Notes under the pieces: generated by a model
Seen by the model: only the letters and a program-made list of their open reading frames with translations
Database searches by the model: none
What the model was told of the DNA's origin: nothing
In this document: positions 1-64,000 of the stretch, piece by piece
Numbering within the stretch: the stretch's first letter is position 1
Layout: the number at the start of each line of letters is the position of its first letter
DNA from: an uncultured archaeon
GTDB taxonomy: Archaea; Aenigmatarchaeota; Aenigmatarchaeia; CG10238-14; SCSR01
DNA length: 64,000 bases
Assembly (NCBI GenBank): GCA_964512235.1
Contig: CAZEGD010000001.1
Coordinates: 106,874-170,873 of the forward strand
Direction of reading: 5' to 3'
Position numbers and translations under genes: made by a program

Positions 1-249
1 GCGGAAAAGATGGTAGACAAGGGATATGCACAGGCTATGCTCAAGCCAGGCGTTGCTGGTGTACAAGTGAGGATAATGAAGGAGATGCCGGTTGAAGTGG
101 TGAGAAAGGCGATTGTAGAACCGGAGGGAGAAAAACCAGAAGAGAAGAAAGTCGAAGAAACTACTGAAAAGAAAGAAGAGGAGAAACCAAAGAAAAAGAA
201 GAGGACGGTATCTAAAACCAAAAAGAAGACTGAAAAGGAGAAGGGTTAA
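1..249 (+). CDS. rps3: 30S ribosomal protein uS3, C-terminal fragment (gene continues beyond the left edge)
   Basis: The frame stays open back to nt 1. KGYAQAMLKPGVAGVQVRIM resembles the end of archaeal S3 and is followed by a K/E-rich tail. Lies directly upstream of L29, as in archaeal S10-spc operons. Confidence 0.75.
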   Translation, partial: AEKMVDKGYAQAMLKPGVAGVQVRIMKEMPVEVVRKAIVEPEGEKPEEKKVEETTEKKEEEKPKKKKRTVSKTKKKTEKEKG

Positions 250-316
250 CCATTTATATATTAAAGCGAAAAGTATTTTTGACTCAAAAGAGAGTTAAAC
301 GATAAAGAGGAAAGCG

Positions 317-520
317 ATGAAGACTGTAGAAATAAGGAAGATGAAACCTGAAGATTTGAGTAAGAAACTTTCTGAATTGCGTTTAGAGCTTGCCAAAGAG
401 TTAAGCAATGTTAGAATGGGTAGAGCTGTGAAGAATCCTGGGAAGATAAGAGAGCTGCGCAGGGCTATAGCTCGCATAATGACTGTGCAAAAAGAATCGA
501 AGAGTAAAACGAAAAAATAA
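317..520 (+). CDS. rpl29: 50S ribosomal protein uL29
   Basis: 67 aa. The motifs MKPEDLSKKLSELRLEL and KIRELRRAIARI are typical of L29, and the operon position fits. Confidence 0.9.
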   Translation: MKTVEIRKMKPEDLSKKLSELRLELAKELSNVRMGRAVKNPGKIRELRRAIARIMTVQKESKSKTKK

Positions 521-540
521 AAGAGGTTAGAGATAGTAAA

Positions 541-840
541 ATGCCTGAAATATGTCCGAAGTGCGGATTGCCGAAAGATTTGTGCACGTGTGGAGTAATA
601 GAAAGGGAAATGCAAAAGATAATGGTTCTAGTCGAACGTAGGAGATTCGGCAAATGGACGACTATAGTTGAAGGTGTCACAGAGAATGCAAAAGAGCTTG
701 CCTCTCAGTTGAAGTCGAAGCTTGCTTGCGGCGGCACTGTCAAAAAAGGACGCATAGAACTGCAGGGCGATCACAGAGCAAAGATAAAAGAGCTCTTAGT
801 AAAGGCTGGTTATGAAGAAGGGCAAATAGAGATAATTTAA
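541..840 (+). CDS. sui1: translation initiation factor aSUI1/aIF1
   Basis: 99 aa with an N-terminal CPKCG..C.CG knuckle and a SUI1 core (KLACGGTVKKGRIELQGDHR). Known archaeal position between L29 and Rpp29. Confidence 0.9.
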   Translation: MPEICPKCGLPKDLCTCGVIEREMQKIMVLVERRRFGKWTTIVEGVTENAKELASQLKSKLACGGTVKKGRIELQGDHRAKIKELLVKAGYEEGQIEII

Positions 841-910
841 CCGCTTCCACGCATGTAATAAAAAAGCCGGCGATAGAATAATTTAAATTCCTCTATCCAA
901 AATTAAGTGT

Positions 911-1237
911 ATGTCAATTACAGCGAAGAACTTGCTAAAGCATGAATTGATAGACCTAGAGGTGAAAATAGAGAAGAGTACTTCTCGCAACATGGAAGGA
1001 TTGACTGGTAGAGTTGTAGACGAGAGCTATAACACTTTAACTATAGAAACTGATGCAAAGCCAAGAAAAAGTAAAAAAGTCGTGAAAAAGAAACCTAAGC
1101 TTGTGGAAAAGGTTATACCCAAGAGTAATAGTGTATTTATATTTGGACTCCCTAATGGAGTTAAAGTACAGGTTGTCGGTCAAATGTTGATCGGAAGGCC
1201 AGAAGATAGGATAAAGAAAAGATTTGGAAGATGGTAA
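911..1237 (+). CDS. rnp1: RNase P protein component 1 (Rpp29/Pop4)
   Basis: 108 aa. GLTGRVVDESYNTLTIET matches the G.G.V.DET.NT Sm-like core of Rpp29. Conserved position upstream of S17. Confidence 0.8.
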   Translation: MSITAKNLLKHELIDLEVKIEKSTSRNMEGLTGRVVDESYNTLTIETDAKPRKSKKVVKKKPKLVEKVIPKSNSVFIFGLPNGVKVQVVGQMLIGRPEDRIKKRFGRW

Positions 1238-1240
1238 AGC

Positions 1241-1585
1241 GTGAAGCAAAAAGTTCGTAACATTGGCATAGATGCTAAGTCGCCAAAGAACAGCTGTGAG
1301 GATGTAAAATGCCCGTGGCATGGTTCACTTAGCATACGCGGTAGAGTGATTGAAGGTACTGTAGTCTCTGTGCGTGCGCAAAAGACTACGACTATCGAGA
1401 GAGAATATCTCCACTACATTCCAAAGTATGAGAGGCATGAGCGTAGGCGCAGCCGCATACTCGCATACAAACCGGATTGTATAGACGTAGCTGTAGGTGA
1501 CAGAGTGAAAATCGCAGAGTGCAAACCGCTCAGCAAGACTAAAGCATTTGTAGTCGTTGAGAATGTAACAAAGGGGAAGAAGTGA
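1241..1585 (+). CDS. rps17: 30S ribosomal protein uS17
   Basis: GTG start, 114 aa. [21 protein letters not shown] and the operon order fit. Confidence 0.9.
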
Positions 1586-1595
1586 TAGTGATTTT

Positions 1596-1994
1596 ATGAA
1601 ACCGGTTAAAGCAAGAGTGACAAAAGGGCTGCCTGTCGAATCTTATATCAACTGCGCGGACAATAGCGGAGCAAAGGTACTGAAAATAATTTCAGTCCAA
1701 GGATACCATGGTAGAAGGAGGAGAAGGGCAGCGGCTGGCGTAGGTGATATGATAAAATGCTCAGTAAAAGAGGGTAATGTGAAGATAAGAAAGCAGGTAG
1801 TGACTGCAATTATTGTAAGACAGCGCAAAGAGTATAGACGCGCAGATGGGACTAGGGTTAGATTTGAGGATAATGCAGCAGTTCTTGTGAATGAAAAGGG
1901 AGAGACGCGCGGTAGCCAAATAAAAGGCCCTGTAGCAAAGGAAGCGGTGGAGAGATTTACTGGAATAGGAAAGATCTCGAGCATAGTGGTGTGA
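1596..1994 (+). CDS. rpl14: 50S ribosomal protein uL14
   Basis: 132 aa. The CADNSGAK and AAVLVN motifs are present. Confidence 0.95.
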   Translation: MKPVKARVTKGLPVESYINCADNSGAKVLKIISVQGYHGRRRRRAAAGVGDMIKCSVKEGNVKIRKQVVTAIIVRQRKEYRRADGTRVRFEDNAAVLVNEKGETRGSQIKGPVAKEAVERFTGIGKISSIVV

Positions 1995-1995
1995 T

Positions 1996-2388
1996 ATGAA
2001 AAGACCGAAATCCAAGAAGGCAAAGAAGCAACGCAAGTTTTTGCATACAGCGCCTTTGCACATACGTAGGAAGCTTATGTCTGCGCATCTATCGAAAGAT
2101 CTAAAAAAGAAATATGGTGTACGCAGCATGCCTGTGCGTAAGGGTGATGAAATAGAAGTAATGCGTGGCAAGTTCAAGAAACGGACTGGCCGTGTCACGC
2201 GAATAGACACGAAAAAGTACAGATTATACGTTGATGGTGTAATGATCAAGCGTACGGATGGGACTGAAAGGCAGGCACCGCTACATTCATCAAAACTGAA
2301 GATTACCACTCTGGTTTTAGACGATAAAAAGAGGTTAAATGCTTTGGAGAGGAAGAGTAAAAAGATTGTAAAAGGTGGAAAGAAATGA
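1996..2388 (+). CDS. rpl24: 50S ribosomal protein uL24
   Basis: 130 aa. KOW motif (VRKGDEIEVMRGKFKKRTGRV). Confidence 0.9.
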   Translation: MKRPKSKKAKKQRKFLHTAPLHIRRKLMSAHLSKDLKKKYGVRSMPVRKGDEIEVMRGKFKKRTGRVTRIDTKKYRLYVDGVMIKRTDGTERQAPLHSSKLKITTLVLDDKKRLNALERKSKKIVKGGKK

Positions 2389-3092
2389 AGAGGCATTTGA
2401 AGAGGCTTAGATCGCCTAAGTTTTGGCAGGTAAAAAAGAAGGAGAAGAAGTGGATTGTGAGGCCGAGGCCAGGTCCGCACAAGATGTTTGAAAGCATACC
2501 ATTGCTAGTTTTAGTTAGAGATGTGCTGAAGGTGGTTGATAAAGGAAAGGAAGCAAAGAAGATAATCAAGGCAAGAGAAGTGGTTGTTGATGGTAAAGCT
2601 AGAAGGGACCATAAATATCCGGTTGGGCTTATGGATGTTGTATCCATACCAAAGCTTGGGAAAAACTATCGCATAGTCCCGAGCAAGCGAGGACTGGAAG
2701 TAATAGAGATACCTAAAGCGGAGGCGAACAAAAAGATTTGCAGGATAAACGATAAGAATGTGCTCAAAGGCAACCGCATACAATTGAATTGCCATGACGG
2801 CAGGAATATATTGATTAAGGATAAGGGTTACAAGACTGGTGATTCTTTGCTGATAGAACTTCCATCGCAAAAGATCATAGAACATGTGAAGCTTGACAAA
2901 GGCAGCCTAGTACTTATAACAAAAGGCAAAAATGCCGGAATGCTGGCAAGCGTTAAAAAGATATCTGCAGCTACTGCAAAAGAGCGTACGAAGGCTACAT
3001 GCGTGATTGAAGGGGAGAAGAAAGGGGCAGGTGTGGACAAGAATTATGTCTTTGTTGTTGGTAGAGTAAAGCCATTGATAAAAGTTTCATAA
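2385..3092 (+). CDS. rps4e: 30S ribosomal protein eS4
   Basis: 235 aa. N-terminus is MKRHLKRLRSPKFW. ATGA overlap with the L24 stop. Confidence 0.95.
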   Translation: MKRHLKRLRSPKFWQVKKKEKKWIVRPRPGPHKMFESIPLLVLVRDVLKVVDKGKEAKKIIKAREVVVDGKARRDHKYPVGLMDVVSIPKLGKNYRIVPSKRGLEVIEIPKAEANKKICRINDKNVLKGNRIQLNCHDGRNILIKDKGYKTGDSLLIELPSQKIIEHVKLDKGSLVLITKGKNAGMLASVKKISAATAKERTKATCVIEGEKKGAGVDKNYVFVVGRVKPLIKVS

Positions 3093-3108
3093 ATGACAGG
3101 CGGTCAAA

Positions 3109-3621
3109 ATGTCGGATAAAAAATCTATGCGTGTAATAAAAATAGAGAAAGTCACTCTCAACGTAGGTTGTGGTGGTGACAAGAATAATATCGAACGTGC
3201 GAAGAAGCTTTTGAAAATGCTCACTGATAGAACTGCTGTAGTAACGCTTTCCAAGCGTAGGAGCACTTTTGGAATTGCTAAGGGCAAACCTGTGGGTGTG
3301 AAGGTGACTTTGCGCGGCAAAAATGCAGAACGCATGCTAAAGCTTGCGCTGACAGGTGTGGACAACAAATTGAAAGTACAACAATTTGACAATTCAGGAA
3401 ATTTCAGTTTCGGCGTATCCGAGTACATTGAAATGGCAAATACAAAATACGACCATGAAATCGGTATGCTTGGTTTTGACATTACTGTGACTCTGGAAAG
3501 ACCGGGTTTCCAAGTGAAGAAAAGGAAGATAAAGAGAGGTAAGATAGGCCGTAAGCATAAGATTACTGCAGAAGATGCTATGCAGTGGGCGAGAGAAAAT
3601 TTTAATGTTGAAATAGTCTAG
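3109..3621 (+). CDS. rpl5: 50S ribosomal protein uL5
   Basis: 170 aa. IEKVTLNVG and FGVSEYIE..KYD..IGMLGFD are L5 signatures. Confidence 0.95.
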   Translation: MSDKKSMRVIKIEKVTLNVGCGGDKNNIERAKKLLKMLTDRTAVVTLSKRRSTFGIAKGKPVGVKVTLRGKNAERMLKLALTGVDNKLKVQQFDNSGNFSFGVSEYIEMANTKYDHEIGMLGFDITVTLERPGFQVKKRKIKRGKIGRKHKITAEDAMQWARENFNVEIV

Positions 3622-3662
3622 ATGATGATTTAAAAGGTTGGTTAATAAATTAAGAACAGGAG

Positions 3663-3902
3663 TTGAATATTTTGGACGAGACGGATGAAAAGTTTTTGGA
3701 AAGTGTGCTCAACGGAGTTAAAGTGTTGAATGGAATGGAAATAGCTGACCTTACTGTGAAACTTAGTGGCATAGTGCTGAGGAAGGCTGAATTTGATGGA
3801 AACTTCAGCCGCGTCTATTCAAAAGTCTTTGAACGTATGGTTGAGCTTGAAGTTGTAGGTGACGAAGATGTGACAAATATTCTCGGTAAAAAGGGTGGAT
3901 GA
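3663..3902 (+). CDS. hypothetical acidic 79-aa protein inserted between uL5 and uS14
   Basis: TTG-start ORF. Its TGA overlaps the uS14 ATG (TGATG at 3900-3904). No family recognised. Confidence 0.45.
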   Translation: MNILDETDEKFLESVLNGVKVLNGMEIADLTVKLSGIVLRKAEFDGNFSRVYSKVFERMVELEVVGDEDVTNILGKKGG

Positions 3903-4066
3903 TGATGGGGAAGTATAAGACCGCTGAGCGAAAGTATGGCAAGGCCAAATATAAATGTAGGCGCTGCGGCACTACTCACGGTGTAATCCGTAAATATGGT
4001 TTAAATTATTGTAGAAAGTGTATGCGTGAGATAGGAAAGAGTATAGGATTCAAAAAATACAGTTAA
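3902..4066 (+). CDS. rps14: 30S ribosomal protein uS14 (zinc-binding type)
   Basis: Hand-translated 54-aa ORF, below the track cutoff: MMGKYKTAERKYGKAKYKCRRCGTTHGVIRKYGLNYCRKCMREIGKSIGFKKYS. Contains CxxC...CxxC. Expected position after L5. Confidence 0.85.
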   Translation: MMGKYKTAERKYGKAKYKCRRCGTTHGVIRKYGLNYCRKCMREIGKSIGFKKYS

Positions 4067-4128
4067 TCGATTTTCTTCTTATCATAAGTCTAAACTTTAA
4101 TTCCCTTCAATCCAAAAATATATATAGT

Positions 4129-4992
4129 ATGCTCGAATTTGTAGCGCTTGTTATAGCATTTATTGGCTCGTCCATTGCTGCGGGGTGGGATTTACGCACA
4201 ACTGAAATTCCTGATGAGATTTCTTATGTAATGATTGCAGCTGCCTTACTCATCTATGGCATGCAGTCTCTGCTCACATGGAACTATTGGCCATTGCTCA
4301 ACAGCTGCATAGCTGGACTGAGCTTCTTTGGCTTCGGTTTTCTCATGTACTATCTCGGGCAGTGGGGAGGTGGAGATGCAAAGGTGCTTGCTGCAGTAGG
4401 ATTCCTATTACCAGTCACTCCAGCATTTCTAAGTTTGAATCTTTTATTTCCTTTTTCATTCAGTTATGTAATCAACGTCTTTCTTGTCGGTGCAGCATAT
4501 ATGCTTATCTATGCTGCTGCGCTTGCGGCAATGGATAAAAAAATTATAAAAGAGTTCAAAAGGGATGTGAAGGCAAGTGTAAGGGTTATGCTGGCTGCCT
4601 CGGCTTCACTCTTTGTAGCATTCATCCTAATCGGTCTCTATCTGACCATTACTCTCCATTTGAAAGTGAGTATAGAAGCTATAGCAGTGAATTCATTGAT
4701 GCCATTAGGTCTGACGATTGCGTTGTTTATTGTATGGAAGTTTGCAAAGGCTGTGGAAAACGTAGGATTCAAGAAAAGAATTAGCGTGCGTAAGCTGAAA
4801 GTGGGAGATGTGTTGATGGATAATAAGTTGTGGGAAGGTATAACTGAAAAGGAATTGCATAAAATTAGACGGAAGAAAGGGAATGTATGGATTAAAGAAG
4901 GCGTAAGGTTTGCGCCTGCATTTCCCATTGCTTTGTTAGTGACTATACTATTTGGTGACGCATTAATTCTGTTTGTAAAATTCTTTGTTTAA
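4129..4992 (+). CDS. A24-family prepilin/preflagellin peptidase (PibD/FlaK-like), polytopic membrane protein
   Basis: 287 aa with multiple TM helices. First catalytic Asp context GWDLRTTEIPDE; second is GGGDAKVLAAVG. Confidence 0.75.
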   Translation: MLEFVALVIAFIGSSIAAGWDLRTTEIPDEISYVMIAAALLIYGMQSLLTWNYWPLLNSCIAGLSFFGFGFLMYYLGQWGGGDAKVLAAVGFLLPVTPAFLSLNLLFPFSFSYVINVFLVGAAYMLIYAAALAAMDKKIIKEFKRDVKASVRVMLAASASLFVAFILIGLYLTITLHLKVSIEAIAVNSLMPLGLTIALFIVWKFAKAVENVGFKKRISVRKLKVGDVLMDNKLWEGITEKELHKIRRKKGNVWIKEGVRFAPAFPIALLVTILFGDALILFVKFFV

Positions 4993-6275
4993 CTCTTTTC
5001 TAACTTTTCAATACCGTTCATATACGGCCTAAGCGGCTCTGGTATGATAACGCTGCCATCCTTTTGCTGGAACTGCTCAAGGATTGCAAGTATCGTACGG
5101 CTTGTAGCAAGTGCTGTGTTGTTTAGAGTATGCACAAATCCCATTGGTGGTACTCCAGGTTTGTCCCGGAATTTTATATTTAATCTGCGCGCCTGGTAGT
5201 CAGTGCAGTTGGAGTTCGAACCTATTTCTCGGAACTTGTCATCAGCCATCCACACTTCGGTATCGTACTTCTTAGCTGCTATAGTCCCTATGTCACCCGT
5301 GCAGACATTGACTACGCGGTAGTGCAACTCAAGCGCTTGGTAAAGAGCTTCGCAGTTTTGTTGAAGTTCTTCATGCAGCTTCCAAGACTGGTCTGGTAAG
5401 CAGAAGATAAACTGCTCGACTTTGTTGAACTGGTGCATTCGATAGAGTCCTTTTGTGTACTTGCCGTGAGAACCTACTTCCTTGCGGAAGCATGGACTAA
5501 CGCCGCATAGTTTCATAGGCAATTGCGACTTGTCGAATACTTCGTCCATGAACATCGCGCCCATCGGATGCTCGCTTGTCGCAATTAGATAATAATCTTC
5601 TCCCTCAATCTTGTAAGTGACCATTTCAAAATCCGAAAGGTCAGTCACTCCTTCGTACGGCTTTCTCCTTATCATAAACGGTGGTTCAATCACTGTGAAT
5701 CCTCGCTGCTTAGTCAGAAAGTCTATTGCAAACCTTTGTATCGCTAAGTCAAGCAACACCAAATCTCCCTTGAGATAGACAAAACCAGCGCCTGCAACCT
5801 TTGCAGCGCGTTCCGTGTCTATAAGTCCAAGGTCCAATGCTATATCAAGATGATTCTTCGGCTTAAAGTCAAACTTTGGTGGCTTCCTCCAGCACCTAAT
5901 CTCAACATTCTCCGACTCGTCCTTTCCCACAGGCACGCTATCATGTAAAATATTGGGTATACTCATAAGTGCATCATGTACTTTAGCTTCAAACTTTGCA
6001 GCCTGCTTTTCTACATCCTTTATCTTTTCTGGAATCTCCGCGGCTTCTTTCATCTTCTCTTCTGTTTCTTTTCCCTTCTTCTTCAGTTCAGCTATCTCCT
6101 TGCTGATTTCATTCCTCTTCTTCCTTAACTCATTTGCCTTTGCTTTTAGCTCGCGCCATTTTTTGTCCGCTCCAACGAGCATCTTGAATAGCTCAACTTT
6201 TTCCGGGTCTTTCCTCTTCTTTAGATTCTCCAGTACGAATTTTGGATGCTCCCGAATCAATTTTATGTCTAACAT
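4989..6275 (-). CDS. serS: seryl-tRNA synthetase
   Basis: 428 aa with an N-terminal coiled-coil arm. Class II motifs present (FRKE, GSNSNCTDYQARRL, HTLNNTALATSR). Confidence 0.95.
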   Translation of the reverse strand: MLDIKLIREHPKFVLENLKKRKDPEKVELFKMLVGADKKWRELKAKANELRKKRNEISKEIAELKKKGKETEEKMKEAAEIPEKIKDVEKQAAKFEAKVHDALMSIPNILHDSVPVGKDESENVEIRCWRKPPKFDFKPKNHLDIALDLGLIDTERAAKVAGAGFVYLKGDLVLLDLAIQRFAIDFLTKQRGFTVIEPPFMIRRKPYEGVTDLSDFEMVTYKIEGEDYYLIATSEHPMGAMFMDEVFDKSQLPMKLCGVSPCFRKEVGSHGKYTKGLYRMHQFNKVEQFIFCLPDQSWKLHEELQQNCEALYQALELHYRVVNVCTGDIGTIAAKKYDTEVWMADDKFREIGSNSNCTDYQARRLNIKFRDKPGVPPMGFVHTLNNTALATSRTILAILEQFQQKDGSVIIPEPLRPYMNGIEKLEKS

Positions 6276-6364
6276 ACCTTCTCCCTTTTTATTATTTTGT
6301 TTGTTTTTAATTAAATTCTAGCATTTAGGAATTTTTAAACCACTGGAAAACCAATAGTATTTTA

Positions 6365-7660
6365 ATGGTTCACTCAAGACGAAAGAAAAAGCCTAGGTTG
6401 AAGAGAGTTGTGAATCTTTTCACACTCATAATGTACGGTATAGGAATAATACTTGGTGCAGGTATTTATGCACTTGTGGGCAAGGCAGCCGCCCTTACGG
6501 GCAATTCTGTATGGCTGTCATTCCTCATTGCAGCAGCTATTGGCTCATTGACTGGTTTGAGCTATGCAGAGCTTACTTCGATTTTTCCAAAGACTGCGGC
6601 AGAGTATCTGTACGTAAAGAAGGCAACGGACAGCAAAACGATGGCATTTAGCGTCGGTTGGCTTGAGATAGTTGCTGACATTGTTGCGGCTTCTGCCGTA
6701 GCTCTGGGCTTTGCAGGCTATTTCCATGCGATATTCGGTGCGCCTATTGTGCTTACTGCCATAGGATTGGTTGCAGTCCTATCGTTCATAAACTTCTGGG
6801 GCATTGTCGAGTCTACAAGATTTAACGTATTGTTTTCTATTGTGGAGATTGTAGGTCTACTGCTCATAATCATCTTTGGCGCCAATTCAATCGGCAGCGT
6901 TAACTATATGGAATTCGTGGGCGGCGTGGGTGGGACCATAGGGGCGGCTGCACTCATCTTCTTTGCGTACATAGGATTTGAGGACCTTGCAAACATATCT
7001 GAGGAAGCCAAGTCCGCGCGGAAGAATATGCCCAAGGCTTTGTTAGTCTCCATACTCATAACCAGCGTAATCTACATGCTCGTCTCAATAGTCGCCGTGA
7101 GTGTCGTCAATTGGCAGGACCTTGCCGCATCTTCAGCACCGCTCGCTACCGTAGCTTCAGTTATATTGGGACCGCAAGGATTCTTGATTATGTCGGTCAT
7201 AGCACTCTTTGCTACAGCAAACACTGTACTCGTGCTGCTCATAGTCGGCTCGAGGGAGATGTATGGAGTCAGCCGTGACGGTTCGTTGCCCAAAATACTT
7301 TCGAAGATACATCCCAAGCGCAGCACACCATGGGTTGCAGTATTGGTAACAGCAATATTTGCAATTCTTTTCATACTGCTAGAGCGCATAGAGATTGTTG
7401 CGAGCATCACGGACTTCGGTACTCTGGCCGTGTTTGTGTTTGTCAACATCGCTGTAATCATGCTGAGATTCAGAATGCCCAAGGCAAAGCGTTACTTTAA
7501 AGTGCCGCTGAACATAGGAAAGGTCCCGATACTCCCAGTGGTTGGCATGTTCACGTCTGCATTCATGATATTCTACCTAGAGCCTATCACTATCTGGATA
7601 GGTCTAGCAACTACTATAGGCGGAGTTATTATATACGTGCTTTATAAGAGAAAATTCTAG
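6365..7660 (+). CDS. APC-superfamily amino acid permease
   Basis: 431 aa, about 12 TM helices. The motifs GAGIYALVG and AELTSIFP are typical of APC transporters. Confidence 0.85.
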   Translation: MVHSRRKKKPRLKRVVNLFTLIMYGIGIILGAGIYALVGKAAALTGNSVWLSFLIAAAIGSLTGLSYAELTSIFPKTAAEYLYVKKATDSKTMAFSVGWLEIVADIVAASAVALGFAGYFHAIFGAPIVLTAIGLVAVLSFINFWGIVESTRFNVLFSIVEIVGLLLIIIFGANSIGSVNYMEFVGGVGGTIGAAALIFFAYIGFEDLANISEEAKSARKNMPKALLVSILITSVIYMLVSIVAVSVVNWQDLAASSAPLATVASVILGPQGFLIMSVIALFATANTVLVLLIVGSREMYGVSRDGSLPKILSKIHPKRSTPWVAVLVTAIFAILFILLERIEIVASITDFGTLAVFVFVNIAVIMLRFRMPKAKRYFKVPLNIGKVPILPVVGMFTSAFMIFYLEPITIWIGLATTIGGVIIYVLYKRKF

Positions 7661-7666
7661 AAATTC

Positions 7667-8740
7667 CTATCTTGTGATTTTTACCTCTTTGTATACTTCT
7701 AACAATTTCTTATTTGCTGGTTTTTCAAAATATTCTCTTACAGGTTTCACTATTTTGTTGAGTTCTCTTGCAACATTTAGCTTCAAATCCTGCGGGTGTA
7801 TCTTTCCAGCTACATATGCCTTCTCGAGCTTATCGTAGCTTGTGAACTTTTCTGTTCCGCCATACTTTGCCGGTCGTTCAATCTTCACACCCTTCTGATT
7901 CTTGAAGATTATATACCTCGCTATTTCGAGAACTGGATTCATCTCCGCTGTCTTTTCAGGGCACCATGCCTTCTGCAACTTAGCTTTAATTTCTTCTTCA
8001 GAGTCGTGTATGAATATTGCCGTCCAAGGTTTGCTCTTGCTCATCTTCGCCGCTACGACTCTATCCAGTTTATCCTTTAACTTAACCTGTGGCGGTTGAG
8101 CCAATCCCATCAGTAGATGGTGATGGAGCGGTACAGGTTTTGGCCAGCCAAGTTTTGGAAAAACTTCTCTGCTCAGCACATGTGCGTTGCGCTGGTCCAT
8201 ACCACCATGTGGTATATCTTTACCCAGATACCACACATCCACAGATTGCATAGGCGGGTAGATGTATTGCGATAGACTCAGCTTTTCCTTTTCACTTCTG
8301 CCCATTATCGTAAGGCATCGAGCGGCTCTTGCAAGAGTGATCTTAGAAGAGAATTTTATGACATCCTTCCAGTATTCATCATTATTGTGATAAATATCAG
8401 AGCCAAGCACGATTTTCGCCTTTGGGCAGAACATCTTAAACGCTTTTTCATAATACTTCGCAGCGCGCAATATATTCTCCCAGACACCGCCAAGTTTCTT
8501 ATTAATAAAGCTGTGCCAATCGGCTAAGTAGACTGTGCAGTCAACACCAGCCTTTGCCAGCTCGTTAATCTTATTGCCAGAGAGTATCAACGTCCCTAGA
8601 TGCAACAACCCACTTATCTCAAACCCTTGGTAATGCTTAGGATGCTCTTTTGTCTCTAGAAGCTCCTGCAATTCTTTTTCAGTTATTATCTCTTCTGTCG
8701 GCTCACGCTTAATGAGCTCAAGCTTGGTTTCTAAGTCCAT
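7667..8740 (-). CDS. tyrS: tyrosyl-tRNA synthetase (archaeal type)
   Basis: 357 aa. Shares motifs throughout with remembered archaeal TyrRS: GFEISGLLHLG (HIGH), LADWHSFINKK, YPPMQSVD, GGMDQRNAH, KMSKSKP, EEIKAKLQKAWCP. Confidence 0.9.
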   Translation of the reverse strand: MDLETKLELIKREPTEEIITEKELQELLETKEHPKHYQGFEISGLLHLGTLILSGNKINELAKAGVDCTVYLADWHSFINKKLGGVWENILRAAKYYEKAFKMFCPKAKIVLGSDIYHNNDEYWKDVIKFSSKITLARAARCLTIMGRSEKEKLSLSQYIYPPMQSVDVWYLGKDIPHGGMDQRNAHVLSREVFPKLGWPKPVPLHHHLLMGLAQPPQVKLKDKLDRVVAAKMSKSKPWTAIFIHDSEEEIKAKLQKAWCPEKTAEMNPVLEIARYIIFKNQKGVKIERPAKYGGTEKFTSYDKLEKAYVAGKIHPQDLKLNVARELNKIVKPVREYFEKPANKKLLEVYKEVKITR

Positions 8741-8929
8741 TCAAACACCATACCTTATATTGATTATTAGTTAGATAGTCTAAAAAACTATATTCTCTTC
8801 CAGTATTATCGCTTCACCACCATTTTGTTTTATCAGCTCCGCTATATCTTTCATTTCTTCATTTGCTTAAAGGTAGGGATTTAACGATAGAAGTTTAAAA
8901 TCTTTAGTAAATGGATTGAAGATGATTCA

Positions 8930-10207
8930 ATGATTCAACTAAGCTTTCTAGGTGCAATGTCAGCGGTAGGTGCTAGCGGTGTGCTTGTGGATACCGGCTC
9001 GGAGAAGATAGTGCTAGACTATGGAGCAAAGATACAGAATGAGGGTTCTGGGAGGAAAGGACAGCCTCAGTTCCCGCTGCATGTAGATGGCAAAGTGGAT
9101 GCAATCTGCCTAAGCCATTGCCATCTAGACCATAGTGGCGGTCTGCCAATACTTTTCAAGGACAACAGATGTCCCATATATGCTGTAGATGTGGCAAAGC
9201 CACTGACTCAGATGTTGCTGCACGACTCGTTGAAGATTAGCAAAATGGAGGGCACGACACTGCCGTTCAATAAAGTCGATGTAAGAAAGACTGTCAAAAA
9301 CTTCTTTCCTGTAGAATATAAAAAGGTGGTGAAAGTACATAATGCAAAGATTGTCAATTATGATGCAGGTCATATACCTGGAAGTATGATGACTTCGATT
9401 AGAGCCAATGGGAAGAATATACTCTATACTGGTGACATGAATATAGAAGCAACTATGCTCGTTAAAGGCGCCGACACAAAGTTGCCGAAGGTAGATGCCC
9501 TGATAACAGAATGCACATACAGCAACCGCGACCATATAGACAGGAAAAGGGAGGAGAAGACGCTCGTCAGGCTTGTAAACAGTACGCTTGCCAATGATGG
9601 TATAGCCGTGGTTTCATGTTTTGCAATCGGCCGTACGCAAGAGATTTTGCTCATACTTGACAAATATGGAATTGACTATTCACTGTATATGGACGGCATG
9701 TCCAGAAAGGCAACTACAATCATCAACCGTTTCAACAACAGATTGAACAATCCAAAATCTCTGGACAAAGCCCTGAAAAAAGTAAAATATGTCAATTCGC
9801 AGCGTGAGCGCAAGAAGATAATAAAGCAGCCATGCGTAATCCTCACGACAAGCGGTATGCTGAATGGCGGACCTGTGGCATGGTACATTAAACAGTTGCA
9901 CAACAATCGCGACAGTTCATTGCTGTTGACTGGATATCAAGTGGAGGGGACGCCTGGCAGGATATTGATGGAGACTGGTAAATACATAAACGAGGAAGTT
10001 GACCTTGATCTGCGTATGCTCGTCCGTAGGTTGGACTTTAGTAGCCACGTTGGCCGTACGCAACTTTTAGATTTTATCAATAGGTTGCAGCCTAAACAGA
10101 TATTCTGCGTCCATGGCGACCATACGGAAGAGTTTGCACGCGAGTTGCAAGACAAAGGATTCAATGCCGTAGCACCAGTCGCAAACAACAGGATATTTAG
10201 AATATAA
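8930..10207 (+). CDS. beta-CASP / metallo-beta-lactamase-fold ribonuclease (aCPSF2-like)
   Basis: 425 aa. Has HCHLDHSG (HxHxDH), the later DAGH and ECTY motifs, and a C-terminal VHGD. Confidence 0.8.
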   Translation: MIQLSFLGAMSAVGASGVLVDTGSEKIVLDYGAKIQNEGSGRKGQPQFPLHVDGKVDAICLSHCHLDHSGGLPILFKDNRCPIYAVDVAKPLTQMLLHDSLKISKMEGTTLPFNKVDVRKTVKNFFPVEYKKVVKVHNAKIVNYDAGHIPGSMMTSIRANGKNILYTGDMNIEATMLVKGADTKLPKVDALITECTYSNRDHIDRKREEKTLVRLVNSTLANDGIAVVSCFAIGRTQEILLILDKYGIDYSLYMDGMSRKATTIINRFNNRLNNPKSLDKALKKVKYVNSQRERKKIIKQPCVILTTSGMLNGGPVAWYIKQLHNNRDSSLLLTGYQVEGTPGRILMETGKYINEEVDLDLRMLVRRLDFSSHVGRTQLLDFINRLQPKQIFCVHGDHTEEFARELQDKGFNAVAPVANNRIFRI

Positions 10208-10290
10208 AATAGTAGATTATAATTCTTTCGCTACTTTATGATAGTAACAGATGGAAATCTTTAAATACTGTAATCACTCACTAGTAACAT

Positions 10291-10560
10291 ATGTCAATAA
10301 ATCGGCAAATGAATCTTTGCGGTAAGCAGTACAATCAATGGAAAGTGCTGGCTTTAGGTGCGAAAGACATAGGTGAAGTCAAGCAGTACCTAGGCAAAGC
10401 GCTTTTCTGGCTGGAGCTACAGTCAGCTTTCTTAGCTCTGTGGAGCGTAGAACAGGTTCGAGGTAAAGAACCGGCTATGCGAGACACGCTAATCAAAGCC
10501 AGGGCCAATCTGTCTAAAAGACTTGCCGATTACGCTAAAGAGACTCTAAATGAGCTCTAA
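10291..10560 (+). CDS. hypothetical 89-aa protein; the same DNA may instead be a miniaturised RNase P RNA (see findings)
   Basis: ATG ORF about 25 nt downstream of a TTTAAATA box. No family recognised. The region also carries RNase P RNA CR-I/CR-V-like motifs. Confidence 0.35.
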   Translation: MSINRQMNLCGKQYNQWKVLALGAKDIGEVKQYLGKALFWLELQSAFLALWSVEQVRGKEPAMRDTLIKARANLSKRLADYAKETLNEL

Positions 10561-10614
10561 TTGGCGATTCTTTTTCTAAAACTACATATTCTTCAAAAAC
10601 TAATAATATAATTA

Positions 10615-11892
10615 ATGGTTGGTAGAAGGAAGAAAAAAACGAGTAGAGGGGACTCTAGACAGCGCAAGAAGACATCTAGCAAAAAGAGGAAGGCTAAAGG
10701 TCTGAAAAAGAAAGTGGTACTTCTAGTTATAGATGGATTGGCGGACACACCGCAAATGCGAGGAGGCAAGGAGCAGACGCCTCTATCTGGAGCCAATAAG
10801 CCAAATATGGACTGGCTTGCTGAGAACGGTTCAGTGGGTGAGCTTGTACTTACGCCTGCAAAGAGCTATCCCTCTAGCAACATAGCAAATGTTGCATTGT
10901 TGGGTTATAATCCTAAGCGATATTATCTGCAGAGGGGGCCATTAGAGGCCGTAGGCGTGGGCATACCCTACAGAGAGGGGCATCTAGCGCTTAGATGCAA
11001 CTTTGCCACTGTCAATAAAGCTTTTACAGTCGTGGATAGACGCGCTGGTAGAGACTCTTATGGGTTGAATAGTATAGCACGCTACATAAATGAGCATGTA
11101 AAGCTACCCACAGACTTTGTTTTCATACGGACATACGGGCATCGTGCAGTGCTCGTCATCAAAGAGCGTCTTAGCGATCAAATAAGCAGTAATGATTCGC
11201 ATGTAAACGGTAAGGGTGCTAAACGGCTAGAAGCACTTGACAAATCTGGGCTTGCCAAGCGGTCAGTCGAAATCGTACAAGAGTTCATAGATTCGAGCCA
11301 TAACCTCATAGAATACCATCCGAGGAATGCCGAGCGCATTGATCGTGGTCTGCCACCAGCAAATTACATAATCGTGCGCCAGCCTGGCAACAAATTGGTT
11401 GCTTTGCCAAATTTCCCACGGAAATGGAAGTTTAACCGTGCTGTTTGCATAGCCGAGAATGGTGTAATGAAGGCTACATGCATGCTTGCAGGCTTCAATT
11501 CTATTACTATACCGGAGTTGGACAATGATGCTACGCTGGATTTCATTTTTGACAATATAGAATCGTTGCTGCCGGAATACGACTTCATATACGCGCACAT
11601 AAAGGCTGCGGATGAAGCTGCACATGATGGCAACTTCGAGCGTAAGAAGAGTGTAATAGAGGCGCTAGACAAAAAGCTTGAGAGCTTTAAGGGTTTCAAC
11701 GGCATAGTTGTGGTGACATGCGACCACATTACATCATGCGAGCATAAGAAGCATATGCCTGGCTCAGTACCTGTTCTCGTGTACGGAAGAAAAAAGGATA
11801 GAGTTAAAGCGTTTGATGAATTTGCTGCAAAGAAGGGTTCGCTCAAGAAGCTAACTGGCAGGCAGCTATGGAAGTTTGTATTTAGAAGATAG
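10615..11892 (+). CDS. apgM: 2,3-bisphosphoglycerate-independent phosphoglycerate mutase, archaeal ApgM type
   Basis: 425 aa. LLVIDGLADTP, ANKPNMDWLAENG, CDHITSCEHKKH. Carries a roughly 34-aa K/R-rich N-terminal extension. Confidence 0.9.
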   Translation: MVGRRKKKTSRGDSRQRKKTSSKKRKAKGLKKKVVLLVIDGLADTPQMRGGKEQTPLSGANKPNMDWLAENGSVGELVLTPAKSYPSSNIANVALLGYNPKRYYLQRGPLEAVGVGIPYREGHLALRCNFATVNKAFTVVDRRAGRDSYGLNSIARYINEHVKLPTDFVFIRTYGHRAVLVIKERLSDQISSNDSHVNGKGAKRLEALDKSGLAKRSVEIVQEFIDSSHNLIEYHPRNAERIDRGLPPANYIIVRQPGNKLVALPNFPRKWKFNRAVCIAENGVMKATCMLAGFNSITIPELDNDATLDFIFDNIESLLPEYDFIYAHIKAADEAAHDGNFERKKSVIEALDKKLESFKGFNGIVVVTCDHITSCEHKKHMPGSVPVLVYGRKKDRVKAFDEFAAKKGSLKKLTGRQLWKFVFRR

Positions 11893-11943
11893 TTGACTGT
11901 TTAGTGGTTAAAATAAAGTCCTAGCATGTGCATATTTTAATTA

Positions 11944-13131
11944 ATGATTGTCCGCAACCTCAACATCCGTGAGATTTTTTCAACTACTTCCGTGAAGACT
12001 ATAGAGATAGAACTAAAGACAGACAAAACAACTGTGCGCAGTTCTGTTCCCATAGGCACGAGCATAGGCAAGCATGAAGCGCGGTACGTACCTACGGATA
12101 TTGCAATAGGGCAATTTGCAGTCCTCCGTCGCACTTTCCGAACAAGCCAATTCGGCAGCCAGAGAGAAGTGGATGGTTACTTGCATTCAATTGACAAGAG
12201 TGTAAACTTCCGTGAAATTGGCGGTAATTTTGCGCTTGCAATCTCGTCTGTATTTTTGAAAGCCTTTGCTGCTGAAGCCGGAGTTAATCTATTCGAGTAT
12301 GTAGCAAGCATAAGACCGAAGAAAAGGAAGTCTCAAGCAAACTTGGATATGCCAAAGCCACTATGTAATGTTATTGGAGGCTGGAGGAGAAAGGACATAC
12401 AAGAATTCTTGCTGATGCCAGTACATCAAGAGAGCTTTCTAAGTTCGATAGAAAAAATCACTGAAGCCTATAAAGAAGTGGGTGAAAAGCTTGAGCAGAC
12501 TGACAAAAACTTTGCGTATGGCAAGAACATAGAGTCTGCATGGATTACTTCTCTGGCAGCTGAGGAGATTTTAAAGATTTTGAAAGCTGTAGCTAATGAA
12601 AAGATGCTGAAAATAGGGATGGATGTCGCAGCTTCGCAGCTTTGGGATGGAAAATGCTATGCTTATGACAGTGGAAGGATGATTAGACCTGAGCAGGTGT
12701 CTTTTCTTTCCAGTCTATCTGAGCAATATCCCATCTCGTACATAGAGGATCCATTTCATGAGGATGATTTCATAGGATTTGGTGTCCTCACTCAACGTCT
12801 AGGCCTTAAAGGCAAGCTCATTTGCGGTGATGACCTCTACGCCACAAATCTTAACCGTCTTTTAGAGGGAATAAAGCATAGATCAACTAACGCGGTCATA
12901 GTCAAGCCGAACCAAGTCGGCACAATAATTGATACGATAAACTTTGTGGCAGAAGCGCAGAAGCATAAATGGAGGACTGTAATGTCGCATCGTAGCGGTG
13001 AGACAGAGGATATGATGGTATGTCACCTGGCAGTCGGCCTAGGCTGTGACTATGTAAAGTTTGGTCTTAGTGGTGACCGTACAGCAAAGATAAACGAGAT
13101 GATTAGAATAGAAGAGAAATTGAAAGGATAA
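11944..13131 (+). CDS. eno: enolase (divergent, short)
   Basis: 395 aa. GMDVAAS, YIEDPF, CGDDLY, VKPNQVGT, SHRSGETED and RIEEKL are present. The GG.HA segment is replaced (GGWRRKDIQEF). Confidence 0.85.
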   Translation: MIVRNLNIREIFSTTSVKTIEIELKTDKTTVRSSVPIGTSIGKHEARYVPTDIAIGQFAVLRRTFRTSQFGSQREVDGYLHSIDKSVNFREIGGNFALAISSVFLKAFAAEAGVNLFEYVASIRPKKRKSQANLDMPKPLCNVIGGWRRKDIQEFLLMPVHQESFLSSIEKITEAYKEVGEKLEQTDKNFAYGKNIESAWITSLAAEEILKILKAVANEKMLKIGMDVAASQLWDGKCYAYDSGRMIRPEQVSFLSSLSEQYPISYIEDPFHEDDFIGFGVLTQRLGLKGKLICGDDLYATNLNRLLEGIKHRSTNAVIVKPNQVGTIIDTINFVAEAQKHKWRTVMSHRSGETEDMMVCHLAVGLGCDYVKFGLSGDRTAKINEMIRIEEKLKG

Positions 13132-13177
13132 AATATACTTAAATATCTTTTTCTATCAACTGATAATTAGTGGTTAT

Positions 13178-13318
13178 ATGCAGTGGACGCTATTTGGTCT
13201 GGGATTAATAGACACGGTTGCAGGGAGCATACTATTCCTAAACGAAGGTATGGTAAAATACATAGGGATAATAATCCTCGGTAAAGGCATACTTACGATA
13301 CTAAAAAGTTTGAGATAA
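13178..13318 (+). CDS. possible 46-aa membrane peptide
   Basis: Hand-found ORF MQWTLFGLGLIDTVAGSILFLNEGMVKYIGIIILGKGILTILKSLR with two hydrophobic stretches. No other support. Confidence 0.2.
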   Translation: MQWTLFGLGLIDTVAGSILFLNEGMVKYIGIIILGKGILTILKSLR

Positions 13319-13321
13319 ACA

Positions 13322-13654
13322 TTAACCTAGAACTCTTACAACTCTAGCGTTTATTATCGATTCTCCGCCTGTTGGTATTACAATCTCTTCATTGCACTTT
13401 TGGCAATGTACAACTGTAGCGGATTTGCTGAAAACCGTCTGTTGGTTCTTGCACTTCTTGCACACAACGACAAGGAATTTGCTTCTTGGCGATGGTACGA
13501 TGGTGCTTTCCGGCCTCCTACCGTAACCTGTAAAAGTCGTTGTGACTTTCTCTTCCATCTCGTCTTCTTCCTCTTCAAAATCTTCCTCATCTTCAGGCTC
13601 TTCCATATCCTCTTCTTCCGTTTCATCTTCCACTATATCATCCACTTCTTCCAT
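13322..13654 (-). CDS. rps27e: 30S ribosomal protein eS27 with an acidic N-terminal extension
   Basis: The C-terminal 55 aa (FLVVVCKKCKNQQTVFSKSATVVHCQKCNEEIV) form the eS27 zinc ribbon. The first roughly 35 aa are nearly all D/E. Start lies 4 nt after the eL42 stop. Confidence 0.85.
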   Translation of the reverse strand: MEEVDDIVEDETEEEDMEEPEDEEDFEEEEDEMEEKVTTTFTGYGRRPESTIVPSPRSKFLVVVCKKCKNQQTVFSKSATVVHCQKCNEEIVIPTGGESIINARVVRVLG

Positions 13655-13658
13655 ACAA

Positions 13659-13946
13659 TCAACTCTTAGTTTTAAGTTCGAACTTCTTCACTCTAAAGCC
13701 TTTCCCTTTGCCATGCTTCTTATTACACACGGTGCATTTGAATAGCAAGTTTGTTTTGCGCGTTGGCTTTTCTCTTCCAGTTGGTTTCTCCTTCGGGAAG
13801 CTACCATATCCACGAAGCTTCCGCTTGAATCTCCTATTACCATGGGTCATACTGCCCCTAGTTCTCCTCTTTGCCTGACTGACGATATGTTCTGTATGCT
13901 TCTTGCAAAACGGACAAAATATGCGGACTTTTTTCGGATATTTCAT
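13659..13946 (-). CDS. rpl44e: 50S ribosomal protein eL42 (L44e)
   Basis: 95 aa. CPFCKKHTEH ... KCTVCNKKH and a basic composition. Conserved L44e-S27e pair. Confidence 0.9.
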   Translation of the reverse strand: MKYPKKVRIFCPFCKKHTEHIVSQAKRRTRGSMTHGNRRFKRKLRGYGSFPKEKPTGREKPTRKTNLLFKCTVCNKKHGKGKGFRVKKFELKTKS

Positions 13947-14000
13947 TTAATTCACCTTAATATTAAGAAATCTTTGTCAAGAATACTTATAAACCTATTT

Positions 14001-14528
14001 TCACTTCTCAACTTTGAATTCCTCAGCCACTCCTTGTTTAATCATCAGTTGCATATTCTCTTTAGGTAGCTTTGCTATATCACCCTTCTTGAACGGCCCA
14101 TAGTTCTTTTCATCAGCTGCAACAAACTCTGGGACATCTTCCTTGAATATTATGAGCGTCTGTAGTTGCTCCTTTTCTTTTCCCTTCAGACTCGGAAGCA
14201 AACTATGCCTGTCCTTAACGACTGAAAGCATAGAATCGAAGAATTGCTTTTCTTCTTCTCTCAAGTTTTCTGGCTGTATACCTGTCCTTGCCGCTATTAG
14301 TACGTTATTGAGGATTTTGCGCTCCCTTCGATTGAATATGTCTTCTACAAGTCTCTCGGCATTCTTCACCTCAAGAGCAGTCTTCCTGCTGTCCATCTCT
14401 CGTTTCGCTTCCAGATACCTCTGTACGCTCTCGTAAAATCCAGCAGGCATCTTAGTGAGCTTTTGCACTCTCTGTTCCTCTCTTTGGATGCGGCGTATAA
14501 GCTCGAATGTTATCGTTTCTTCTTCCAT
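14001..14528 (-). CDS. GINS subunit (Gins51/Gins15-like)
   Basis: 175 aa. The N-terminus (ELIRRIQREEQ...L.K.PAGFYESVQRYL) resembles the archaeal GINS A-domain. Neighbourhood with primase is the known Gins15-PriS linkage. Confidence 0.6.
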   Translation of the reverse strand: MEEETITFELIRRIQREEQRVQKLTKMPAGFYESVQRYLEAKREMDSRKTALEVKNAERLVEDIFNRRERKILNNVLIAARTGIQPENLREEEKQFFDSMLSVVKDRHSLLPSLKGKEKEQLQTLIIFKEDVPEFVAADEKNYGPFKKGDIAKLPKENMQLMIKQGVAEEFKVEK

Positions 14529-14576
14529 TGCATCACTACAGTTAATTATACAGACGAGAAGATTAAAAAGGTTTAT

Positions 14577-14951
14577 CTATATTCTATAGTCCTTTTCGAC
14601 TAGATTTCTCTTGTGGGACCACTCTGTATCCCTACATTTGAAAAGTACAGCATATGTATCGTCTTTTGTTTCTTCTGCAGACCTACAAACTCTTATTGCA
14701 TCTCTTATTGGATCCTTTTCTGGATCTCTTTTTCTACATATTCTGAGCCTTAGAGTAATTTCGAACTCTTCTTTGCCCTTGTAAATCGGTTCTTTACCTG
14801 GCTCATTATAAGTCGAAGGTTGTACAATTAATCTCTTCATTAACCTTTCTGCAATCAAGTGTTCGCAATTTTCACATACCTTAGAGCGTCCAGATTTTTC
14901 GAGAAACTGGAATTCTTTCCGTTTTAATCCGTAGATGCATGTTTTTTTCAT
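14577..14951 (-). CDS. hypothetical Cys-containing 124-aa protein
   Basis: Trimmed to the internal ATG (MKKTCIYG...) so that it no longer overlaps the primase stop. Contains C..CENC. No family recognised. Confidence 0.4.
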   Translation of the reverse strand: MKKTCIYGLKRKEFQFLEKSGRSKVCENCEHLIAERLMKRLIVQPSTYNEPGKEPIYKGKEEFEITLRLRICRKRDPEKDPIRDAIRVCRSAEETKDDTYAVLFKCRDTEWSHKRNLVEKDYRI

Positions 14952-14976
14952 GATTCTGCTACATGAATTAAGATAT

Positions 14977-16320
14977 TTATCTTCGTGCTTTTTTTCTCGT
15001 TTTCCTGCCTCTTTTTGCAGTTCCCAGTTTTTTCTGCTCACGCTTGAGCTTGCGGAAGGGATAGTTTATAGGATTCTTTATTGTGATTTTGTCAGTACCG
15101 CCCTTGCATATCTTGTCAGGCAGGCACACACCAAAGCTGCAATAGAAGTTTGCATTGCTGCAGTTTGGTGGAAGGAGGTTGCGCTGCTGCCGGAGATGCC
15201 ATCTCATCTGCGACCGTAAGTAGTTCCTGCGCAATGGTGGATAGTTCTTCTCGTTCCAGTCCGTAATGGTTTTATCAATTTCCTCGGAGCTCCATCCCAT
15301 GTTGCGGAGGAAGTTCATCAATATGAATGCCGAACGTTTGCGTCCGTCTGCAAGGCCATTAAGTATGGCACCGACACAAGGCGGGAAGTGTACCATTGGA
15401 ATCTTTCTAAACTCCTTTTTGAACTTGGGTTTCGGCAGCGGTTTTTCACTCTCTTTCATGTACTTGCTTGCCCAATCCATTGCCTCCACTAGCAAGGCCT
15501 GGGCTTCGCGTGATTTTTCTATAGGGACTAAAAATTTGTTCTTGGTTTTCACATTTTCTATTTCAGCATGTTGCTTTTCAAATCTATCTATGTCTTTGAG
15601 CTGCAAAGGCAGGCTTACAAGCAAACTCTTCTCATGCAAGCTGTATGGGAGACGGAATAGGTGTCTAGAGCCAAAGATGTCCATGTTGATGAGTTTGAAC
15701 GGGTCTATCCCTTCCGTACCTGCAACTTCACCTATCCCCTTTCCAGTGCGCTCTGCAAGCTCTATTGGCGTTGCTAATTCAAGCAACTCTTCCTTCAGCG
15801 GCTCGCTTACATACCATTTGATGTATCCGATTATTTTTTCAAGCAGCTTCGGATATTGGAGGGCAGTGGATTGCATATTGATCCTTTCTGGCAGTGCTTC
15901 AAATGGCACTCCTATGTGGAAGCTCTTGCCGCCTGTGAACTTTATGCTGTAATTCTTTATGCCATGTTCAATCAAAGCTCTTGTGACTTGCTTTACAGCG
16001 ACTTTTGCAATCTCAAAGTCCTTTACATCCAAGTCGATAAATATTTCCCATCCGCTGCGCAGCTCATCGAGCTGCGGTTTAGTCATGCCAACATCAAGAT
16101 TCATTGGCTGCTGCCAACGCTCGACTGAACCATGAAAAGCTACTGTGCCTGACTTAACAGCTTGTAAAATATCCGTAGGATATTGTAGTATGTCCGGCCG
16201 CTTGCCAAAGTTTCCATCTTTGAAGACTGATACTACTTCCCTATTTTTTGCAACTTCTAGAATCGCTTGCTGCACATCTGGACGAGAATAATACCCCTTT
16301 ACTTTTTTCATATCTACCAT
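14977..16320 (-). CDS. priS: DNA primase, fused small-subunit (PriS) catalytic domain plus large-subunit (PriL) Fe-S C-terminal domain
   Basis: 447 aa. AEP motifs IFIDLD, TGGKSFHI and RLPYSLHEKS. Then FPPCVGAILNGL..GRKRSAFILMNFL..GWS.EEI and a PPNC..YC..GVC..KIC cysteine cluster like the PriL CTD. Confidence 0.85.
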   Translation of the reverse strand: MVDMKKVKGYYSRPDVQQAILEVAKNREVVSVFKDGNFGKRPDILQYPTDILQAVKSGTVAFHGSVERWQQPMNLDVGMTKPQLDELRSGWEIFIDLDVKDFEIAKVAVKQVTRALIEHGIKNYSIKFTGGKSFHIGVPFEALPERINMQSTALQYPKLLEKIIGYIKWYVSEPLKEELLELATPIELAERTGKGIGEVAGTEGIDPFKLINMDIFGSRHLFRLPYSLHEKSLLVSLPLQLKDIDRFEKQHAEIENVKTKNKFLVPIEKSREAQALLVEAMDWASKYMKESEKPLPKPKFKKEFRKIPMVHFPPCVGAILNGLADGRKRSAFILMNFLRNMGWSSEEIDKTITDWNEKNYPPLRRNYLRSQMRWHLRQQRNLLPPNCSNANFYCSFGVCLPDKICKGGTDKITIKNPINYPFRKLKREQKKLGTAKRGRKTRKKARR

Positions 16321-16392
16321 GCTGTCACCGGATTGAGAGCTAAGAACGAAAAGCCCTTGAAATATAATAAGGAGGTTATATTTAAATCAGAA

Positions 16393-17823
16393 TCATTTCT
16401 TCTTTTTCCACTTCACTCCCTTTTGAGTGTCTTCTAAGATTATGTTGAATTTCTTTTCTAGCTGTTTTCTTATTTTGTCAGATTTTGCAAAATCTTTTTG
16501 TTTTCTAGCTTTCTCTCTTTCTGCAATTAGTTTTTTGGCAACTGTAGACAGTTTAATCTTTTCAGCTTTCACTTCTCTCAATCTCAATCCAAGGACTTTG
16601 TCAAATTCCAGAATCAGTTTGCGCTTGTCTCTGTTGCTGATATTCTTTTCTTGCCGTATTAATTTCCACAGAACCTTTAACGCTTCTGACGTGTTCAAAT
16701 CGTCATTAAGTGCCTTCAAAAATTCTTTTTTGTAAGATTCTACTCTATTCTTTTTGGTCTTTGTCTTGCCCGATTTTTTCAGAAGCAACATGTGTTCGTG
16801 CAAAGTTAATAATGTACGCTGCGCAGCATTTAGACTCTTCCATGTGAAATTCACTTTGGATCGGTAGTGTGTTGTAAGGAAGAGATATCTGAGTGCTAAT
16901 GGATCGAAACCTTTTCCTTCTATATCTTTCATAGTGAAGAAGTTGCGCTTTGATTTTGACATCTTTTCTCCATTTACCATTACAAAATTGTTGTGCAGCC
17001 AAAAATTAGCCGAGTTCTTACCAGTTGCGGCTTCAGACTGTGCGATTTCATTTGTATGATGTATGGCTATGTGATCTATTCCACCAGTGTGAATGTCGAA
17101 TTTTTCGCCGAGGTATTTTATGCCCATCACCGAGCATTCTATATGCCATCCTGGAAAACCTAGACCCCATGGCGATTTCCATTCCATCTGCCTCTTCGCC
17201 CCTTTGGGTGAGAATTTCCAGAGCGCAAAGTCAGTCACATTTTTCTTTTCTTTGCTAAACCTTATTCTAGCTCCCGGTTTGAGCTCTTCAATCTTTTTCT
17301 TATCCAATCCGGCGAGCTTGCCATAGCTAGAGAGTTTGGAAGTGTCAAAATATATGCCATCACTCGTTCTATAGGTATAACTATTCGATTCAATCTTCTT
17401 TACAAATTTGATCATATCGTTTATGTGGTCTGTGGCCTTGCATATTTTATCCGCATCTTGGACATTCAACTTGTGCATAGCTTCAAAGAAGTCCTTAGTG
17501 TAGAAAACTGCGATATCCCATGCGCTCTTCTTCTCTTCTCTTGCTTTTTTCTCTACTTTATCCTCACCAGTGTCTGCGTCTGAAGTGAGATGGCCAACGT
17601 CTGTTATGTTCATCACATGCTTGACGCGGAAGCCGTTGAATTTCAAAGCACGCTTCAGGACATCTACAAAAACGTAAGCACGAAAATGGCCGAGATGCGC
17701 ATAGTCATAAACAGTCGGACCACAGCTGTACATTCTGACCAAGCCTGGCTTAAGTGGCTTGAATATGTGCTTCTTCCTTCCCATCGTATTGAAAAGCTTT
17801 ATAGGAATCTTTTGTTTTTTCAT
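16393..17823 (-). CDS. cysS: cysteinyl-tRNA synthetase
   Basis: YSCGPTVYDYAHLGHFR (HIGH), GWHIECS, KMSKSKRNF. The ATG at 17823 is preferred over the TTG at 17835, which would abut the tRNA. Confidence 0.95.
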   Translation of the reverse strand: MKKQKIPIKLFNTMGRKKHIFKPLKPGLVRMYSCGPTVYDYAHLGHFRAYVFVDVLKRALKFNGFRVKHVMNITDVGHLTSDADTGEDKVEKKAREEKKSAWDIAVFYTKDFFEAMHKLNVQDADKICKATDHINDMIKFVKKIESNSYTYRTSDGIYFDTSKLSSYGKLAGLDKKKIEELKPGARIRFSKEKKNVTDFALWKFSPKGAKRQMEWKSPWGLGFPGWHIECSVMGIKYLGEKFDIHTGGIDHIAIHHTNEIAQSEAATGKNSANFWLHNNFVMVNGEKMSKSKRNFFTMKDIEGKGFDPLALRYLFLTTHYRSKVNFTWKSLNAAQRTLLTLHEHMLLLKKSGKTKTKKNRVESYKKEFLKALNDDLNTSEALKVLWKLIRQEKNISNRDKRKLILEFDKVLGLRLREVKAEKIKLSTVAKKLIAEREKARKQKDFAKSDKIRKQLEKKFNIILEDTQKGVKWKKKK

Positions 17824-17836
17824 TTTCTGCACCAAA

Positions 17837-17931
17837 AGCTCGGGAGGGGATTTGAACCCCTAATCTCTCGCTCTGCAGGCGATTCTGCTCAGATTTCTCT
17901 GATGCGCATTGCCAGATTCTGCCACCCGAGC
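17837..17931 (-). tRNA. tRNA-Cys(GCA) with a putative 21-nt non-canonical intron in the 5' side of the anticodon stem
   Basis: Read on the minus strand. Acceptor GCTCGGG/CCCGAGC, T-arm AGGGG-TTCAAAT-CCCCT, anticodon loop CTGCAGA. Removing ATCAGAGAAATCTGAGCAGAA restores the stem CTCGC/GCGAG and a 74-nt tRNA. Confidence 0.75.
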
Positions 17932-18049
17932 GTAATGCTTATTTATATAATTCTTTATTTTTATCCTTTTTCTAGGTATCATAATAAAGGTAAAATAGAA
18001 ACTAGAAGATATTTTTATAGTCGAAAATGACTAATTCCAAATTAGGAGG

Positions 18050-18361
18050 ATGTTCATGGGAATAATAAAGGAATTTAAAGAATTTCTGAAGGAGTACAAA
18101 GTCATGGCGTTGGCGATTGCATTCATTGTGGGCATAGCAATCACATCATTAGTACAGTCGCTTGTAAATGACATAGTCATGCCAATGATTACACCGTTTA
18201 TACCTGGTGGTGAGTGGCAAACAGCGACATTTGCAATCGGTCCGATAGTGATCAAATGGGGCTCATTCTTGAGCGCATTGATAAACTTTGTAATTATTGT
18301 ATTCGTAATATTCATGATTGCAAAGATTGTACTCAAAGAAGAGAAGGTTAAAAAGAAGTAA
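18050..18361 (+). CDS. mscL: large-conductance mechanosensitive channel MscL
   Basis: 103 aa. IKEFKEFL..YKVMALAIAFIVG.A and two TM helices fit the MscL pattern. Confidence 0.85.
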   Translation: MFMGIIKEFKEFLKEYKVMALAIAFIVGIAITSLVQSLVNDIVMPMITPFIPGGEWQTATFAIGPIVIKWGSFLSALINFVIIVFVIFMIAKIVLKEEKVKKK

Positions 18362-18372
18362 ATTTTTACTTC

Positions 18373-19323
18373 TTAATCAAATATCTTTGTGCCTAGGTAT
18401 CTCTGTCCGCTGTCAGGCAGCACTGTTGCAACGATTTTGCCATTGCCTAGCCGCTTTGCCTCTTTCAATGCAACATAGATGTTAGCACCTGAACTGGGAC
18501 CTACAAACAGACCTTCCTTCTTAGCCAGCTGCTTGGCTGTGCGAATCGCATCTTTGTCGCTTACTAAGACAACTTCATCTATTAGACGCATATTATCTTC
18601 AAGCAGTTTTGGTACAAACCCCTCGCCAATTCCTTCTATCTTATGTCCGATGCCTTTGACTTTTGGAGCTGGCTTACCATAGAATTTACAATACAGCGTC
18701 GGTGACTTCTCAGGCTCTACCGCAACAATCTTAGCTCTTATCCTTGCCTTCTTCAAGGTCCTTGTCACTCCTATCAATGTACCGCCCGTGCCTATGCTTG
18801 CGACAAATGAATCCACGCGGTTGTGCATAGCTTTCAAAATATCCCCACCGGTTATGAGTTCATGTGCCCGTATGTTATCCGGATTCTCAAATTGGTTTAC
18901 AAAGAAAGCACGTTTTATTTTGGCAATTTTCTTGCCTCTCTTAACTACTCCCTTTATGCCCATCTTTTCAGGTACTAGAATCACTCTCGCACCCAGCAGT
19001 TCGAGCATCTTCTTTTTGTTCTTCTTAATCGTTGTCTTCGGCATTACGATTACTGCCTTATAACCCTTTATCGCAGCAATCATTGCAACTGATATACCAG
19101 TATTGCCGGTGGTTGCTTCAACAATTGTCTGGCCTTTTTTCAGCTTGCCTCTATGTTCAGCCTGTTCGATGATATAATAGACCATCTCATCCTTTATGCT
19201 GCCACTCGGGTTTAGAAACTCTGCGCTTGCGTATATGTCAGCATAGCCCTTCTTCACGAGTCTGTTGATTTTTACCAGAGGGGTGCTGCCTATAAGGCCT
19301 GAAGCATCCTTTACAATCCTCAT
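18373..19323 (-). CDS. cysK: PLP-dependent cysteine synthase / O-acetylserine sulfhydrylase family
   Basis: 316 aa. NPSGSIKD (Lys-PLP site), TTGNTGISVA, GTGGTL, SSGAN. Confidence 0.85.
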   Translation of the reverse strand: MRIVKDASGLIGSTPLVKINRLVKKGYADIYASAEFLNPSGSIKDEMVYYIIEQAEHRGKLKKGQTIVEATTGNTGISVAMIAAIKGYKAVIVMPKTTIKKNKKKMLELLGARVILVPEKMGIKGVVKRGKKIAKIKRAFFVNQFENPDNIRAHELITGGDILKAMHNRVDSFVASIGTGGTLIGVTRTLKKARIRAKIVAVEPEKSPTLYCKFYGKPAPKVKGIGHKIEGIGEGFVPKLLEDNMRLIDEVVLVSDKDAIRTAKQLAKKEGLFVGPSSGANIYVALKEAKRLGNGKIVATVLPDSGQRYLGTKIFD

Positions 19324-19361
19324 ATTTAGAATTTGTGAAAGGTTAGATTTAATTATCGGAT

Positions 19362-19610
19362 TTACTTCTTCTTTTTCTTCTTCAGTTTCAGCAGCTTAAT
19401 CCCATAACCGCAATTGCTGCACTTGACTAGAAACTTTTTCTTCGTGCCTTTTCCCGTCACTAATGGTTCTTGCCACGCTTCCTTTCTGCGCTCATTAAAG
19501 CCGCACTTAGGGCATGTATATTCCACAAGCGCATCAGACTCTTCCTTCAATTTTACAATTCTTACTTTCCCAGGATCCAGCTCTCGTGTAGTTATGAATT
19601 CAATTGCCAT
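19362..19610 (-). CDS. zinc-ribbon protein, 82 aa, K-rich tail
   Basis: CPKCG...CSNCG. Its ATG overlaps the eL40 stop (TAATG). Confidence 0.5.
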   Translation of the reverse strand: MAIEFITTRELDPGKVRIVKLKEESDALVEYTCPKCGFNERRKEAWQEPLVTGKGTKKKFLVKCSNCGYGIKLLKLKKKKKK

Positions 19611-19786
19611 TACTTAGCACCAGGTCTCTTCTTCGGTCTTAGTGCACGGCTACCACATTTCCTACACTTCACCTTCCCCTCTCTCACTTTTCTAGGATCG
19701 GCACGTATTTTGCTCTTACATACTTTGCAGACAAATACTCGATTGAACAGCCTCTGCATCGCTTCTGGAAATGTTTTCTTTGCCAT
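19610..19786 (-). CDS. rpl40e: 50S ribosomal protein eL40
   Basis: Hand-translated 58-aa ORF, below the track cutoff: MAKKTFPEAMQRLFNRVFVCKVCKSKIRADPRKVREGKVKCRKCGSRALRPKKRPGAK. Confidence 0.85.
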   Translation of the reverse strand: MAKKTFPEAMQRLFNRVFVCKVCKSKIRADPRKVREGKVKCRKCGSRALRPKKRPGAK

Positions 19787-19878
19787 AACCTACACCTTCT
19801 GACTGCAACCTTCAGTATTATTTTTCTATTGGTTAAACTTAAATATTAACTTCAGGCTCAAATTAATTGTTGGTAATT

Positions 19879-20466
19879 ATGAAGAAGGAAGTCCGCATAG
19901 TTGGATTTGACGATGGTCCTTTTGAATTTGGTGATGGAAGTAAGAATAAGACTGTTCCTTTAATTGGCGTAATCTACCGGGGTGGTGAATTCATAGACGG
20001 GGCGTTGAGAACGGATGTAATAGTAGATGGTATGGATGCGACTGACAAGATTGTCAAGCTTATCAATCAATCCAGGCACAAAAGGCAGCTAAGGGTGATT
20101 ATGTTCGATGGCATCACAGTTGGCGGCTTCAATGTCATTGATATCAAAAAAGTGCATGAGCTTACTAATCTGCCTGTGATTGCAATAAATAGGAAGATGC
20201 CTGACATTGCTTCTGTGAAAGCTGCGCTGAGAAAGTTCAAGGATTTTCGCAAGCGTTGGAAAGTAGTTAAGAAAGCTGGAGAGATAAAAAAGAGTAAGCT
20301 TAAAAAGGGTGAAATTGTATACTATCAAAACATAGGAATGGAGGATGAGGATGCAGAGGATGTGATAAGTCTCAGCTGCACGCATGGCTTCATACCAGAG
20401 CCGTTACGTGTAGCGCATCTGATTGCAACAGCAATAGTAAAGGGTGAGAGTGTTGGCAGGGCGTAG
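19879..20466 (+). CDS. DUF99/UPF0215 family protein (EndoV-like fold)
   Basis: VRIVGFDDGPF..., IGVIYRGG.FIDG, GGFNVID. ATG at 19879 preferred over the upstream TTG. Confidence 0.7.
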   Translation: MKKEVRIVGFDDGPFEFGDGSKNKTVPLIGVIYRGGEFIDGALRTDVIVDGMDATDKIVKLINQSRHKRQLRVIMFDGITVGGFNVIDIKKVHELTNLPVIAINRKMPDIASVKAALRKFKDFRKRWKVVKKAGEIKKSKLKKGEIVYYQNIGMEDEDAEDVISLSCTHGFIPEPLRVAHLIATAIVKGESVGRA

Positions 20467-21049
20467 AAAAGAAGAGAAGTATAGAACTGTTAGACTTAGA
20501 GCTAAGACTCGAAGCAAGCGTACGGATTTTGATAGAATAAAGAAATTGCTCAACGAGGGTTGGACGGGCATGCTCTTCTATTCTGTTCTCGGCATAGCTT
20601 TTGCATTTTTATTCAGTCAGGGACTGGCATTTGCACTAAGCACGGACACTCCAGTAGTTGCAGTGTTGACATCGTCGATGCAACACAACAATGCTGAGCA
20701 GACCTACTATGGATGGCTTGAAAGCAGAGGATATGAAAGATCAGACATAAACTCGTGGTCAATACCTACGGGATTTCTTATAGGTGACATGCCCATTGTT
20801 GTCGGGGATGACAACTATAAAGTTGGTGATGTAATCGTCTATTCAGTTCCGCAAGAAAGCTATCCAATAATCCATAGGATAATAAAGATCAATCCCGATG
20901 GTACATACCAGACAAAAGGAGATAACAATCTGCAGCAATATAGATATGAGCTCAGCGTAAAAAAAGAGCAGATACATGGCAAAGTGGTCTTTGTCTTTCC
21001 GAAGCTTGGATACTTTAAAGTCTTTGCCACACAGGTCTTTGGAATTTAA
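20444..21049 (+). CDS. signal peptidase I, archaeal Sec11/S26B type
   Basis: One TM helix, then VLTSSM (Ser), GDVIVY, IIHRII (His) and TKGDNN. Start uncertain: the GTG at 20444 overlaps the upstream gene. Confidence 0.7.
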   Translation: MRVLAGRRKEEKYRTVRLRAKTRSKRTDFDRIKKLLNEGWTGMLFYSVLGIAFAFLFSQGLAFALSTDTPVVAVLTSSMQHNNAEQTYYGWLESRGYERSDINSWSIPTGFLIGDMPIVVGDDNYKVGDVIVYSVPQESYPIIHRIIKINPDGTYQTKGDNNLQQYRYELSVKKEQIHGKVVFVFPKLGYFKVFATQVFGI

Positions 21050-21128
21050 AGGATTTTAAGTTCAATTTCCCAAAAATGAAAGCTTTAAAGGCTGCAGGGT
21101 TCAATATATTTGGTAAAGTTTGTGGGTA

Positions 21129-21464
21129 ATGAAAATGGAATTCTGTAACAAATGTGGAAACATTATGATTGTTAAGAAAGGTCGTAAGGTCACTTATCTC
21201 GTATGCAGGAAATGCGGTAGGAAGAAGAAAGTTAAAAAAGAGGAGGTTCTTCTCAGCGAGAAGCTTGCGGATAAGAAGAAAGAAATAGTCGTAATGGGCA
21301 AGGGGGAGGAACTTGCAGAGCTGCCGAAGACGAAGATAATGTGCCCGAAATGTGAGAATGTGGAAGCATACTGGTGGATGCAACAGACGCGTGCAGCTGA
21401 CGAACCGCCTACTCTATTCTACAGATGCACAAAATGCAGTTACAGCTGGAGAAGCTACGGTTGA
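21129..21464 (+). CDS. tfs: transcription factor S (TFS / RpoM-like)
   Basis: N-terminal CNKCG..CRKCG ribbon. C-terminal CPKC...QTRAADEPPTLFYRC.KC..SW TFIIS-type ribbon. Confidence 0.9.
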   Translation: MKMEFCNKCGNIMIVKKGRKVTYLVCRKCGRKKKVKKEEVLLSEKLADKKKEIVVMGKGEELAELPKTKIMCPKCENVEAYWWMQQTRAADEPPTLFYRCTKCSYSWRSYG

Positions 21465-21514
21465 CTGAGAGTGCAGACTTAAATTCCTTTAACCTCAATT
21501 TATTTTGAAGGTCT

Positions 21515-21835
21515 ATGCCAGCTATTCACTATATACCAAGGAAGATTTCTCAAATAGAGAAAACAGATACAAATATTGCTGTAACTGGCAAAGTCATAGA
21601 GAGCAAGGAAAACTCGTTCATACTGGACGATGATACAGGGAAAATAGAGATACTCATGCAAATGGAAGGTATGGAAAGCTTGAAGGATGTAAATGTAGAC
21701 GAAGATGACTTTGTGCGTGCTTTTTGTACCATAATTGGTACGCAGCTTAAAGCAGATGTGGTGCAGAGTCTGAAAGGCTTGGACGTAGAGCAGCTTAAAA
21801 AGATTGAAGAGTTATATAATAAAGCAGGTGTGTAA
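21515..21835 (+). CDS. OB-fold protein (small RPA-like / nucleic-acid-binding)
   Basis: 106 aa. IAVTGKVIESKENSFILDDDTGKIEI is a typical OB-fold start. Its stop lies 1 nt before the PCNA ATG. Confidence 0.45.
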   Translation: MPAIHYIPRKISQIEKTDTNIAVTGKVIESKENSFILDDDTGKIEILMQMEGMESLKDVNVDEDDFVRAFCTIIGTQLKADVVQSLKGLDVEQLKKIEELYNKAGV

Positions 21836-21836
21836 G

Positions 21837-22589
21837 ATGTTCACAGCAACGCTAAGTGACGTATCGCTATTGAGAGATTCTATATCATCAATTGGCGAGC
21901 TCATAGACGAAGCGCAATTCAAGATAACTAAAGACGGTATAAGTCTGCTCGCGTCAGACCGTGCGATGGTTGCTGTTGTAGATTTCCATATTTCTTCAAA
22001 GGCTTTTGAAAAATACGAAGTTGATGCTGACCAGACAGTGGGTTTGAACATAACGAATTTGATGATCGTTTTGAAGCGTGCCGGTGGAAGCGATAAGCTG
22101 ACGTTGAACCTGAAGGGGAGCAAACTTGAAGTGATAATAGAAGGTGAATCGCGCCGTCGATTTGTAGTGCCGATTATAGAGATGAGGAAAGAGGAAATAC
22201 CGCCGATAGACCAATTGGAGTTCACATCCAAAGTGAAGATTAAACCGCGCATACTGCAAGATGGCATAGATGATGCGGAGATAATCGGTGATTCTGTAAT
22301 TTTTGATGTCAGTCAGAACCGGTTTGGCATGCTTGCTGAAGGCGATGTGAGCATGGCCGAGCTTGAGTTGGAGAGGGGTAATGAAGCTTTGATGGAGCTT
22401 TCTACAGGAGACGGTAATGTACGTGCGCGCTATGCACTTGACTATCTGAAGAAGATGGTGAAAGCTGCAAAGATTGCAGATACCGTAAGCATAGAATACG
22501 GGCAAGACTATCCGATGAGGATGAGCTTTACTGCAGGTGACAAACTTAAGCTGAACTTTGTTATCGCACCGCGCGTAACTGAGGATTAA
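21837..22589 (+). CDS. pcn: DNA polymerase sliding clamp PCNA
   Basis: 250 aa from MFTATLSDVSLLRDSISSIGELIDEA. Has the typical PCNA N-terminus and length. Internal ATG chosen over the track start. Confidence 0.9.
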   Translation: MFTATLSDVSLLRDSISSIGELIDEAQFKITKDGISLLASDRAMVAVVDFHISSKAFEKYEVDADQTVGLNITNLMIVLKRAGGSDKLTLNLKGSKLEVIIEGESRRRFVVPIIEMRKEEIPPIDQLEFTSKVKIKPRILQDGIDDAEIIGDSVIFDVSQNRFGMLAEGDVSMAELELERGNEALMELSTGDGNVRARYALDYLKKMVKAAKIADTVSIEYGQDYPMRMSFTAGDKLKLNFVIAPRVTED

Positions 22590-22635
22590 ATAAAGAAAAA
22601 TAAAAAAGGTGGAAAGTCTTCCTTTTACTTGTTTT

Positions 22636-22965
22636 CTATTTCTTTCCCATTTGCCATACGGCTTTCAGCGCTACTATCACCGCGGCTGGAGCAACGAAGG
22701 TTGAAATGTTACCCAGTGTCAACCCCACAGTGTCTCCTATCATTGGAAGCCTTTCAAGACCCGCAGCTCCTACCATCAGTAGTGCTATTACCGCTAGCAA
22801 GAAAGCTGAGACTTCTTTTTGAGTGATATTCAATAGGCCTACTACGATGCCCATGAGCACCAGCAAGAATGTAACCATATCTGCATATGTACCTACAAAT
22901 GCACCTACTATTGCTATTACTATTCCTAGCATGAAAGCCCATTGGCCCATCTTATTTCTTTTCAT
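22636..22965 (-). CDS. small polytopic membrane protein
   Basis: 109 aa with three or four hydrophobic helices. No family recognised. Confidence 0.5.
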   Translation of the reverse strand: MKRNKMGQWAFMLGIVIAIVGAFVGTYADMVTFLLVLMGIVVGLLNITQKEVSAFLLAVIALLMVGAAGLERLPMIGDTVGLTLGNISTFVAPAAVIVALKAVWQMGKK

Positions 22966-23030
22966 TTTTACACCTTTAATTAAAAATTTGCAGAAGTTGG
23001 CTTATAAATTTCGATTTATGTCCGTTAATC

Positions 23031-23198
23031 TTAGAATTTGAAAATGAAAAACACTATGGAGAGTCCTATGAATGCAGCAGATAGGATGATTGCAATCTCT
23101 GACAAAGGAACGCCCATGATTACATCGCGAAGAACTTCTATTGATAGTGCCAGACCGATGAAGAATCGTATATAGCTCCCTATCCTTGCCATATCCAT
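23031..23198 (-). CDS. possible 55-aa membrane peptide
   Basis: Hand-found ORF MDMARIGSYIRFFIGLALSIEVLRDVIMGVPLSEIAIILSAAFIGLSIVFFIFKF. Confidence 0.2.
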   Translation of the reverse strand: MDMARIGSYIRFFIGLALSIEVLRDVIMGVPLSEIAIILSAAFIGLSIVFFIFKF

Positions 23199-23240
23199 TT
23201 ATTTAATTCTTTAGTATAATAAATCCATTAATAGAATGTA

Positions 23241-23344
23241 GCCGAGGTGGCAGAATCTGGTTAATGCGCACGGCTGGAAACTATTTACTTAGACAAGAAC
23301 CGTGTGGGCTTCGGCCCGTCTGGGTTCAAATCCCAGCCTCGGCG
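23241..23344 (+). tRNA. tRNA-Ser(GGA) with a canonical 37/38 intron (about 19 nt, 23280-23298)
   Basis: Acceptor GCCGAGG/CCTCGGC, anticodon stem CACGG/CCGTG, loop CTGGAA..A, long variable arm TGGGCTTCGGCCCGT, T-arm CTGGG-TTCAAAT-CCCAG. Confidence 0.85.
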
Positions 23345-23351
23345 TAAGGAT

Positions 23352-24059
23352 TTAGACAACTGTTGAGAAGTATAAAATCCCGACTATTCCCACAAAGTTG
23401 CACAGGAATGAGAAGATGATGAATTTCCTCGTCTTCTGGTTCGTCATACCCAGCAAAGCAATCCCGAGCTCGTCCGGCAACGGCGATGCAATCATCAGGC
23501 CGGTTATAACCCATATTGCCGCTCTCCAAATCTTTGAACGCCTGGCTTTAATCATGAATATCCTGAACCTCTTTGAAAGCACCAGATTGGAGAACGGGAA
23601 CAGCTTGTAAAAGATTGAATTTTCGAAGATGTAGCTGGTCTTGCTGTTAATCTGGCCCAAGAGTAGCCTTATCTCCTTTGCCAACTTTTCCTTTGCAAAC
23701 TTGAAAATTGCATAATCGCCGATGACTGTCCCGACCGCTCCTATCAGCCCTATGGTGATTGGGCTGTATTTCTTGCTGAGTGCGTAGAAGATTGCCATGG
23801 AAGGCGCGACTGACAGGCTAAACGGGTAAAGCATCCCTGCAAAGAAAGGCCCGAATATGCCAAAATTGCCAATGCTTGAAATCAAACTTTCCAAATATGC
23901 TGTCCTCAGCATAAAGTAGGCAATTAGGAGGCTGACCAAGAGTAGCATCAAATTCCTGTACTTCCACTGTGCTTCCCTGAGCGGCTTCATCAGCCTTCTC
24001 ATCTGCCTTTCCCTCTGCCTTTCTACATAGGAATACTTTTTCATTCTCCACCTTCCCAA
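23352..24059 (-). CDS. polytopic membrane protein, function unknown
   Basis: 235 aa with several TM helices. SPLPDELGIALLG is a re-entrant-like motif, weakly VTT/DedA-like. Confidence 0.5.
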   Translation of the reverse strand: MGRWRMKKYSYVERQRERQMRRLMKPLREAQWKYRNLMLLLVSLLIAYFMLRTAYLESLISSIGNFGIFGPFFAGMLYPFSLSVAPSMAIFYALSKKYSPITIGLIGAVGTVIGDYAIFKFAKEKLAKEIRLLLGQINSKTSYIFENSIFYKLFPFSNLVLSKRFRIFMIKARRSKIWRAAIWVITGLMIASPLPDELGIALLGMTNQKTRKFIIFSFLCNFVGIVGILYFSTVV

Positions 24060-24206
24060 AAGAGTTGATTATCTTTTTGGTTAATCTGGAATTTATATCC
24101 AATTCACGCGAAATTTTTGCACTAAAGCGAGCGTATGCTCGTTACTACTTAATTAAAATAATAAATTCACATCGTTTTTAAGCCACTAAAAATCAATATT
24201 TAATCT

Positions 24207-24833
24207 ATGGTGGGAGAAGAACTATTACAACCGTTAATGATCTTCCTAAATTCAGCAATGACTTTTCTACCTAACCTAATAGCTGCAGTAATACTGCTAG
24301 TAATAGGATGGATAGTAGGTACAGTGGTCGGAAGGATAGCAAAAGAGATTCTAGTGAGATTCAAAGTCGACAAATACATATCAAAGGGTAAAACTTCGGT
24401 CAAACTAAGCGACATATTCCCGTTGATATTCGAGTGGCTAATATATCTCGTCTTCATCCAAGCAGCAGTAGACAGTCTTGGGATCACTGCCCTAGCAGAA
24501 TTCGTCAGTACACTAGTGAGTTTCATTCCAGGGCTGATTGAAGCAGTGATAGTAGTCGTAGTTGGCTACGTCCTTGCTGGGTATGTCAGGGATAATGTTG
24601 CACGCGCCAAGCTCGTATACGCTGACCTAATGAGCAAAGTGCTCTTCTGGCTAATAGTATACGTAGCTGTCGCTCTTGCTCTGCCCCTAGTTGGCATCAA
24701 CCCAACTCTAATAAACAACATCCTATTGATAGCTGTAGGGTCTGTTGGTATTGGAATAGCAATAGCACTAGGTTTGGGGCTAAAAGACGCAGTATCAGTG
24801 ATTGCAAAGAAATACGTGAAAAAAGCGAAGTAA
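24207..24833 (+). CDS. membrane protein with repeated TM-helix units (MscS-N-terminal-like)
   Basis: 208 aa. Repeated pattern LPNLIAAVILLVIGWIVG..VGRI / IPGLIEAVIVVVVGYVLAGYV. Confidence 0.5.
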   Translation: MVGEELLQPLMIFLNSAMTFLPNLIAAVILLVIGWIVGTVVGRIAKEILVRFKVDKYISKGKTSVKLSDIFPLIFEWLIYLVFIQAAVDSLGITALAEFVSTLVSFIPGLIEAVIVVVVGYVLAGYVRDNVARAKLVYADLMSKVLFWLIVYVAVALALPLVGINPTLINNILLIAVGSVGIGIAIALGLGLKDAVSVIAKKYVKKAK

Positions 24834-24949
24834 AGATCATGTTGGAAAAAGAAGAATTGGAAGATTCTTCTAGATTTTTTTATTTCTTTTTATCTTCATT
24901 TCTAGAGATTAATTTTTATTTAGTGGTAAATGATTATTAGTTATGGGGT

Positions 24950-25023
24950 GCGACTGTGGTCCAGTCTGGTTAAGACACGGGCTTCCCAAGCCCGCAACGC
25001 GGGTTCAAATCCCGCCAGTCGCA
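24950..25023 (+). tRNA. tRNA-Gly(CCC)
   Basis: Acceptor GCGACTG/CAGTCGC, anticodon arm CGGGC-TTCCCAA-GCCCG, T-arm GCGGG-TTCAAAT-CCCGC. 74 nt, no intron. Confidence 0.9.
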
Positions 25024-25101
25024 TAGTGGTAAAAAATAATATTTAAGAATATAAGAATACTACAATTCTTAATATTGTTTGGCGGTTGAGAGTGAGTAAA
25101 G

Positions 25102-25467
25102 ATGGTAAAAAGGACAGGACCTACAAATATCCATTTACGGAAGCTGATAGTGGGTCTAAAGAAGGCTGCTAAAGCGAACAAGGCATCTATATGGAAAGAT
25201 GTTGCTGAAGCGCTAGAGAGGCCTAGGAGGAAGAAGGTAGAGGTGAATCTCATAGACATAGATAGATGCGTAGAGAAAGGCAGTACAGTTGTAGTTCCGG
25301 GGACAGTACTTGCCAAAGGCAAACTCACAAAAAATGTGATAGTTGCAGCATGGCATTTCAGCTCTGCTGCAAAGGAAAAAATCAAGAAGGCTAAGAGTGA
25401 TGCTTTATCCATTGAAGAGCTGTTGAATAAGAATCCCAAAGGCAAGAAAGTAAAAATAATGGTGTGA
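25102..25467 (+). CDS. rpl18e: 50S ribosomal protein eL18
   Basis: 121 aa. N-terminus TGPTN..LRKLI. Conserved L18e-L13-S9-RpoN-RpoK block. Confidence 0.9.
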   Translation: MVKRTGPTNIHLRKLIVGLKKAAKANKASIWKDVAEALERPRRKKVEVNLIDIDRCVEKGSTVVVPGTVLAKGKLTKNVIVAAWHFSSAAKEKIKKAKSDALSIEELLNKNPKGKKVKIMV

Positions 25468-25892
25468 ATATGATAGTCTACGATGCTGATGGGCAGATAC
25501 TAGGAAGGTTATGCTCAGTCATTGCTAAGCAACTGATCAAAGGCGAGAGTGTGACAGTTGTAAACGCAGAAAAGGCTGTGATCAGTGGCAAGCCGAAGAC
25601 TACAAAAGAACAATATCTGGAAAGGGTCAGTAGAGGTGACCCGTACAAGGGACCGTTCTTTCCGAAAATGCCTGACGCTATATTCCGACGCACTGTCCGT
25701 GGCATGCTGCCTTGGCATAAGCCACGCGGGAGGGAATTTTATAGAAAATTGAAAGTTTTTATTGGTATACCTGAAGAATTAACTAAAGGGAAATTTGAAA
25801 AAGTCAGTGTAGCTGATGCGAGCAGGCTGAAGACGAAGAGTATGACGCTTGGCGAGTTGGCGCTGGCAATAGGTGCAAAGAAAAGATGGTGA
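25464..25892 (+). CDS. rpl13: 50S ribosomal protein uL13
   Basis: GTG start overlapping the L18e stop. DADGQILGRL.S.IAK.L..G. Confidence 0.95.
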   Translation: MNMIVYDADGQILGRLCSVIAKQLIKGESVTVVNAEKAVISGKPKTTKEQYLERVSRGDPYKGPFFPKMPDAIFRRTVRGMLPWHKPRGREFYRKLKVFIGIPEELTKGKFEKVSVADASRLKTKSMTLGELALAIGAKKRW

Positions 25893-26331
25893 AAGATTGG
25901 TAAAGGAAAAAAAGAAAAAACAAAAGAAGAAGTCTTTCGTGACTACGGGCAAGAGGAAGACAGCAGTGGCTCGTGTGCATATTAAAGAAGGTAGAGGTAG
26001 AGTTGCAATAAATTCCAAACCTCTAAAATTATGGGGTAATGAAGTTTTACGTTTGTGGATAAAGGAGCCGATTGTACTTGCTGGAGATGCTGTAGAAGGT
26101 CTGAACATATCTGTAAATGTCAGAGGCGGTGGGCTTGCTGGACAGGCAGAAGCTGTAAGGGTTGCAATTGCCCGCGGGCTTGTAAGATTTCTGAAGGACA
26201 AAAAGCTTAGAGAGCGTTATATTGCTTATAATAGGAATCTGCTCGTGTACGACTCTAGGCGTACGGAGCCGCATAAGCCTTCGCGCAGCCGAAAAGGTGC
26301 AAGACGGCACAAACAAAGAAGTAAGAGGTAA
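25873..26331 (+). CDS. rps9: 30S ribosomal protein uS9
   Basis: GKRKTAVARV, GGGLAGQAEAVR.AIARGL, and C-terminal KARR..QRSKR. Confidence 0.95.
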   Translation: MQRKDGERLVKEKKKKQKKKSFVTTGKRKTAVARVHIKEGRGRVAINSKPLKLWGNEVLRLWIKEPIVLAGDAVEGLNISVNVRGGGLAGQAEAVRVAIARGLVRFLKDKKLRERYIAYNRNLLVYDSRRTEPHKPSRSRKGARRHKQRSKR

Positions 26332-26392
26332 TCTCGAATAGCAAACAATAAATACAAAGGAATATTAAATTAAATCTACGGTTGGTGGTTGG

Positions 26393-26587
26393 TTGATAAT
26401 TCCAGTGCGTTGTTTTAGTTGCGGCAAAGTAATTGGTCATCTATGGGAAGATTATAAAAGAAGGATAGATAGTGGAGAGGATAGCGGAAAGGTGCTTGGT
26501 GAATTGGGTGTCAAGCGTTTCTGCTGCAGACAAACATTTTTAGGTACTTTACCACTGCTGAAAGAAGTCAGCCAGTTTAAACCGTAA
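26393..26587 (+). CDS. rpoN: DNA-directed RNA polymerase subunit N (Rpo10)
   Basis: MIIPVRCFSCGKVIG..WE.Y and RFCCR. Confidence 0.9.
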   Translation: MIIPVRCFSCGKVIGHLWEDYKRRIDSGEDSGKVLGELGVKRFCCRQTFLGTLPLLKEVSQFKP

Positions 26588-26605
26588 TTGATTAAAGGTG
26601 GAAAA

Positions 26606-26866
26606 ATGATTTGGTCGAAAGATGTGTTGACTAGATTTGAAGTCGCTAGGTTGGTTGGGGCAAGGACTCTACAGATTACTTTAGGTGCGCCTTTACTTGT
26701 GGAAGAAAGAAATATGATTTCTCCTACAGAATATGCAAAACTGGAATTCAAAAAGAGAATAATGCCTATAACGGTAAAAAGAAAGATGCCTGATGGCTCG
26801 GAAATTGTGATAAACTCCAAGCAGGCAATAGGCGACTGGCTGAAAAGACATGGGGATGAAATCTAA
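26606..26866 (+). CDS. rpoK: DNA-directed RNA polymerase subunit K (Rpo6)
   Basis: LTRFEVARLVGARTLQITLGAPLLV. The ATG at 26606 is preceded by AGGTGG. Confidence 0.8.
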   Translation: MIWSKDVLTRFEVARLVGARTLQITLGAPLLVEERNMISPTEYAKLEFKKRIMPITVKRKMPDGSEIVINSKQAIGDWLKRHGDEI

Positions 26867-26868
26867 AA

Positions 26869-27684
26869 TTAATGTTTATGAAAGATGAATTCTCTTAATG
26901 GTTCTGTCCAATACCTCAGATAAGTTCTATAATTGTCTACTGCTTTTCTATCCAATAATCCATTTATTACATAATCTGGGTGACTGGTACATTTGAGGTT
27001 TCGATTTAAAATGTACTCTATAACTTGATTAGACATGTTTGTTGTTCTCTTGGCATGAATCCCAAAAAATCTGAAATTTGCTCCACCATTGAAAGTGGTG
27101 ATCCAGTCCATACCAACAAGCGTATGCTTGCAGAACACACTATCAACAAACGGACCTGGTACATCTCCGCCCCCTCTACCGTCATTGAATATGTCCCTTT
27201 GAAATGTAGCTGTTCTACAAGAACGTTCGAAAGCGCTTCTGATACAAGGACATACGACTTTTATGTTCATAATAGAATCTTTCTTTCTTTCAGTTGTTTC
27301 GTCTTCACCCACAAGGTTGTTTATCGATACTTGGTTGTAATTTTCTTTTTCCCATGTTTTCTTGCCTAGCGACCTTACAAATACCACTGCTTCTATATTT
27401 GAGTAACAAGACTTGTCTTCATCAACTAGCTCCACGCCTTCTGTGTTGGGAAGTCTGCGCAATTTCAAGTATCTCTTAATCCTTCTCTTCGAGATGTTGG
27501 GAAAATTTACATCATATAAACCGTATGAGAGGTTGAATAAAAGTGCAGAATTTACCCTGCTCATCAAGTCAACTGAAGCATAGCATCCATCGTATTTCTT
27601 CCACGCAAAAGACGAGTCTATCTCTTTCCTAGGCACGGACCTGCTATCAGTTGGCATTCTGTAAGAGAGTATGGGTTCTTCCAT
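26869..27684 (-). CDS. hypothetical 271-aa protein with a CxC...CxH (SWIM-like) cysteine/histidine pattern
   Basis: VVCPCIRS...SVFCKH. No family recognised. Confidence 0.5.
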   Translation of the reverse strand: MEEPILSYRMPTDSRSVPRKEIDSSFAWKKYDGCYASVDLMSRVNSALLFNLSYGLYDVNFPNISKRRIKRYLKLRRLPNTEGVELVDEDKSCYSNIEAVVFVRSLGKKTWEKENYNQVSINNLVGEDETTERKKDSIMNIKVVCPCIRSAFERSCRTATFQRDIFNDGRGGGDVPGPFVDSVFCKHTLVGMDWITTFNGGANFRFFGIHAKRTTNMSNQVIEYILNRNLKCTSHPDYVINGLLDRKAVDNYRTYLRYWTEPLREFIFHKH

Positions 27685-27755
27685 ACCTTTGAGATTAACA
27701 CTTAAACCTTAAAAATGTATTTTTACCACTCTTGGTTGCAAATTAGAAGATATGA

Positions 27756-28688
27756 TTACTCTAAGAATTCCACATCATCCACTATTCCGTCCGCATCTTT
27801 GTCTATTCCCCTGACTACGCGCGCTATGCCATTCTCTACTTTATTGCCTTTTTGCAACTCCCTCATCTTTTTGACAATCGAAAGTATTGCAGACCGTGTC
27901 CCTTTGAAGCGCTTGCCGGATATCACAAGTATGTATTTGTCCCCTTTTTTCGCAAATGGGTTCTTCATCTTCACGACAATACCGATTTCATCGCCCGCAT
28001 ACGTTGATTTACTCAGGCTTGAGACGATGTTAAAATCATGCTTAGTATCGAAATAAATTGGCAATCTCTTGTTCACTTTATCGATTATTATGTTCGCCTT
28101 CGGCCCACCTATGAGAATCAAATTGTTTGCAAGGTCTCTCTCGCGCACTTCCGTGTCTAGCTTATAGTTTGGTGAAGCCTTGTTGAGCAGACTGCCAAGG
28201 TACAATGCAAAATCAATTGCACCGTAGCCATCGGATGCCTGTGCGCTGTACTTCCCGTGCGGGTCTGGTGATCCGACAATTATTGTTGCATTCAGTTTGC
28301 CATTCTCTATGAACGGTTTGAAGAAATCAAGCTCCCTTGCCTTTGTCTTCACATCAGTCAGGTGGTCGCCATCGAAGAGTTTAACCGCTAAATACGGGTG
28401 AGCGACACCATAAATCTTTGCTGTCGCACCTACACGCTCTTCCTTTCTGAGCAGCTTAATCACGCCCGCTGACTCTAGCCTACGCAAATGATAGTATATC
28501 TTCTGCTCATGTTCCTTCAACCGCCTTGCTACGTCCATTGCACAGCTTGGTCGCTTAGAAAGCTCTTGCAAAATCTTTAGCGCAAGTTCGCTATTCAGTA
28601 CGTTCAGCTTTTTAGGCTTAAGTTGTAAAACACTGTAAGCCTTTTGCCCTTCGTCTGTCTCTTCTATGAAATACGGCATCGATTGCAC
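27756..28688 (-). CDS. ArsR/TrmB-like winged-helix regulator fused to an uncharacterised C-terminal alpha/beta domain
   Basis: 310 aa. The N-terminus ALKILQELSKRPSCAMDVARRLKEHEQKIYYHLRRLESAGVI is a classic ArsR-type wHTH. Confidence 0.65.
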   Translation of the reverse strand: MQSMPYFIEETDEGQKAYSVLQLKPKKLNVLNSELALKILQELSKRPSCAMDVARRLKEHEQKIYYHLRRLESAGVIKLLRKEERVGATAKIYGVAHPYLAVKLFDGDHLTDVKTKARELDFFKPFIENGKLNATIIVGSPDPHGKYSAQASDGYGAIDFALYLGSLLNKASPNYKLDTEVRERDLANNLILIGGPKANIIIDKVNKRLPIYFDTKHDFNIVSSLSKSTYAGDEIGIVVKMKNPFAKKGDKYILVISGKRFKGTRSAILSIVKKMRELQKGNKVENGIARVVRGIDKDADGIVDDVEFLE

Positions 28689-28851
28689 CTTCCCTATAAT
28701 CTAAATCTTACTATTATGAATATTCTTTTAGTAGTTTAACCTTTTAAAGCTTTCTTTTTACACATTTTTAAGCAGTACTAAACAAATCCTTTTAGAATTT
28801 TTTTAAGTCTCTTTAAAACGAATTTGAATGATAGATAATTGGTGAATTAAA

Positions 28852-28986
28852 ATGGTGCGTACAGAATGTCCTAAGTGCAGTTCAGAAAATCTAGAGCGTC
28901 TATCGGGCAGCTATCCAATAGCGTATGAATGCAAAGACTGCAAACATGTATTCGTCGAGGGCAAGAAGTCCCTAGTCGACGACTAG
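28852..28986 (+). CDS. possible 44-aa zinc-ribbon protein
   Basis: Hand-found ORF MVRTECPKCSSENLERLSGSYPIAYECKDCKHVFVEGKKSLVDD, immediately upstream of glmS. Confidence 0.35.
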   Translation: MVRTECPKCSSENLERLSGSYPIAYECKDCKHVFVEGKKSLVDD

Positions 28987-29018
28987 TACAATGGAAAAAA
29001 CGAGGCTTAGTGTCAAAA

Positions 29019-30797
29019 ATGTGCGGAATATGCGGTTACATCGGTGATAAAACAGCTGCACCTGTACTTTTCCAAGCTTTAAAGAGATTGGAATATAGAG
29101 GATATGATTCTGCGGGTATGGCAACGATTTCTGACGGCAAGATAAGTATGAAGAAAGATGTTGGCAAAGTGGATGAAATAAATTCCAAGATAAACCTGAA
29201 TAGCATGGCAGGCGACATGGGAATAGCTCACACTAGATGGGCGACACATGGCAGTGTAACAAAGGACAATACCCATCCGCACGTGTCCAACAACAAAAAG
29301 ATTGTAGTCGTGCATAATGGCATCATAGAAAATTATCAAGAATTGAAGACATTCTTAAAATCGAAAGGTTTCAGCTTCTACAGCGATACTGACACGGAAG
29401 TCATACCGAACCTTGTAGAATTTGAAATGAGGAGTGGAAAGGACTTTGAGGATGCGGTCATTGCAACATTGAGAAGGCTTGAAGGGTATTATGCTATTTT
29501 AGCGATGAATGAAGATGAGAAAAAAATAATTGGAGCGAGAAGGGGTTCGCCTCTGGTCGTTGGCATAGGCAATGGATGCAAGTTTGCCGCCAGTGATATT
29601 CCGGCTTTTATAGAATATACAAAAAAGGTGATGTACCTCTATGACGATGACGTCATTATACTTGATTCGCTGGATAATTCTGTTAAAGTCTTCAGTATGG
29701 TTGATGATAAATTTGTACATAGGCACATAGACTCTATCGAATGGGATTTGGAGCAGGCAATGAAGGGAGACTTCAACCATTTCATGCTCAAAGAGATATC
29801 TGAGCAGGTCGATACTGTGAAGGGGGCCATGTTTCAGAGCAAAGGCATTCTGGATAAGGTCACAAGTGAGATAAAAAAGGCTAAAGGCGTTTTCTTTGTA
29901 GGTTGCGGGACTGCCTATCACGCATGCCTAGCAGGCAGCTACATCTTCTCAAAAATCGCGAATATGCATATCAATGTAGTCCTAGCATCAGAATTCCCGA
30001 ACTATGAGCACTTCCTCACAAAGGACACTCTAGTAATTGCAGTTTCGCAAAGCGGCGAAACTATAGACACCATAGATGCAGTCAGGGCAGCAAAGGCAAA
30101 GGGCAGCAAAGTAATATCAATTGTAAATGTGATGGGCTCTTCATTGATGAGGCATTCCGACGATTCATTATTGACTCATGCAGGACCGGAGATATGCGTT
30201 GTCGCAACAAAGAGTTACACGTCGCAAGTTGCATTGTTGACATTGCTGGCTTATTCTATTGCTGGTGATCTAGACAAAATAAAAGATAAATTCAATTATC
30301 TCTGGAATGTGATTTACCATCTGACTTCAGCAACGACAAGGAATAAAATAAAGGAACTTGCTGAAAAGTTGAAGGACAGCGAGCATATTTTTGCAATAGG
30401 TCGTGGACTGCAGTATACTACGGCTTTGGAGGCTGTGCTAAAGATAAAAGAAGTCTCGTACATCCATGCAGAGGCTTTTGCCGGTGGCGAACTCAAGCAC
30501 GGTACGATGGCCCTCATAGAGAAAGGTACGCCATGCATAGTCTTTGTCTCAGAAGATAATGAAAAGGAGATTCTATCCAATGCAATGGAAATAAAGGCTA
30601 GGGGAGGCTACATAGTCGGTGTCTCACCCAAGAACAATGAAGTATTCGATTTCTGGATTAAAGTGCCAGAGGCAAACAACCTAAACCCACTTGTCCAAAT
30701 CATACCCATTCAGTTATTGGCATATCAACTAGCAATTTTACGTGGCTGTGATCCAGACAAACCAAGAAATCTAGCGAAGAGTGTGACGGTGAAATAA
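29019..30797 (+). CDS. glmS: glutamine--fructose-6-phosphate aminotransferase
   Basis: Start set at MCGICGYIG (catalytic Cys2). Two SIS domains and a C-terminal KSVTVK-type end. Confidence 0.95.
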   Translation: MCGICGYIGDKTAAPVLFQALKRLEYRGYDSAGMATISDGKISMKKDVGKVDEINSKINLNSMAGDMGIAHTRWATHGSVTKDNTHPHVSNNKKIVVVHNGIIENYQELKTFLKSKGFSFYSDTDTEVIPNLVEFEMRSGKDFEDAVIATLRRLEGYYAILAMNEDEKKIIGARRGSPLVVGIGNGCKFAASDIPAFIEYTKKVMYLYDDDVIILDSLDNSVKVFSMVDDKFVHRHIDSIEWDLEQAMKGDFNHFMLKEISEQVDTVKGAMFQSKGILDKVTSEIKKAKGVFFVGCGTAYHACLAGSYIFSKIANMHINVVLASEFPNYEHFLTKDTLVIAVSQSGETIDTIDAVRAAKAKGSKVISIVNVMGSSLMRHSDDSLLTHAGPEICVVATKSYTSQVALLTLLAYSIAGDLDKIKDKFNYLWNVIYHLTSATTRNKIKELAEKLKDSEHIFAIGRGLQYTTALEAVLKIKEVSYIHAEAFAGGELKHGTMALIEKGTPCIVFVSEDNEKEILSNAMEIKARGGYIVGVSPKNNEVFDFWIKVPEANNLNPLVQIIPIQLLAYQLAILRGCDPDKPRNLAKSVTVK

Positions 30798-32159
30798 ATG
30801 TTCAATCAAAACATCTTCAGATCTTACGACATACGCGGCGTATACAAGAAAGAATTTGATGAAGAATTTGCGGAGAATCTTGGCAGAGCATTTGCCACTT
30901 TTATTGGCAAAGATAAAGAAGTAGTAGTCGGCCATGATGTAAGACTCAGCTCTGATAGCCTAAGCAAAGCTTTGATCAGAGGTCTGGTGTCTGCCGGATG
31001 CGATGTAATTGATGTCGGCCTTGTGACTACGCCATTACTATACTTTTCCGTGGCACACTTGAATAAAGCGGGGGGTATAATGATTACTGCGAGTCATAAC
31101 CCCCCAGAGTTTAACGGTTTTAAGATGGTGGGGAAGATGGGCGAGCCTATAGCCGAAGGGTCTGGTATGGGTAAAATCAAAGACATTGTCGTGAATAGCA
31201 AATATACAAAACCAGTAAAGAATGGTAAAGTTGAGAGGTATGAAAAAATATTTGACGATTATGCAAGCTTCGTCTTGAGAAAGATAAAGGTGAAAAATAA
31301 GTTGAAAGTAGTTCTGGATACATGCAACAGCACAGCCGGCCTAATTGCACCCAGACTGTTTGAGCAAGCTGGCTGTGAAGTCATAACAATAAACAAAGAG
31401 TTGGATGGTAGCTTTCCGTCTAGACCACCAGAACCAAAGGTAGAGAATCTGCAGGCTCTGCAGGAAGCTGTAAAAGCGAGCAATGCTGACTTGGGTGTGG
31501 CCTATGATGGTGACGGTGATAGGGCAGTTTTTGTAGATGAGAATGGCAATGTAATCGATTCTGGCAGTTTAATAATAATGATGTTTGCTGAACATTATCT
31601 GAAGGGTAGGAAGCAAGCTAAAATTGTTTTTGATTTGAGTTGTTCTATTGCAGTGGAAGATATGATTAAAAATTTTGGCGGCATTCCGGTGATTACTGCT
31701 GTTGGGACGTCAAACATAAAGAAAAGTATGGCTGAGGAAAATGCAATATTTGGCGGTGAATCGAGCAATCATATGTACTTTGCGGATACGTTCAACTTCG
31801 ACGATGCAGTCTTTGCAAGCTTGAAAATGGCTGAAATAGTCTCTGAAGTTGGCAGTCTGTCAGAAAAGATCAAATCAATGCCACAGTATCCGTACATAGC
31901 CGAGTGGGAGTTCGAATGCCCGGATGATAAGAAGTTCGAAGTCATAAACAATATGAAGGATAAGTTTAGGCAATCTGGTAAAAAGTTATCAGACTTGGAT
32001 GGTGTAAAGCTGATGTGGAATGATGGTTGGGTTCTTTGGCGTGTATCCAACACTAGACCGCAAATAAAAGTCTATGCCGAAGCTAAAAACGATGAGAGGT
32101 TTGAAGAACTGAAAAATTTTGCAAGGGATGAACTGACAAATGCCATGGTGATGAAATGA
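30798..32159 (+). CDS. glmM: phosphoglucosamine/phosphomannomutase
   Basis: TASHNPPEFNGFK phosphoserine loop and the YDGDGDR metal site. Confidence 0.9.
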   Translation: MFNQNIFRSYDIRGVYKKEFDEEFAENLGRAFATFIGKDKEVVVGHDVRLSSDSLSKALIRGLVSAGCDVIDVGLVTTPLLYFSVAHLNKAGGIMITASHNPPEFNGFKMVGKMGEPIAEGSGMGKIKDIVVNSKYTKPVKNGKVERYEKIFDDYASFVLRKIKVKNKLKVVLDTCNSTAGLIAPRLFEQAGCEVITINKELDGSFPSRPPEPKVENLQALQEAVKASNADLGVAYDGDGDRAVFVDENGNVIDSGSLIIMMFAEHYLKGRKQAKIVFDLSCSIAVEDMIKNFGGIPVITAVGTSNIKKSMAEENAIFGGESSNHMYFADTFNFDDAVFASLKMAEIVSEVGSLSEKIKSMPQYPYIAEWEFECPDDKKFEVINNMKDKFRQSGKKLSDLDGVKLMWNDGWVLWRVSNTRPQIKVYAEAKNDERFEELKNFARDELTNAMVMK

Positions 32160-33436
32160 AAACTGTAATTCTTGCAGCAGGTGTTGGTAATCGAGTGAAG
32201 CCTCTATCCATCAATAAGTCGAAAGTGATGATCAAAATCATGGGAAAGCCATTGATGCAATATGTCATTGAGAATGTAGCTGCAGCAGGCTTCAAAGATA
32301 TGGTAGTTGTGATTGGACAAAATGATGAAGATATAAAATCATATTTCGGCGATGGGAGTAAGTTTGGCGTCAATATCCAATACGTGAATCAAAAAGAGGC
32401 ATTGGGTATGGCCAACGCTGTGACGACTGCTGAGCATTTGGTGGGTGACAGTTTTTTTGTAGTCAACGGGGGTGACATATTCGAGCCAAGTCTGCTTAAA
32501 GCGATGGTGAGTGAATTTGAGAGTAGCAAAGCTGACATAGTGCTCTCCTGCAAGCCAGTAAAAGAAACTTGGAAGTTTGGAATAATTGCCAAGAATGAAA
32601 ATGGAGACGTGACAAAGTTTGTAGAGAAGCCTGAAAAGGGGAAAGAGCCTAGCAATCTGGCAGTAATAGGCGTATACATACTCAACAAGAAGATTTTTGA
32701 TCATTATAAGAAGGTTGCAGTGTCTGACCAACAATATGAAGATGCAATCCAGTCGTTCATAGACGATGGTGGTAAAGTACGGGCGGTGAGCTACAACGGT
32801 TTCTTTGGCTCTTTCAAGTATCCATGGGACTTGCTCACACTCAACAAATATTTTATGGACAAGTTTTTAACAGAAAGAAAAATCTCAGATAGTGCAAGCA
32901 TATCCGACAAAGCTGTCATAGACGGTAACGTCTTCATTGGGGATAATGTAAGAGTCTTGGAGGGTGCTGTGATAAAGGGTCCTTGCTATATTGGTGCTGG
33001 GAGCTTAATAGGCACGAATGCTTGCGTACGCGACTATTCCAACATAGGGAATGGTTGCTTGATTGGAGTTTCAAGCGAAGTTACACGCAGCATAATCGGT
33101 GATGGTTGTTGGTTGCATACAAACTATATCGGTGACTCGGTTCTTTCAGATAACTGCAAATTCGGAGCCGGTACAAAGACTGCCAATTTGCGGTTTGACG
33201 AGAAGGATGTAAAGGTGAATGTAAAGGGCAAGGCATTAGATACGGGGATGAAAAAATTCGGAGTTATAGCTGCAGAGAATTGCAGGACAGGCATAAACTC
33301 TTCGTTAATGCCAGGTGTGAAGATGGGTCCAAACAGTATAGTTGGCGCTGGTGTGTGCCTGCAGGAAGACCTTGAACCTAACAAGATAATACTCCTTGAC
33401 AAGAGAAGCTATGTAATTAAAGAAAACAAAATCTAA
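32156..33436 (+). CDS. glmU: bifunctional sugar-1-phosphate nucleotidylyltransferase / acetyltransferase (archaeal GlmU-like)
   Basis: N-terminal ILAAGVGNR.KPLS nucleotidyltransferase fold. C-terminal left-handed beta-helix hexapeptide repeats. Confidence 0.85.
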   Translation: MKTVILAAGVGNRVKPLSINKSKVMIKIMGKPLMQYVIENVAAAGFKDMVVVIGQNDEDIKSYFGDGSKFGVNIQYVNQKEALGMANAVTTAEHLVGDSFFVVNGGDIFEPSLLKAMVSEFESSKADIVLSCKPVKETWKFGIIAKNENGDVTKFVEKPEKGKEPSNLAVIGVYILNKKIFDHYKKVAVSDQQYEDAIQSFIDDGGKVRAVSYNGFFGSFKYPWDLLTLNKYFMDKFLTERKISDSASISDKAVIDGNVFIGDNVRVLEGAVIKGPCYIGAGSLIGTNACVRDYSNIGNGCLIGVSSEVTRSIIGDGCWLHTNYIGDSVLSDNCKFGAGTKTANLRFDEKDVKVNVKGKALDTGMKKFGVIAAENCRTGINSSLMPGVKMGPNSIVGAGVCLQEDLEPNKIILLDKRSYVIKENKI

Positions 33437-33490
33437 TTAAGTAATATTTTAGTTTTGGGCTACAGTCCGCTGCATATGAAGAGGGTAAAA

Positions 33491-35134
33491 ATGGAGAAAT
33501 TGATTTTAATCGGTGGGGAGGCGGGACAAGGAACTTCTAGAACGTCAACTCTGCTTGGTAAAATTCTCAGCGGAATGGGTTACTATGTCTTCAACTATCG
33601 CGATTATCCGTCTCTCATAAGAGGAGGCCACAACTTTAATGTCTTAAAAATATCTGACAAGCCGGTTTATTCGCATGAAAATTCTTATGATGTCATTGTT
33701 GCCCTGGACCAGAAGACTATAGACAAGCATGAAAGGGGTTTAAACAAAGGTGGGTTTGTACTGGCTAGCAAAGAATTGAAGTCTAAGAGATTGGTTGGTG
33801 TAGACATAAAATCCATGCTCAAAAAGTTGGGAGTGCCTCCGATATTCGGCAACAACATCCTTCTCGGTGCACTCTTCAAGACATTAGGTTTGCCATTGCC
33901 GGATTTGCTAAAAAGTCTGAAAGAAGAATTTCCTAAGAAGGCTGATGCGATAGAAAAAGCCGTAAAGGAAGGCCACAGTGCAGTAAAAGAAAAGATGAAA
34001 TTATCAAAACCTAAGCAAGGCAAAAAATACTTTTTAACTGGAAATGAAGCTGTGAGCGCAGGTGCGATATCTGCTGGATTGGATATCTATTTAGGATATC
34101 CCATGACACCAGCTACGCCGGTGTTGCACTTTTTGGCATCCAAGCAGCTGAAGCATAACATCACTGTAGTCCAACCAGAGAATGAAATAGCTGTTGTCAA
34201 TGCTTCTCTTGGTGCAAACTATGCAGGAGCCATGTCAATGGTTGGTACTTCTGGTGGTGGCTTTGCGCTTATGGTGGAGGCTTTAAGTCTGCAAGGCATG
34301 TCCGAAGTTCCATTAGTTGTCTACTTGGCATCAAGACCTGCACCTAGCACTGGCGTGCCTACCTACACTGGCCAAGGCGATCTCAAGTTTGCTGTCAATG
34401 CCGGCCACGGAGAATTTCCGCGTGTAGTTGTCGCACCCGGGGATGCAAAGGAGTCTTTCTACAGAACAATGGAAGCCCTCTATCTAGCTTACAAGTATAG
34501 AGTGCTGTCAATAATACTTGCCGATAAACATCTAGGCGAAAGCAATTACACTTTTGATAGTTTTGATGCTCCGTCTGTTAAACCTGAAAGATCCATAATC
34601 AAACCGTCAGCCAATTACAAGAGCTATGCGATTACGAATACTGGTGTCTCTCCACGTGCAGTCCCAGGTGAAGGCCCTTTTGTTCTTGCCAGCAGCTACG
34701 AGCATGATGATTATGGACATACTATAGAGGGTCCGGAATGGACTGTAAAGATGAATGATAAGAGACTGAAAAAGAAGAAGTACCTTGGACAGGAAGTCAG
34801 CAAGCTCCAGCCAATCTCTGTGTATGGAAATGGCAAAAATCTAATTGTAAGCTGGGGTTCGACAAAGGGGGCTATAATCGATGCTCTAAACGAGCTAAAA
34901 GACTTCAGATTTATGCAGATTTCATACATAGTGCCATTCCCTGCTGCAAAAGTGAAAAAGGAAATCGAAAAATCTAAAGATGTAGTACTTGTGGAAAATA
35001 ATGCAACCGGCCTACTCGGCCAGATAATAACAGAACAGACTGGTCATTTCATCGATAAGAAACTGCTAAAGTATGATGCTAGACCTTTTACATGCAGAGA
35101 TGTCGTTGATGGGATAAAGAGAGTGGTCAAATGA
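33491..35134 (+). CDS. 2-oxoacid:ferredoxin oxidoreductase, fused gamma-alpha subunit
   Basis: GGEAGQG gamma-type N-terminus, then the alpha domain (GNEA...GYPMTPAT). ATG preceded by GAGGGT. Confidence 0.85.
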   Translation: MEKLILIGGEAGQGTSRTSTLLGKILSGMGYYVFNYRDYPSLIRGGHNFNVLKISDKPVYSHENSYDVIVALDQKTIDKHERGLNKGGFVLASKELKSKRLVGVDIKSMLKKLGVPPIFGNNILLGALFKTLGLPLPDLLKSLKEEFPKKADAIEKAVKEGHSAVKEKMKLSKPKQGKKYFLTGNEAVSAGAISAGLDIYLGYPMTPATPVLHFLASKQLKHNITVVQPENEIAVVNASLGANYAGAMSMVGTSGGGFALMVEALSLQGMSEVPLVVYLASRPAPSTGVPTYTGQGDLKFAVNAGHGEFPRVVVAPGDAKESFYRTMEALYLAYKYRVLSIILADKHLGESNYTFDSFDAPSVKPERSIIKPSANYKSYAITNTGVSPRAVPGEGPFVLASSYEHDDYGHTIEGPEWTVKMNDKRLKKKKYLGQEVSKLQPISVYGNGKNLIVSWGSTKGAIIDALNELKDFRFMQISYIVPFPAAKVKKEIEKSKDVVLVENNATGLLGQIITEQTGHFIDKKLLKYDARPFTCRDVVDGIKRVVK

Positions 35135-36015
35135 AGATACAAGAACTTAATACAAAGGAAGAAATGACATGGTGTCCGGGCTGCCCGAATAATGGAATCC
35201 TGTCAGCTGTAAAGCAGGCAATAGTGGATTTAGTCGATAAAGGTAGCATAGAGCTGAAGGATGTAGTCGATGTCACTGGCATAGGCTGCCATGCAAAGAT
35301 TTATGATTACTTGAATGTCAATGGCTTTTATTCAATCCATGGCAGAGTCATACCAACGGCGTGGGGTATAAAACTCGCCAACCCGCAGCTTACTGTCATA
35401 GGGTTTGGCGGTGATGGTGATACGTATGCAGAAGGTATAGGCCATTTTGTGCATGCATGCCGCTATAATGCCAATGTCACAATGATAGTGCATAATAATC
35501 AAGTATTTGCTTTAACAACCGGTCAGGCAACACCAACTACAGAAAAGGGGTTCAAGGGGAAGTCAACACCATTGGGTGTGGGAGAAAAGCCGCTAAACCC
35601 GATTGCCTTGGCATTAATCAATAACGCAACCTTTGTAGCAAGGGGATTTGCCCTGGATGTAAAGCATCTTACAAATCTCATAGAGCAAGCAATAGAGCAT
35701 AAGGGATTTGGATTCATAGATGTCTTACAGCCTTGCTTGATATACCACGATCATAAGACAGTCTCTTACTTCAAGCAGCATACGTACAAGCTAGAGGAAA
35801 ATAATCATGATGCGAATAGCTATGAAGATGCGTTGAAAAAGTCTTTGGAATGGGATTATTGCATTGATGGTAAAACGAAGATTCCCATTGGTGTCTTCTA
35901 CAAAATCGAAAGACCAACTTATGAAGAGCAGTGGAAATTAAAGAAGCCGTTGCATATAGTTGAAAGAAAGGTGGATTGGAAGAAAATCATAAGTGAGTTT
36001 AAGTTGAATGAATAG
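35131..36015 (+). CDS. 2-oxoacid:ferredoxin oxidoreductase, beta (TPP-binding) subunit
   Basis: WCPGCPN, TGIGCH, GGDGDTYAEG. Confidence 0.9.
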   Translation: MKIQELNTKEEMTWCPGCPNNGILSAVKQAIVDLVDKGSIELKDVVDVTGIGCHAKIYDYLNVNGFYSIHGRVIPTAWGIKLANPQLTVIGFGGDGDTYAEGIGHFVHACRYNANVTMIVHNNQVFALTTGQATPTTEKGFKGKSTPLGVGEKPLNPIALALINNATFVARGFALDVKHLTNLIEQAIEHKGFGFIDVLQPCLIYHDHKTVSYFKQHTYKLEENNHDANSYEDALKKSLEWDYCIDGKTKIPIGVFYKIERPTYEEQWKLKKPLHIVERKVDWKKIISEFKLNE

Positions 36016-36445
36016 ACTTATTCAAATATCAGCAGTTAGGAATTTTCTGTCGAAGAAATTAGAAGAATTGGCAACGGCCAATTAGACGAAAGATATCGAC
36101 ACCATTTTTCAAGAAGATTAAGAAAGCTTTAGAGAAGAGAGAAATTTAGTCATATTCCCTCATACATCCACCTCTTTGATTTTTTCTTTTTTCTTTTTGC
36201 AATTTCATCAAGTGCTTTCAAAATACCAACTTTTTTTCTGGCAGCTTTTCTCATATGCTTAGATATTGTCATAAATCATATTTTACTAAGAAACTTAAAA
36301 AACTTTCTCAAATCACCGATTTTGGGCAAACAAGCACTATAGAGTTTTTACTTACTTAGCAAAAATTAGCGTTCAATCCAGCTCATTCGGCAAACATTAT
36401 TTCACAGAAGCGAAGTTTTAAGAAAATTAAAAAGTAGTTCTAATT

Positions 36446-37045
36446 ATGAAAATTTGGAAAAAGACTGCTTCTATTTTTAGAAGAAGAGAGCAGATTGTAT
36501 GGACTAAAAAACCCGATGAGACAGAAGAACATTTCTTTGAAAGATGTTTTTGGGGGAAAAAACCAGAAAAACCAGTGTATGAATATTATCCAATTAAAAT
36601 AATTGACCCGAAAACAAAAAAGCCAGTGTATTTTAGCATGATGTATAAAGAAGAAACTAGGGAATATTCAGTTCCAGTAAGAAAATTAAATCCAACATTG
36701 GTTTTGAGGGATGAGTCTGGCAAAACCGAGAAAGTTAAATGGAATAAAATTAAAAAGAAACTTGATAAGGAACAAAGAATAAGATTAGAAGAAAGACTTA
36801 AGTTTGAACATGAGAAAGATGAAAAACACTCAGTTGTAACATTCAAATATTGGGATAATGTAAAAGAATGGTTTGATAAAAAAAGTCAAAAAACTATTGA
36901 AAAAAGTCTTGGAATAAAAATATCAAATAAAGTTAAAAGAACAATAAAACGATTTGGCCATTTTGTGGGTTCAAATCCCACCTCCCGCACAAATTATAAT
37001 AACCTCAACCAAACAGGATTTTATGGCTTCATTAAACCAATTTGA
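36446..37045 (+). CDS. hypothetical K-rich 199-aa protein in an AT-rich island
   Basis: ORF only. The composition is atypical, and the 3' end contains a tRNA 3'-half-like sequence. Confidence 0.35.
   Translation: MKIWKKTASIFRRREQIVWTKKPDETEEHFFERCFWGKKPEKPVYEYYPIKIIDPKTKKPVYFSMMYKEETREYSVPVRKLNPTLVLRDESGKTEKVKWNKIKKKLDKEQRIRLEERLKFEHEKDEKHSVVTFKYWDNVKEWFDKKSQKTIEKSLGIKISNKVKRTIKRFGHFVGSNPTSRTNYNNLNQTGFYGFIKPI
36965..36989 (+). other. orphan tRNA 3'-end-like fragment (T-arm plus acceptor 3' strand)
   Basis: GTGGG-TTCAAAT-CCCAC-CTCCCGC-A. No matching 5' half (GCGGGAG...) is present in the window. Confidence 0.45.
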
Positions 37046-38213
37046 CTTTAGCTATTCTCTCTATGTCTGAATTCAAGGCACGCAGGTGGTTCTTGTTTAA
37101 TTTGTGGATATCCCTTTCTCCGCAAGCTCCAGCGATCATCTTTATCTCTTCCGTGCAGTTTTTTATATAATTGGCAACATTCTGAGCTGCTTCTTCAACA
37201 TTTAATTTCTTCCTTAATTCCGGGTCTTGAGTGCAGATTCCCTTTGCACATAGCCCTCTCCAGCAGAGCCTACAGTAATTACAACCCATAGCAACTAGCA
37301 TGGGGAATGCGCAGAATACCACGTCAGCACCCAATGCTAAAGCCTTTGCAAAGTCTGCCCCTTTGTTCAGTCCTCCACCAATCCACAACTCCTGCTTTGC
37401 CCCGTTCTTATCTAAGACTTCCCTTGCCTTAACCAAACAAGCTAAAGTAGGAATCCCGACATTGTTTAAAATCGCTTCAGGGGCCGCTCCAGTTCCTCCC
37501 TCCATTCCATCAATGGCTATTATATCTGGGTTTGCTTTGATTGCAAGTTCAATGTCTTCCTTTTCCGGAGCTCCCAGTTTTAGAATAATCGGCACGCCCC
37601 CCGTAATCTCTCTCAGCCATTCTATCCTTTTCTTCAAATCAGATATGTTTATTATATCTGGGTGGTAAGGTGGAGAATGGATACTACTATCTCTTTCAAC
37701 ATTTCTAAACTGTGCAATCTCATCAGTAACTTTTTCCTTCGGCAACAGTCCACCCTGCCCGGGCTTGGCACCTTGCCCGATTTTTATTTCTATAGCATCT
37801 GCCTTCTTTAGGACTTCTTCAGTAATCCCGAACCTTCCGGTGCTGTATTGTACTATCAAGAATTTTGAAAATTTCCTCTCTTCCGGAAGCACTCCACCTT
37901 CTCCAGTATTTTCAATTGTACCTGCTAGAGTGGATGCCTTTGCCAATACAGTCTTGGCTTCCCGGCTAAGCGCTCCAAAACTCATTGCCCCAATAATTAT
38001 AGGGGTTTCGAGCTCAATCGGTCTCTTGCTTCTCTTTCCAATAACCGTCTTCGAGCTAATTTTCTCCCTAAAATAGTCTACCGGTCTCCTTACAAGCTGT
38101 GCAGGAACAAATATCAAATTGTCAAAATTGACTTTTTCCAATTTATCGCATCTGCCGCTTGCGATAGGAACCCCTTTAGTTCTATTTTGGATGTCTTTAA
38201 CCCAATCATTCAT
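37032..38213 (-). CDS. FMN-dependent glutamate synthase-related protein (GltB domain 2-like)
   Basis: 393 aa. IKIGQGAKPGQGGLLP, and an FMN-barrel glycine-rich segment DGMEGGTGAAP. Confidence 0.8.
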   Translation of the reverse strand: MNDWVKDIQNRTKGVPIASGRCDKLEKVNFDNLIFVPAQLVRRPVDYFREKISSKTVIGKRSKRPIELETPIIIGAMSFGALSREAKTVLAKASTLAGTIENTGEGGVLPEERKFSKFLIVQYSTGRFGITEEVLKKADAIEIKIGQGAKPGQGGLLPKEKVTDEIAQFRNVERDSSIHSPPYHPDIINISDLKKRIEWLREITGGVPIILKLGAPEKEDIELAIKANPDIIAIDGMEGGTGAAPEAILNNVGIPTLACLVKAREVLDKNGAKQELWIGGGLNKGADFAKALALGADVVFCAFPMLVAMGCNYCRLCWRGLCAKGICTQDPELRKKLNVEEAAQNVANYIKNCTEEIKMIAGACGERDIHKLNKNHLRALNSDIERIAKVKLV

Positions 38214-38257
38214 ATAAAATCTAAATGGTGTTAGTACTTTTAAATGCTTTTACTTGG

Positions 38258-39961
38258 TCACATCCTCTTTGGAGCTTCCATTATCATAAGATTTAGAGAA
38301 TTAGCCAGCGCGACTTTAGTCGCTGCAACCAGCAACAATCTTAGCTCCCTTTGTTGCTCCCTCTCGGCTTTGAGCACAGGGCATTGCTGATAGAAATTGT
38401 TAAAAATCGTAGCAAGCTCGTAGGCATAATTACATACATAGTGCGGTCGCAGGTCTTTTGCTGCATGCGACACAACTTCTGGGAATTGCAATAGCTTTTG
38501 CATAAGGAACTTTTCAACAGTCAGCATTTTGTCTATGTTCAAATCGGAGTTAAAGTCAGGCTTCCATCCCTCTGCTTTATCGAGTATGCTACAGCATCTG
38601 GTATGTGCATATTGTACGTACGGCCCGGTGTTGCCTTCCAACTGCAGCACTTCATCCCATTTGAATGTCACTTGCTTGTTTGGCTCGACTCTGAGTATTG
38701 AGAATATGGATGCGCCAACTCCTACGGCTTTAGCTATTTTTTCATCTTTGGTATACTTCTCCTTCACGCGCTTTATCGCCTCTTCAAATACATCATCTAT
38801 CAGGATTACATTTCCCAGCCGGGAACTCATCTTCCCCTCGGGGAGTACTACATAACCATAGCCCAGATGGATGCAGCTCTTTGCAAACTTCTCATGTCCC
38901 AATAGTTCAAGGATTTTAAATTCTTGCCTGAAGTGTAGGTTCTGGTCTTCAGCAACTACAAGAATATTCAAGCTTGGTTTATACTTCTTCTTTTTATACA
39001 AGTTCGCTGCAACGTCTCTTGCCAAGTACAGCCCAGTACCGTTTGAGCGTAGGATGATGGTATTTGGCAGGCCATGTTTTTCAAGTTCTACGAGGACAGC
39101 TCCGTCTTCAAGCTTCTTGGCAACTCCCTTCTTAAGCAGGCTGCGTACATATCTCTTTGAACTGTCTATGAATTTCCGTTCCCACAGGTATTCGTCAAAC
39201 TTTATGCCCGTTGTAGCGTACGTGCCTTTAAATCCCTTTATGCACCAATTCACAATCCTCTTGGACAGGGGCAATATCTTCTTGTCTCCAGCCTCTGATT
39301 TATTCAAAATCTCGTCCACTTCCTTCTGCACAGCTTCATCAATCTCCTTGTTTGCACGTACATAGATGTCCAATAACCAATGGTCGGGCTTCTTGTCTGG
39401 CTTCTTCCCCTTTGCGAATTTCAAATAACCCCACAACAGCTTTGCTACCTGCTTGCCAAGGTCGTTTATGTAGCAAATCCTCTTCACTCTGTAGCCGGTT
39501 AATGTGAGGATTCTGCACAGTGACTCGCCTATAAAAGTCGTCCTAGCCGAGCCTATGTGAATTGGGTGTGCAGGATTTGGCGAGGAGTAGTCAACTACAG
39601 CTGTCTTCCCGCGGAAGCTGTTTGACTTGCCAAACTTCTCACCGTCTTTCAAAACTTTTTTTAGAAGGTCTACGGAGACATTCTCCCAATCTACAAAAAA
39701 ATTGACATAGCCGCCTATGGACGCGATGCGGTTGAACGGTGACTTGTCGGGTATCATTGCGTGCTCGGCAATCTCTTGAGCTATCTCCTGCGGAGAATGA
39801 TGCCGCTGCTTGGCCAAATCAAAGCATGGAAAAGACAAGTCGCCAAACTTTTGTTGTGACGGCACTTCCATCTTCTCTTCTAACTCTTTTGATTCAATCT
39901 CCATTTTCTTCAGAGCTTTTGCTAGAATCTTTGCCGCATCCTTTTCAAACATCGCCATCAC
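38258..39961 (-). CDS. argS: arginyl-tRNA synthetase
   Basis: 567 aa. SSPNPAHPIHIGSARTT (HIGH region) and a C-terminal DALR anticodon-binding domain ending in M. Confidence 0.95.
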   Translation of the reverse strand: MMAMFEKDAAKILAKALKKMEIESKELEEKMEVPSQQKFGDLSFPCFDLAKQRHHSPQEIAQEIAEHAMIPDKSPFNRIASIGGYVNFFVDWENVSVDLLKKVLKDGEKFGKSNSFRGKTAVVDYSSPNPAHPIHIGSARTTFIGESLCRILTLTGYRVKRICYINDLGKQVAKLLWGYLKFAKGKKPDKKPDHWLLDIYVRANKEIDEAVQKEVDEILNKSEAGDKKILPLSKRIVNWCIKGFKGTYATTGIKFDEYLWERKFIDSSKRYVRSLLKKGVAKKLEDGAVLVELEKHGLPNTIILRSNGTGLYLARDVAANLYKKKKYKPSLNILVVAEDQNLHFRQEFKILELLGHEKFAKSCIHLGYGYVVLPEGKMSSRLGNVILIDDVFEEAIKRVKEKYTKDEKIAKAVGVGASIFSILRVEPNKQVTFKWDEVLQLEGNTGPYVQYAHTRCCSILDKAEGWKPDFNSDLNIDKMLTVEKFLMQKLLQFPEVVSHAAKDLRPHYVCNYAYELATIFNNFYQQCPVLKAEREQQRELRLLLVAATKVALANSLNLMIMEAPKRM

Positions 39962-39995
39962 TAATATTATTTAATTTTATTATGTATGAAAATAT

Positions 39996-40967
39996 ATGGA
40001 TAATATGGATAATAACAGCGAGAAAAGAGGTGGATGGGCCGGTGCTGGAGATTTTCTAACGCATGCTAAAGTGCGTGAAAAAATGACAGTCAATGAAATT
40101 GTGAAAGAATTGGGTAATGCAGGATTCCAGGCTAGAAAGGTTGCTGAAGCTGTGAATGTATTAGAGGAAATGATAAAAGACAAGAAGTGCGTGAAATTTT
40201 TGGCTTTGTCCGGCTCGCTTGTCCCTGGCGGTATGAGGAATGTCATTGGCGATATGCTGAAGAGTAATTTCTTTGATGTAATCGTATCCAACGGCTCGAA
40301 TATAACCCATGACTTAATAGAGGCTTTTGGAGAGAAGCATAGGTTCTTAGACTCTGAATTCACGGACGTGGAACTCCGGGAGAAGAGTTTGAATAGGATC
40401 TATAACGTAGTCCTTCCGAACAGGGGTTATATGGCGCTTGAAGACAATCTGCAAGAGTTGCTGCCTAAGCTTCCGCAGAAAGAGATGAGCTCTCGCGAGT
40501 TCTTGGCAGAACTTGGGAAGGAAATAAAAGACAAGGATTCCATCCTGAAGATAGCTACGGATAAAGGCATCCCTATATTTATACCGGCAATCTCCGACTG
40601 TGTCTTGGGATTTCACGTATGGATGTATTCCCAAGATCATAAGCTGACTGTGAATACCACAAAGGACCAAGGCGAAATACTGGACATAACATTCAATGCC
40701 GAGCGTACGGGTGCTCTGATTACGCAAGGCGGTGTACCTAAGCATTACGTAGCAATGGCTATGCAAGTGAGTCCGAAAGCACTCAACTATGCTATACAGA
40801 TAACGATGGTGAGGGCAGAAGATGGGAGTGTGTCAGGTGCGAAACTGGAAGAGGCTAAGTCGTGGCGTAAAGTTGCAGCTGATGCAAAGACTGTAGATTT
40901 GGTATGTGATCCAACTATTGCTCTGCCTATAATTGTTTGTGCGTTGAAAGAGAGGTTGAAAAAATAA
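39996..40967 (+). CDS. dys: deoxyhypusine synthase
   Basis: 323 aa. LALSGSLVPGGMR, VSNGSNITHD, GGVPKHY. Confidence 0.9.
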   Translation: MDNMDNNSEKRGGWAGAGDFLTHAKVREKMTVNEIVKELGNAGFQARKVAEAVNVLEEMIKDKKCVKFLALSGSLVPGGMRNVIGDMLKSNFFDVIVSNGSNITHDLIEAFGEKHRFLDSEFTDVELREKSLNRIYNVVLPNRGYMALEDNLQELLPKLPQKEMSSREFLAELGKEIKDKDSILKIATDKGIPIFIPAISDCVLGFHVWMYSQDHKLTVNTTKDQGEILDITFNAERTGALITQGGVPKHYVAMAMQVSPKALNYAIQITMVRAEDGSVSGAKLEEAKSWRKVAADAKTVDLVCDPTIALPIIVCALKERLKK

Positions 40968-40970
40968 AAA

Positions 40971-41678
40971 TCACTCTACAAGATTGGCTTCCTTCAGCAT
41001 ATCGATTATCTTGTCCACCATTACTTCTGGTCCGCGAGTGACTTTCACGTTCACGAATGGTACTTTGTCCTTGTAGAATTCTATTACGGGAAGCGACTGT
41101 CTCTTGTAGACATCAAGCCTGTTCTTGACTGCTTCAGGTTTGTCATCTTCCCTCTGTATTATTTCGCCTCCGCATTTGTCGCACTTGTCCTCTTCTTTGG
41201 GCGACATCGGCGGCAGTATGTATCTGATTCCATCTACTTCTTTGTCTATATCTGCAACATTGTAGATGTCACCACAGTCCTTGCAAATCCTTCGTGCAGA
41301 TAACTTTTCTATCAAAATCTCTTCAGGTACTATCAAGTTGATTATTGCATCTGTCTTAGTGATGCCTTCAAGGGCTTGAGCCTGTTCTATCGTACGCGGG
41401 AACCCATCCAGTATAAAACCTTTCTCAGCTTCAGGTTTTTCCAGTTCTTCTTTCAAAAGTTGGTTTGTCAAGTCATCCCTCTGCAGACCGCCTGCGTTGT
41501 AGATCTCTTTTACTTCTCTCCCGATCGGGGTATCTTCTTTAATAATCCTTCTAAAGATATCGCCTGTGGAAATCTTCACTATACCCAGCTTTGGTGCAAT
41601 CCTTGAAGAGTACGTGCCTTTGCCGGCGCCTGGCGGCCCGAACATTATGAAATTCATCGTCATCTCATCGTCCTCCAA
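40971..41678 (-). CDS. adk: adenylate kinase (long form with Zn lid)
   Basis: GPPGAGKGT P-loop. The lid has CKDCG...CDKCGG. Exact start among the first Met codons is uncertain. Confidence 0.9.
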   Translation of the reverse strand: MEDDEMTMNFIMFGPPGAGKGTYSSRIAPKLGIVKISTGDIFRRIIKEDTPIGREVKEIYNAGGLQRDDLTNQLLKEELEKPEAEKGFILDGFPRTIEQAQALEGITKTDAIINLIVPEEILIEKLSARRICKDCGDIYNVADIDKEVDGIRYILPPMSPKEEDKCDKCGGEIIQREDDKPEAVKNRLDVYKRQSLPVIEFYKDKVPFVNVKVTRGPEVMVDKIIDMLKEANLVE

Positions 41679-41744
41679 CCGAGTCTTTTTAAATTATTTA
41701 TTCATAATTCAATAGTTAAATATTGAATTGTTGAATAAAATTAT

Positions 41745-41869
41745 GCTGGTGTAGATCAGTCTGGTTAGATCGCCGTGCTCATAAACTTTTATGAGCGTTG
41801 ATAGCGAGTGCTAAATGAGATACGAAAGGTGATACGCGGAAGTCGCGAGTTCAAATCTCGCCACCAGCA
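41745..41869 (+). tRNA. tRNA-Met(CAT), elongator-like (or Ile2), with a canonical-position intron of about 50 nt
   Basis: Acceptor GCTGGTG/CACCAGC, stem CCGTG/CGCGG, loop CTCATA. The intron begins near 41784 and contains TATGAG, complementary to the anticodon loop. T-arm GCGAG-TTCAAAT-CTCGC. Confidence 0.85.
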
Positions 41870-41878
41870 CTCACATTT

Positions 41879-42178
41879 TTATAACCAACTTCCCTTGAAT
41901 CCTCTATGTGCAATTATGTAACCTAAGAAAGCGATAGAAAGCCCTATGAATACACCGACTAAACCCCAGAAAGTGAGGGTTTCATGTTTGAAAACGTCGA
42001 CGGAAGCTGTATATACTATAATTACGCCTCCTATAGCCAATGTCAATATACCCAGTATTGCCAATACTGGATTTATTTTATTATACTTTGACTCGTACAA
42101 CTTTCTCAGATTCTTCAGAGTCTCGTCCAATAGCTGTCTGTATTTTTCCAACTCGTCTCTTCTCTTCTTCAAAGCCAA
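41879..42178 (-). CDS. small membrane protein (coiled N-terminus plus 2 TM), paralogue A
   Basis: 99 aa. Same architecture and same C-terminal WL as the adjacent ORF. Confidence 0.5.
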   Translation of the reverse strand: MALKKRRDELEKYRQLLDETLKNLRKLYESKYNKINPVLAILGILTLAIGGVIIVYTASVDVFKHETLTFWGLVGVFIGLSIAFLGYIIAHRGFKGSWL

Positions 42179-42459
42179 TCACGTTCCATGGATTTATGTA
42201 TCAACATATATCCGAAGAATGAAATTATGTAGCAGAAAAAGGATATGACGAGGGAAAATGACGATATCACATGAACAAATACGGCTCCATTGATTATAAT
42301 AGCAAAAATGGGCACCATACCTAACACAGTAAGCAAGAATCCAACAATTGCCATCGGGATATCGACTCTAGGTTTTAAATCATTTATCAACTTCTCTATA
42401 TTCTTCCTATATTCCTCTATGCTCTTCTCGTATTTCTCCTGGTATTTCTTGAACTTCAT
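42169..42459 (-). CDS. small membrane protein (coiled N-terminus plus 2 TM), paralogue B
   Basis: 96 aa. 10-nt overlap with paralogue A. Confidence 0.5.
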   Translation of the reverse strand: MKFKKYQEKYEKSIEEYRKNIEKLINDLKPRVDIPMAIVGFLLTVLGMVPIFAIIINGAVFVHVISSFSLVISFFCYIISFFGYMLIHKSMERDWL

Positions 42460-42577
42460 TCCCGATACCGCCTATATTCTTCCTAAGATAATTTTGGTTT
42501 ATTAAAAGAATAATTTATCGCTATCTTAAATAATATTTATATAAGTAGCAATTGAAAGATTAACTGAATTCAGGCAT

Positions 42578-42649
42578 GGCCTGTGTAGCTTAATGGTAGA
42601 GTAGGGGGTTGTGGACCCCTTGGCGCGGGTTCGATTCCCGCCACGGGCC
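42578..42649 (+). tRNA. tRNA-His(GTG) with genome-encoded G-1
   Basis: G-1 then GCCTGTG/CACGGGC, discriminator C. Anticodon arm GGGGG-TTGTGGA-CCCCT, T-arm GCGGG-TTCGATT-CCCGC. Confidence 0.9.
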
Positions 42650-42685
42650 CTTTGGTTTAAAAGTCTTACTTTCTATACATTTCCT

Positions 42686-43327
42686 ATGAAAAAATATGAA
42701 GACGTGACGGATGTTGTCATAGTCCTGGAAGGCACACCCACAGGAAAGGTGCTTTACAATGGAGTATACAGAGGTATACCAAAAACTAGGATAGACACGT
42801 TCATTTCACAATATCACAATCTCCTAAAACAAGGTAGGAAACCTTTAGGTATAATAACCGGAGATATGCAGAAGGACCCGATCGATTTTTATATAAATGC
42901 TGTGATGAAAGGGCGTGGTTTATCAGAAGATTCTATAAATCTGTACAAGTGTGAAAATACCAGGATAACGCTGGACGATGCCATAGAGGTCAAGAAGTTC
43001 ATTTTAGAAGAAGAATTAGAGAATTTGCCATGCTATCTAGTGACTACGGAAGAACATATGAGACACAGAGCTCGTAATGCTTTTGAAAAAACCTTTGGGG
43101 AGGAAATTGAATTCATCCCAATAAAGGCACCTTGGGGTGTGGAGGGGCTTGAGAGGATAAAAGTGGAGCTACATGAAGTAATCGGAAGATATCTTGACTG
43201 GCTTTCTATGATGAATGTCAGAAAGGGTGACCATAAAATGCTCAATTATAACATAGAAAAGTTCTGGCCACTGAGAAAATTGGTCAGGAAAAGCCAAAAG
43301 ATTGAAAGTATTGGAAGAAGACATTAA
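42686..43327 (+). CDS. DUF218/YdcF-like protein
   Basis: 213 aa from MKKYEDV; the track start lies inside tRNA-His. CENTRITLDDA...YLVTTEEHMRHRA resembles the DUF218 pattern. Confidence 0.5.
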   Translation: MKKYEDVTDVVIVLEGTPTGKVLYNGVYRGIPKTRIDTFISQYHNLLKQGRKPLGIITGDMQKDPIDFYINAVMKGRGLSEDSINLYKCENTRITLDDAIEVKKFILEEELENLPCYLVTTEEHMRHRARNAFEKTFGEEIEFIPIKAPWGVEGLERIKVELHEVIGRYLDWLSMMNVRKGDHKMLNYNIEKFWPLRKLVRKSQKIESIGRRH

Positions 43328-43328
43328 C

Positions 43329-43337
43329 TTTTAAATA
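43329..43337 (+). promoter_or_regulatory. candidate TATA box of the 16S transcription unit
   Basis: TTTTAAATA, followed by a roughly 200-nt structured leader and the processing helix. Confidence 0.3.
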
Positions 43338-43534
43338 CTAGCATACCGAATATTAGTTTTGCGTAAACGGCGTTGAAGTTGGATTGTGCCTTCAGGCACG
43401 GGCTGTGACTTGGCGGTCGCGGCTGCAGTAGGTGGTGATGACATCTATTGTAAAAATGACAAACTTCTTTCAGTTTACGGTATATAGCTTTAGCCCAGAG
43501 TAGCGTTCTGGGTAGGTTTCAATTGCTACTTTTA

Positions 43535-43567
43535 TGCAGCAGTCGATGAAACCTAGAGGCAGAACCG
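43535..43567 (+). other. 16S processing helix, 5' strand (bulge-helix-bulge)
   Basis: TGCAGCAGT-C-GATG-AAA-CCTAGAGGCAGAACC pairs with 45345-45377. This gives 9 bp, a 3-nt bulge, 4 bp, a 3-nt bulge and 15 bp. Confidence 0.85.
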
Positions 43568-44232
43568 CCAATTCTGGTTGATCCTGCCAGAGGCCATTGC
43601 TATCCGAGTTCGACTAAGCCATGCGAGCCGTGAGGGGTTAAGCCCTCGGCGGACTGCTCCGTAATGCACAGATAACCTACCCTAAGGTGGGAGATAATCT
43701 CGAGAAATTGAGGCTAATATCCCATAGGTATCCGAGGCTGGAATGCACGGATACTCAAAGCTCCGGCGCCTTAGGATGGGACTGTGTCCTATCAGGCTGT
43801 TGCCGGTGTAAAGAACCAGCAAACCTATAACGGGTACGGGCTATGGAAGTAGGAGCCCGGAGATGGATTCTGAGACATGAATCCAGGTACTACGGTACGC
43901 AGCAGGCGCGAAACCTTTACAATGCATTAACGTGCGATAAGGGGACTCGGAGTGCTCCAGCACTGCTGGAGCTTTTGCCTACTGAAAACGGGTAAGCGAA
44001 TAAGGGCTGGGTAATACAGGTGCCAGCCGCCGCGGTAATACCTGAGGCCCGAGTGATGGCCAGCTTTATTGGGTCTAAAGCGTCCGTAGCCGGTTTGGTA
44101 AGTTCTTGCTGAAATCCTCCGGTAAACTGGAGGGCGTGGTGAGAATACTACCAGACTTGAGACCGGGAGAGGGTGGGGGTACTCGTAGGGGAGGGGTTAA
44201 ATCCTGTAATCCTGCGGGGACCACCTGTGGCG

Positions 44233-44262
44233 TTGGTTGCTCGTCGCGAGCGACTGCTACAA
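44233..44262 (+). other. 30-nt hairpin insertion inside the conserved GTGGCG|AAGGCG motif of the 16S
   Basis: TTGGTTGCTCGTCGCGAGCGACTGCTACAA. Contains an 8-bp stem GTTGCTCG/CGAGCGAC. Confidence 0.6.
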
Positions 44263-44273
44263 AAGGCGCCCAC

Positions 44274-44305
<32 letters not shown>

Positions 44306-44896
44306 GTGGGTAGCGATTGGGATTAGATACCCCAGTAGTCCACGCCGTAAACGATGCCCGCTTGGTGTAGCATGCTTCTTGGGAGTATGCTGTGCCGGAG
44401 CGTAGGTGTTAAGCGGGCCACCTGGGAACTACGACCGCAAGGTTGAAACTTAAGGGAATTGGCGGGGGAGCACACAAGGGGTGTGCACTGCGGTTCAATT
44501 GGATTCAACGCCGGAAATCTCACCAGGGCCGACGGCAGGATGATGGTCAGTCTGAAGGGCTTACCTGACAAGCCGAGAGGTGGTGCATGGCCATCGCCAG
44601 CTCGTACCGTGAGGCGTGCGCTTAAGTGCGTTAACGAGCGAGACCCACATCTTATGTTGCAATCTTGATTTCCGAATCAGGAGCACTCATAAGAGACCGC
44701 TGGTGATAAATCAGAGGAAGGAGTGGGCGACGGTAGGTCTGTATGCCCTGAATGTCCTGGGCTACACGCGGTGCACAATGTATGCCACAGTGGGATGCTA
44801 CCGCGAAAGCGGACGCGAACCCCTTAAAAGCATACTCAGTTCAGATCGAAGGCTGTAACTCGCCTTCGTGAAGCCGGAATCCCTAGTAAGCGAACG

Positions 44897-45017
44897 TCAT
44901 CAAGCCAAAGCTTTGTTGATGACGATAATGCACCACTCTGATGTATTGACGAAGCTTGTCTTCGTCTTTGCAATAATGATGAGTAAAAAATAAAGAATCA
45001 GAGCTTTAGCGTGAAAT
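44897..45017 (+). other. AT-rich insertion of roughly 113 nt in the apical loop of the GCGAACG/CGTTCGC hairpin of the 16S (E. coli position about 1360)
   Basis: The canonical loop is 7-9 nt; here it is 121 nt. Contains the C/D-box-like strings TTGATGA, CTGA, ATGATGA and CAGA. Confidence 0.6.
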
Positions 45018-45024
45018 CGTTCGC

Positions 45025-45062
<38 letters not shown>

Positions 45063-45152
45063 GCCAATCGAGTGGAGTTTAAACGAGACTTGCTTTGCTG
45101 CTTCGGCAGTAAAAGTGGGCCGAGTTTCGGTTCCGCGAGAAGGGCTAAGTCG

Positions 45153-45285
45153 CCACTTCAAGAGTTGTGCGAGTTTTAAGATGAAAAAATGGCTTGACTC
45201 TGACATTGCTTTGACGCACTTCGTGCGTCGGTGCAATGATTGATGAGTCGGAGGTGAATTGATTAAACATCATCTCTTGGAGCGA
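45153..45285 (+). other. insertion of roughly 133 nt between AAGTCG and TAA(A)CAAGGTAGCCGTA near the 16S 3' end
   Basis: It interrupts the conserved AAGTCGTAACAAGG string. The ends can pair (CAAGAG/CTCTTG). Confidence 0.6.
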
Positions 45286-45344
45286 TAAACAAGGTAGCCG
45301 TACGGGAACGTGCGGCTGGATCACCTCCTTAAGATCCAAGTGTG

Positions 45345-45377
45345 CTGGTTCTGCCTCTAGGCATCAAAACTGCTGCA
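45345..45377 (+). other. 16S processing helix, 3' strand
   Basis: CTGGTTCTGCCTCTAGG-CATC-AAA-ACTGCTGCA, complementary to 43535-43567. Confidence 0.85.
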
Positions 45378-45465
45378 AAAATATTTTATTTTGACATGAA
45401 CCAGCGTGAGCTGTATACCACAGAACCGCAATATTTATATAGTGTCACTAGTCAATAGTAACGTT

Positions 45466-46092
45466 ATGTCTAAACTAATTGTACTGCCTGAAAACCATCC
45501 AGAAAGAATATTGAAGGAAATAGAGATTATTGAAAATATTCGTCAAAATGCAGATACTAGAGATCCAACAAATGTGAAAGATATTAAAAATTATCGTTTG
45601 ATAGAGGAAAAATTGTTTGGTTATGCAACTGATATAGTGGCACTGGAAGCCGAAACACTTGGACGGAAAGATGTCAGTACAATCTATTCAGAGATGGAAA
45701 ATGATACTATACTTCAATTGTATGGAGAATTGGTGCAGGGGAAGAAGTTAATCTATTTGAGCGAAGGGTTTTACGGAAATAATGCTTTAAAGTCAAAAGC
45801 TGAGAGTGGACGTCTTGACCCTACATACGACTGGCTCCAAGGAGAGATGGAAAAATACTGGGTAGATAGAATAATCGAAAAACCTCCGGTGGAAGGAACT
45901 CTAGGAGTTCTAAAAATTGGGGGACACCATATAGAAAAGAGTGAATATATGGGGGATGTCCCAAAAATGTTGAGGGAAAAAGGTTTTGAAGTTGAGATTG
46001 TAAAAAGTCCGAATTATCAATCCCTGATAGATGATTGTTTCAAAGAGGCAGGATTAGACGTAGACCGGATAAGAGCATCTGCATTGATTTGA
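45466..46092 (+). CDS. hypothetical 208-aa protein encoded inside the 16S-23S spacer
   Basis: ATG about 25 nt downstream of ATATTTATATAG (leaderless geometry). No family recognised. Confidence 0.55.
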   Translation: MSKLIVLPENHPERILKEIEIIENIRQNADTRDPTNVKDIKNYRLIEEKLFGYATDIVALEAETLGRKDVSTIYSEMENDTILQLYGELVQGKKLIYLSEGFYGNNALKSKAESGRLDPTYDWLQGEMEKYWVDRIIEKPPVEGTLGVLKIGGHHIEKSEYMGDVPKMLREKGFEVEIVKSPNYQSLIDDCFKEAGLDVDRIRASALI

Positions 46093-46148
46093 TTTGCGTA
46101 AAATTAGTAATCTTTAAATTTAACTTCTCATAACAAATATTAGTTCAC

Positions 46149-46221
46149 GGGCCGATAGTTCAATGGCTAGAATGCCGTCCCTGCAAGGCGGAGGTTCCGG
46201 GTTCGAGTCCCGGTCGGTCCA
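46149..46221 (+). tRNA. tRNA-Ala(TGC), the classical archaeal rRNA-spacer tRNA
   Basis: Acceptor GGGCCGA/TCGGTCC with the G3:U70 Ala identity pair. Anticodon arm CCGTC-CCTGCAA-GGCGG (C at position 33). T-arm CCGGG-TTCGAGT-CCCGG. Confidence 0.8.
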
Positions 46222-46232
46222 CTCACAATGTT

Positions 46233-46268
46233 TTGACTTTATGTGCAAGATTGACTTTAAGTGCAAAG
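46233..46268. repeat. two tandem copies of the 18-nt motif TTGACTTTAAGTGCAAGA (dyad core ACTT-T-AAGT)
   Basis: TTGACTTTATGTGCAAGA followed by TTGACTTTAAGTGCAAAG. Confidence 0.85.
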
Positions 46269-46308
46269 CTACACTACATATTAAAAATTTCTGAACGCCA
46301 AGGCTGAG

Positions 46309-46920
46309 CTATTTAGTTTGAATCTTAGGTTCTTTAATAGGATAGCACAGTTCCCTTACTATTCTTACAGAAAAGTCTTCCAACTCATTTTTGGTATGTA
46401 CAACACAACCATTGCGGACTTCGTCTTCAGAATAAAACAAAGAATAAAGCAACCTTTGAAAAGGAGGTGTGTCAAATACACCTCGCTTTTTTAATTCATA
46501 AAAATCTAAATCTCCATTTTTATCCAACAACTCATTTATTATCGCTCTCTTCTCCTTAGGCAAGACTCTGGTCACTTCCCTTATTTCTTCAAGTTGAACA
46601 CTTCTACCATACCACCATAGAAACTCACCACAGATATCAACTGTGGTTACTCCCTTAGTTTTTAACTTCTCAATAAGTTCTTCACTTTCTCTGATTTTGT
46701 ATCTCATAATTTCTGCTTCTTCCGGAACATCGAAGGGCAGTTCATCATCTCTATTTAGTAACATTATGCAATTTTTTCTTCTCCAGACTGCTTCGTACAG
46801 TCTTTTAAGATAGACATCATACTCTCCATATTTTTCTTCCATTGCACCATCTATCCAGCGTGCACTATTAACGCGGGATCCTGGATGCACTACTACAAGC
46901 AACGGCTCTTGATTTTTCAT
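46309..46920 (-). CDS. hypothetical 203-aa protein (spacer cassette 1)
   Basis: ORF only. No family recognised. Confidence 0.55.
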   Translation of the reverse strand: MKNQEPLLVVVHPGSRVNSARWIDGAMEEKYGEYDVYLKRLYEAVWRRKNCIMLLNRDDELPFDVPEEAEIMRYKIRESEELIEKLKTKGVTTVDICGEFLWWYGRSVQLEEIREVTRVLPKEKRAIINELLDKNGDLDFYELKKRGVFDTPPFQRLLYSLFYSEDEVRNGCVVHTKNELEDFSVRIVRELCYPIKEPKIQTK

Positions 46921-46993
46921 AAAAGGATAATCAAAAAATTAAAGATTTAAGTCCTTTGACAATGTTGGGATTTGAAACCACTGAAAAAAGATT

Positions 46994-47377
46994 TCACTCC
47001 CTTCGTTTCCTTTCGTCTTTAAGTTTTGTGATAAGAGAGGTCATTATTCCCAAATCAATTTCAGAAATTTTAAATTCATCTCTATGCGGGCAATCTTCAT
47101 CTAATGTAGTACAATTTTTATCTTCATCATAGATTATGGGATATAGCTTACATCCTTTTGGTCTATTTTCGTAAATCAAGCATTGTTTGCCATCATTAAA
47201 AACACATCTTCCATCGCAATTCTTTAATTGTAACCAACCATCTCTATTGACAACAAAATAATCATAGTCGAAACCCAATCCTTTTATCCGTTCAATATCT
47301 TCCTTCAATAAAGGCATTTCAGTTTCTAAGCAACACTTGATGCATTTGTGACGTATACAACATTTTTTCATATCCAT
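46994..47377 (-). CDS. YkgJ-family cysteine-cluster (CxxCxxCC-type) protein
   Basis: 127 aa. KCCIRHKCIKCC and CVFNDGKQCLIYENRPKGCKLYP match the UPF0153/YkgJ pattern. Confidence 0.7.
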   Translation of the reverse strand: MDMKKCCIRHKCIKCCLETEMPLLKEDIERIKGLGFDYDYFVVNRDGWLQLKNCDGRCVFNDGKQCLIYENRPKGCKLYPIIYDEDKNCTTLDEDCPHRDEFKISEIDLGIMTSLITKLKDERKRRE

Positions 47378-47390
47378 TCACCTGAAGGAA

Positions 47391-47408
47391 CTATGTTTAA
47401 GTGCAGAA
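47391..47408. repeat. single degenerate copy of the 18-nt motif
   Basis: CTATGTTTAAGTGCAGAA. Lies between the YkgJ start codon and its putative TATA box (TTTTTAAATT on the minus strand). Confidence 0.7.
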
Positions 47409-47482
47409 TTTAAAAAGTCAGCCAAAAATAACTTTATCTTTCAGGGTATTTATTCCTCAAAACAATGCTTACTATCAATCCT
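47396..47482. repeat. 87-nt direct repeat, copy A
   Basis: 85 of 87 nt identical to 48104-48190 by manual alignment. Covers the 3' end of the 47450-47764 ORF. Confidence 0.9.
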
Positions 47483-47764
47483 TTCCTTTACAAGCACATC
47501 AAGCAACTTTACAATCCATCTAGCCTTGCCTTTCTTCGTCAAGGCGTACAAATGCTCCTTCCTCTCTATCAACCCACAGGATTCCAGCCTCTGTAGCGTC
47601 TCTGTTAGTGTGGATGTGGACTTGAACCTTATGCCAGTCAACGCCTGCAACTGATTCCCTATGTCTACCGCCCGCAAAGGCTCTGACTTGGACAGTATCC
47701 TGAGTATGTTCCTGTTCGTCCGCTCCGCCACTACCGCCACTATATCCTTCTTGTACCTAGCCAT
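47450..47764 (-). CDS. small winged-helix DNA-binding protein (spacer cassette 2)
   Basis: 104 aa from MARYKKD. NILRILSKSEPLRAVDIGNQL...LQRLESCGLIERK is wHTH-like. Confidence 0.55.
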   Translation of the reverse strand: MARYKKDIVAVVAERTNRNILRILSKSEPLRAVDIGNQLQALTGIRFKSTSTLTETLQRLESCGLIERKEHLYALTKKGKARWIVKLLDVLVKERIDSKHCFEE

Positions 47765-47852
47765 TAACAATAATTCGGTCTCGCAAATAACGAGTTTTAT
47801 CTCGTTTAAACCGATAATAATATAACCAATCAAGAGAAAACTATAATGACAG

Positions 47853-48065
47853 GTGCATCTGGATATGGTAGACGGAGTTACCAAAGACTTCAAGAAAAGA
47901 CTTCTCAAGGATATAAGTACAAATCCTGTGTCAATTAGCGAACTTTCCAGAAAGCTGAAGGTTCGCAGAGATTTTGTGACTGGTTATTTGCAGGCACTAG
48001 AAGATATGGGAGATATTAGGCTAGTCGTGGTTGGCAGGTCTAAAGTATATCTATCGAGGAAGTGA
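47853..48065 (+). CDS. small winged-helix DNA-binding protein, divergent partner
   Basis: 70 aa. ISTNPVSISELSRKLKVRRDFVTGYLQALEDMGDI. Confidence 0.5.
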   Translation: MHLDMVDGVTKDFKKRLLKDISTNPVSISELSRKLKVRRDFVTGYLQALEDMGDIRLVVVGRSKVYLSRK

Positions 48066-48080
48066 AAAAGGCATTATTTT

Positions 48081-48116
48081 CAGATTAAAAGTGCAAGACG
48101 GACTTTAAGTGTAGAA
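48081..48116. repeat. two degenerate tandem copies of the 18-nt motif
   Basis: CAGATTAAAAGTGCAAGA followed by CGGACTTTAAGTGTAGAA. Confidence 0.65.
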
Positions 48117-48190
48117 TTTAAAAAGTCAGCCAAAAATGACTTTATCTTTCAGGGTATTTATTCCTCAAAACAATGCTTACTATCAATCCT
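48104..48190. repeat. 87-nt direct repeat, copy B
   Basis: See copy A. Covers the 3' end of the 48142-48327 ORF in a different reading frame. Confidence 0.9.
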
Positions 48191-48327
48191 GCAATAACAC
48201 CAATAGCACATGCTACTAATACCCTTTCTGGTAAAGAAAGACCCAAATTTGATAACATCCCTATCGATCCCCCAGTAACACCACCGACAACTCCTCCAAT
48301 AATACCTCCTTTTTTATTTATTTTCAT
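48142..48327 (-). CDS. glycine-zipper membrane peptide, 61 aa (spacer cassette 3)
   Basis: MKINKKGGIIGGVVGGVTGGSIGM... Trimmed to the internal ATG. Confidence 0.4.
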   Translation of the reverse strand: MKINKKGGIIGGVVGGVTGGSIGMLSNLGLSLPERVLVACAIGVIAGLIVSIVLRNKYPER

Positions 48328-48383
48328 ATTCAAACCTCTCCAAATAATAATTAAAAACCAGTGTTTAAAACTGATTGTAATTT

Positions 48384-48419
48384 TTGACTTTAAGTGCAAG
48401 ATGGAGTTTAAGTGCAAAG
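48384..48419. repeat. two tandem copies of the 18-nt motif
   Basis: TTGACTTTAAGTGCAAGA followed by TGGAGTTTAAGTGCAAAG. Confidence 0.85.
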
Positions 48420-48436
48420 CCACATTATACGAAATC

Positions 48437-48446
48437 TTTATAAATA
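48437..48446 (+). promoter_or_regulatory. candidate TATA box of an independent 23S transcription unit
   Basis: TTTATAAATA, about 390 nt upstream of the 23S processing helix. Minus-strand genes lie immediately upstream. Confidence 0.3.
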
Positions 48447-48827
48447 AGTAGGACCATTATATTTTTTACTTCGGTGTCGCTATGCAAGAGTAGAAACGCT
48501 CATTTACCCTCTGTTTAGCGATGAGCATGTGCCTTTTTCTGATGCCTTCTGTTGCATTTCGTATGCGACATGGCTGTGATGAGAGTGGACACCTTGCTAT
48601 GCTTGTAGAGGTGTGCGGTCAAACGCACGAGCGTGCTAATACTACATTCAATAGCGTATAGTTACGTTGAAGTGTAGATGCAAATCCCGATTGAACATCG
48701 TGGGTTGAAGAGTGGAAGTTGATGATTGTAGAGAAGTATCCGAGCAACCATCCCGTGGGCAATAGGATGGATTGCAGATGAGGTGCGAGCTGTCTCATAT
48801 GAAACTGTAAATAATGATACTACCATA

Positions 48828-48853
48828 GGATCAAACTGGCAATAGAGGTCTGC
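48828..48853 (+). other. 23S processing helix, 5' strand (bulge-helix-bulge)
   Basis: GGATCAAAC-TGGC-AAT-AGAGGTCTGC pairs with 51993-52018. This gives 9 bp, an AAA bulge, 4 bp, an AAT bulge and 10 bp. Confidence 0.8.
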
Positions 48854-51245
48854 TGCGCCAGCCACTTGGTGGATGGCTTGGTTCCAGACGCCGAAGAAGG
48901 TCGTAGCAAGCTGCGATAAGCCTGGGTTAGCCGCATGCGGGCTTAGACCCCAGGATCGCCGAATGCAACTAGTAGCTTTGGCTGATGCGAGAGCATTGGG
49001 AACGCGGCGAATTGAAGCATCTTAGTAGCCGCAGGAAAAGAAAACAATTGTGATACCGTGAGTAACGGCGAGTAAAAGCGGTATAGGGCAAACCGAATCT
49101 ATGCCGAAAGGCAATAGAGTTGTGGTGTTTGGACTTGTGTCTTTCCCAACCAGTTGACCGGAAATCCGCTGGGACGCGGTGCGGTAAAGGGTGATAGCCC
49201 CGTACGGGAAGACTGGGAGGAAAATGGCAAGTATCCAGAGTACTGCTCCTCGATTATGGAGTAGGAATATGCCGGGCATTAACCGGCAACCCTAAACACG
49301 TCTGGAGACCGATAGTGAAGTAGTATGATGACAGAAGGCTGAAAAGTACCGCGAAAGCGGGGTGAAAAGAATCTGAAACCAAGTTGGCAATAGTCTGGTA
49401 CGGCGCGGAAGGTGCTGCCTGGAAGGAAATGTGCGCAAGCACGAAGTACGACGGGTAGCTTACAGTGTCGTGCCATCCGTTTTGAAGAACGGGACAGGGA
49501 GTTTATTTCAGTAGTGAGGTTAAGCTGTTAAGCAGTGTAGCCGTAGCGAAAGCGACAGGTCCGTATGCGCAAGCAGTGGGACGTGGTGTGAAAGCGCCAG
49601 AAATTACTGGGATAGGACCCGAAACCAGTCGATCTAACCCTGGGTAGGATGAAGTTGCGCGAAAGCGCAATGGAGGTCCGTTACCGTTGCTGAGTCACAT
49701 ATCGCTCGGGTGACCTGGGGATAGGGGTGAAAAGCCTAACGAGACTGGTGATAGCTGGTTCCTCTCGAAATGCATCTAAGTGCAGCCTGGTCCGAGGTGT
49801 GACATGGGGTAGAGCTACTGATTGGATTGTCAAGGCCCGAAAGGGTCAGCTTTCCTGTCAAACTCCGAATCCATGCCTACCGTAGACGACCGGAGTGAGG
49901 GCTCTTGGGTTAAGCCCGAGACCCAAAAGGGAAACAACCCCAACTGAGGTTAAGGTCTCTAAATGCCGGCTAAACGAGAAAGGGAGTCTAAACTCTCAGA
50001 CAGTAGGACTGTAGGCTCAGAAGCAGCCACCAGTCAAAAAGTGCGTAACAGCTTACCTACCGAGGGTTTGGGCCCTGAAAATGGAAGAGACTAAGCCGGC
50101 TACCGATACCCCAGACTATTCTGTTGAGCAGAATAGTGGTAGAGAGGCGTCCTGCGCGGACAGAAGCTTGGGCGTAAGCTCTAGTAGACCGCGTAGGATT
50201 GAAAATCCTGCCGAAAGTAGCAGCATAGCTGGGCGAGAATCCCAGTCGCCTAAAGGATGCGGGTTTGCCAGCAATGGTTATCAACTGGCAGTTAGTCGGT
50301 CCTAACCTAAATCTTAACCGAACTTAGGGAATGGCAAAGACGTTAATATTCGTCTACCATGAAGGTACACGCGGCAACGCAAGTTAAGCGTCTGACGCTT
50401 CGGGATAAGTCAACGTAAGTCAACTATTGAAATCTGTGGAGTCTTATAACGAGGAGAAACAGATGAATGTGGAAGTAGCTCCGTGTATGCGGAGTTTGGC
50501 TGGTTCCTGGAGCCCATGAAAAGGATGCTTATCGGATCCTTCATGACCGTACCAAGAACCGACACAGGTATCCATGCTGAGAAGGCAATGGTGTGTTGGG
50601 AGAACCCAGTCTAGGGAACTCGGCAAATTAGTGGTGTACGTTCGCAAGAAACCATGCCTGTAATCTTGAACCGGGCGTCCGCATAAGCGAGGCAATCGGG
50701 AAGGGATTGCAGGTTGCAATAACTAGGGGAAAGCGTCTGTTTAACAAAAACGTAGGAGAGCGCTAATGCGAAAGCACTTGTACGCTCTCTGATGCCTGCC
50801 CAGTATCGGTGTGTTAAAACCTGTTTCAACAGGTCGAAGCCCCGGTAAACGGCGGCGGTAACTCTGACCGTCATAAAGTAGCGTAATCCCTTGTCGTTTA
50901 ATTGACGACCCGTCTGAATGGCTTAACGACTTTTCCACTGTCCCAGGCTGGGACCCAGCGAACTTGCTATTCTGGTGAATAGGCCAGAGACCTCCAGTGG
51001 GAAACGTAGACCCCGTGGAACTTTACTGCAGTTTGATGTTGTGATCCGGCTGCGATCGTATAGAGTAGATAGGACTCGTTATCAGGCTGATCCGTCAGGT
51101 GAAAGCTGAGAGGAAAGTGTAACACTATCCCTTTGTTGCTGTATCACTTACTCCTCGGAGGACAGCATTTAATGGGCAGTTCGGCTGGGGTGGTACTCCC
51201 TTGAGAATGCATCAAGGGAGCCCAAAGATCAGCTCATCGAGGTCA

Positions 51246-51337
51246 CAATAAGAGTCATAAATGATTAAACCACTCCAGATTGAGCGCTTAGGCGCTATGA
51301 TAATTGGGTGTAGCTAATGATGGGCTCTTATTGCCCC
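51246..51337 (+). other. candidate insertion of roughly 90 nt in a 23S hairpin loop about 150 nt upstream of the GGGGATAA motif
   Basis: The stem TCGAG/CTCGA normally closes a short GTCGGAAAT-type loop. Here the loop holds an AT-rich element closed by AATAAGAG/CTCTTATT. Confidence 0.45.
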
Positions 51338-51588
51338 AAAGAAATCTCGAGTAGAATGCAAGCGTAAAAGCTGGTCTGACCGTATTTCGCAAAGCGAGAA
51401 ATTCGGCTGCGAAAGCATGGGCTAGCGAGACGTCGATTGGCTTTAATGGCCGCCGATGGTATCAGAAAAGCTACCCCGGGGATAATGGAGTCGTGGCCCC
51501 CGAAAGCCCACATTGACGGGGCGCGTTGCTTCATCGTTGTCGCCTCCCCCCTTCCTGGCCGTGCACAAGCGGCCAAGGGTACAGGTGT

Positions 51589-51630
51589 CCAACATTTGCT
51601 TTGGTGCTTTGCACTGATGCATTGTACACA
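51589..51630 (+). other. candidate 42-nt insertion within the 23S A-loop (helix 92) hairpin
   Basis: CAAGGGTACAGGTGT[42 nt]TACTGGTTAAAG. Removing the 42 nt gives GGGTA-CAGG-TGTTA-CTGG-TTAAAG. The consensus is GGGTA-TGGC-TGTTC-GCCA-TTTAAAG. Confidence 0.5.
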
Positions 51631-51992
51631 TACTGGTTAAAGGGGGACGCTAGGTGGGTTCAGAACGTTGTGAGACAGTTCGGTCGCTATCTACTGGAGG
51701 TGTCGGTTGTCTGACCGGAAGGAAGGGAAAGTACGAAAGGAACACCCTCCCGTGGCCTCTAGTCTATCGGTTGTTCGAAGCATGGCCGAGCAGCCACGCC
51801 ATAGCGGATAAGAGCTGAAAGCATCTAAGCTCGAAACCGCCCGGAAAAATAGACAACCATTCACAAAGCTGACTGGCAACAGCCGGCGGAGTGACGAAGG
51901 CACTCGTAGACTACGAGTTTGATAGAACAGGGGTGTAAGCATCAAGCGTTCGCGCGAGGTGTTCAGCCCGCTGTTACTAATCGCCTGAGGTG

Positions 51993-52018
51993 GCAGACCT
52001 CTGCTAAAAGTTTGATCC
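51993..52018 (+). other. 23S processing helix, 3' strand
   Basis: GCAGACCTCT-GCTA-AAA-GTTTGATCC. Confidence 0.8.
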
Positions 52019-52111
52019 AAAAATCGGTAGTAACAAATCTCATATTTAAGGGAGGAGTTCCATTATAGTAGGATGTGAATTCTCCTTGAATTCGAAACCG
52101 CGATAGAGATA

Positions 52112-52297
52112 TTGCGTTATTTCAGGTTGGTTGGCATGGTCGAAAAGGAAGATGGAAAAATAGAAGTGCTTAAGTTCAGGAAAGGTTTTGGTACTGGTAA
52201 GAATAAGGAACTGAAACATAAAGGCAGGAAGAGGAGAAAAGACAAGCTCAAAGAGCAACTTATGAAGCATTACGGATTTACTCTGAAAGATAACTGA
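52112..52297 (+). CDS. possible small basic protein (61 aa)
   Basis: ORF only, K/R-rich. Weak call. Confidence 0.25.
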   Translation: MRYFRLVGMVEKEDGKIEVLKFRKGFGTGKNKELKHKGRKRRKDKLKEQLMKHYGFTLKDN

Positions 52298-52354
52298 AAC
52301 TAGAATTTCTAAAAAGGATTTAAGCTTAACTATTGTTAGTAGTTAGTGATAACT

Positions 52355-52834
52355 ATGAAGATACAGAAAGCGAAGGACTTGAAAGAAATCATAGAAAATA
52401 AAGGTAGGAAGATTATTTTACCGTATATTCTAACAACTAGCGAATGTGATAATGGAGACGAATCTTTGGTTGTGTATGGTGGAATAGAGATTTCAAGCGA
52501 AAGTATGAATTATGATAAGCTTCTTTCAAGTGAAAGTTTGGATTCTTTAATGTCCAACCTACCTTCTGGACATAGACGCCCAGGAAATCAAATTGAGGCT
52601 CTAACGATTGTAAAGAATGGGATGAAAAAATATGTGGGTGAAATTGGAGAAGACATTTATCATCATATGTCAGAAGAGCATCCCAAAGAGAAAATAGACT
52701 TAAAGAAAGTCCAAGAAGTTTCAAAACCTGATTTCAATGCAGATGATGCAGATTTTATCGATGATGAAGACATAGAAATTTTATTCAAGCTTGGGCATTA
52801 TAAGGTAGTCTTATCTCAGGCTCTCAAGAAATGA
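52355..52834 (+). CDS. hypothetical acidic 159-aa protein
   Basis: ATG at 52355 (MKIQKAKD). No family recognised. Confidence 0.5.
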   Translation: MKIQKAKDLKEIIENKGRKIILPYILTTSECDNGDESLVVYGGIEISSESMNYDKLLSSESLDSLMSNLPSGHRRPGNQIEALTIVKNGMKKYVGEIGEDIYHHMSEEHPKEKIDLKKVQEVSKPDFNADDADFIDDEDIEILFKLGHYKVVLSQALKK

Positions 52835-52869
52835 ATTATTTTATTAAAGACAGAAAATAAAGTGAATTA

Positions 52870-52962
52870 ATGAAGTACTGCAATAAATGCAACCAGAACT
52901 TTAGTGACAAGAACAAGAAATGTCCGAATTGCGGAACTAAGCTAGTAAGACTGAGCTACTAA
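52870..52962 (+). CDS. possible 30-aa zinc-ribbon peptide
   Basis: Hand-found ORF MKYCNKCNQNFSDKNKKCPNCGTKLVRLSY. Confidence 0.3.
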   Translation: MKYCNKCNQNFSDKNKKCPNCGTKLVRLSY

Positions 52963-53043
52963 AGACTATTTGTTGAGCCATTCCTCTAGGATTATCAGTT
53001 TATATTGTCCAGAATTCAAAATTATTATTAGTAACAATCAATA

Positions 53044-53298
53044 GTGGTTATCATTAATAGTAAGACCGATGTAAAAAATAAGATTGTAAAGATTCTTTCT
53101 CAGCATCCGGAAGGTTTGACTATACAGTACTTAGCCGATGATATTGGTGTTAGCAGGCAGACTGTGCGCGCGTATATTCTAGAGCTTAAAGGATCGGGCA
53201 TAGTTCTCAGACGACGCGTGGGCTCGGCTACTTTGCATTATCTAAAGAGTCTGATGGAGAAATTTAGTAAAAATTTTGGTAGAGGTTTTAAGAGCTGA
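53044..53298 (+). CDS. small winged-helix transcription regulator heading the surface island
   Basis: 84 aa, GTG start. ILSQHPEGLTIQYLADDIGVSRQTVRAYILELKGSGIV. Confidence 0.6.
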   Translation: MVIINSKTDVKNKIVKILSQHPEGLTIQYLADDIGVSRQTVRAYILELKGSGIVLRRRVGSATLHYLKSLMEKFSKNFGRGFKS

Positions 53299-53303
53299 CA
53301 AAA

Positions 53304-56300
53304 ATGAAAGTTGAAGAGGCATTAAAAGAAACCATAGCAGAAAGGAAAGAAAGGGAGAAGCGAAAGCAGAGAATTAAAGCCGTTGCATTATCCATTCTAT
53401 TGATAACTTTAACTCTGATTGTTTTCAGGTATACCACAATAACAGGGATGATTACAAGATTAATAACAAAGCCTGAGCATGTGCAAGATTTGTCTATTTT
53501 GATTAATGAAAATCAAACCTATGATTGGATCTTAAGTGAAGTGTGCACAGATGCAAATTGCTATATCAACTCTGTCAGAATATCTGGAAAGATTATTGGA
53601 AATGATGGTTATGCAAAAGTGTATTTGGAAGATATTGGGGGAAACCGCTATCTCATTTTTGACAAAAGCATTGAAGAAAGTGGAAAATCTCCACTTACAG
53701 GAATGGGTGGGTTGCTGGAAATTCCAGAGCATATCAATCAAACCGTAAATGAAACTACAACTACTACTATCCCGAATCAAACAACTACGACTATAGTGCC
53801 TAATCAAACAACCACGACAACCACACCAAACGAGACCACAATGACAACGATTGAAACTACAACTACGACAACAACTTCTACAACTACTATTCCGAATCAA
53901 ACAACTACTACTTCAACCACATCTACTACCACTTCCACAACTACAACTTCTATGACAACTACTACGACACTACCAATAGAAATTGATTTTAATAATGAAT
54001 GTATAGAAACTTGCGATTTATCTGGAAAGAGTTTGAATGAAAGTTCCTTTATTTTAATTTTTGAACTGAGTGAAGGAGTTACTATTAACATCGATACCAT
54101 CAGTTACAGTTGGCAGTTGGAAAAAGAGATAGCTCTTCCTAAGAAAGCCAAAATAGAAAAGTCTGTAGTGAAAGATTCCAAGGGAAGAACGATTAATTCC
54201 ATACTTATATTGAAGGATTCGCGAACTAAGGATTTGATAGAAAGTATCTCCACAGATTCTGAGGCAACAATTGATATGGGTGAATATGACATTGAAATGT
54301 TACCTGAGCAGCATCCTGTCAAAAAACTAAGTTTAAAAAATGTCAGGGTGAACAAGAAACTCGAAAAGTTAGTTGATTTGGATGATGTGCCCGAGAGCAT
54401 CCCGACACCTGAAGATGTCAATGAATGGACGGAAGTCTATGCTATCGATCCCACAGAGCTCGATTTTGCAGAAGCGGAAGTGACTGTGACAGCCAAAGGT
54501 AATGCTTTGTATAAGTGTAAAGACTGGGATTTTGCTGCGCAAAGCTGCTACGGAGAATGGGTTAAAATAATGGAAATGACTCCAGGAGAAAATTATACAT
54601 TTACTTTAACACAGGAAGACCCTGGGTTTGGTGAAGCTAACATCACAATAATCAATGTCCGGAGCTATCCTACACTTTATGGGAATTGGACTGTCAGGTT
54701 TAACACTATTGGTACTGCTGATTTAACTGTTACAGCTGTCAATGGCACTGGATTTGGAAGAGATATAGAATTTTTGGAGCTGAGATGCGGAGATAATGTT
54801 TTAACGACTGAACTTACTGATGGTGTGGCTTTTGTTGAAAATTACAGCTGCAACGAAACTGGTCATGAAATCAGTAAAGTTCTGATAGCTGGCAAACATA
54901 CGCTAGAGTTTAGATTTGGAGATGATGTTGAATATGCTTACAATGATGTTGTAGTATACGAGACTGGTATAGTCCAAAATGTCAACGGCTGGACTCTAGT
55001 AGCTCTAGACACAAGTTACACAAATCCTGTTGTTATAGTTACAGGTCAAGAAGGTGCAGATATAAGTATGGATGTTGAGGCGTCTAGGCCAATGATAAGG
55101 AATGTCAGCTCCAATAGTTTTGAGGTGCAGGTTGTAAATGACGGTACTAATGTTGTGGAAGAAGATGTTGGCTATATAGTAATGGAAGAAGGTCATTGGA
55201 CAGTAGATGGAGTTGAAGTTGAGGCAGGAACTTATAGTGTAAGCTCAGCTGCTAGTACTCAAACAGTTACTTATGCTGAAACTTTCCCTGGGAACACTGT
55301 TGTGATTGATACTCTTCAAACAGAATGTTCAGAGACAGTTTCTTCAAGATATATAGAGAATAGTATGGGTTCAAGCTCTTTTCAAGTTTGGTGGGAAGAC
55401 TTCTCTGGTCTTACTAGCGAAACCAATTCTTGGAGTTGTGGAGCTGCAACAGCAGGATACATAGCAGTAGAATTAGGAAACTCAAGCAGTATATTCGAAA
55501 GTGGAATATATGATGAGTGTACTGCTGATCCTGGAAGTAGCGATTGGTGCAGTATCACCTTTAGCAATTCATATGCTTCAACACCCATCTTATTTGTTAA
55601 TCCTCATGATGTAGCAGGAAGTGATTCAGCAATTGTGGGAAGAAGAAGTTTAAGCACTACTGGGGTTGACTTAAGATCGACTGAATCAAGAACAGCAGAT
55701 GCTGAGCAAGATCACGCAACAGACGACATGCCTTGGATAGTTTGGACAGATGTGGATGTAGGCGCTCCGCCGACCTATTTTAATAATTCCACAAATACGA
55801 CAGTCGCAGGTCAGCCGACTTTATTCAGCTTGAATTGGACGAGCGAGAAGGGATTGAGTGGATATATTTTCAGCTTATATAATGGAAGTGATTACCAACA
55901 AGAAAGTTGTTCTGGAACGGCAAAAGACTGTAGTGAACACGACAATGAAGACGATTGTGAGTTATGTGGTTGTACTTGGTCAGGCTCAGATTATAACCAA
56001 ACAGTTATGGATTTGAACCCAGAAGCAAGATGGCTATTGAATGGAGATGGGACTGACTCTTCTGGTAATGGACATAATAGTGATGCTGAAACAACTCCAG
56101 TTTTTGTAGATAATATAATTCCAAACAACGATACAGCACAGTGTGGAGATTTTGTTCCAAATGATGAATACCAAATCCCAGACAGTCCTAGAATTAACAC
56201 TGGAACTGGCTACGCAGGAACAGAAAGGGCATTATCTGTGTGGATTATAGCTGACACGATAGATACGACAGGAAATGGGAGAGCAATCTGGACAGAAGGT

Positions 56301-58643
56301 GGTGGAAGTAACTCATTGAATATGTATACTTTTAATAATGGAACTCATGATAACATATACTGCAACGCAGTAGAAAGTGCTAATTATGATTATGTGTATA
56401 CACAAATAAATGAGGGAGAGTTATTACATGTCGGATGTATGTTTAATTTTGCTGGTGGAAGAATAGACATGTATATCAATGGAACATTAGTAAGTTCTGA
56501 TACATCATTGGTAGTTGGAACATCTTTAGCTTCTCACAGTGGAGATTGTGCAATAGGTGGTCAAGACTCCAATACAGACAATCATTTAGGAGCTTCAATG
56601 AGTGCTAATTTTGATGGTAGGATAGCAGATTTAGTATATTGGAGTGATGGTTCTGTCATAACACAACAAAACTTCTCAGGCATCTATCAAGCAGGTATAG
56701 ATACAGCTGGAGGCTGCTCGGGGACTCAAGATTCATGCGCTATAGGAACTTGTAATGCAACTTGTAGCTGTACGCATACTCCATATCTAGAATTTCACAA
56801 TGATACTTGGACAGCTTTTTCTGGAACAACTTGGTCTAACGTAACAAAGATAGTCAATTCAACAACAGGAGCAACTATAAAGTGGTGTGTTTATGCGAAT
56901 GACACGAATGATAGATGGAATGGAACTTCTTGCCAAAATCCATTCAGCTATATTACAACAGCTGGTGTTTCAAACAATGCACCTGTCCTTACTTCTGTAG
57001 ACGTAACAACGTCTTCACCAAACACTACAGAAACTTTGGATTGTGGAGCAAAAGGGTATGATGTTGACGCAGGTGAAGTGCTGAAAACGAATTTCACATG
57101 GTATCGTGATACTGGAACAGACTATGTTGCATGGACATCGGACGATGAGACAGAAGTAGCGACGACTAATGACACATATGTGAATACATCTGCAACTGGT
57201 GACATTGAATCAGCAGATACTGCTAAAACTTACAAATTCATCTGTCAGGCCACGCTTTACGACGATGGAGGAGCTTCAGATATTATGAACTCCAGTGCAG
57301 TAACCGTTGTCAACTCTCCTCCAAATCCAGACTCGAGTTGGAGCCCAGGGACTACACATGATCCCAATCAGGACTTTACGTGGTCGGAAGGGAGTGATGA
57401 TGACGGTGATGGAGTGACTTCTTATCTATGCATAGATGATGATTCGAGTGGAAGGGATAATGAAGTCTGTGATGCCTACTCCAACAGTGGTTTAGATTCT
57501 CCTGTCGAAGATGTTACTTTAACCTACGATGGAGCGAGTAAAACATATTATGGAAGATTGACAGCAACTGATGGTCAGGCCAACTCCACAGATTATGATT
57601 TCACATTCACTTTGACAAACGCTCAGCCATCCGCACCTTCTGCTGCTTACCTCGACGGGCAGACTACAAACGATACAACGCCTACTATAACTTTCACTAA
57701 AGGTACAGATAGTGATACAAGCCCGGTAGACACAGTAACACAGTATATTTCAGTAGACAGTTCAGGCTATACCGATTCAGGCGACACTTATACAACATCG
57801 GGCGACATAAATCAATTCACAATTGACCCTGATTTGAGCGATGGTACTTATTATGTCAGAGAATGGACAGACGATGGGACAGGCTCATCTAACACACGCT
57901 CGGACAATTACGAATATACTTTCACAGTTACATCGGTGATAAGAATATATTCCATAACAATCGAGCCAGATGAAGGCGATCCAGGCATAGTAGTTGACCC
58001 GCTAGCAGATTTGAACAAGACTGTCAACGTAACTGTAGTTGTTGCGAACTCGACCACTATTGATACATGTGAAATAAGAATTTTCAATGCAACATCAAGC
58101 TATGCTAATCCCGTATTTCAGTATATTGATGGGACTGTGCAAAACTGTGGTACAATGTGTGAATGTTTTAAAGAATGGGGTATGGAATATTGGAGGAATG
58201 ATGGATCTTGGAATGTGTCTGTTGATATCAATGTAACCAATGGACCTAGCAACTTCACCTCTCAGAATTTCACATACAATGCATTAACGTCGTTTGATAT
58301 AAACACTTCTACTATTACATTCGGCGGCATCCCGGGACAGACTGTGAACTCGAGCGACGCATATCCGTTACAAATCAAAAATACTGGGAACCAGATACTT
58401 GACTTTAGCTTGAATGGCTCTGACTTCATTGGGTTGGGCGATGCCAGCTATGTGGTGAGGGTAAATAATGCAACTTATAACGAAAGTGTTACCGGGGAAT
58501 TTAGGCAACTTACAGACGACTACTATCTGGCATATTCCAATACTGTTGGTAGTGGTTTTGTAAATGTGTGGTTCCGTGCATATTTGCCAGTGGGTTTCAT
58601 AGAGCAAGGTTACCAAGACGTTATAGAAGTTAAAGGTGAATAG
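53304..58643 (+). CDS. giant (1779-aa) membrane-anchored surface protein: Thr-rich stalk, Ig/PKD-like beta-sandwich repeats, LamG/ConA-like lectin domain
   Basis: N-terminal signal-anchor helix (IKAVALSILLITLTLIVF) and IPNQTTTT repeats. LNGDGTDSSGNGHN...DGRIADLVYWS is LamG_3-like. FTWSEGSDDDGDGVTSY is PKD-like. Very many N-x-S/T sequons. Confidence 0.85.
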   Translation: MKVEEALKETIAERKEREKRKQRIKAVALSILLITLTLIVFRYTTITGMITRLITKPEHVQDLSILINENQTYDWILSEVCTDANCYINSVRISGKIIGNDGYAKVYLEDIGGNRYLIFDKSIEESGKSPLTGMGGLLEIPEHINQTVNETTTTTIPNQTTTTIVPNQTTTTTTPNETTMTTIETTTTTTTSTTTIPNQTTTTSTTSTTTSTTTTSMTTTTTLPIEIDFNNECIETCDLSGKSLNESSFILIFELSEGVTINIDTISYSWQLEKEIALPKKAKIEKSVVKDSKGRTINSILILKDSRTKDLIESISTDSEATIDMGEYDIEMLPEQHPVKKLSLKNVRVNKKLEKLVDLDDVPESIPTPEDVNEWTEVYAIDPTELDFAEAEVTVTAKGNALYKCKDWDFAAQSCYGEWVKIMEMTPGENYTFTLTQEDPGFGEANITIINVRSYPTLYGNWTVRFNTIGTADLTVTAVNGTGFGRDIEFLELRCGDNVLTTELTDGVAFVENYSCNETGHEISKVLIAGKHTLEFRFGDDVEYAYNDVVVYETGIVQNVNGWTLVALDTSYTNPVVIVTGQEGADISMDVEASRPMIRNVSSNSFEVQVVNDGTNVVEEDVGYIVMEEGHWTVDGVEVEAGTYSVSSAASTQTVTYAETFPGNTVVIDTLQTECSETVSSRYIENSMGSSSFQVWWEDFSGLTSETNSWSCGAATAGYIAVELGNSSSIFESGIYDECTADPGSSDWCSITFSNSYASTPILFVNPHDVAGSDSAIVGRRSLSTTGVDLRSTESRTADAEQDHATDDMPWIVWTDVDVGAPPTYFNNSTNTTVAGQPTLFSLNWTSEKGLSGYIFSLYNGSDYQQESCSGTAKDCSEHDNEDDCELCGCTWSGSDYNQTVMDLNPEARWLLNGDGTDSSGNGHNSDAETTPVFVDNIIPNNDTAQCGDFVPNDEYQIPDSPRINTGTGYAGTERALSVWIIADTIDTTGNGRAIWTEGGGSNSLNMYTFNNGTHDNIYCNAVESANYDYVYTQINEGELLHVGCMFNFAGGRIDMYINGTLVSSDTSLVVGTSLASHSGDCAIGGQDSNTDNHLGASMSANFDGRIADLVYWSDGSVITQQNFSGIYQAGIDTAGGCSGTQDSCAIGTCNATCSCTHTPYLEFHNDTWTAFSGTTWSNVTKIVNSTTGATIKWCVYANDTNDRWNGTSCQNPFSYITTAGVSNNAPVLTSVDVTTSSPNTTETLDCGAKGYDVDAGEVLKTNFTWYRDTGTDYVAWTSDDETEVATTNDTYVNTSATGDIESADTAKTYKFICQATLYDDGGASDIMNSSAVTVVNSPPNPDSSWSPGTTHDPNQDFTWSEGSDDDGDGVTSYLCIDDDSSGRDNEVCDAYSNSGLDSPVEDVTLTYDGASKTYYGRLTATDGQANSTDYDFTFTLTNAQPSAPSAAYLDGQTTNDTTPTITFTKGTDSDTSPVDTVTQYISVDSSGYTDSGDTYTTSGDINQFTIDPDLSDGTYYVREWTDDGTGSSNTRSDNYEYTFTVTSVIRIYSITIEPDEGDPGIVVDPLADLNKTVNVTVVVANSTTIDTCEIRIFNATSSYANPVFQYIDGTVQNCGTMCECFKEWGMEYWRNDGSWNVSVDINVTNGPSNFTSQNFTYNALTSFDINTSTITFGGIPGQTVNSSDAYPLQIKNTGNQILDFSLNGSDFIGLGDASYVVRVNNATYNESVTGEFRQLTDDYYLAYSNTVGSGFVNVWFRAYLPVGFIEQGYQDVIEVKGE
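53748..53969 (+). repeat. in-frame Thr-rich low-complexity repeat (IPNQTTTT units) encoding the stalk
   Basis: Repeated ATCCCGAATCAAACAACTAC-like units, roughly aa 149-222 of the giant protein. Confidence 0.85.
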
Positions 58644-58700
58644 GATAAATGCACTTATACTTTAAAATCCAATTTAGATTGAGGAGCTGAGTGATATAAA

Positions 58701-59708
58701 ATGAAACCGCTCTTATTGTTGGGGATGATTGCCCTTTGCGTACTTGCAGTCTATGGAGTTACAACTTATTTTGGACCGATGTCAGAATTTTTAAGCGGTC
58801 TGGCAATCGCATCAAAGACTGGTACATTGGCCATCGGGAATGCAGCACCGGTTATAAACAACATATACATTAATGGAAGCATAACTACTGCTACGCCTAC
58901 AGATGTTGTAATAGACCCAACGTCAAATACGTCAATTACATTGGATGTAACCGCTCAGGTAACTGATAACAACGGTGATTGTGATACATTTAAAATAAAT
59001 AATGGTACTGCATATCTATGCGAAGGTGTAAGTGTGAGGTGTGACGCTAACACTGCCAACCACACTATTTATATGAATTACAGCTCAGATGCAGGGTTGT
59101 GGGGCACAGGTAACAAAGAGTGCAATATTACAAGCAATATAACATCAACTACAATTGCCGAAAAGGTGTGGTTCTTTGAAAGGAATGGTTCTTGGACAAT
59201 AAATATCAGTGTGACAGATGGTACGGACACTGTCGTGCTTACTAAGAATTTTACCGTCAATGAATTAAGATCTATTACTTATCCGAGTTCGGGGAGTACG
59301 GTAGATTTCGGTAATCCAACAGTTAATCAATGGAATGAGGGACTTGGTTCAAGTATATTGCAGAATTCTGGGAACATAATATCTGACGTCAGATGGAATG
59401 CATCAAACTTCACATCGGGTTCAAATGTGATCCATGTGAATGGCACAACTCTTGTAATCGACGATGACGGGACACGTGCAAGTGATGTTGGTAGTGAGAC
59501 CGAGGTAGAGCTAAGTGGTGGTGACCATTCGTCTCAAGTCTACTTTAATTACACCACTGGGGTGGTAAGATGTCCTAATTCACATTGTGGAGGCACTACT
59601 AATGCCACCATAGACATATATTGGCATCTTTACATTCCGGCTGGAACACCAGTAGGTACTTATACAAATGTGATCCAAATGGAAAATATAGATCACTATC
59701 CGGGTTGA
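58701..59708 (+). CDS. secreted two-beta-sandwich protein, paralogue of the giant protein's C-terminal module
   Basis: Signal peptide MKPLLLLGMIALCVLAVYG. Shares the patterns ..NGSW.(I/V).(I/V)S(V).. and ..N(S/T)GN.I.D.. with 57934-58640, and both end in YLP(A/V)G..(V/Q)G(T/Y). Confidence 0.75.
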   Translation: MKPLLLLGMIALCVLAVYGVTTYFGPMSEFLSGLAIASKTGTLAIGNAAPVINNIYINGSITTATPTDVVIDPTSNTSITLDVTAQVTDNNGDCDTFKINNGTAYLCEGVSVRCDANTANHTIYMNYSSDAGLWGTGNKECNITSNITSTTIAEKVWFFERNGSWTINISVTDGTDTVVLTKNFTVNELRSITYPSSGSTVDFGNPTVNQWNEGLGSSILQNSGNIISDVRWNASNFTSGSNVIHVNGTTLVIDDDGTRASDVGSETEVELSGGDHSSQVYFNYTTGVVRCPNSHCGGTTNATIDIYWHLYIPAGTPVGTYTNVIQMENIDHYPG

Positions 59709-59728
59709 TTTGAAAGGAGTAAGATAAA

Positions 59729-60325
59729 ATGAAAATGAAGTATGCGGGAACAACAATTCTGATATTTTTAATTGCAAATATGATGCTTGTGTCCTTAGTA
59801 CAAGCTATAGGGGTGACAAGGCCGGTACCGTTGGCTGTAGAACTGCTCCGTGGCGAGTCACAGGTCTTCAGATTCCAGGTACAGGCCACGACTTCAACAC
59901 TAGACCAGTTATGTAGTTACTCCATTAGCGGAGTCAGTCCACTTGTAGTAGACTTTGAAGAAGAAAGTGGCGTAACTGTAAAAGCCGGTGGAAAGGAAAA
60001 TGTCTACTTTACGATTATTGTACCAGAAGACGCTCCAATAAGAGGGTATCTGGGTAAATTAGCTGTTAGATGTGGTGATAAAAGAGAAGCTAAGGGAATT
60101 ACCGGATCTGCGGTCTATTCGACAATCAATTCACCGTTTAGCGTAGATGTTGTCTCCTTTAGAGAAGGTGAGAAACCAGAAATGGAAATTCCAGAGGGAC
60201 CTGCCGGTATATCAACAGAAATAGTAATTGTTATCATAATAGCTGCTGTAATATTAATTGCTGGTGTCTATTATTGGAGCAAAAAAAGTAGAAAGAAAAG
60301 GGTTAAGAGAAGGCCTAAGAAATAG
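59729..60325 (+). CDS. surface protein with signal peptide, one beta-sandwich and a C-terminal TM anchor
   Basis: MKMKYAGTTILIFLIANMMLVSLVQA. C-terminal IVIVIIIAAVILIAGVYYW followed by KKSRKKRVKRRPKK. Confidence 0.7.
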   Translation: MKMKYAGTTILIFLIANMMLVSLVQAIGVTRPVPLAVELLRGESQVFRFQVQATTSTLDQLCSYSISGVSPLVVDFEEESGVTVKAGGKENVYFTIIVPEDAPIRGYLGKLAVRCGDKREAKGITGSAVYSTINSPFSVDVVSFREGEKPEMEIPEGPAGISTEIVIVIIIAAVILIAGVYYWSKKSRKKRVKRRPKK

Positions 60326-61736
60326 GAATATAGTTCTAGTTGTAGCTGTAATTTTCATAGTTTTTGTTTTTACCTATTTTGTACGTATTGAGAGAAGCAT
60401 TACTTCTATGGTATTCCAAGGCTTTTTTATAACAGTTGGGAGACTGACTCAGAGTATACAGGTGTCCCTAACTATTCTTACGAACTATTTATACGATTTA
60501 GTAGTGGACTGCGATCAGGGAAGTGTTTATGTGGGAAATAGCGTATCTGCAGATATAACAATTAAGAATAATGGGAATTATGAGGGGGATATGACTGTCG
60601 AATGGTGGATTGAAGATACGGGTGCTACAAGATATACTTCTGCATCAACTGTGGTAAATATAAGTTCAGGGTACATGTGGAGAGCTACAAAAAGTCTAAT
60701 TGTGCCATCTACTACCGATGTAGGTATATACTATTTTAAAACAAACATTTCTACGGACGACTATTCTCTATCTGCACATGACAGTTTTGAAGTGTTGAAC
60801 GGTGTGACAACTACACCTCCACCAGTTGGAGGAGGTGGGATAGGATCACCTTCTGTAGAGACGACTACTACTATACCCGAAGATGTAGCCGAGGAAGTCG
60901 GATCAATTGAGATATTTTATCCACCGCATGTCATAGTAGTGACCAATTCGACAAAAGAAGTTAATATTCTAGTTAAAAATTCCGGTACTTTGGTTCTAGA
61001 CAAATTAAAATTACTTCTTCGAGGTATAGAACTTGACTGGGTTTCCGTCTATCCAGAAGAGATGATTCTCCGAGAGGGGGAGTCAAACAGCTTTAGAATT
61101 AATTTCTCCGTTCCCATAGATGTGACTTTGAGAGAGTACTCTATCAATGTAATTATAGAAAGTGAAGAGTTAGAGGAAAGACTCGACTTGACTTTTAGTG
61201 TAATAGAAACTCTTAAGAGGGAAGAATTTGAAGAAAAGAAGTCGGAACTAAGAAAAACGATTCAAACGCTTTCAGAGCAATTGGAATCTTTTGATGAGGA
61301 AAGGGAGGATGTAAGATCGGTTAAAGATTTATTGACATCTGCCAGTGAGAGAATATTGCTTGCTGAAATATATGTGGAAGATGAAAATCTGGAAATATGT
61401 AGTGAATTGATATATGAGGCTGAAGGTCTTGTAGTTCTATCCGAAAATGCTTTTAACAATATTAAAAACGTAAAGTCTAAGTCATTCTTGCCAGTAATGC
61501 TTCTTTCATTTACAGTGGCATCAACATCATTAGTTTCAATATTAATCATTAGGAAAGTCGGAGCGGGTAAGCTATACAAAAGACTGATGCTTTCTGTAAA
61601 GATTAAAAAGAGTAAAAGGGAAGAGGTAGCTACTATAATGAAGCTATTAAAAACTCTGGAAAGAGAAGTGGAGAACGATAAAATTAAACTGAAGGGTCTG
61701 AAAAGAAAGATATCAAAATCTCTAAAGTCTGGTTAG
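60258..61736 (+). CDS. membrane protein with CARDB-like and NEW3-like beta-sandwich domains, an acidic coiled coil and a C-terminal TM helix
   Basis: ADITIKNNGNYEGDMTVEWW is CARDB-like. VNILVKNSGTLVLDKLKL...DWVSVYP...REYSINVIIES is NEW3-like. The TTG/GTG start overlaps the upstream gene by more than 60 nt. Confidence 0.65.
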   Translation: MLVSIIGAKKVERKGLREGLRNRNIVLVVAVIFIVFVFTYFVRIERSITSMVFQGFFITVGRLTQSIQVSLTILTNYLYDLVVDCDQGSVYVGNSVSADITIKNNGNYEGDMTVEWWIEDTGATRYTSASTVVNISSGYMWRATKSLIVPSTTDVGIYYFKTNISTDDYSLSAHDSFEVLNGVTTTPPPVGGGGIGSPSVETTTTIPEDVAEEVGSIEIFYPPHVIVVTNSTKEVNILVKNSGTLVLDKLKLLLRGIELDWVSVYPEEMILREGESNSFRINFSVPIDVTLREYSINVIIESEELEERLDLTFSVIETLKREEFEEKKSELRKTIQTLSEQLESFDEEREDVRSVKDLLTSASERILLAEIYVEDENLEICSELIYEAEGLVVLSENAFNNIKNVKSKSFLPVMLLSFTVASTSLVSILIIRKVGAGKLYKRLMLSVKIKKSKREEVATIMKLLKTLEREVENDKIKLKGLKRKISKSLKSG

Positions 61737-61774
61737 AGACTATTGAAAGACTTGAATACTTTATTCTTTACAAC

Positions 61775-62173
61775 ATGGGTATGAAAACAGAACCCATTAC
61801 ACTGAGTATGACACGTAAATTGTATAAGGTTAGAGATTATTTGGAAGCTAATTATGTGTCTAGAGTTATAGAATACATGCGTTTGAATAGTGAGCATAGG
61901 GCGCTTTCAAAGGCTACAAATATTGAATTGAATGAACCGAAAACCAACGACTTAAGCTATTTCTCTTCTGAACTGATTGGAGATTTTGCGACAATTGTAC
62001 CTCTATTTGTAAGTGCTGCGAATGATTCACTACTTATGAAACTCATTGATGGTTCCATAGCTCTAATTTTTCAGCTGTATTTGGCAAATACATTTAGGAA
62101 ATACAAAAAGAAGCTCTTCGATGACGAATTCGGTAGAATGAAGAGTCTAGCGAACCGTATTACAATGCCATGA
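61775..62173 (+). CDS. hypothetical 132-aa protein
   Basis: ORF only, with one or two hydrophobic segments. Confidence 0.4.
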   Translation: MGMKTEPITLSMTRKLYKVRDYLEANYVSRVIEYMRLNSEHRALSKATNIELNEPKTNDLSYFSSELIGDFATIVPLFVSAANDSLLMKLIDGSIALIFQLYLANTFRKYKKKLFDDEFGRMKSLANRITMP

Positions 62174-62181
62174 TTAAATAA

Positions 62182-62571
62182 TTATTTTATCTGTTTCAGC
62201 GTCCTCTGACCGACGACTTCAAAGTATGTAACTTCTTTTCCCGCTTCCAAACTGTCTTTAAGCTCTTCTGGAATCTGCAATTCAAAGACTTCATAGCTCT
62301 CCATATCCATCAACTGGGCATTATCACCAGTTATGGCAAGCACTTGAGCAATATTCTTGTTGACTATAGGTATGCTTACGTTCTCATGCGCCGGCTTTAC
62401 AATGCTTCTCCTTGTCCCATCCAGAAGTCCTATGGCATCCACTCTCACTTTTGCATGACCATGCTTGCCAGTACTGCTAGTCTGTACTTTGTCGATTCTG
62501 CAGGGCGCATCATTAATTAGGACGAACCCTCCTCGTTTAAGTTGTTTAATCACAGCAGTAGTTTTTGCCAA
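62182..62571 (-). CDS. eif5a: translation initiation factor 5A (aIF5A)
   Basis: STGKHGHAKVRVDAIG hypusine loop. The TTG at 62571 gives a typical N-terminus (MAKTTAVIKQLKRGGFV). The TTG at 62604 would overlap the histone gene. Confidence 0.9.
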   Translation of the reverse strand: MAKTTAVIKQLKRGGFVLINDAPCRIDKVQTSSTGKHGHAKVRVDAIGLLDGTRRSIVKPAHENVSIPIVNKNIAQVLAITGDNAQLMDMESYEVFELQIPEELKDSLEAGKEVTYFEVVGQRTLKQIK

Positions 62572-62584
62572 GAAATCACCTTTG

Positions 62585-62794
62585 TCAATCCAACCTTGTT
62601 GCAAGCTTTATATCTTCAGCTTTTATCGTCACTCTTTTTGCATGCCTGCATGCAGCAATGGCTTCGCGCGCAATCTGCTCTGAAATCTCTAGCAAAGCCG
62701 TATGCAGCTCTTCTACTGCAGACATGGATACACGCTCGCCTCCCGCCTGCCTAGCTACACGCTCGAGTGGGCTCATGGGAAAATCCTTTACCAT
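62585..62794 (-). CDS. archaeal histone (HMf-type histone fold)
   Basis: 69 aa. PMSPLERVARQAGGERVS...LEISEQIAREAIAACRHAKRVTIKAEDIKLA. Confidence 0.9.
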   Translation of the reverse strand: MVKDFPMSPLERVARQAGGERVSMSAVEELHTALLEISEQIAREAIAACRHAKRVTIKAEDIKLATRLD

Positions 62795-62912
62795 ACAATT
62801 CTACCTCTATCTAATTTTAATTATTTAACCACCAACAAACCGATAATGTTATTTGTATTTAGAAAGTTTTATCTTTTATTGCAATATTTTATTATAAATC
62901 TATTATCTATGA

Positions 62913-63401
62913 ATGGTGGAAAAGATGAAAGTTGTGCTAGATACGTCTGCTCTCATCTACTTGAACGACTTTCGGGAATTTGATGAGATGTTGACTGTGC
63001 AGGAAGTTATTGAAGAAGCTAAAGACAGTGTCACTGCGATAAAGCTATCCAGTATTGATGTAAAGATATTGGAACCGGCTGCGGGGATTGTGGAAAAAAT
63101 ACAGCAGGTTGCAAGAGAGACTGGCGACATTGATAGGTTGTCTAAAACGGATTTAAAGCTAATAGCTTTAGCTAAGCAGAGTAATGCCACAATAATATCG
63201 GACGATCGTAATGTGCAGAATGTTGCAGAGCGTATGCAAATACCGTACATCTCAATTTTCAACGAAAAGATAACTAAACTCATAACTTGGAAGAAATACT
63301 GCAGCAGTTGTAAGAAATATTTCAATTCTGGCCGTATTTGCGAACGCTGTGGCAGTGAGCTGAAGCGTGTGCCTTTTGTTTCTAAGAATGTGAAAAACTG
63401 A
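62913..63401 (+). CDS. nob1: Nob1-like endonuclease (PIN domain plus C-terminal zinc ribbon)
   Basis: VVLDTSALI, TDLKLIALA and ISDDRNVQNV form the PIN acidic residues. C-terminal CSSC...CERCG. Confidence 0.75.
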   Translation: MVEKMKVVLDTSALIYLNDFREFDEMLTVQEVIEEAKDSVTAIKLSSIDVKILEPAAGIVEKIQQVARETGDIDRLSKTDLKLIALAKQSNATIISDDRNVQNVAERMQIPYISIFNEKITKLITWKKYCSSCKKYFNSGRICERCGSELKRVPFVSKNVKN

Positions 63402-63459
63402 ACTCCAGTAGTTCCGAAAGTTAAAAAGATATAAAAATTAACTAATCCTAGGTGAATAT

Positions 63460-63657
63460 ATGAACAAACAATACGAAGATGGAGACCCATGTCCATTTTG
63501 TAAGAAAGGCATTTTGCATCCTTCTGGTTTGAGATGGGATGTAGAAAAGCCTAAGATTGAAAGTGGAGAAGCTAGAAGAGAGCGAACAAAATTCGTGTGC
63601 GATACTTGCGGCAAAGACCCTTCTAACTTTAAGCTCGTTCTTAAGGACAAAATTTAA
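63460..63657 (+). CDS. zinc-ribbon protein, 65 aa
   Basis: CPFCKKG...CDTCGK. No family recognised. Confidence 0.45.
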   Translation: MNKQYEDGDPCPFCKKGILHPSGLRWDVEKPKIESGEARRERTKFVCDTCGKDPSNFKLVLKDKI

Positions 63658-64000
63658 GTTCCACCAGGATCAACAAAAGTATACAAAACAGTTCCGAAAA
63701 ACTTAGCCGTAATTATCGGCACTTCTTTTATTCTTGTAAAGAGAGATTTGCTTACTACAGCATTGATGATAACCCATAGATTATATAGGAGGGCAGAAAA
63801 CACAAAATAGAACAGTCTGACGGTATAGTTCTTTGATGTTGTTTTGGCTCTAAAACTATTTTTCATTCTATAACTTGTCTCAATACCCCATCTCTGACTA
63901 TAGAGTCTGAAAAGGTTCTGAGCATTATCGTCTCTTAACAGTCCAAAATTAGAAGCGAAAACTCGCTTTTTACCCTCTCGGTCTTCAACTATAGCTAGCT
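63654..64000 (-). mobile_element. C-terminal part of an IS4/IS5-superfamily DDE transposase (ORF open to the right edge)
   Basis: Hand translation upstream of the track ORF gives ...LFRLYSQRWGIETSYRMKNSFRAK..., the Y-x2-R-x3-E...K signature around the third catalytic residue. Confidence 0.7.

Follow-up and report, generated by a model that had tools for sequence, protein, structure and literature searches.

A 16S-23S rRNA gene cluster with preserved order, a gene-bearing spacer and predicted separate transcription units in an Aenigmatarchaeota archaeon

The literature already describes unlinked rRNA genes in DPANN archaea as well as mixed linkage within Aenigmarchaeota, and the published criterion for 'unlinked' rRNA genes is an ITS of over 1500 bp (Brewer et al.). 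A precedent for independent transcripts from a split rRNA cluster that preserves its order is found in Borrelia burgdorferi (PMC3037291). A 64,000-nucleotide stretch of DNA (the window) from an archaeon of the Aenigmatarchaeota (DPANN) contains that organism's only rRNA gene cluster, which likewise preserves the order of its genes; the independent transcripts established in Borrelia are here predicted. With a 16S-23S spacer of 3516 nt (45330-48845), the locus is already 'unlinked' by the Brewer et al. criterion and is an intermediate form of the known unlinked condition, a modestly interesting variant and not a new kind. More specifically, the cluster keeps the ancestral order and yet has probably (at roughly 0.7) lost its working as one operon in favor of separate transcription units, because the predicted TATA boxes are conserved and a separate processing stem is present for 16S and for 23S rRNA.

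The genes lie on one strand in the order 16S - tRNA-Ala - 23S. The 16S rRNA gene (43571-45329, plus strand, 1759 nt) matches the full Rfam model RF01959 with 1329.7 bits and carries about 280 nt of lineage-specific insertions in the SSU alignment. It is followed by tRNA-Ala(UGC) (46149-46222, plus; ARAGORN and Rfam, 61.5 bits) and by the 23S rRNA gene (archaeal LSU, 48846-52000, plus), which matches the full model RF02540 with 2473.5 bits. These placements bear out the sequence-only reading, in which the canonical archaeal order 16S - tRNA-Ala(UGC) - 23S was still visible, and the ORF map of the spacer agrees with its account of about 3 kb with six protein genes, four of them antisense, between the rRNAs. 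The four minus-strand ORFs are, as was also noted, excluded from any 16S-23S co-transcript. The RNA genes and the sense-strand unit (16S, ORF208, tRNA-Ala, 23S) share one orientation.

TATA boxes are predicted on the plus strand for 16S (TTTAAATAC, 43330-43338), ORF208 (TTTATATA, 45434-45441), tRNA-Ala (TTTAAATT, 46113-46120) and 23S (TTTATAAATA, 48437-48446), placing TTTAWAW at upstream distances of 28 nt from the conserved 16S leader start, 32 nt from the ORF208 ATG, 36 nt from the 5' end of the tRNA and 35 nt from the conserved 23S leader, respectively. With 41 plus-strand occurrences of this motif in the 64-kb window, any given 25-nt interval has a 0.016 chance of containing one. Among genomes with only 80-84% 16S identity, the three RNA-gene boxes can be aligned: the TTAAATA of the 16S box is invariant in the window, L020, L021 and L022, tRNA-Ala is preceded by a TATA-like box at 30-42 nt in each of the five aligned lineages, and the 23S box has aligned counterparts in L020 (CTTTATAAATA) and L021 (CCTTAAATAT). 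About 30 nt past the box, close to where transcription is expected to start, conservation restarts in both rRNA leaders, for 23S at CGGTGTCGCTATGCA. The TATA-like box described earlier at 48437 is present (TTTATAAAT), whereas the 23S leader, then put at roughly 390 nt, measures about 375-380 nt since the conserved, structured leader (48472-48845, plus; alignment blocks and fold) starts at about 48472. The aligned box and leader start thus support the proposal of a separate promoter near 23S, the existence of which is very likely. The ORF208 promoter block TTATATAGTGTCAC..CAATAGTAAC..ATG is nearly invariant in an alignment of the window, L004, L005 and L006 and recognisable in L029 and L020; the short distance from box to ATG implies a leaderless or near-leaderless mRNA. 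TATA-like boxes are easily found in AT-rich DNA, and internal promoters are compatible with read-through.

Each rRNA also has a predicted processing stem of its own. The 16S stem pairs a 5' arm at 43535-43566 (inverted repeat I2) with a 3' arm at 45347-45377 that is conserved in L004 and L006 (both plus); the leader and trailer fold with -61.7 kcal/mol (z -8.7), and the 5' arm includes a bulge-helix-bulge-like element with a 4-bp helix (GAUG/CAUC) and an AAA bulge on each strand. The 23S stem (-49 kcal/mol, z -6.7) is formed by the last 27 or so nt of the leader (48819-48845, plus) and a 3' arm at 51993-52031 (plus). In these folds a bulge-helix-bulge is seen for 16S only, in relaxed form, with none clear for 23S. 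Under the proposed mechanism, 16S, ORF208, tRNA-Ala and 23S would each start at their own TATA-box promoter, excision of each rRNA by its own leader/trailer stem would permit maturation without a joint precursor, and read-through should be halted by eleven plus-strand oligo-T tracts (T5 or T6) that separate tRNA-Ala from the 23S promoter. Because the 23S gene would be independent of upstream transcription, the spacer would tolerate DNA gain and become a site of gene turnover. Upstream of tRNA-Ala the separation may be incomplete: as no T5-or-longer tract is found from the 16S 3' end to the tRNA, 16S, ORF208 and tRNA-Ala may still be partly co-transcribed. A T4-A-T4 tract after the 3' arm of the 16S stem (45384-45392), which L004 and L006 share, may act as a weak terminator.

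Comparison of the spacer among relatives, as the sequence-only reading had proposed, revealed that its expansion varies, from 1.0 kb through 3.5-3.8 kb to more than 5 kb and full separation, among very distant genomes (80-84% 16S identity) that form a series but not a lineage of descent. The spacer of L021 (about 80% 16S identity to the window) is gene-free and 1041 nt long. That of L020 (3819 nt) holds seven unrelated genes on both strands, including DUF134, DUF5320, a DSPc phosphatase and MazG. In L022 it exceeds 5 kb, with 2833 nt between 16S and tRNA-Ala that include an antisense H+-PPase gene (H+-pyrophosphatase, E 4e-245), and in L024 neither tRNA-Ala nor 23S lies within about 6.5 kb of 16S. 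None of the window's six proteins was found in L020-L024. The compact L021 also has the predicted tRNA-Ala and 23S promoters, which speaks against the picture of an operon caught in the process of being uncoupled. Functional decoupling thus probably preceded and permitted expansion of the spacer.

Two of the six spacer genes are old residents and not recent cassettes, because relatives carry both in rRNA spacers; the view that all six were newly acquired therefore fails for this pair. One is ORF208 (45466-46092, plus, 208 aa), a conserved protein without assigned function or Pfam match, whose homologues of 88, 60 and 60% identity adjoin a 16S 3' end or tRNA-Ala; a further homologue, at 44%, precedes a 23S gene by 830 nt. 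Its dN/dS of 0.11-0.37 indicates purifying selection, residues H11, E76, P141, G152 and H155 are invariant, and its alpha/beta AF2 model (pLDDT 86.6) gave no confident fold match in structure comparison. The other is the gene for a glycine-zipper membrane peptide (48142-48327, minus, 61 aa; weak Gly-zipper match), which is divergent from the 23S promoter. In L028 and L029, a homologue with 58% identity (tblastn 1.3e-10) occupies the corresponding place upstream of the 23S promoter, in matching orientation. Over 57 codons the dN/dS comes to about 1, so that constraint may be weak.

By contrast, the earlier idea of cassette insertion probably holds for the block ORF203-YkgJ-wHTH-wHTH, which is bracketed by repeats and was likely added later, since relatives of ORF203 occur at non-rRNA loci and none were found for the two wHTH genes. 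ORF203 (46309-46920, minus, 203 aa) has no Pfam match but is a real gene, is under purifying selection (dN/dS 0.18) and has homologues of 91, 59 and 49% identity. The latter two are at loci without rRNA or tRNA, beside NucS-like and ParE genes, and ORF203 is probably a lineage-specific arrival in the spacer. The YkgJ-type CxxCxxCC protein (46994-47377, minus; 127 aa, or 125 aa from the second ATG as in the NCBI gene call) matches Pfam PF03692 (E 5.2e-11, 43.5 bits against a 23-bit gathering cutoff). The protein wHTH104 (47450-47764, minus, 104 aa) is a weak MarR/PadR/ArsR-like winged helix with Pfam and NCBIfam matches of 1e-3 to 5e-5 (MarR/PadR about 1e-4), all below gathering, and has no homologue beyond its own cluster among 5.8e9 protein clusters. 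The small HTH protein wHTH66 (47853/47865-48065, plus, 70/66 aa) has weak HTH matches and is called in its 66-aa form in both NCBI and JGI assemblies. Between these divergent genes, a perfect 6-bp palindrome, AACGAG-N6-CTCGTT (47790-47807, no strand), and a palindromic TTTAAA beside it are a candidate operator and bidirectional promoter.

The repeats around the added block are direct, one of 46 nt (89% identity) and one of 87 nt (98%). The 46-nt repeat is a tandem GTGCAA motif pair, the normal place of which is upstream of the 23S promoter. There, the orthologous copy D2-R (48382-48427, plus; GACTTTAAGTGCAAG-ATGGAG-TTTAAGTGCAAAG) precedes the 23S TATA box by 20 nt and is kept in L020 and, as a variant, at the same place in L028 and L029. 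An extra pair, D2-L (46231-46276, plus), 89% identical to D2-R, directly follows tRNA-Ala and is also present in the independent contigs L001-L003 and L007-L009, and a third, more diverged copy, D2-M (48079-48124, plus), has its second half-site at the first base of repeat D1b. The window has three copies where 0.19 would be expected, and all of them are in the spacer in one orientation. Of the 87-nt copies, D1b (48104-48190, plus) is the true 3' end of the glycine-zipper gene with a terminator-like hairpin. D1a (47396-47482, plus) contains one GTGCAG half-site, a minus-strand hairpin with T-run, a duplicate of the glycine-zipper gene's final 15 codons (tblastn fragment matches) and, in another frame, the last 10 codons and stop of wHTH104. 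The added genes would have come by recombination events, with duplication of the motif upstream of 23S (46 nt) and of the glycine-zipper 3' end (87 nt).

Alternatively, the cluster could still be one operon, in which a long precursor runs from the 16S promoter through ORF208, tRNA-Ala, 2.6 kb of antisense genes and 23S, the internal TATA boxes have little or no function, and expression of the minus-strand genes runs counter to the flow. The order and strand of 16S, ORF208, tRNA-Ala and 23S have been kept over deep divergence, the stretch from 16S to tRNA-Ala is free of longer T tracts, and resistance to termination is a known property of rRNA elongation complexes, all of which would suit such a transcript. 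However, it would have to pass the eleven T5/T6 tracts, and the four convergent genes would face head-on collisions with the most heavily transcribed unit of the cell. The boxes and leader starts aligned at tRNA-Ala and 23S, the housekeeping gene of 2 kb that lies antisense in the L022 spacer and the complete loss of linkage in L024 also make a single operon distinctly improbable.

The region 46277-48381 (2.1 kb between motif copies), or parts of it, might be an integrated mobile element or captured cassettes, with the GTGCAA motif as attachment or recombination site and the 46- and 87-nt repeats as attL/attR-like scars. Such an origin would fit the bracketing by direct repeats, the confinement of the motif pairs to the spacer, the start of the 87-nt repeat exactly at a half-site and the entry of the 1.5-kb DSPc/MazG block of L020 exactly at the motif 5' edge, as well as the ParE toxin and NucS-like neighbors of ORF203 relatives and the different genes downstream of one conserved promoter in L020 and L029. 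It is nevertheless rather unlikely, as profile searches revealed no integrase, transposase or other recombinase in or adjoining the spacer, PHROGs gave only generic HTH matches, none were found in IMG/VR or plasmids, and the motif's IMG/VR matches are those of chance. Furthermore, the half-sites are repeated directly, whereas tyrosine-recombinase core sites typically have inverted repeats, the fixed distance to the 23S TATA box suits a transcription-factor site, and ordinary illegitimate or homologous recombination also yields repeats this long. The repeats could also point to a chimeric join, there or within the rRNA flanks, that would make the long spacer an assembly artefact. The short-read contigs L001-L003 end at 47077-47115, the exact YkgJ product is recorded from one NCBI contig only, and the independent contigs each cover only part of the spacer, none of them having 47115-48845 in one piece. 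An artefact of this kind, which the sequence-only reading advised excluding, is nevertheless highly unlikely. More than 8 independent contigs from other samples reproduce 16S-ORF208-tRNA-Ala-ORF203 and cover 16S to YkgJ, the PF03692 domain is intact across 47077-47115, and the repeat copies differ at 2 of 87 and 5 of 46 positions and are thus not collapsed duplicates. The wHTH104, wHTH66 and glycine-zipper proteins are also called in JGI assemblies, where one contig, at 1315 nt, is longer than the 795 nt that the two 87-nt repeats span from outer end to outer end. Finally, the order glycine-zipper gene, motif, TATA box, 23S leader recurs in the independent L028 and L029, and motif, TATA box, leader in L020.

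The arrangement read from the sequence alone is confirmed by Rfam, ARAGORN and ORF and profile scans, but the interpretation placed on it, that of an rRNA operon being uncoupled by the insertion of about 3 kb of cassettes, is only partly supported. The archaeal 16S gene (43571-45329, plus strand) and 23S gene (48846-52000, plus strand) are recognised by Rfam, and the tRNA-Ala(UGC) gene between them (46149-46222, plus strand) by both Rfam and ARAGORN. The 16S-23S spacer of 3516 nt holds six ORFs, four of them antisense: ORF208 (45466-46092, plus), ORF203 (46309-46920, minus), a CxxCxxCC protein of the YkgJ type (PF03692, E 5e-11; 46994-47377, minus), a weakly matched wHTH protein of 104 aa (wHTH104; 47450-47764, minus), a weakly matched HTH protein of 66-70 aa (wHTH66/70; 47853 or 47865 to 48065, plus) and a glycine-zipper peptide of 61 aa (48142-48327, minus). 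At least three of the six (ORF208, ORF203 and the PF03692 protein) are backed by a family or by homologues. The YkgJ ORF scores 43.5 bits with Pfam PF03692, against a 23-bit cutoff, over profile positions 2-85 of 85, and its translation shows CC..C..CC and C..C motifs. An Rfam scan at a relaxed E-value finds no further known RNAs in the spacer, and none of the six proteins has a paralogue elsewhere in the window. Rfam also finds no 5S gene in the window, including the 12 kb downstream of the 23S gene, and thus the 5S gene is unlinked from the 23S gene as well.

Much of this structure is recovered, part by part, in independent samples. At least eight contigs assembled from other samples (JGI and Logan) match the window at 99.8-100% identity over the stretch that runs from 5' of the 16S gene into the 3' part of the YkgJ gene. 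These contigs end at 47077-47115; three of them, L001, L002 and L003, come from different samples and all break off in this stretch of 40 nt, where the YkgJ ORF itself is intact, and it is here that a long spacer created by assembly would be suspected. No repeat at 47077-47115 accounts for the contig ends, and the PF03692 domain runs across the zone uninterrupted. Exact look-ups of YkgJ, wHTH104 and wHTH70 gave no match; cluster look-ups with other start codons led to the JGI copies, and the products of wHTH104, wHTH66 and the glycine-zipper gene are all present in JGI assemblies. A metagenome DNA scan for the right half of the spacer returned only the left copy of the repeated motif that follows tRNA-Ala. 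The JGI contig carrying wHTH104 reaches 1315 nt, as against 795 nt between the outer ends of the 87-nt direct repeats that flank the wHTH pair, so at least one repeat junction has been crossed independently. Furthermore, the order of glycine-zipper gene, motif, TATA box and 23S leader is repeated in independent relatives. An assembly artefact is accordingly regarded as a very improbable source of the long spacer.

The rRNA loci of related genomes place this spacer in a wider setting. A 24-mer from a lineage-specific insertion near the 16S 3' end occurs in five genomes among the GTDB representatives, the named ones being Candidatus Aenigmatarchaeota. The 16S genes of the five GTDB relatives are only 80-84% identical to that of the window, and the comparison is therefore a deep one. 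The compact locus L021 has 173 nt from 16S to tRNA-Ala and 795 nt from tRNA-Ala to 23S (1041 nt in total), contains no credible ORF and shares with the window an upstream tRNA-His. At the locus L020 the corresponding distances are 1115 and 2631 nt (3819 nt in total), and genes on both strands encode DUF134 and DUF5320 proteins, a Zn-ribbon peptide, a 97-aa ORF, a DSPc phosphatase, MazG and a 129-aa ORF. L022 has 2833 nt from 16S to tRNA-Ala and more than 2.2 kb from there to 23S, with an antisense 673-aa H+-pyrophosphatase (E 4e-245), and at L024 neither tRNA-Ala nor 23S is found over about 6.5 kb, which holds a LAGLIDADG ORF and ordinary genes. None of the window's six spacer proteins occurs in the spacers of these four loci. 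Such varied spacers indicate that a gene-filled, order-preserving spacer is apparently a clade-wide condition, with content that is specific to each lineage.

The six genes of the window appear to have reached the spacer by different histories. The ORF208 family is very small: a search of 5.8e9 protein clusters yields four at ≥60% identity, and one of 1.84e9 yields 15 representatives. Members with 88, 60 and 60% identity lie directly after the 16S 3' end or before tRNA-Ala, and a 44% member (P0010) is found 830 nt 5' of a 23S gene; a 33% relative (P0011) has no rRNA on its 948-nt contig and is thus uninformative. The family aligns without gaps and its dN/dS is 0.11-0.37. The glycine-zipper gene has a counterpart of 58% identity in L028/L029, in equal orientation and between an ORF208 homologue and the 23S promoter, and its dN/dS is about 1 over 57 codons, so that constraint may be weak. 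ORF203 (dN/dS 0.18) has homologues of 59 and 49% identity at loci without rRNA or tRNA, beside NucS-like and ParE genes, and wHTH104 has no relative beyond its own cluster. With ORF208 and the glycine-zipper gene in the rRNA spacers of relatives, ORF203 relatives at non-rRNA loci and wHTH104 without relatives, the two outer genes are evidently old residents of the rRNA locus, and ORF203 and the wHTH pair seem to have been added in the window's lineage. The YkgJ gene is counted with the additions by position. L004, whose ORF208 is 88% identical, represents the closest relative in which the spacer differs; its extra ORF of 98-101 aa between ORF208 and tRNA-Ala (824-1129) is absent from the window, which again speaks for a turnover of small genes in the spacer.

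The additions are accompanied by two kinds of direct repeat. An 87-nt repeat of 98% identity (47396-47482 and 48104-48190) flanks the wHTH pair and takes in the final 15 codons of the glycine-zipper gene together with its terminator-like hairpin; in another reading frame, the left copy provides wHTH104 with its final 10 codons and its stop. This repeat has the clear appearance of an insertion or duplication scar. One copy of a 46-nt repeat of 89% identity immediately follows tRNA-Ala (46231-46276), a second immediately precedes the 23S TATA box (48382-48427), and a third, diverged copy is found at 48079-48124. The core of this repeat is a tandem GTGCAA pair, TTTAAGTGCAAG-N5-TTTAAGTGCAAAG. Chance would give 0.19 such pairs in the window, which has three, all of them in the spacer and on the plus strand. 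L020 and L028/L029 each have a single copy, orthologous to the one next to the 23S TATA box, and the motif is absent from the compact L021. L029 and L020 have flanks of about 89-90% identity around different content: the conserved promoter GAAATCTTTATATATTGTCACT precedes an ORF208 homologue in L029 (180-275) and an unrelated 97-aa ORF in L020 (reverse complement 3955-4050), so that the gene behind a fixed promoter has evidently been replaced between the two. The 1.5-kb DSPc/MazG block of L020 enters precisely at the motif's 5' edge. The differing cargo of L029 and L020, together with a block that enters at the motif edge, points to the spacer as a putative hot spot of gene turnover.

The motif may serve transcription-factor binding, recombination or both. 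Site-specific integration beside tRNA genes and integron-like cassette arrays offer a partial parallel, as direct repeats bracket genes beside a tRNA, a short motif is repeated at cassette borders and neighbouring lineages carry different cargo behind one conserved promoter. Unlike those systems, the spacer has no integrase, its repeat lies clear of the tRNA gene, the motif lacks the imperfect palindrome of attC sites, and searches gave no connection to viruses or plasmids. More specifically, Pfam, PHROGs and NCBIfam reveal no recombinase (integrase or transposase) among the spacer and flanking ORFs. The contigs available for comparison are short ones of the same population, and an empty site is seen in none of them. 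A viral or plasmid origin of the insert was considered and rejected: PHROGs gave generic HTH matches only, the IMG/VR motif matches are unrelated chance matches, IMG/VR protein scans with ORF203 and wHTH104 gave nothing, and neither did plasmid blastn.

ORF208 itself is assigned to no family. It has no match in Pfam, NCBIfam or PHROGs and none in an HMM search of the PDB. AF2 gave a pLDDT of 45 for a four-sequence model and 86.6 for a 16-sequence model; the latter has no significant Foldseek match in the PDB or BFVD, the best PDB matches being tetrapyrrole-methylase-like with TM of 0.38 or less and E of 8e-3 or worse. A TraB/PrgY/GumN-Tiki-like metallohydrolase, suggested by a PExH ... E ... 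GxxH pattern, was discarded, as only one of the 16 members matches PF01963 (E 0.076). An isochorismatase-like identity for ORF203 was likewise dropped, its only match being a non-significant one to pyrazinamidase (E 0.83). More far-reaching proposals for this spacer are that the ORF208 family, tied as it is to rRNA genes across lineages, could be an unrecognised ribosome-biogenesis or rRNA-modifying enzyme, or that the GTGCAA motif, beyond any regulatory role, could be a recombination or capture site that makes the rRNA spacer a gene-cassette platform. Weighed jointly, they are considered unlikely. If the capture reading were true, small genes would be exchanged near strong, conserved promoters, or even behind them, with no integrase encoded nearby.

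The predicted signals around the rRNA genes bear on how such a spacer came to be tolerated. The plus strand of the 64 kb has 41 matches to TTTAWAW, which gives a chance of 0.016 for any one stretch of 25 nt; such matches are found 28 nt upstream of the conserved 16S leader, 32 nt upstream of the ORF208 ATG, 36 nt upstream of tRNA-Ala and 35 nt upstream of the conserved 23S leader. The TATA-like box that had been noted at 48437 is present in the sequence (TTTATAAAT). The 16S, tRNA-Ala and 23S boxes align across distant relatives, and in both rRNA leaders conservation restarts about 30 nt 3' of the box, close to where transcription would be expected to start. The ORF208 box is conserved in L004-L006, contigs with ORF208 relatives, and recognisable in L029 and L020, and even the compact L021 has boxes for tRNA-Ala and 23S. 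Long leader-trailer helices surround both rRNAs. The 16S stem (z -8.7) has a relaxed bulge-helix-bulge, and the 23S stem (z -6.7) no canonical one in its MFE fold. Oligo-T is the archaeal termination signal. Eleven T5/T6 tracts lie on the plus strand from tRNA-Ala to the 23S promoter, and there are none between 16S and tRNA-Ala. A scan for bacterial-type promoters and terminators, which is not relevant to archaea, gave counts no higher than shuffles.

The conserved predicted boxes and plus-strand T tracts argue against a single 16S-23S transcript. Promoter boxes, stems and T tracts together suggest four plus-strand units, 16S, ORF208, tRNA-Ala and 23S, with separate minus-strand units; some read-through from 16S to tRNA-Ala would be possible. 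Functional decoupling probably preceded physical expansion. Internal promoters and self-contained processing stems would have come first, the spacer would next have tolerated foreign genes, and the physical separation of 16S and 23S would have come last. Of the idea that cassette insertion uncoupled the operon, what stands is that part of the spacer genes look added; the outer two genes are old residents, and the proposed order of cause and effect is probably the reverse.

Unlinked rRNA genes are already known as a general phenomenon. Brewer et al. 2019/2020 (bioRxiv 10.1101/705046) defined unlinked genes by an ITS over 1500 bp, a threshold that the 3516-nt spacer exceeds, and found such genes to be widespread, most unlinked pairs being separated by more than 6 kb and the mean distance being about 410 kb. 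Juttner & Ferreira-Cerca 2022 (PMC8997704) reported that unlinking is prevalent in DPANN and marked Aenigmarchaeota with both linked and unlinked states. The window resembles these cases in its single-copy rRNA locus, in belonging to a small-genome, probably symbiotic archaeon and in a phylum with both arrangements; unlike most unlinked pairs, it keeps order, strand and spacer tRNA-Ala across a gap of only 3.5 kb. With the canonical euryarchaeal-type 16S-tRNA-Ala-23S(-5S) operon it shares order on one strand, a spacer tRNA-Ala(UGC) and long leader/trailer helices round both rRNAs, but it differs in the length of its spacer, the six protein genes, the predicted internal promoters and the lack of a nearby 5S gene.

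The best-studied order-preserving split cluster is that of Borrelia burgdorferi, arranged as 16S-tRNA-Ala / tRNA-Ile / 23S-5S-23S-5S and shown by RT-PCR to yield three independent transcripts (PMC3037291). Both loci have a kb-scale split that keeps gene order with tRNA-Ala after 16S, although independent 16S and 23S units are measured in Borrelia and only predicted here. Borrelia is a bacterium with RNase III-type processing, whereas archaeal processing uses stems and EndA; its 23S-5S unit is tandemly duplicated, and its tRNA-Ala is co-transcribed with 16S, whereas a separate promoter is predicted for that of the window.

The locus bears on the question of how and why rRNA operons break up. 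Unlinking has been used in phylogenetic arguments on DPANN and Asgard, with its frequency and timing noted as unknown (PMC8997704). The main texts of that paper and of Brewer et al. do not describe which genes spacers contain, genes that reside in them, promoters inside them or repeat-bounded insertions. Conserved internal promoters, present even in a compact relative, a spacer-resident protein family across lineages and repeat-bounded additions near a motif upstream of 23S are likewise not described in the literature searched. The window locus and its relatives provide within-phylum intermediate states, from 1.0 kb to fully separated, which suggest a testable order of events. Since the phenomenon itself is known, the advance is an incremental one and no new mechanism. 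Practically, long-amplicon methods that span 16S-ITS-23S, and binning based on linkage, will break down or give misleading results in this clade, and gene callers will meet real protein genes inside the 'ITS'.

Several minor features of the window and its relatives were also recorded. Two Rfam tRNA genes, at 23241-23344 (104 nt) and 41745-41869 (125 nt), are both missed by ARAGORN, their length presumably being explained by introns; ARAGORN instead calls an odd 'tRNA-???' at 17837-17931 (minus). A 1779-aa ORF at 53304-58643, 1.3 kb 3' of 23S, has no Pfam match, and the ORFs that follow it at 58701-61736 have no annotation except a weak CARDB match. At L024, 709-1551 encodes a 280-aa LAGLIDADG ORF (PF14528, E 3.6e-10) with a C-terminal HTH, 125 nt 3' of the fully unlinked 16S gene. 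In L005, the contig of a 60%-identity relative, the 16S 3' terminus (GGCTGGATCACCTCC) and 3' processing arm are absent at 480-660, and 16S is joined at ...GGGAACGTGC straight to the ORF208 TATA box, which is either a deletion variant or a misassembly. The 16S gene of L022 (551-2904) is 2354 nt long, with a 610-nt insertion at about position 995 that is intron-like or an expansion element. The window's own 16S gene is 1759 nt long as against 1478 nt for the Rfam model, and near its 3' end are two related insertions common to relatives (44900-45010 and 45150-45290), each with the arrangement CUGA, hairpin, UGAUGAG. This arrangement resembles box D'/C' and could form a k-turn. In GTDB, a 24-mer of one insertion is confined to Aenigmatarchaeota genomes. 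A similar CTGA...TGATGAG pair is found in the conserved 23S leader at 48535-48580.

Follow-up and report, generated by a model that had tools for sequence, protein, structure and literature searches.

A polar 18-nt repeat at gene-module boundaries in the 16S–23S rRNA interval of an uncultured archaeon: possible recombination joints

Several described systems arrange small genes as modules around short recurring sequences. Integrons, whose cassettes are joined at attC sites, and CALINs, which are clusters of attC sites without an integrase, have been reported in archaeal MAGs, including those of DPANN lineages (Ghaly et al. 2022, PMC9668308). For the pdif modules, shuffling is believed to be the work of a recombinase that the host supplies in trans (PMC6449649, PMC13141974). 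To these may be added the tRNA-adjacent elements bounded by attL and attR and, as regards the neighbourhood considered here, unlinked rRNA genes. In this work, we analyse a 64-kb window (the whole stretch of DNA under study) of an uncultured archaeon, in which an 18-nt motif recurs at four sites, A to D, between the 16S and the 23S rRNA genes. Judging from the sequence, our preferred but tentative reading, plausible without being probable, is that acquired modules were joined by recombination at the four sites; an operator set and an integron are less likely.

The interval is bounded by the 16S rRNA gene (43571–45329, + strand; Rfam SSU_rRNA_archaea, 1329.7 bits), which has its own TATA-like box (43329–43337) and processing-stem arms at 43553–43567 and 45348–45362, and by the 23S rRNA gene (48846–52000, + strand; Rfam), whose unit has a TATA-like box, TTTATAAATA, at 48437–48446 and whose processing stem pairs 48828–48850 with 51995–52018 (duplex search), about 410 nt from site D. 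As the stems lie directly beside the rRNAs and the motif is not involved in them, a role for it in 16S or 23S processing was rejected. ORF1 (45466–46092, + strand) encodes a 208-aa conserved hypothetical protein and has a TATA box at 45432–41, about 29 nt before its ATG; its relatives, with 88% and 60% identity, occupy the same place after 16S, and sequence comparison marks it as a resident gene. It is followed by tRNA-Ala(TGC) (46149–46222, + strand; ARAGORN, Rfam) with the TATA-like box TTTAAAT at 46113–46119. Canonical TATA boxes are thus found once each for 16S, ORF1, tRNA-Ala, and 23S, and the term "rRNA spacer", used in an earlier sequence-only reading of this DNA, holds by position but not in the sense of a single transcript, with tRNA-Ala and 23S each having a TATA box of its own. 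Rfam models searched across 45330–48850 at E up to 1 gave the tRNA as the sole match, while sigma-70 and intrinsic-terminator scans are uninformative for an archaeon.

Between the tRNA and the 23S promoter lie five small genes in three modules. The first module begins with the gene of a 203-aa protein (46309–46920, − strand, 36% GC), for which a confident model predicts an alpha/beta fold. This protein had been labelled an orphan, a label that has to be dropped, with its family comprising 33 representative clusters that conserve HPGY, CGEFLWWY, and RELCYP motifs; it is not a paralogue of the ORF1 product. No hidden recombinase was recognized in it, the model (pLDDT 88.9) giving no significant PDB fold match and the sequence no match in Pfam or the PDB. 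Homologues of the gene elsewhere adjoin toxin-antitoxin modules, which fits the behaviour of an accessory gene. The same module holds the ykgJ gene, encoding a CxxCxxCC (YkgJ-type) cysteine-cluster protein of 127 aa (46994–47377, − strand, 32% GC; Pfam PF03692, E=5e-11). The middle module does contain, as had been proposed, two genes for small wHTH proteins with sub-threshold, MarR/PadR-like Pfam matches: wHTH1 (47450–47764, − strand), a MarR/PadR-like winged helix of 104 aa with 47% GC, and wHTH2 (47865–48065, + strand), a small HTH protein of 66 aa, or 70 aa if read from a GTG at 47853, with 41% GC. PHROGs and NCBIfam returned nothing beyond weak wHTH matches. The third module is a single gene for a glycine-zipper-like small membrane protein of 61 aa (48142–48327, − strand, 36% GC). 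The GC content differs strongly from module to module, running from 0.32–0.36 to 0.47 and 0.41 and back to 0.36, with a background of 0.419 (sd 0.033).

The motif amounts to seven 18-nt units in the 64-kb window, distributed over four sites and lying throughout on the + strand. The coordinates given in the sequence-only reading proved correct (A, 46233–46268; B, 47391–47408; C, 48081–48116; D, 48384–48419), as did its description of the copies as mostly tandem pairs (pairs occur at A, C, and D, a single unit at B), and its impression that the motif is confined to these places was borne out by mismatch and PWM searches, which found nothing comparable in the remaining 62 kb. With up to 3 mismatches the 18-mer has five matches in the window, against 0.12 expected and with none of 100 shuffles reaching five; three of them fall in the described sites. 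The other two, at 5855 on the − strand and 61188 on the + strand, have 3 mismatches apiece and are intragenic, and they were put down as likely chance matches. A PWM derived from the units of the sites retrieves exactly seven units in 45330–48850, at 18–28 bits, the next best score there being 5.8 bits and the best outside the motif region being 15.1 bits, which is within the range of shuffles (maximum 18). Six of the ten window matches to the 10-nt core TTTAAGTGCA, allowing at most one mismatch, lie inside the 2.2 kb of the motif region (Poisson P ~3e-7).

Conservation among the units is uneven: three of the seven lie within 2 mismatches of the consensus, and the others differ from it at 4–6 positions, sharing mainly the core. 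The invariant positions (T6, A9, G11, T12, G13, and A15) are shifted toward the right half, and on the reverse strand the PWM scores no more than 5.8 bits at the sites, versus 18–28 bits on the forward strand, so that the element is polar and not a true dyad. The ACTT-T-AAGT palindrome from which the dyad had been proposed is perfect in three of the seven units, but the asymmetry of conservation and the poor reverse-strand scores do not bear out a symmetric element. A two-unit site is about 41 nt long and reads TTTT-N-GACTTTAAGTGCAAGAT-N-GA-N-TTTAAGTGCAAAGCY, the 18-nt motif being its repeating unit. Assemblies made independently from other samples contain all four junctions without any difference (100% identity), with site A spanned by six independent contigs and site D by two (L019 and L020), and the sites are therefore not an assembly artefact. 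The source metagenomes are JGI 3300031551, 3300031554, 3300031624, 3300031650, 3300031651, 3300031654, 3300032029, and 3300031365, together with SRR8557270, SRR9705735, and SRR9700625.

Outside the window, the ~41-nt two-unit block was found, at 93% identity, on an unrelated 1.1-kb contig (L007) from another metagenome (Ga0181520), where it lies about 20 nt past a type I R-M hsdS gene and is flanked by DNA without similarity to the window. The match includes the unit-specific tails AAGAT and AAAGCC and is not due to chance, given that some 16 matched positions lie outside the search pattern. In the search of metagenomes with the motif, of a kind that the sequence-only reading had recommended, the only matches were the window organism's own contigs and L007, and the collection searched lacks several site-carrying contigs, so the rarity of the motif is not established by it. 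Two bacterial tandem repeats of TTTAAGTGCAAG, in Flagellimonas (between mutL and ribH) and on a Desulfobacterales contig, came from a genome-contig scan whose pattern had a 19-nt period versus the 18-nt period of the window, and were taken as coincidence because about one chance match is expected and the contexts are housekeeping ones. In viral contigs, no two-unit block and no relatives of the cassette proteins were found, 120+ single 15-mer matches there being attributed to chance as they have no second unit; the 2.2-kb block has no similarity to the plasmids and phages searched, in which the motif was not found. The one protein match, P0005, has a YkgJ domain but is unrelated, and its gene neighbourhood is unremarkable.

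The four sites coincide, as had been claimed, with the boundaries between the 203-aa and YkgJ module, the wHTH pair, and the glycine-zipper gene, and they belong to larger repeats. Sites A and D (units 46233–46250 and 46251–46268, and 48384–48401 and 48402–48419, respectively) form, in a repeat search, the left (46231–46276) and right (48382–48427) copies of a 46-nt direct repeat on the + strand (89% identity), between which lie all five genes of the 2.1-kb block; the left copy begins 9 nt past the end of tRNA-Ala, and site D is located 17 nt upstream of the 23S TATA-like box and 57–92 nt before the start codon of the Gly-zipper gene, a placement upstream of that gene that agrees with the earlier description. 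Site B does overlap the ykgJ promoter region, lying 14–31 nt upstream of the start codon, and site C begins 15 nt past the wHTH2 stop codon. The repeat search also found an 87-nt direct repeat that starts at B and again at C; its two copies agree at 98%, and each takes in the core and the right flank R2 described below. Copy 1 (47396–47482, + strand) takes in the last 10 codons and the stop of wHTH1 and, on the minus strand, has an AAAGTCA-N8-TAACTTT hairpin and a T-run, while copy 2 (48104–48190, + strand) takes in the last 15 codons and the stop of the Gly-zipper gene and has a perfect AAAGTCA/TGACTTT hairpin. One and the same tract thus encodes the C-termini of two unrelated genes, each in a different frame, which indicates that it was copied as DNA and not kept for coding, and the motif core is exactly one end of this copied tract.

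The flanks of the sites are mosaic. In an alignment of A, B, C, D, and the L007 copy the core TTTAAGTG is invariant, whereas the sequence on either side comes in two types: on the left, L1 in A, C, D, and L007 and L2, which is unique, in B; on the right, R1 in A, D, and L007 and R2 in B and C. Sites A and D consequently have the form L1-core-R1, and B, with its single unit, has the form L2-core-R2. Site C, in which a degenerate left unit of L1 type is followed by the core and R2, is an L1/R2 hybrid, as is expected after a crossover within the core.

On our reading of the sites as recombination joints, A and D would, in direct orientation, bracket the five small accessory genes in the manner of attL and attR, with the block having been inserted between tRNA-Ala and the promoter of the separately transcribed 23S rRNA gene, and B and C, incomplete or hybrid copies within the block, would mark the joins of sub-modules, exchange taking place inside the invariant core. 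The joints would then stem from recombination at the site, and not from the placement of sites for regulation; the agent might be a recombinase from another part of the genome, or simply recombination between short homologies, and the sites may be active still or fossils. The reading gains support from flanks that are mosaic, from the hybrid nature of site C, from the bracketing 46-nt repeat, and from the uneven GC content of the modules; the polarity of the element, its confinement to 2.2 kb, the 87-nt tract copied as DNA, the L007 copy, the turnover of gene content in close relatives, and the toxin-antitoxin neighbours of the 203-aa homologues were likewise counted for it. As to this turnover, comparison of the gene content gave a divided result: contigs from 11 samples all have the exact structure of the window, with no sign of excision or cassette polymorphism, but two close relatives differ, one (L009; SRR31155648; 92% nt identity) having an extra 98-aa ORF in the interval and the other (L141; ERZ23498673; ~95% nt identity) having the 203-aa gene beside a different neighbour. 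Both visible breakpoints between these relatives and the window are away from any 18-nt motif, which means that gene turnover here does not require the motif. Pfam searches of every ORF of at least 120 aa in the 64 kb, and of the small ORFs of the block, found no recombinase, transposase, or integrase, and from the A/D identity of only 89% it follows that any event is old or that the copies were never identical. It also counts against the reading that the sites neither fold in the way of attC nor overlap the tRNA gene, and that the viral contigs, plasmids, and phages searched did not yield the motif. Short repeats, moreover, attract homologous recombination whatever their function, and the mosaic could be a consequence of another role.

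A bolder form of the proposal, which we consider unlikely, would make the two-unit 41-nt block the recognition site of an undescribed trans-acting, site-specific recombination system of this uncultured archaeal lineage. Such a system would take up modules of one or two genes and stack them, needing neither attC-type hairpins nor a linked integrase. Its landing pad here would be the stretch from tRNA-Ala to the 23S promoter, with others beside defence genes such as hsdS, and it would represent a sequence-specific archaeal analogue of integron cassettes and dif modules that splits an rRNA operon.

Among the alternatives, the one that survives best, doubtful as we hold it to be, is an operator set of a local mini-regulon, in which dimers of wHTH1 and/or wHTH2 would bind the units and thereby act on both ykgJ and the Gly-zipper gene, possibly also on the 23S promoter. 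The motif is restricted to the neighbourhood of the two wHTH genes, which are encoded between the sites; site B lies where an archaeal repressor would block RNA polymerase, site D has the Gly-zipper promoter on one side and the divergent 23S promoter on the other, and the 9-nt palindrome in some units, together with the 18-bp distance between paired units, would suit cooperative binding. A symmetric operator, however, has no need for the co-orientation seen in all copies, and the asymmetric conservation, the palindrome perfect in a minority of units, and the poor reverse-strand scores speak against it. Nor does the divergent promoter region of the wHTH genes (47765–47864) contain the motif, having its own CTCG/CGAG palindromes instead, and A, C, and the L007 copy each follow a co-oriented gene, 10–20 nt past its 3′ end, in stretches where genes converge and no promoter is near. 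The autoregulated mini-regulon suggested by the sequence-only reading thus retains the wHTH pair and the position of B at the ykgJ promoter, and is weakened by the asymmetry of the motif, its absence at the wHTH promoter, and its location mostly at gene 3′ ends; the hybrid flanks and the 87-nt repeat entering two coding regions are left unexplained by operators.

Location and polarity could also be accounted for by a polar transcription stop or insulator, a reading that we judge unlikely, in which a protein-bound or T-rich element would halt + strand read-through and shield the 23S promoter, with transcription units ending after tRNA-Ala, after wHTH2, and, in L007, after hsdS. An analogous logic is seen in eukaryotic rDNA spacers, where the 18-bp Sal-box/TTF-I terminators are likewise oriented. 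Every copy is oriented with rRNA transcription, site D is just upstream of the 23S TATA box, and three of the four two-unit sites follow the 3′ end of a co-oriented gene by 10–20 nt, each preceded by 4–5 T; given the convergent and divergent layout of the genes, read-through would yield antisense RNA. Yet none of the ~45 other genes of the window ends with the element, which is therefore not the general terminator of the organism, and B and D have no co-oriented gene upstream. We know of no sequence-specific polar terminator in archaea, which was counted against this reading, and the mosaic flanks are not explained by a transcription stop by itself.

It is similarly improbable that the sites have no sequence-specific role and are non-functional leftovers of local segmental duplications, produced when AT-rich intergenic DNA underwent slippage or unequal crossing-over. 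In favour of this count their membership in two larger repeat families, of 46 nt and 87 nt, and searches that turned up neither a protein partner nor polymorphism nor a relative among mobile elements. Against such an origin stands the pattern of conservation: the block is 93% conserved at the unrelated L007 locus despite dissimilar flanking DNA, and the core positions do not vary across nine units, in spite of the divergence of A and D to 89%.

An integron array of the classical kind, a CALIN whose attC sites would be the repeats, has very little probability left. The short ORFs separated by repeated sites would suit it, but single-strand folding of A–D on both strands gave z from −0.25 to +1.75 versus 200 shuffles, that is, no hairpin of the attC kind; reading the sequence revealed no paired RYYYAAC/GTTRRRY boxes; Pfam searches of the 64 kb (ORFs of at least 120 aa and the small ORFs of the block) found neither IntI nor a tyrosine recombinase (PF00589); and the gene orientations are mixed (−, −, −, +, −), with two modules holding two genes each. 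What carries over from the integron-like cassette sites of the sequence-only reading is the general idea of a recombination joint, whereas the missing attC fold and recombinase and the mixed orientations tell against the integron itself. Scarcely credible, finally, are replication repeats, whether archaeal ORBs or mini-ORBs bound by Orc1/Cdc6 or plasmid-type iterons, which the 17–18-nt direct repeats and a loose likeness, at ~8 of 13 positions, of the reverse complement TTGCACTTAAAGT to 13-nt mini-ORBs such as TTCCAGTGGAACT (PMC1904270) might suggest, but which were rejected on literature definition and gene content: an ORB origin is defined by a conserved TTCC...GAA core and by an AT-rich DUE with inverted ORBs on its two sides and orc1/cdc6 next to it (PMC1904270, PMC4010727), whereas the units do not contain both "TTCC" and "GAA", are all direct, and show no AT-rich unwinding region with inverted ORBs and no GC-skew switch, and no orc1/cdc6 or Rep gene was found in the 64-kb window (ORFs of at least 120 aa scanned).

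If the sites are joints, an archaeal rRNA operon would have been pulled apart stepwise by tiny accessory modules at a defined sequence, by a module-shuffling system that is invisible to integron-finding tools, which would miss such sites because they have no attC structure and no IntI. If they are operators or polar stops, the locus would offer a compact natural example of how strong rRNA transcription is insulated from embedded antisense genes. The element is readily tested, being 41 nt long and present at four sites, with two candidate binding proteins encoded locally.

Set beside known systems, the locus resembles MarR/PadR/ArsR-type operators in having units of ~16–18 bp with a partial dyad, in adjacent pairs near wHTH genes, with one unit overlapping a promoter region; unlike those operators, it is asymmetric, co-oriented, not represented at the promoter of the regulators, and placed mostly at gene 3′ ends. 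With integrons and CALINs (PMC9668308) it has in common one- or two-gene modules split by a recurring site that abuts or overlaps ORF 3′ ends, with, as in CALINs, no integrase nearby, but the sites here have neither attC structure nor R/L boxes, conserve sequence rather than structure, and separate only three modules of mixed ORF orientation. The pdif modules of Acinetobacter plasmids (PMC6449649, PMC13141974) are likewise small, recombinase-less modules between short conserved sites; pdif sites, however, are 28-bp XerC/XerD sites with inverted 11-bp arms and a 6-bp spacer in alternating orientation, whereas those described here are 18-nt two-unit direct repeats in one orientation on an archaeal chromosome, with no Xer- or dif-like architecture visible. 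As in the tRNA-adjacent attL/attR elements of archaea and bacteria, a direct repeat, of 46 nt, surrounds a compositionally mixed block of small genes directly downstream of a tRNA in a housekeeping neighbourhood; the differences are that the repeat begins past the tRNA rather than in it (overlap of an att site with the tRNA was rejected; 46269–48850 contains no piece of tRNA-Ala of more than 12 nt), that the block measures only 2.1 kb and has no integrase among its five genes (203-aa alpha/beta, CxxCxxCC, two wHTH, and small membrane protein), that its copies are 89% and not ~100% identical, and that extra partial sites occur inside it. Lastly, the 16S and 23S genes are 3.5 kb apart, with protein genes between them and separate promoter-like TATA boxes, which recalls unlinked rRNA genes (Brewer et al., bioRxiv 10.1101/705046); unlike these, they are adjacent and co-oriented, with tRNA-Ala still between them, and the locus looks like an operon being split by insertions rather than like dispersed rRNA genes.

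The interval between the tRNA-Ala and 23S rRNA genes carries a polar repeat that bounds gene modules, and this arrangement is real and statistically solid. When up to three mismatches are allowed, the 18-mer matches the window five times against 0.12 expected, its 10-nt core is enriched within a 2.2-kb block (Poisson P ~3e-7), and a position weight matrix built from the copies cleanly separates exactly seven units at 18–28 bits from the next best hit at 5.8 bits (45330-48850), with no score elsewhere in the window above the shuffle range. The sequence-only reading was right that the motif recurs; it had noticed no copy elsewhere in the window. The units lie on the plus strand at four sites: A (46233 and 46251), B (47391), C (48081 and 48099), and D (48384 and 48402). 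Their description as an 18-nt dyad stands only in part: the ACTT-T-AAGT palindrome is intact in only three of the seven units, the invariant positions are skewed rightward (TTTAAGTGCA) and the reverse strand gives no score, so that the element is polar. All junctions were recovered at 100% identity in independent contigs from 11 other samples, and these showed no structural polymorphism at the sites.

The host archaeon has a GC content of ~42%, and Rfam places its 16S and 23S rRNA genes on the plus strand at 43571-45329 and 48846-52000, respectively. The interval between them holds tRNA-Ala(TGC) (46149-46222; ARAGORN and Rfam) and six protein-coding ORFs: ORF1 (208 aa, 45466-46092, plus strand), a 203-aa protein (46309-46920, minus), a CxxCxxCC/YkgJ protein (46994-47377, minus; Pfam E=5e-11), the winged-helix genes wHTH1 (47450-47764, minus) and wHTH2 (47865-48065, plus), and a 61-aa glycine-zipper-like membrane protein (48142-48327, minus). 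GC varies from module to module: 0.364 for the 203-aa gene and 0.323 for ykgJ in the first, 0.473 for wHTH1 and 0.408 for wHTH2 in the second, and 0.360 for the glycine-zipper gene in the third, the background being 0.419 ± 0.033. Canonical archaeal TATA boxes stand ahead of 16S (TTTTAAATA, 43329), ORF1 (TATTTATATA, 45432, ~29 nt 5' of the ATG), tRNA-Ala (TTTAAAT, 46113, 36 nt 5' of the gene) and 23S (TTTATAAATA, 48437, 17 nt past site D), from which we infer that the 16S–23S "spacer" comprises more than one transcript, in separate units. The processing stems directly flank the rRNAs (43553-67 with 45348-62 for 16S; 48828-50 with 51995-52018 for 23S) and lack the motif, which rules out a part for it in these structures. 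The 16S gene is 1759 nt long against an Rfam model of 1478 positions, and a ~150-nt block near its 3' end (45130-45290, between ...aagtcg and aacaaggtagcc...) resembles an intervening sequence or an expansion of the rRNA.

The remaining window encodes core housekeeping functions, among them ribosomal proteins, six aminoacyl-tRNA synthetases, PCNA, GINS, primase, and enolase. A single 447-aa ORF (14977-16320, minus) matches both the large and the small primase subunit weakly in Pfam, suggestive of a PriS-PriL fusion; a 30%-GC stretch at 36001-37045 holds a 199-aa ORF with no Pfam match; and at 53304-58643 a 1779-aa ORF without a Pfam match, which may be a surface protein, is followed by ORFs with weak CARDB/Ig-like matches. 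Two Rfam tRNA matches not called by ARAGORN (125 nt, 41745-41869; 104 nt, 23241-23344) and a 95-nt ARAGORN "tRNA-???" unreported by Rfam (17837-17931) are probably intron-containing tRNA genes.

All four sites are components of longer, mosaic repeats. One of these, 46 nt in direct orientation, comprises A and D (46231-46276 and 48382-48427, 89% identical); the other, also direct and 87 nt long, starts in B and C (47396-47482 and 48104-48190, 98% identical). Aligned, all four share an invariant core, TTTAAGTG, with two types of flank on either side: left flank L1 (TTTT-N-GACTTTAAGTGCAAGAT-N-GA-N) occurs in A and D and, degenerate, in C, and the unrelated L2 in B; right flank R1 (CAAAGCY...) occurs in A and D, and R2 (YAGAATTTAAAAAGTCAGCC...) in B and C. 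Site C is thus an L1/R2 hybrid. R2 carries a hairpin and T-run, which looks like a terminator common to the minus-strand genes in both 87-nt copies, and it overlaps wHTH1 and the glycine-zipper gene by 33–49 nt at their 3' ends, encoding the last 10 codons of the former (...RIDSKHCFEE*) and the last 15 of the latter (...GLIVSIVLRNKYPER*). Since the reading frames differ, the tract was copied as DNA, and one of its ends is exactly the motif core. Deleting all DNA between the A and D cores would bring tRNA-Ala and the 23S TATA box, with a single block between them, within ~90 nt, a plausible ancestral arrangement.

Comparative evidence is thin. A metagenome scan for the two-unit pattern at the window's 18-nt spacing returned the host's own contigs and one independent locus, Ga0181520_10349813 (1088 nt), whose block (...TTTTAGACTTTAAGTGCAAGATCGACTTTAAGTGCAAAGCC...) matches D at 93% identity over 43 nt, the rest of the contig bearing no similarity to the window. 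Some 16 of the matched positions are not part of the search pattern, so the homology is real, and the conserved unit-specific tails mean that a ~41-nt block was copied whole between loci. There the block has the "unoccupied" L1-core-R1 form. A type I restriction–modification specificity gene (Pfam Methylase_S, E=1.4e-8) ends ~20 nt before it, and a 79-aa singleton gene converges on it from the opposite direction. The block has no match in IMG/VR, nor the 2.2-kb A-to-D gene block any DNA match among PLSDB plasmids or GenBank phages. A genome-contig scan, run at 19-nt spacing (the window units are spaced at 18), gave just two hits, both of them tandem repeats of TTTAAGTGCAAG (periods, 19 and 12 nt) that lie between bacterial housekeeping genes (Flagellimonas contig L001, 4225-4285; Desulfobacterales contig L002, 90-135) and are probably coincidental.

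Gene content in the interval turns over among relatives, as two contigs indicate. ORF1 relatives of 88% and 60% identity occupy the identical position after 16S; the contig of the former (L009, from SRR31155648), 92% identical to the window in nucleotides, has an extra 98-aa ORF between ORF1 and tRNA-Ala (833-1129), with no 18-nt motif at the insertion borders. That ORF has a weak, sub-threshold likeness to DUF1374, and tRNA-Ala retains its own TATA box in both L009 and the window. On the second contig (L141, ENA ERZ23498673) the 203-aa protein is 91% identical and the DNA ~95% across the gene (aligned to 46279-47050), similarity ending between its promoter and the ykgJ 3' end (~46953-46975), again at a motif-free breakpoint; the loss upstream of the promoter implies that ykgJ is replaced or highly diverged there. 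Both visible breakpoints thus lie away from the motif; the relatives' contigs end just short of site A (L141 by 11 nt). The 203-aa protein, previously taken for an orphan, belongs to an uncharacterised family of ~200-aa proteins in 33 representative clusters with invariant Cys/His/Tyr-containing motifs (HPGY, YGDY, CGEFLWWY, GC, RELCYP); its AF2 model is a confident alpha/beta fold (pLDDT 88.9) with no significant PDB match. More distant homologues adjoin ParE or PIN/RHH toxin–antitoxin genes in ordinary chromosomal contexts, two of them (among contigs L142 and L143, the latter at 10001-10618) next to toxin–antitoxin pairs, and their loci lack the motif. Within ykgJ, contig termini from at least five independent assemblies fall in a 65-nt stretch (47077, 47080, 47109, 47115, 47142), which may mark a strain-level variant or coverage dip; a 16-nt inverted repeat (46280-46295 and 47060-47075, 94% complementary) has its right arm immediately beside this stretch.

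We tentatively regard sites A–D as recombination joints, active or fossil. The evidence is circumstantial: the bracket around the modules and the uniform direction of the units, the L1/R2 hybrid at C, the copying of one DNA tract into two genes, the uneven GC of the modules, the adjacent tRNA gene, and the independent block beside a defence gene. Counting against it, Pfam scans of window ORFs of at least 120 aa matched no recombinase, transposase, or Orc1/Cdc6 family, and the samples are free of polymorphism. Homologous recombination between repeats that serve some other purpose could also have generated the mosaic as a side effect. An operator for the local wHTH proteins would suit their genes' presence and the position of B, but we consider it unlikely, given an asymmetric motif with all copies co-oriented, the lack of a copy at the promoter of the wHTH genes themselves, and sites at gene 3' ends. 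A polar transcription stop or insulator, to which the sites 10–20 nt past co-oriented genes, with a T-run ahead of each of these, would be suited, is slightly less likely again and leaves the confinement to one neighbourhood unexplained; no more likely are inert duplication remnants, which are hard to reconcile with the copy beside the restriction–modification gene. Integron attC sites and ORB/iteron repeats are both very improbable, the defining features of the former being absent by single-strand folding and Pfam scans and those of the latter by ORB definitions and Pfam scans. Among the families of recombination sites and operators tested, the repeat fits none.

Read as recombination joints, the sites that bound the gene modules would lie in an rRNA operon that has been split into separate transcription units, and the locus would resemble site-bounded gene modules of a kind already known.

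Follow-up and report, generated by a model that had tools for sequence, protein, structure and literature searches.

The window, the 64,000-nt stretch of DNA analysed here, comes from the genome of a small DPANN archaeon, a metagenome-type assembly of 677 kb in 16 contigs that is 89% complete. It carries two large rRNA genes:

43571-45329, + strand: 16S rRNA gene, located with Rfam
48846-52000, + strand: 23S rRNA gene, host of the element described below (Rfam RF02540, 2473 bits, model positions 1-2987)

A search of the organism's own 677-kb genome returned a single match to the 23S gene, giving a copy number of one. The original prediction had placed a 42-nt insertion at 51589-51630, inside the A-loop of this rRNA. 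We aligned the gene with the Rfam archaeal LSU covariance model, in which the window reads GGGUACAGGUGU, 43 further nucleotides and ACUGGUUAAAG, against UGU and 2 nucleotides in the model, in the loop of the hairpin preceding UUAAAG. This hairpin is helix 92 (H92) and its loop is the A-loop. As the extra bases lie within the H92 loop in this alignment, they are not part of a neighbouring variable helix, and no intact H92 was found elsewhere. The spacing between CAAGGGT and TTAAAG is enlarged as had been noticed, with 56 nt in the window versus 15 nt in relatives.

To define the boundaries of the insertion we turned to related genomes. We searched 61 relatives with 401 nt spanning the site and obtained a 23S match in 45 of them; those intron-less relatives in which H92 was read out carry it uninterrupted, as GCCAAGGGU-ACAGG-UGUCC-ACUGG-UUAAA, with minor variants in the loop (UGUUC or UGCCC) and the stem (GCAGG/ACUGA). 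In several of them the BLAST pieces stop at query position 192 and restart at 233 while the subject bases are adjacent. About 45 relatives, at family and order level, thus lack the insert in their 23S and read as predicted for the spliced product. Measured against them, the window has a surplus of 41 nt at 51591-51631; as an A occurs at either end, 51592-51632 fits just as well. The insertion itself was therefore correctly recognised, in the Rfam alignment as well as among relatives, while its limits had been drawn 1-2 nt off. Deleting the 41 nt gives ...CAGGUGUCC^ACUGG..., with the loop UGUCC followed by A as in the intron-less relatives; the UGUUA loop first proposed is replaced by UGUCC-A under both the comparison and the cut rule described below. 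The CAGG/CTGG stem read at first is not fully complementary, and H92 instead has the stem that is normal for this lineage, CAG/CUG (3 bp) with a closing G.A pair.

Positions are related to E. coli numbering through our own alignment. We take U51586 and G51587 to be the equivalents of U2552 and G2553, and C51590 and A51632 those of C2556 and 2557, which would place the insert after 2556; CAG 51582-51584 presumably corresponds to 2548-2550 and GUGU 51585-51588 to the A-loop bases 2551-2554.

A bulge-helix-bulge motif at the insertion boundaries

We examined the junctions for a bulge-helix-bulge (BHB) fold, using the rule that a 4-bp central helix is followed on each strand by a 3-nt bulge that is cut after its second base. 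The rule was verified on the tRNA-Met(CAU) of the window, where it yields a 50-nt intron at the canonical position 37/38 and a mature tRNA of 75 nt. This tRNA gene (41745-41869, with its canonical BHB intron at 41785-41834) was found by Rfam and missed by ARAGORN. At the H92 insert, a strict BHB of the kind that had been proposed as a check is present, made up of the following parts:

51582-51584, + strand: outer helix h, 5' strand CAG, part of the native H92 stem; pairs with CUG 51633-51635
51585-51588, + strand: central helix H, exon strand GUGU; four Watson-Crick pairs with ACAC 51626-51629
51589-51591, + strand: bulge 1, CC|A; predicted 5' cut 51590/51591, identical to the comparative boundary
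51591-51631, + strand: putative intron of 41 nt, AACAUUUGCUUUGGUGCUUUGCACUGAUGCAUUGUACACAU, following the C2556 equivalent; about 45 relatives lack it, and metagenome contig L040 has a homologue
51592-51625, + strand: hairpin of the intron, with the inner helix h' (ACA/UGU) at its base, then UGC/GCA and a 7-bp stem capped by a 3-nt loop; present in both the minimum free energy (MFE) and the BHB-constrained folds
51592-51594 and 51623-51625, + strand: the h' strands ACA and UGU, continued by the 3-bp and 7-bp stems
51626-51629, + strand: central helix H, intron strand ACAC; pairs with GUGU
51630-51632, + strand: bulge 2, AU|A; predicted 3' cut 51631/51632, A51632 becoming the 2557 equivalent
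51633-51635, + strand: outer helix h, 3' strand CUG; pairs with CAG 51582-51584

The insert has the strict hBHBh' form, with an outer helix of 3 bp, a central helix of four Watson-Crick pairs and an inner helix of 3 bp that is extended by a longer hairpin; the outer and inner helices adjoining the bulges are only 3 bp each. The pairing of GTGT with ACAC noted in the original prediction turned out to be the central helix of this motif, and its exon strand includes the equivalents of U2552 and G2553. The predicted cuts, 51590|51591 and 51631|51632, coincide with one of the two boundary choices left by the comparison, and the predicted spliced product GGGUACAGGUGUCC^ACUGGUUAAAG is identical to the H92 of the intron-less relatives. 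Forming the motif costs 0.3 kcal/mol, the BHB-constrained fold having an energy of -16.3 kcal/mol versus -16.6 kcal/mol for the MFE fold.

The motif alone is insufficient as proof. A loose long-range scan of the rRNA region found strict BHB-like geometry in 469 of ~12.9 million (i,j) pairs (~3.6e-5), and the two rRNA genes contain 24 strict short-range matches. As such geometry is not rare in rRNA, the case rests on the coincidence of the motif with an independently determined boundary, for which we estimate a chance probability of roughly 1e-4, and on covariation.

Other identities for the insert were considered as well. The 41 nt matched no Rfam family, with nothing meaningful at E<=10, and no group I or group II intron family of Rfam reached its gathering threshold in the window; the insert is, moreover, only 41 nt long. 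It contains no homing-endonuclease ORF, for which it is too short. An intron-borne box C/D guide was rejected because the boxes are not conserved: the window has only an overlapping CUGAUGC string, which is not kept in the contigs L040-L047 described below, and 41 nt are too short for a full guide. The intron is thus without a gene and without a recognisable RNA function.

Same-site introns in relatives and metagenomes

We scanned JGI metagenome contigs for DPANN-type H92 with 21-51 extra loop bases and obtained eight contigs (L040-L047) with introns at the same site, which range from 28 to 43 nt with the window included. The nine loci can be sorted into four types of intron (41/43, 28-29 and 34 nt long) whose interiors are unrelated, and the motif is kept in all of them. 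Their common architecture is CAG-GUG(U/C)-CC|A ... (A/G)CA(C/U)-A(A/U)|A-CUG, bulge 2 of the other same-site introns being AA|A or UA|A. The outer helix CAG/CUG is unchanged in all intron-bearing and intron-less relatives, while the fourth pair of the central helix covaries with the exon base, U-A in the window and L040 and C-G in L041-L047 and in the genome G152 introduced below. All three h' pairs differ between intron types yet remain paired. In a core alignment anchored on the splice sites, 98% of the cells are paired and four of the ten pairs show changes on both sides, whereas slid 3' partners gave 18-48% pairing and no shuffle attained the observed covariation score.

The closest of these loci is L040, which groups with the window as its sister in a 23S tree of 600 columns (92% identity) and carries a homologous 43-nt intron. 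An unconstrained RNAalifold prediction from the two sequences recovered the BHB itself, with four compensatory pairs located in h' and the apical stem. L040 also bears on whether the insert might be an assembly artefact or part of a decaying rRNA pseudogene. The assembly is in 16 contigs and 89% complete, and such artefacts do arise at this position: we ran a generic scan of one genome per GTDB species, the window's genome left out, for insertions of 15-45 nt between CAAGGGU and UUAAAG, and its two bacterial matches were tandem duplications produced by assembly in bacterial MAGs. Against an artefact or pseudogene in the window stand the homologous intron of L040, found in an independent metagenome contig with 92% identical flanking 23S, the score of 2473 bits that the whole 23S attains end to end, the fact that the 41 nt do not repeat neighbouring sequence, and the absence of any other 23S copy. 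We consider this explanation extremely improbable.

The distribution of the intron among genomes is patchy. The nearest GTDB representatives (L002-L007, 82-86% identical over this part of the 23S) are without it, the other two metagenomic intron groups lie elsewhere within the same family-level clade, and the 23S tree requires at least three gains or losses. We then searched the phylum with a spliced 180-nt query, which matched in 180 of 371 genomes. Among the matches listed, the H92 site is interrupted only in the window's genome and in two others, G128 and G152. G128 has a 32-nt BHB intron at the same site as the window. In G152, which is related at the order level, exactly this site holds a strict BHB intron of 705 nt (L048, G152:C26, + strand, 312-1016), with an outer helix of 3 bp, a central helix of 4 bp and an inner helix of 16 bp. 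This intron contains two overlapping ORFs on its minus strand, of 141 and 90 aa, that match LAGLIDADG_3 at 19 and 23.9 bits (cut-off 22.5) and look like a split or frameshifted homing endonuclease gene.

Two further observations concern the same hairpin. In G128, H92 is split by two 32-nt mini-introns that leave an 8-nt micro-exon, AGGUGUCC, between them (L049, G128:C2, + strand, 433-504). The upstream one lies after the C2548 equivalent and has the HBh' form; the outer helix of the downstream intron draws on bases that flank the upstream one on either side, an indication that the two would be removed in order. In G047, a contig (G047:C14:1) opens with the very first base of the 3' exon (ACUGG...); an intron at the same H92 site, or polymorphism for one, might have broken the assembly here.

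These comparisons also allow us to weigh the reading that the 41 nt are a lineage-specific expansion of H92, retained in the mature rRNA and remodelling the A-loop. DPANN rRNAs do carry many insertions, and one of 98 nt in the same 23S (51247-51344), lacking a canonical BHB, may itself be retained. If the H92 insert were kept, however, the equivalents of G2553 and U2552 would sit in a helix, and there would be no reason to preserve two 3-nt bulges 4 bp apart, with compensatory changes, across four unrelated inserts. It lies, furthermore, in the A-loop of the peptidyl-transferase centre and not in a peripheral variable helix, and the closest relatives are without it. The same site also holds the 705-nt version with LAGLIDADG ORFs, which cannot be an expansion segment. 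Retention therefore appears very unlikely to us.

As for its history, the 41-nt intron of the window is most likely what is left, after much loss, of a mobile intron whose homing endonuclease targeted this site. At this one site, the 705-nt intron with a LAGLIDADG gene and the hairpins of 43, 41, 34, 32 and 28-29 nt make up a series in which one can see how mobile introns may be reduced until only the splicing motif remains. The series fits the endonuclease-bearing, remnant and bare-hairpin forms known from a single locus elsewhere (PMC4496867).

Splicing enzymes and predicted excision

We next asked whether the genome encodes enzymes that could remove the insert. A single gene for the tRNA-splicing endonuclease EndA was found, encoding 193 aa with a TIGR00324 score of 107.8 bits (cut-off 59.6) and the N-terminal (PF02778) and catalytic (PF01974) domains; one gene of this kind would fit the homotetramer type. 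The ligase RtcB is also encoded (503.7 bits). EndA leaves 2',3'-cyclic phosphate and 5'-OH ends, which are joined by RtcB-type ligases (PMC4090602).

Taken together, we consider it highly probable that 51591-51631 is an archaeal BHB mini-intron in the A-loop of the sole 23S gene, excised by the tRNA-splicing enzymes. In the precursor, the native H92 stem CAG/CUG would serve as the outer helix, and the A-loop bases GUGU (2551-2554) would pair with the 3' end of the intron, ACAC, to form the 4-bp central helix. The bulges CC|A and AU|A would then present the scissile bonds, EndA would cut after 51590 and after 51631, and RtcB would join the exons into ...CAGGUGUCC-ACUGG..., the ordinary A-loop of the lineage. 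RtcB would probably also circularise the 41-nt intron.

That an element at this place needs to be excised had already been argued in the original prediction, and the view is supported by the alignment, the single 23S copy, the strict BHB and the compensatory changes at the same site. G2553 pairs with C75 of the A-site tRNA, and the A-loop bases must be free in the mature ribosome. As the central helix sequesters the G2553 equivalent, the unspliced product could not form a normal A-loop; and as there is only one 23S gene, a functional ribosome would need both removal of the intron and rejoining of the exons.

The second of these steps is the one that might fail. EndA could cut the BHB without the exons being rejoined, leaving a mature 23S in two fragments that are broken inside the A-loop and held together by the structure of the ribosome. 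Fragmented rRNAs occur in other organisms, and the motif ensures that the endonuclease recognises the site but does not ensure ligation. If the rRNA were nicked between 2556 and 2557, however, the five bases of the loop in contact with the A-site tRNA would be left on a free 3' end. In addition, RtcB is encoded, the spliced sequence equals the continuous H92 of the relatives exactly, and all archaeal rRNA BHB introns studied are spliced with exon ligation (PMC4496867, PMC4090602). We therefore regard an unligated A-loop as quite improbable. Each of the three alternatives (unligated exons, a retained expansion, or an artefact) explains less than splicing does.

If the intron is recognised, this organism has an ordinary ribosome; without the intron call its 23S appears to have a destroyed A-loop. 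With this assignment, archaeal rRNA gains an intron position in the core of the peptidyl-transferase centre, and tRNA-type introns of DPANN archaea would extend even to the loop whose bases pair with the A-site tRNA. On the practical side, introns of this kind interfere in these lineages with probes and primers based on rRNA and with its automated annotation.

Other inserts and comparison with known introns

The rRNA genes of the window hold several further inserts. In the 16S, a 30-nt insert at 44233-44262 has a strict BHB at its boundaries, CCU-GUGG-CG|U ... CUAC-AA|A-AGG, with helices h, H and h' of 3, 4 and 10 bp, and is very likely another mini-intron. An insert of 114 nt (44903-45016) lies in a hairpin loop and likewise has a good BHB exactly at its boundaries, with an 8-bp outer helix CGAACG.../...CGUUCG, the central helix UCAU/GUGA and the bulges CA|A and AA|U; its removal restores a 7-nt loop, UCAUCAU, like that of the Rfam consensus. 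A third insert of roughly 132 nt (~45153-45284) follows AAGUCG near the 3' end, at about E. coli 1497/1498, where the Rfam alignment is confused. No canonical BHB was found at the boundaries of this insert that restore the consensus, and its only BHB-like fold (cuts 45155|56 and 45287|88, H UCGC/GCGA, h' 8 bp, no h) would give the product AAGUCGCCA^AACAAGG and not the conserved AAGUCGUAACAAGG. In the 23S, the 98-nt insert at 51247-51344 occupies the loop of a domain V hairpin (about position 2400 of the Rfam model) and has a terminal helix of 9 bp, CAAUAAGAG/CUCUUAUUG, as well as several strings resembling UGAUGA; no canonical BHB was found at its boundaries. In three relatives (L025, L026 and L028) this loop is also occupied, but by different inserts.

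Two tRNA-like matches in the window are also unusual. The Rfam tRNA match at 23241-23344 is 104 nt long, with a long variable arm and a GGA-like anticodon region, and an intron could not be placed in it by the strict rule; an odd 95-nt ARAGORN 'tRNA-???' lies at 17837-17931 on the minus strand.

Other parts of domain V are interrupted in relatives. The genomes G041 and G053 (L009 and L011) have BHB introns of 32 and 38 nt, CUGGGU|...|UCAGAAC, between the equivalents of U2584 and U2585 in the peptidyl-transferase ring. In other relatives the BLAST pieces break near 2584/2585 and at the window equivalents 51511/12, 51672/73 and about 51738. One further genome (L050, G131:C1) has a 31-nt insert immediately 3' of H92, CACUAGU-CAAAUUACUAGAGUAUGUUCUCUAGUUAGAC-UCAAAGGGG, at which no BHB that restores the consensus was found.

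The generic scan, in addition to its bacterial matches, returned five Thermoproteota MAGs from Acidilobaceae, Pyrobaculum and Desulfurococcaceae (L033, L034, L036, L037 and L039) with H92 introns of 33-44 nt. These lie between the equivalents of U2552 and G2553 and have a 4-bp central helix, 3-nt bulges and an inner helix of 6-8 bp. A strict BHB reading was rejected for them, as its splice products destroy the loop, and the HBh' reading is preferred. Immediately before CAAGGGU, L034 and L039 have sequence that does not resemble rRNA, hinting at another intron that ends there. Like the insert of the window, the Thermoproteota introns are mini-introns in the loop of the same hairpin, with a 4-bp central helix that uses A-loop or stem bases, 3-nt bulges and a long inner helix; unlike it, they lie 4 nt upstream, lack an outer helix under our rule (relaxed HBh'), belong to a different phylum and are unrelated in sequence. 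Short H92 introns, as called from these sequences, are rare; at least two archaeal phyla have them, at sites separated by four bases.

One might speculate further that the H92 intron is not just a passive remnant but acts as a late-assembly lock, its pairing with the U2552 and G2553 equivalents keeping the A-loop inert and shielded from modification until EndA and RtcB act, and that the H92 region is a multi-site homing hotspot, with introns after 2548, 2552, 2556 and 2584 and order-dependent splicing in G128. With such a lock, these DPANN cells would rely on the tRNA-splicing machinery to activate their ribosomes. We think this combined proposal unlikely.

BHB introns in rRNA are a known kind of element, and the A-loop of H92 is a site at which they are rarely seen; our literature search found no paper describing an intron in H92 or the A-loop. 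BHB introns have long been known from the rRNA genes of Thermoproteales and Desulfurococcales (Jay & Inskeep 2015, PMC4496867). The short hairpin introns described there resemble that of the window in being below 50 nt, in having no ORF and a BHB core made of exon and intron, in residing in highly conserved and functionally central rRNA, and in that the same sites also hold homing-endonuclease or remnant versions. Their hosts are hyperthermophilic crenarchaeotes, in contrast to the mesophile-type, small-genome DPANN archaeon studied here; the intron of the window also has the strict hBHBh' form, and its A-loop site after 2556 was not found among the described sites. Within DPANN, BHB introns of LSU rRNA genes have been mentioned alongside group I introns (Nawrocki, Jones & Eddy 2018, PMC6125680), and 16S introns are reported from Micrarchaeota (Golyshina 2017, PMC5498576). 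Both accounts agree with the window in that DPANN rRNA genes carry introns, BHB types included, with the peptidyl-transferase region as a hotspot (group I introns at 2500 and 2593); they differ in that the sites listed are those of group I introns, BHB introns are mentioned in passing and none lies in H92.

A further parallel is the pre-tRNA intron at 37/38, as in the tRNA-Met(CAU) of the window. It shares with the H92 intron the motif, the cut rule and presumably the enzymes EndA and RtcB, and in both, loop bases (of the anticodon in one case and of the A-loop in the other) pair with the 3' end of the intron. The two differ in their host, a tRNA versus the 23S rRNA, and in their outer helix, which is the anticodon stem in the former and H92 in the latter.
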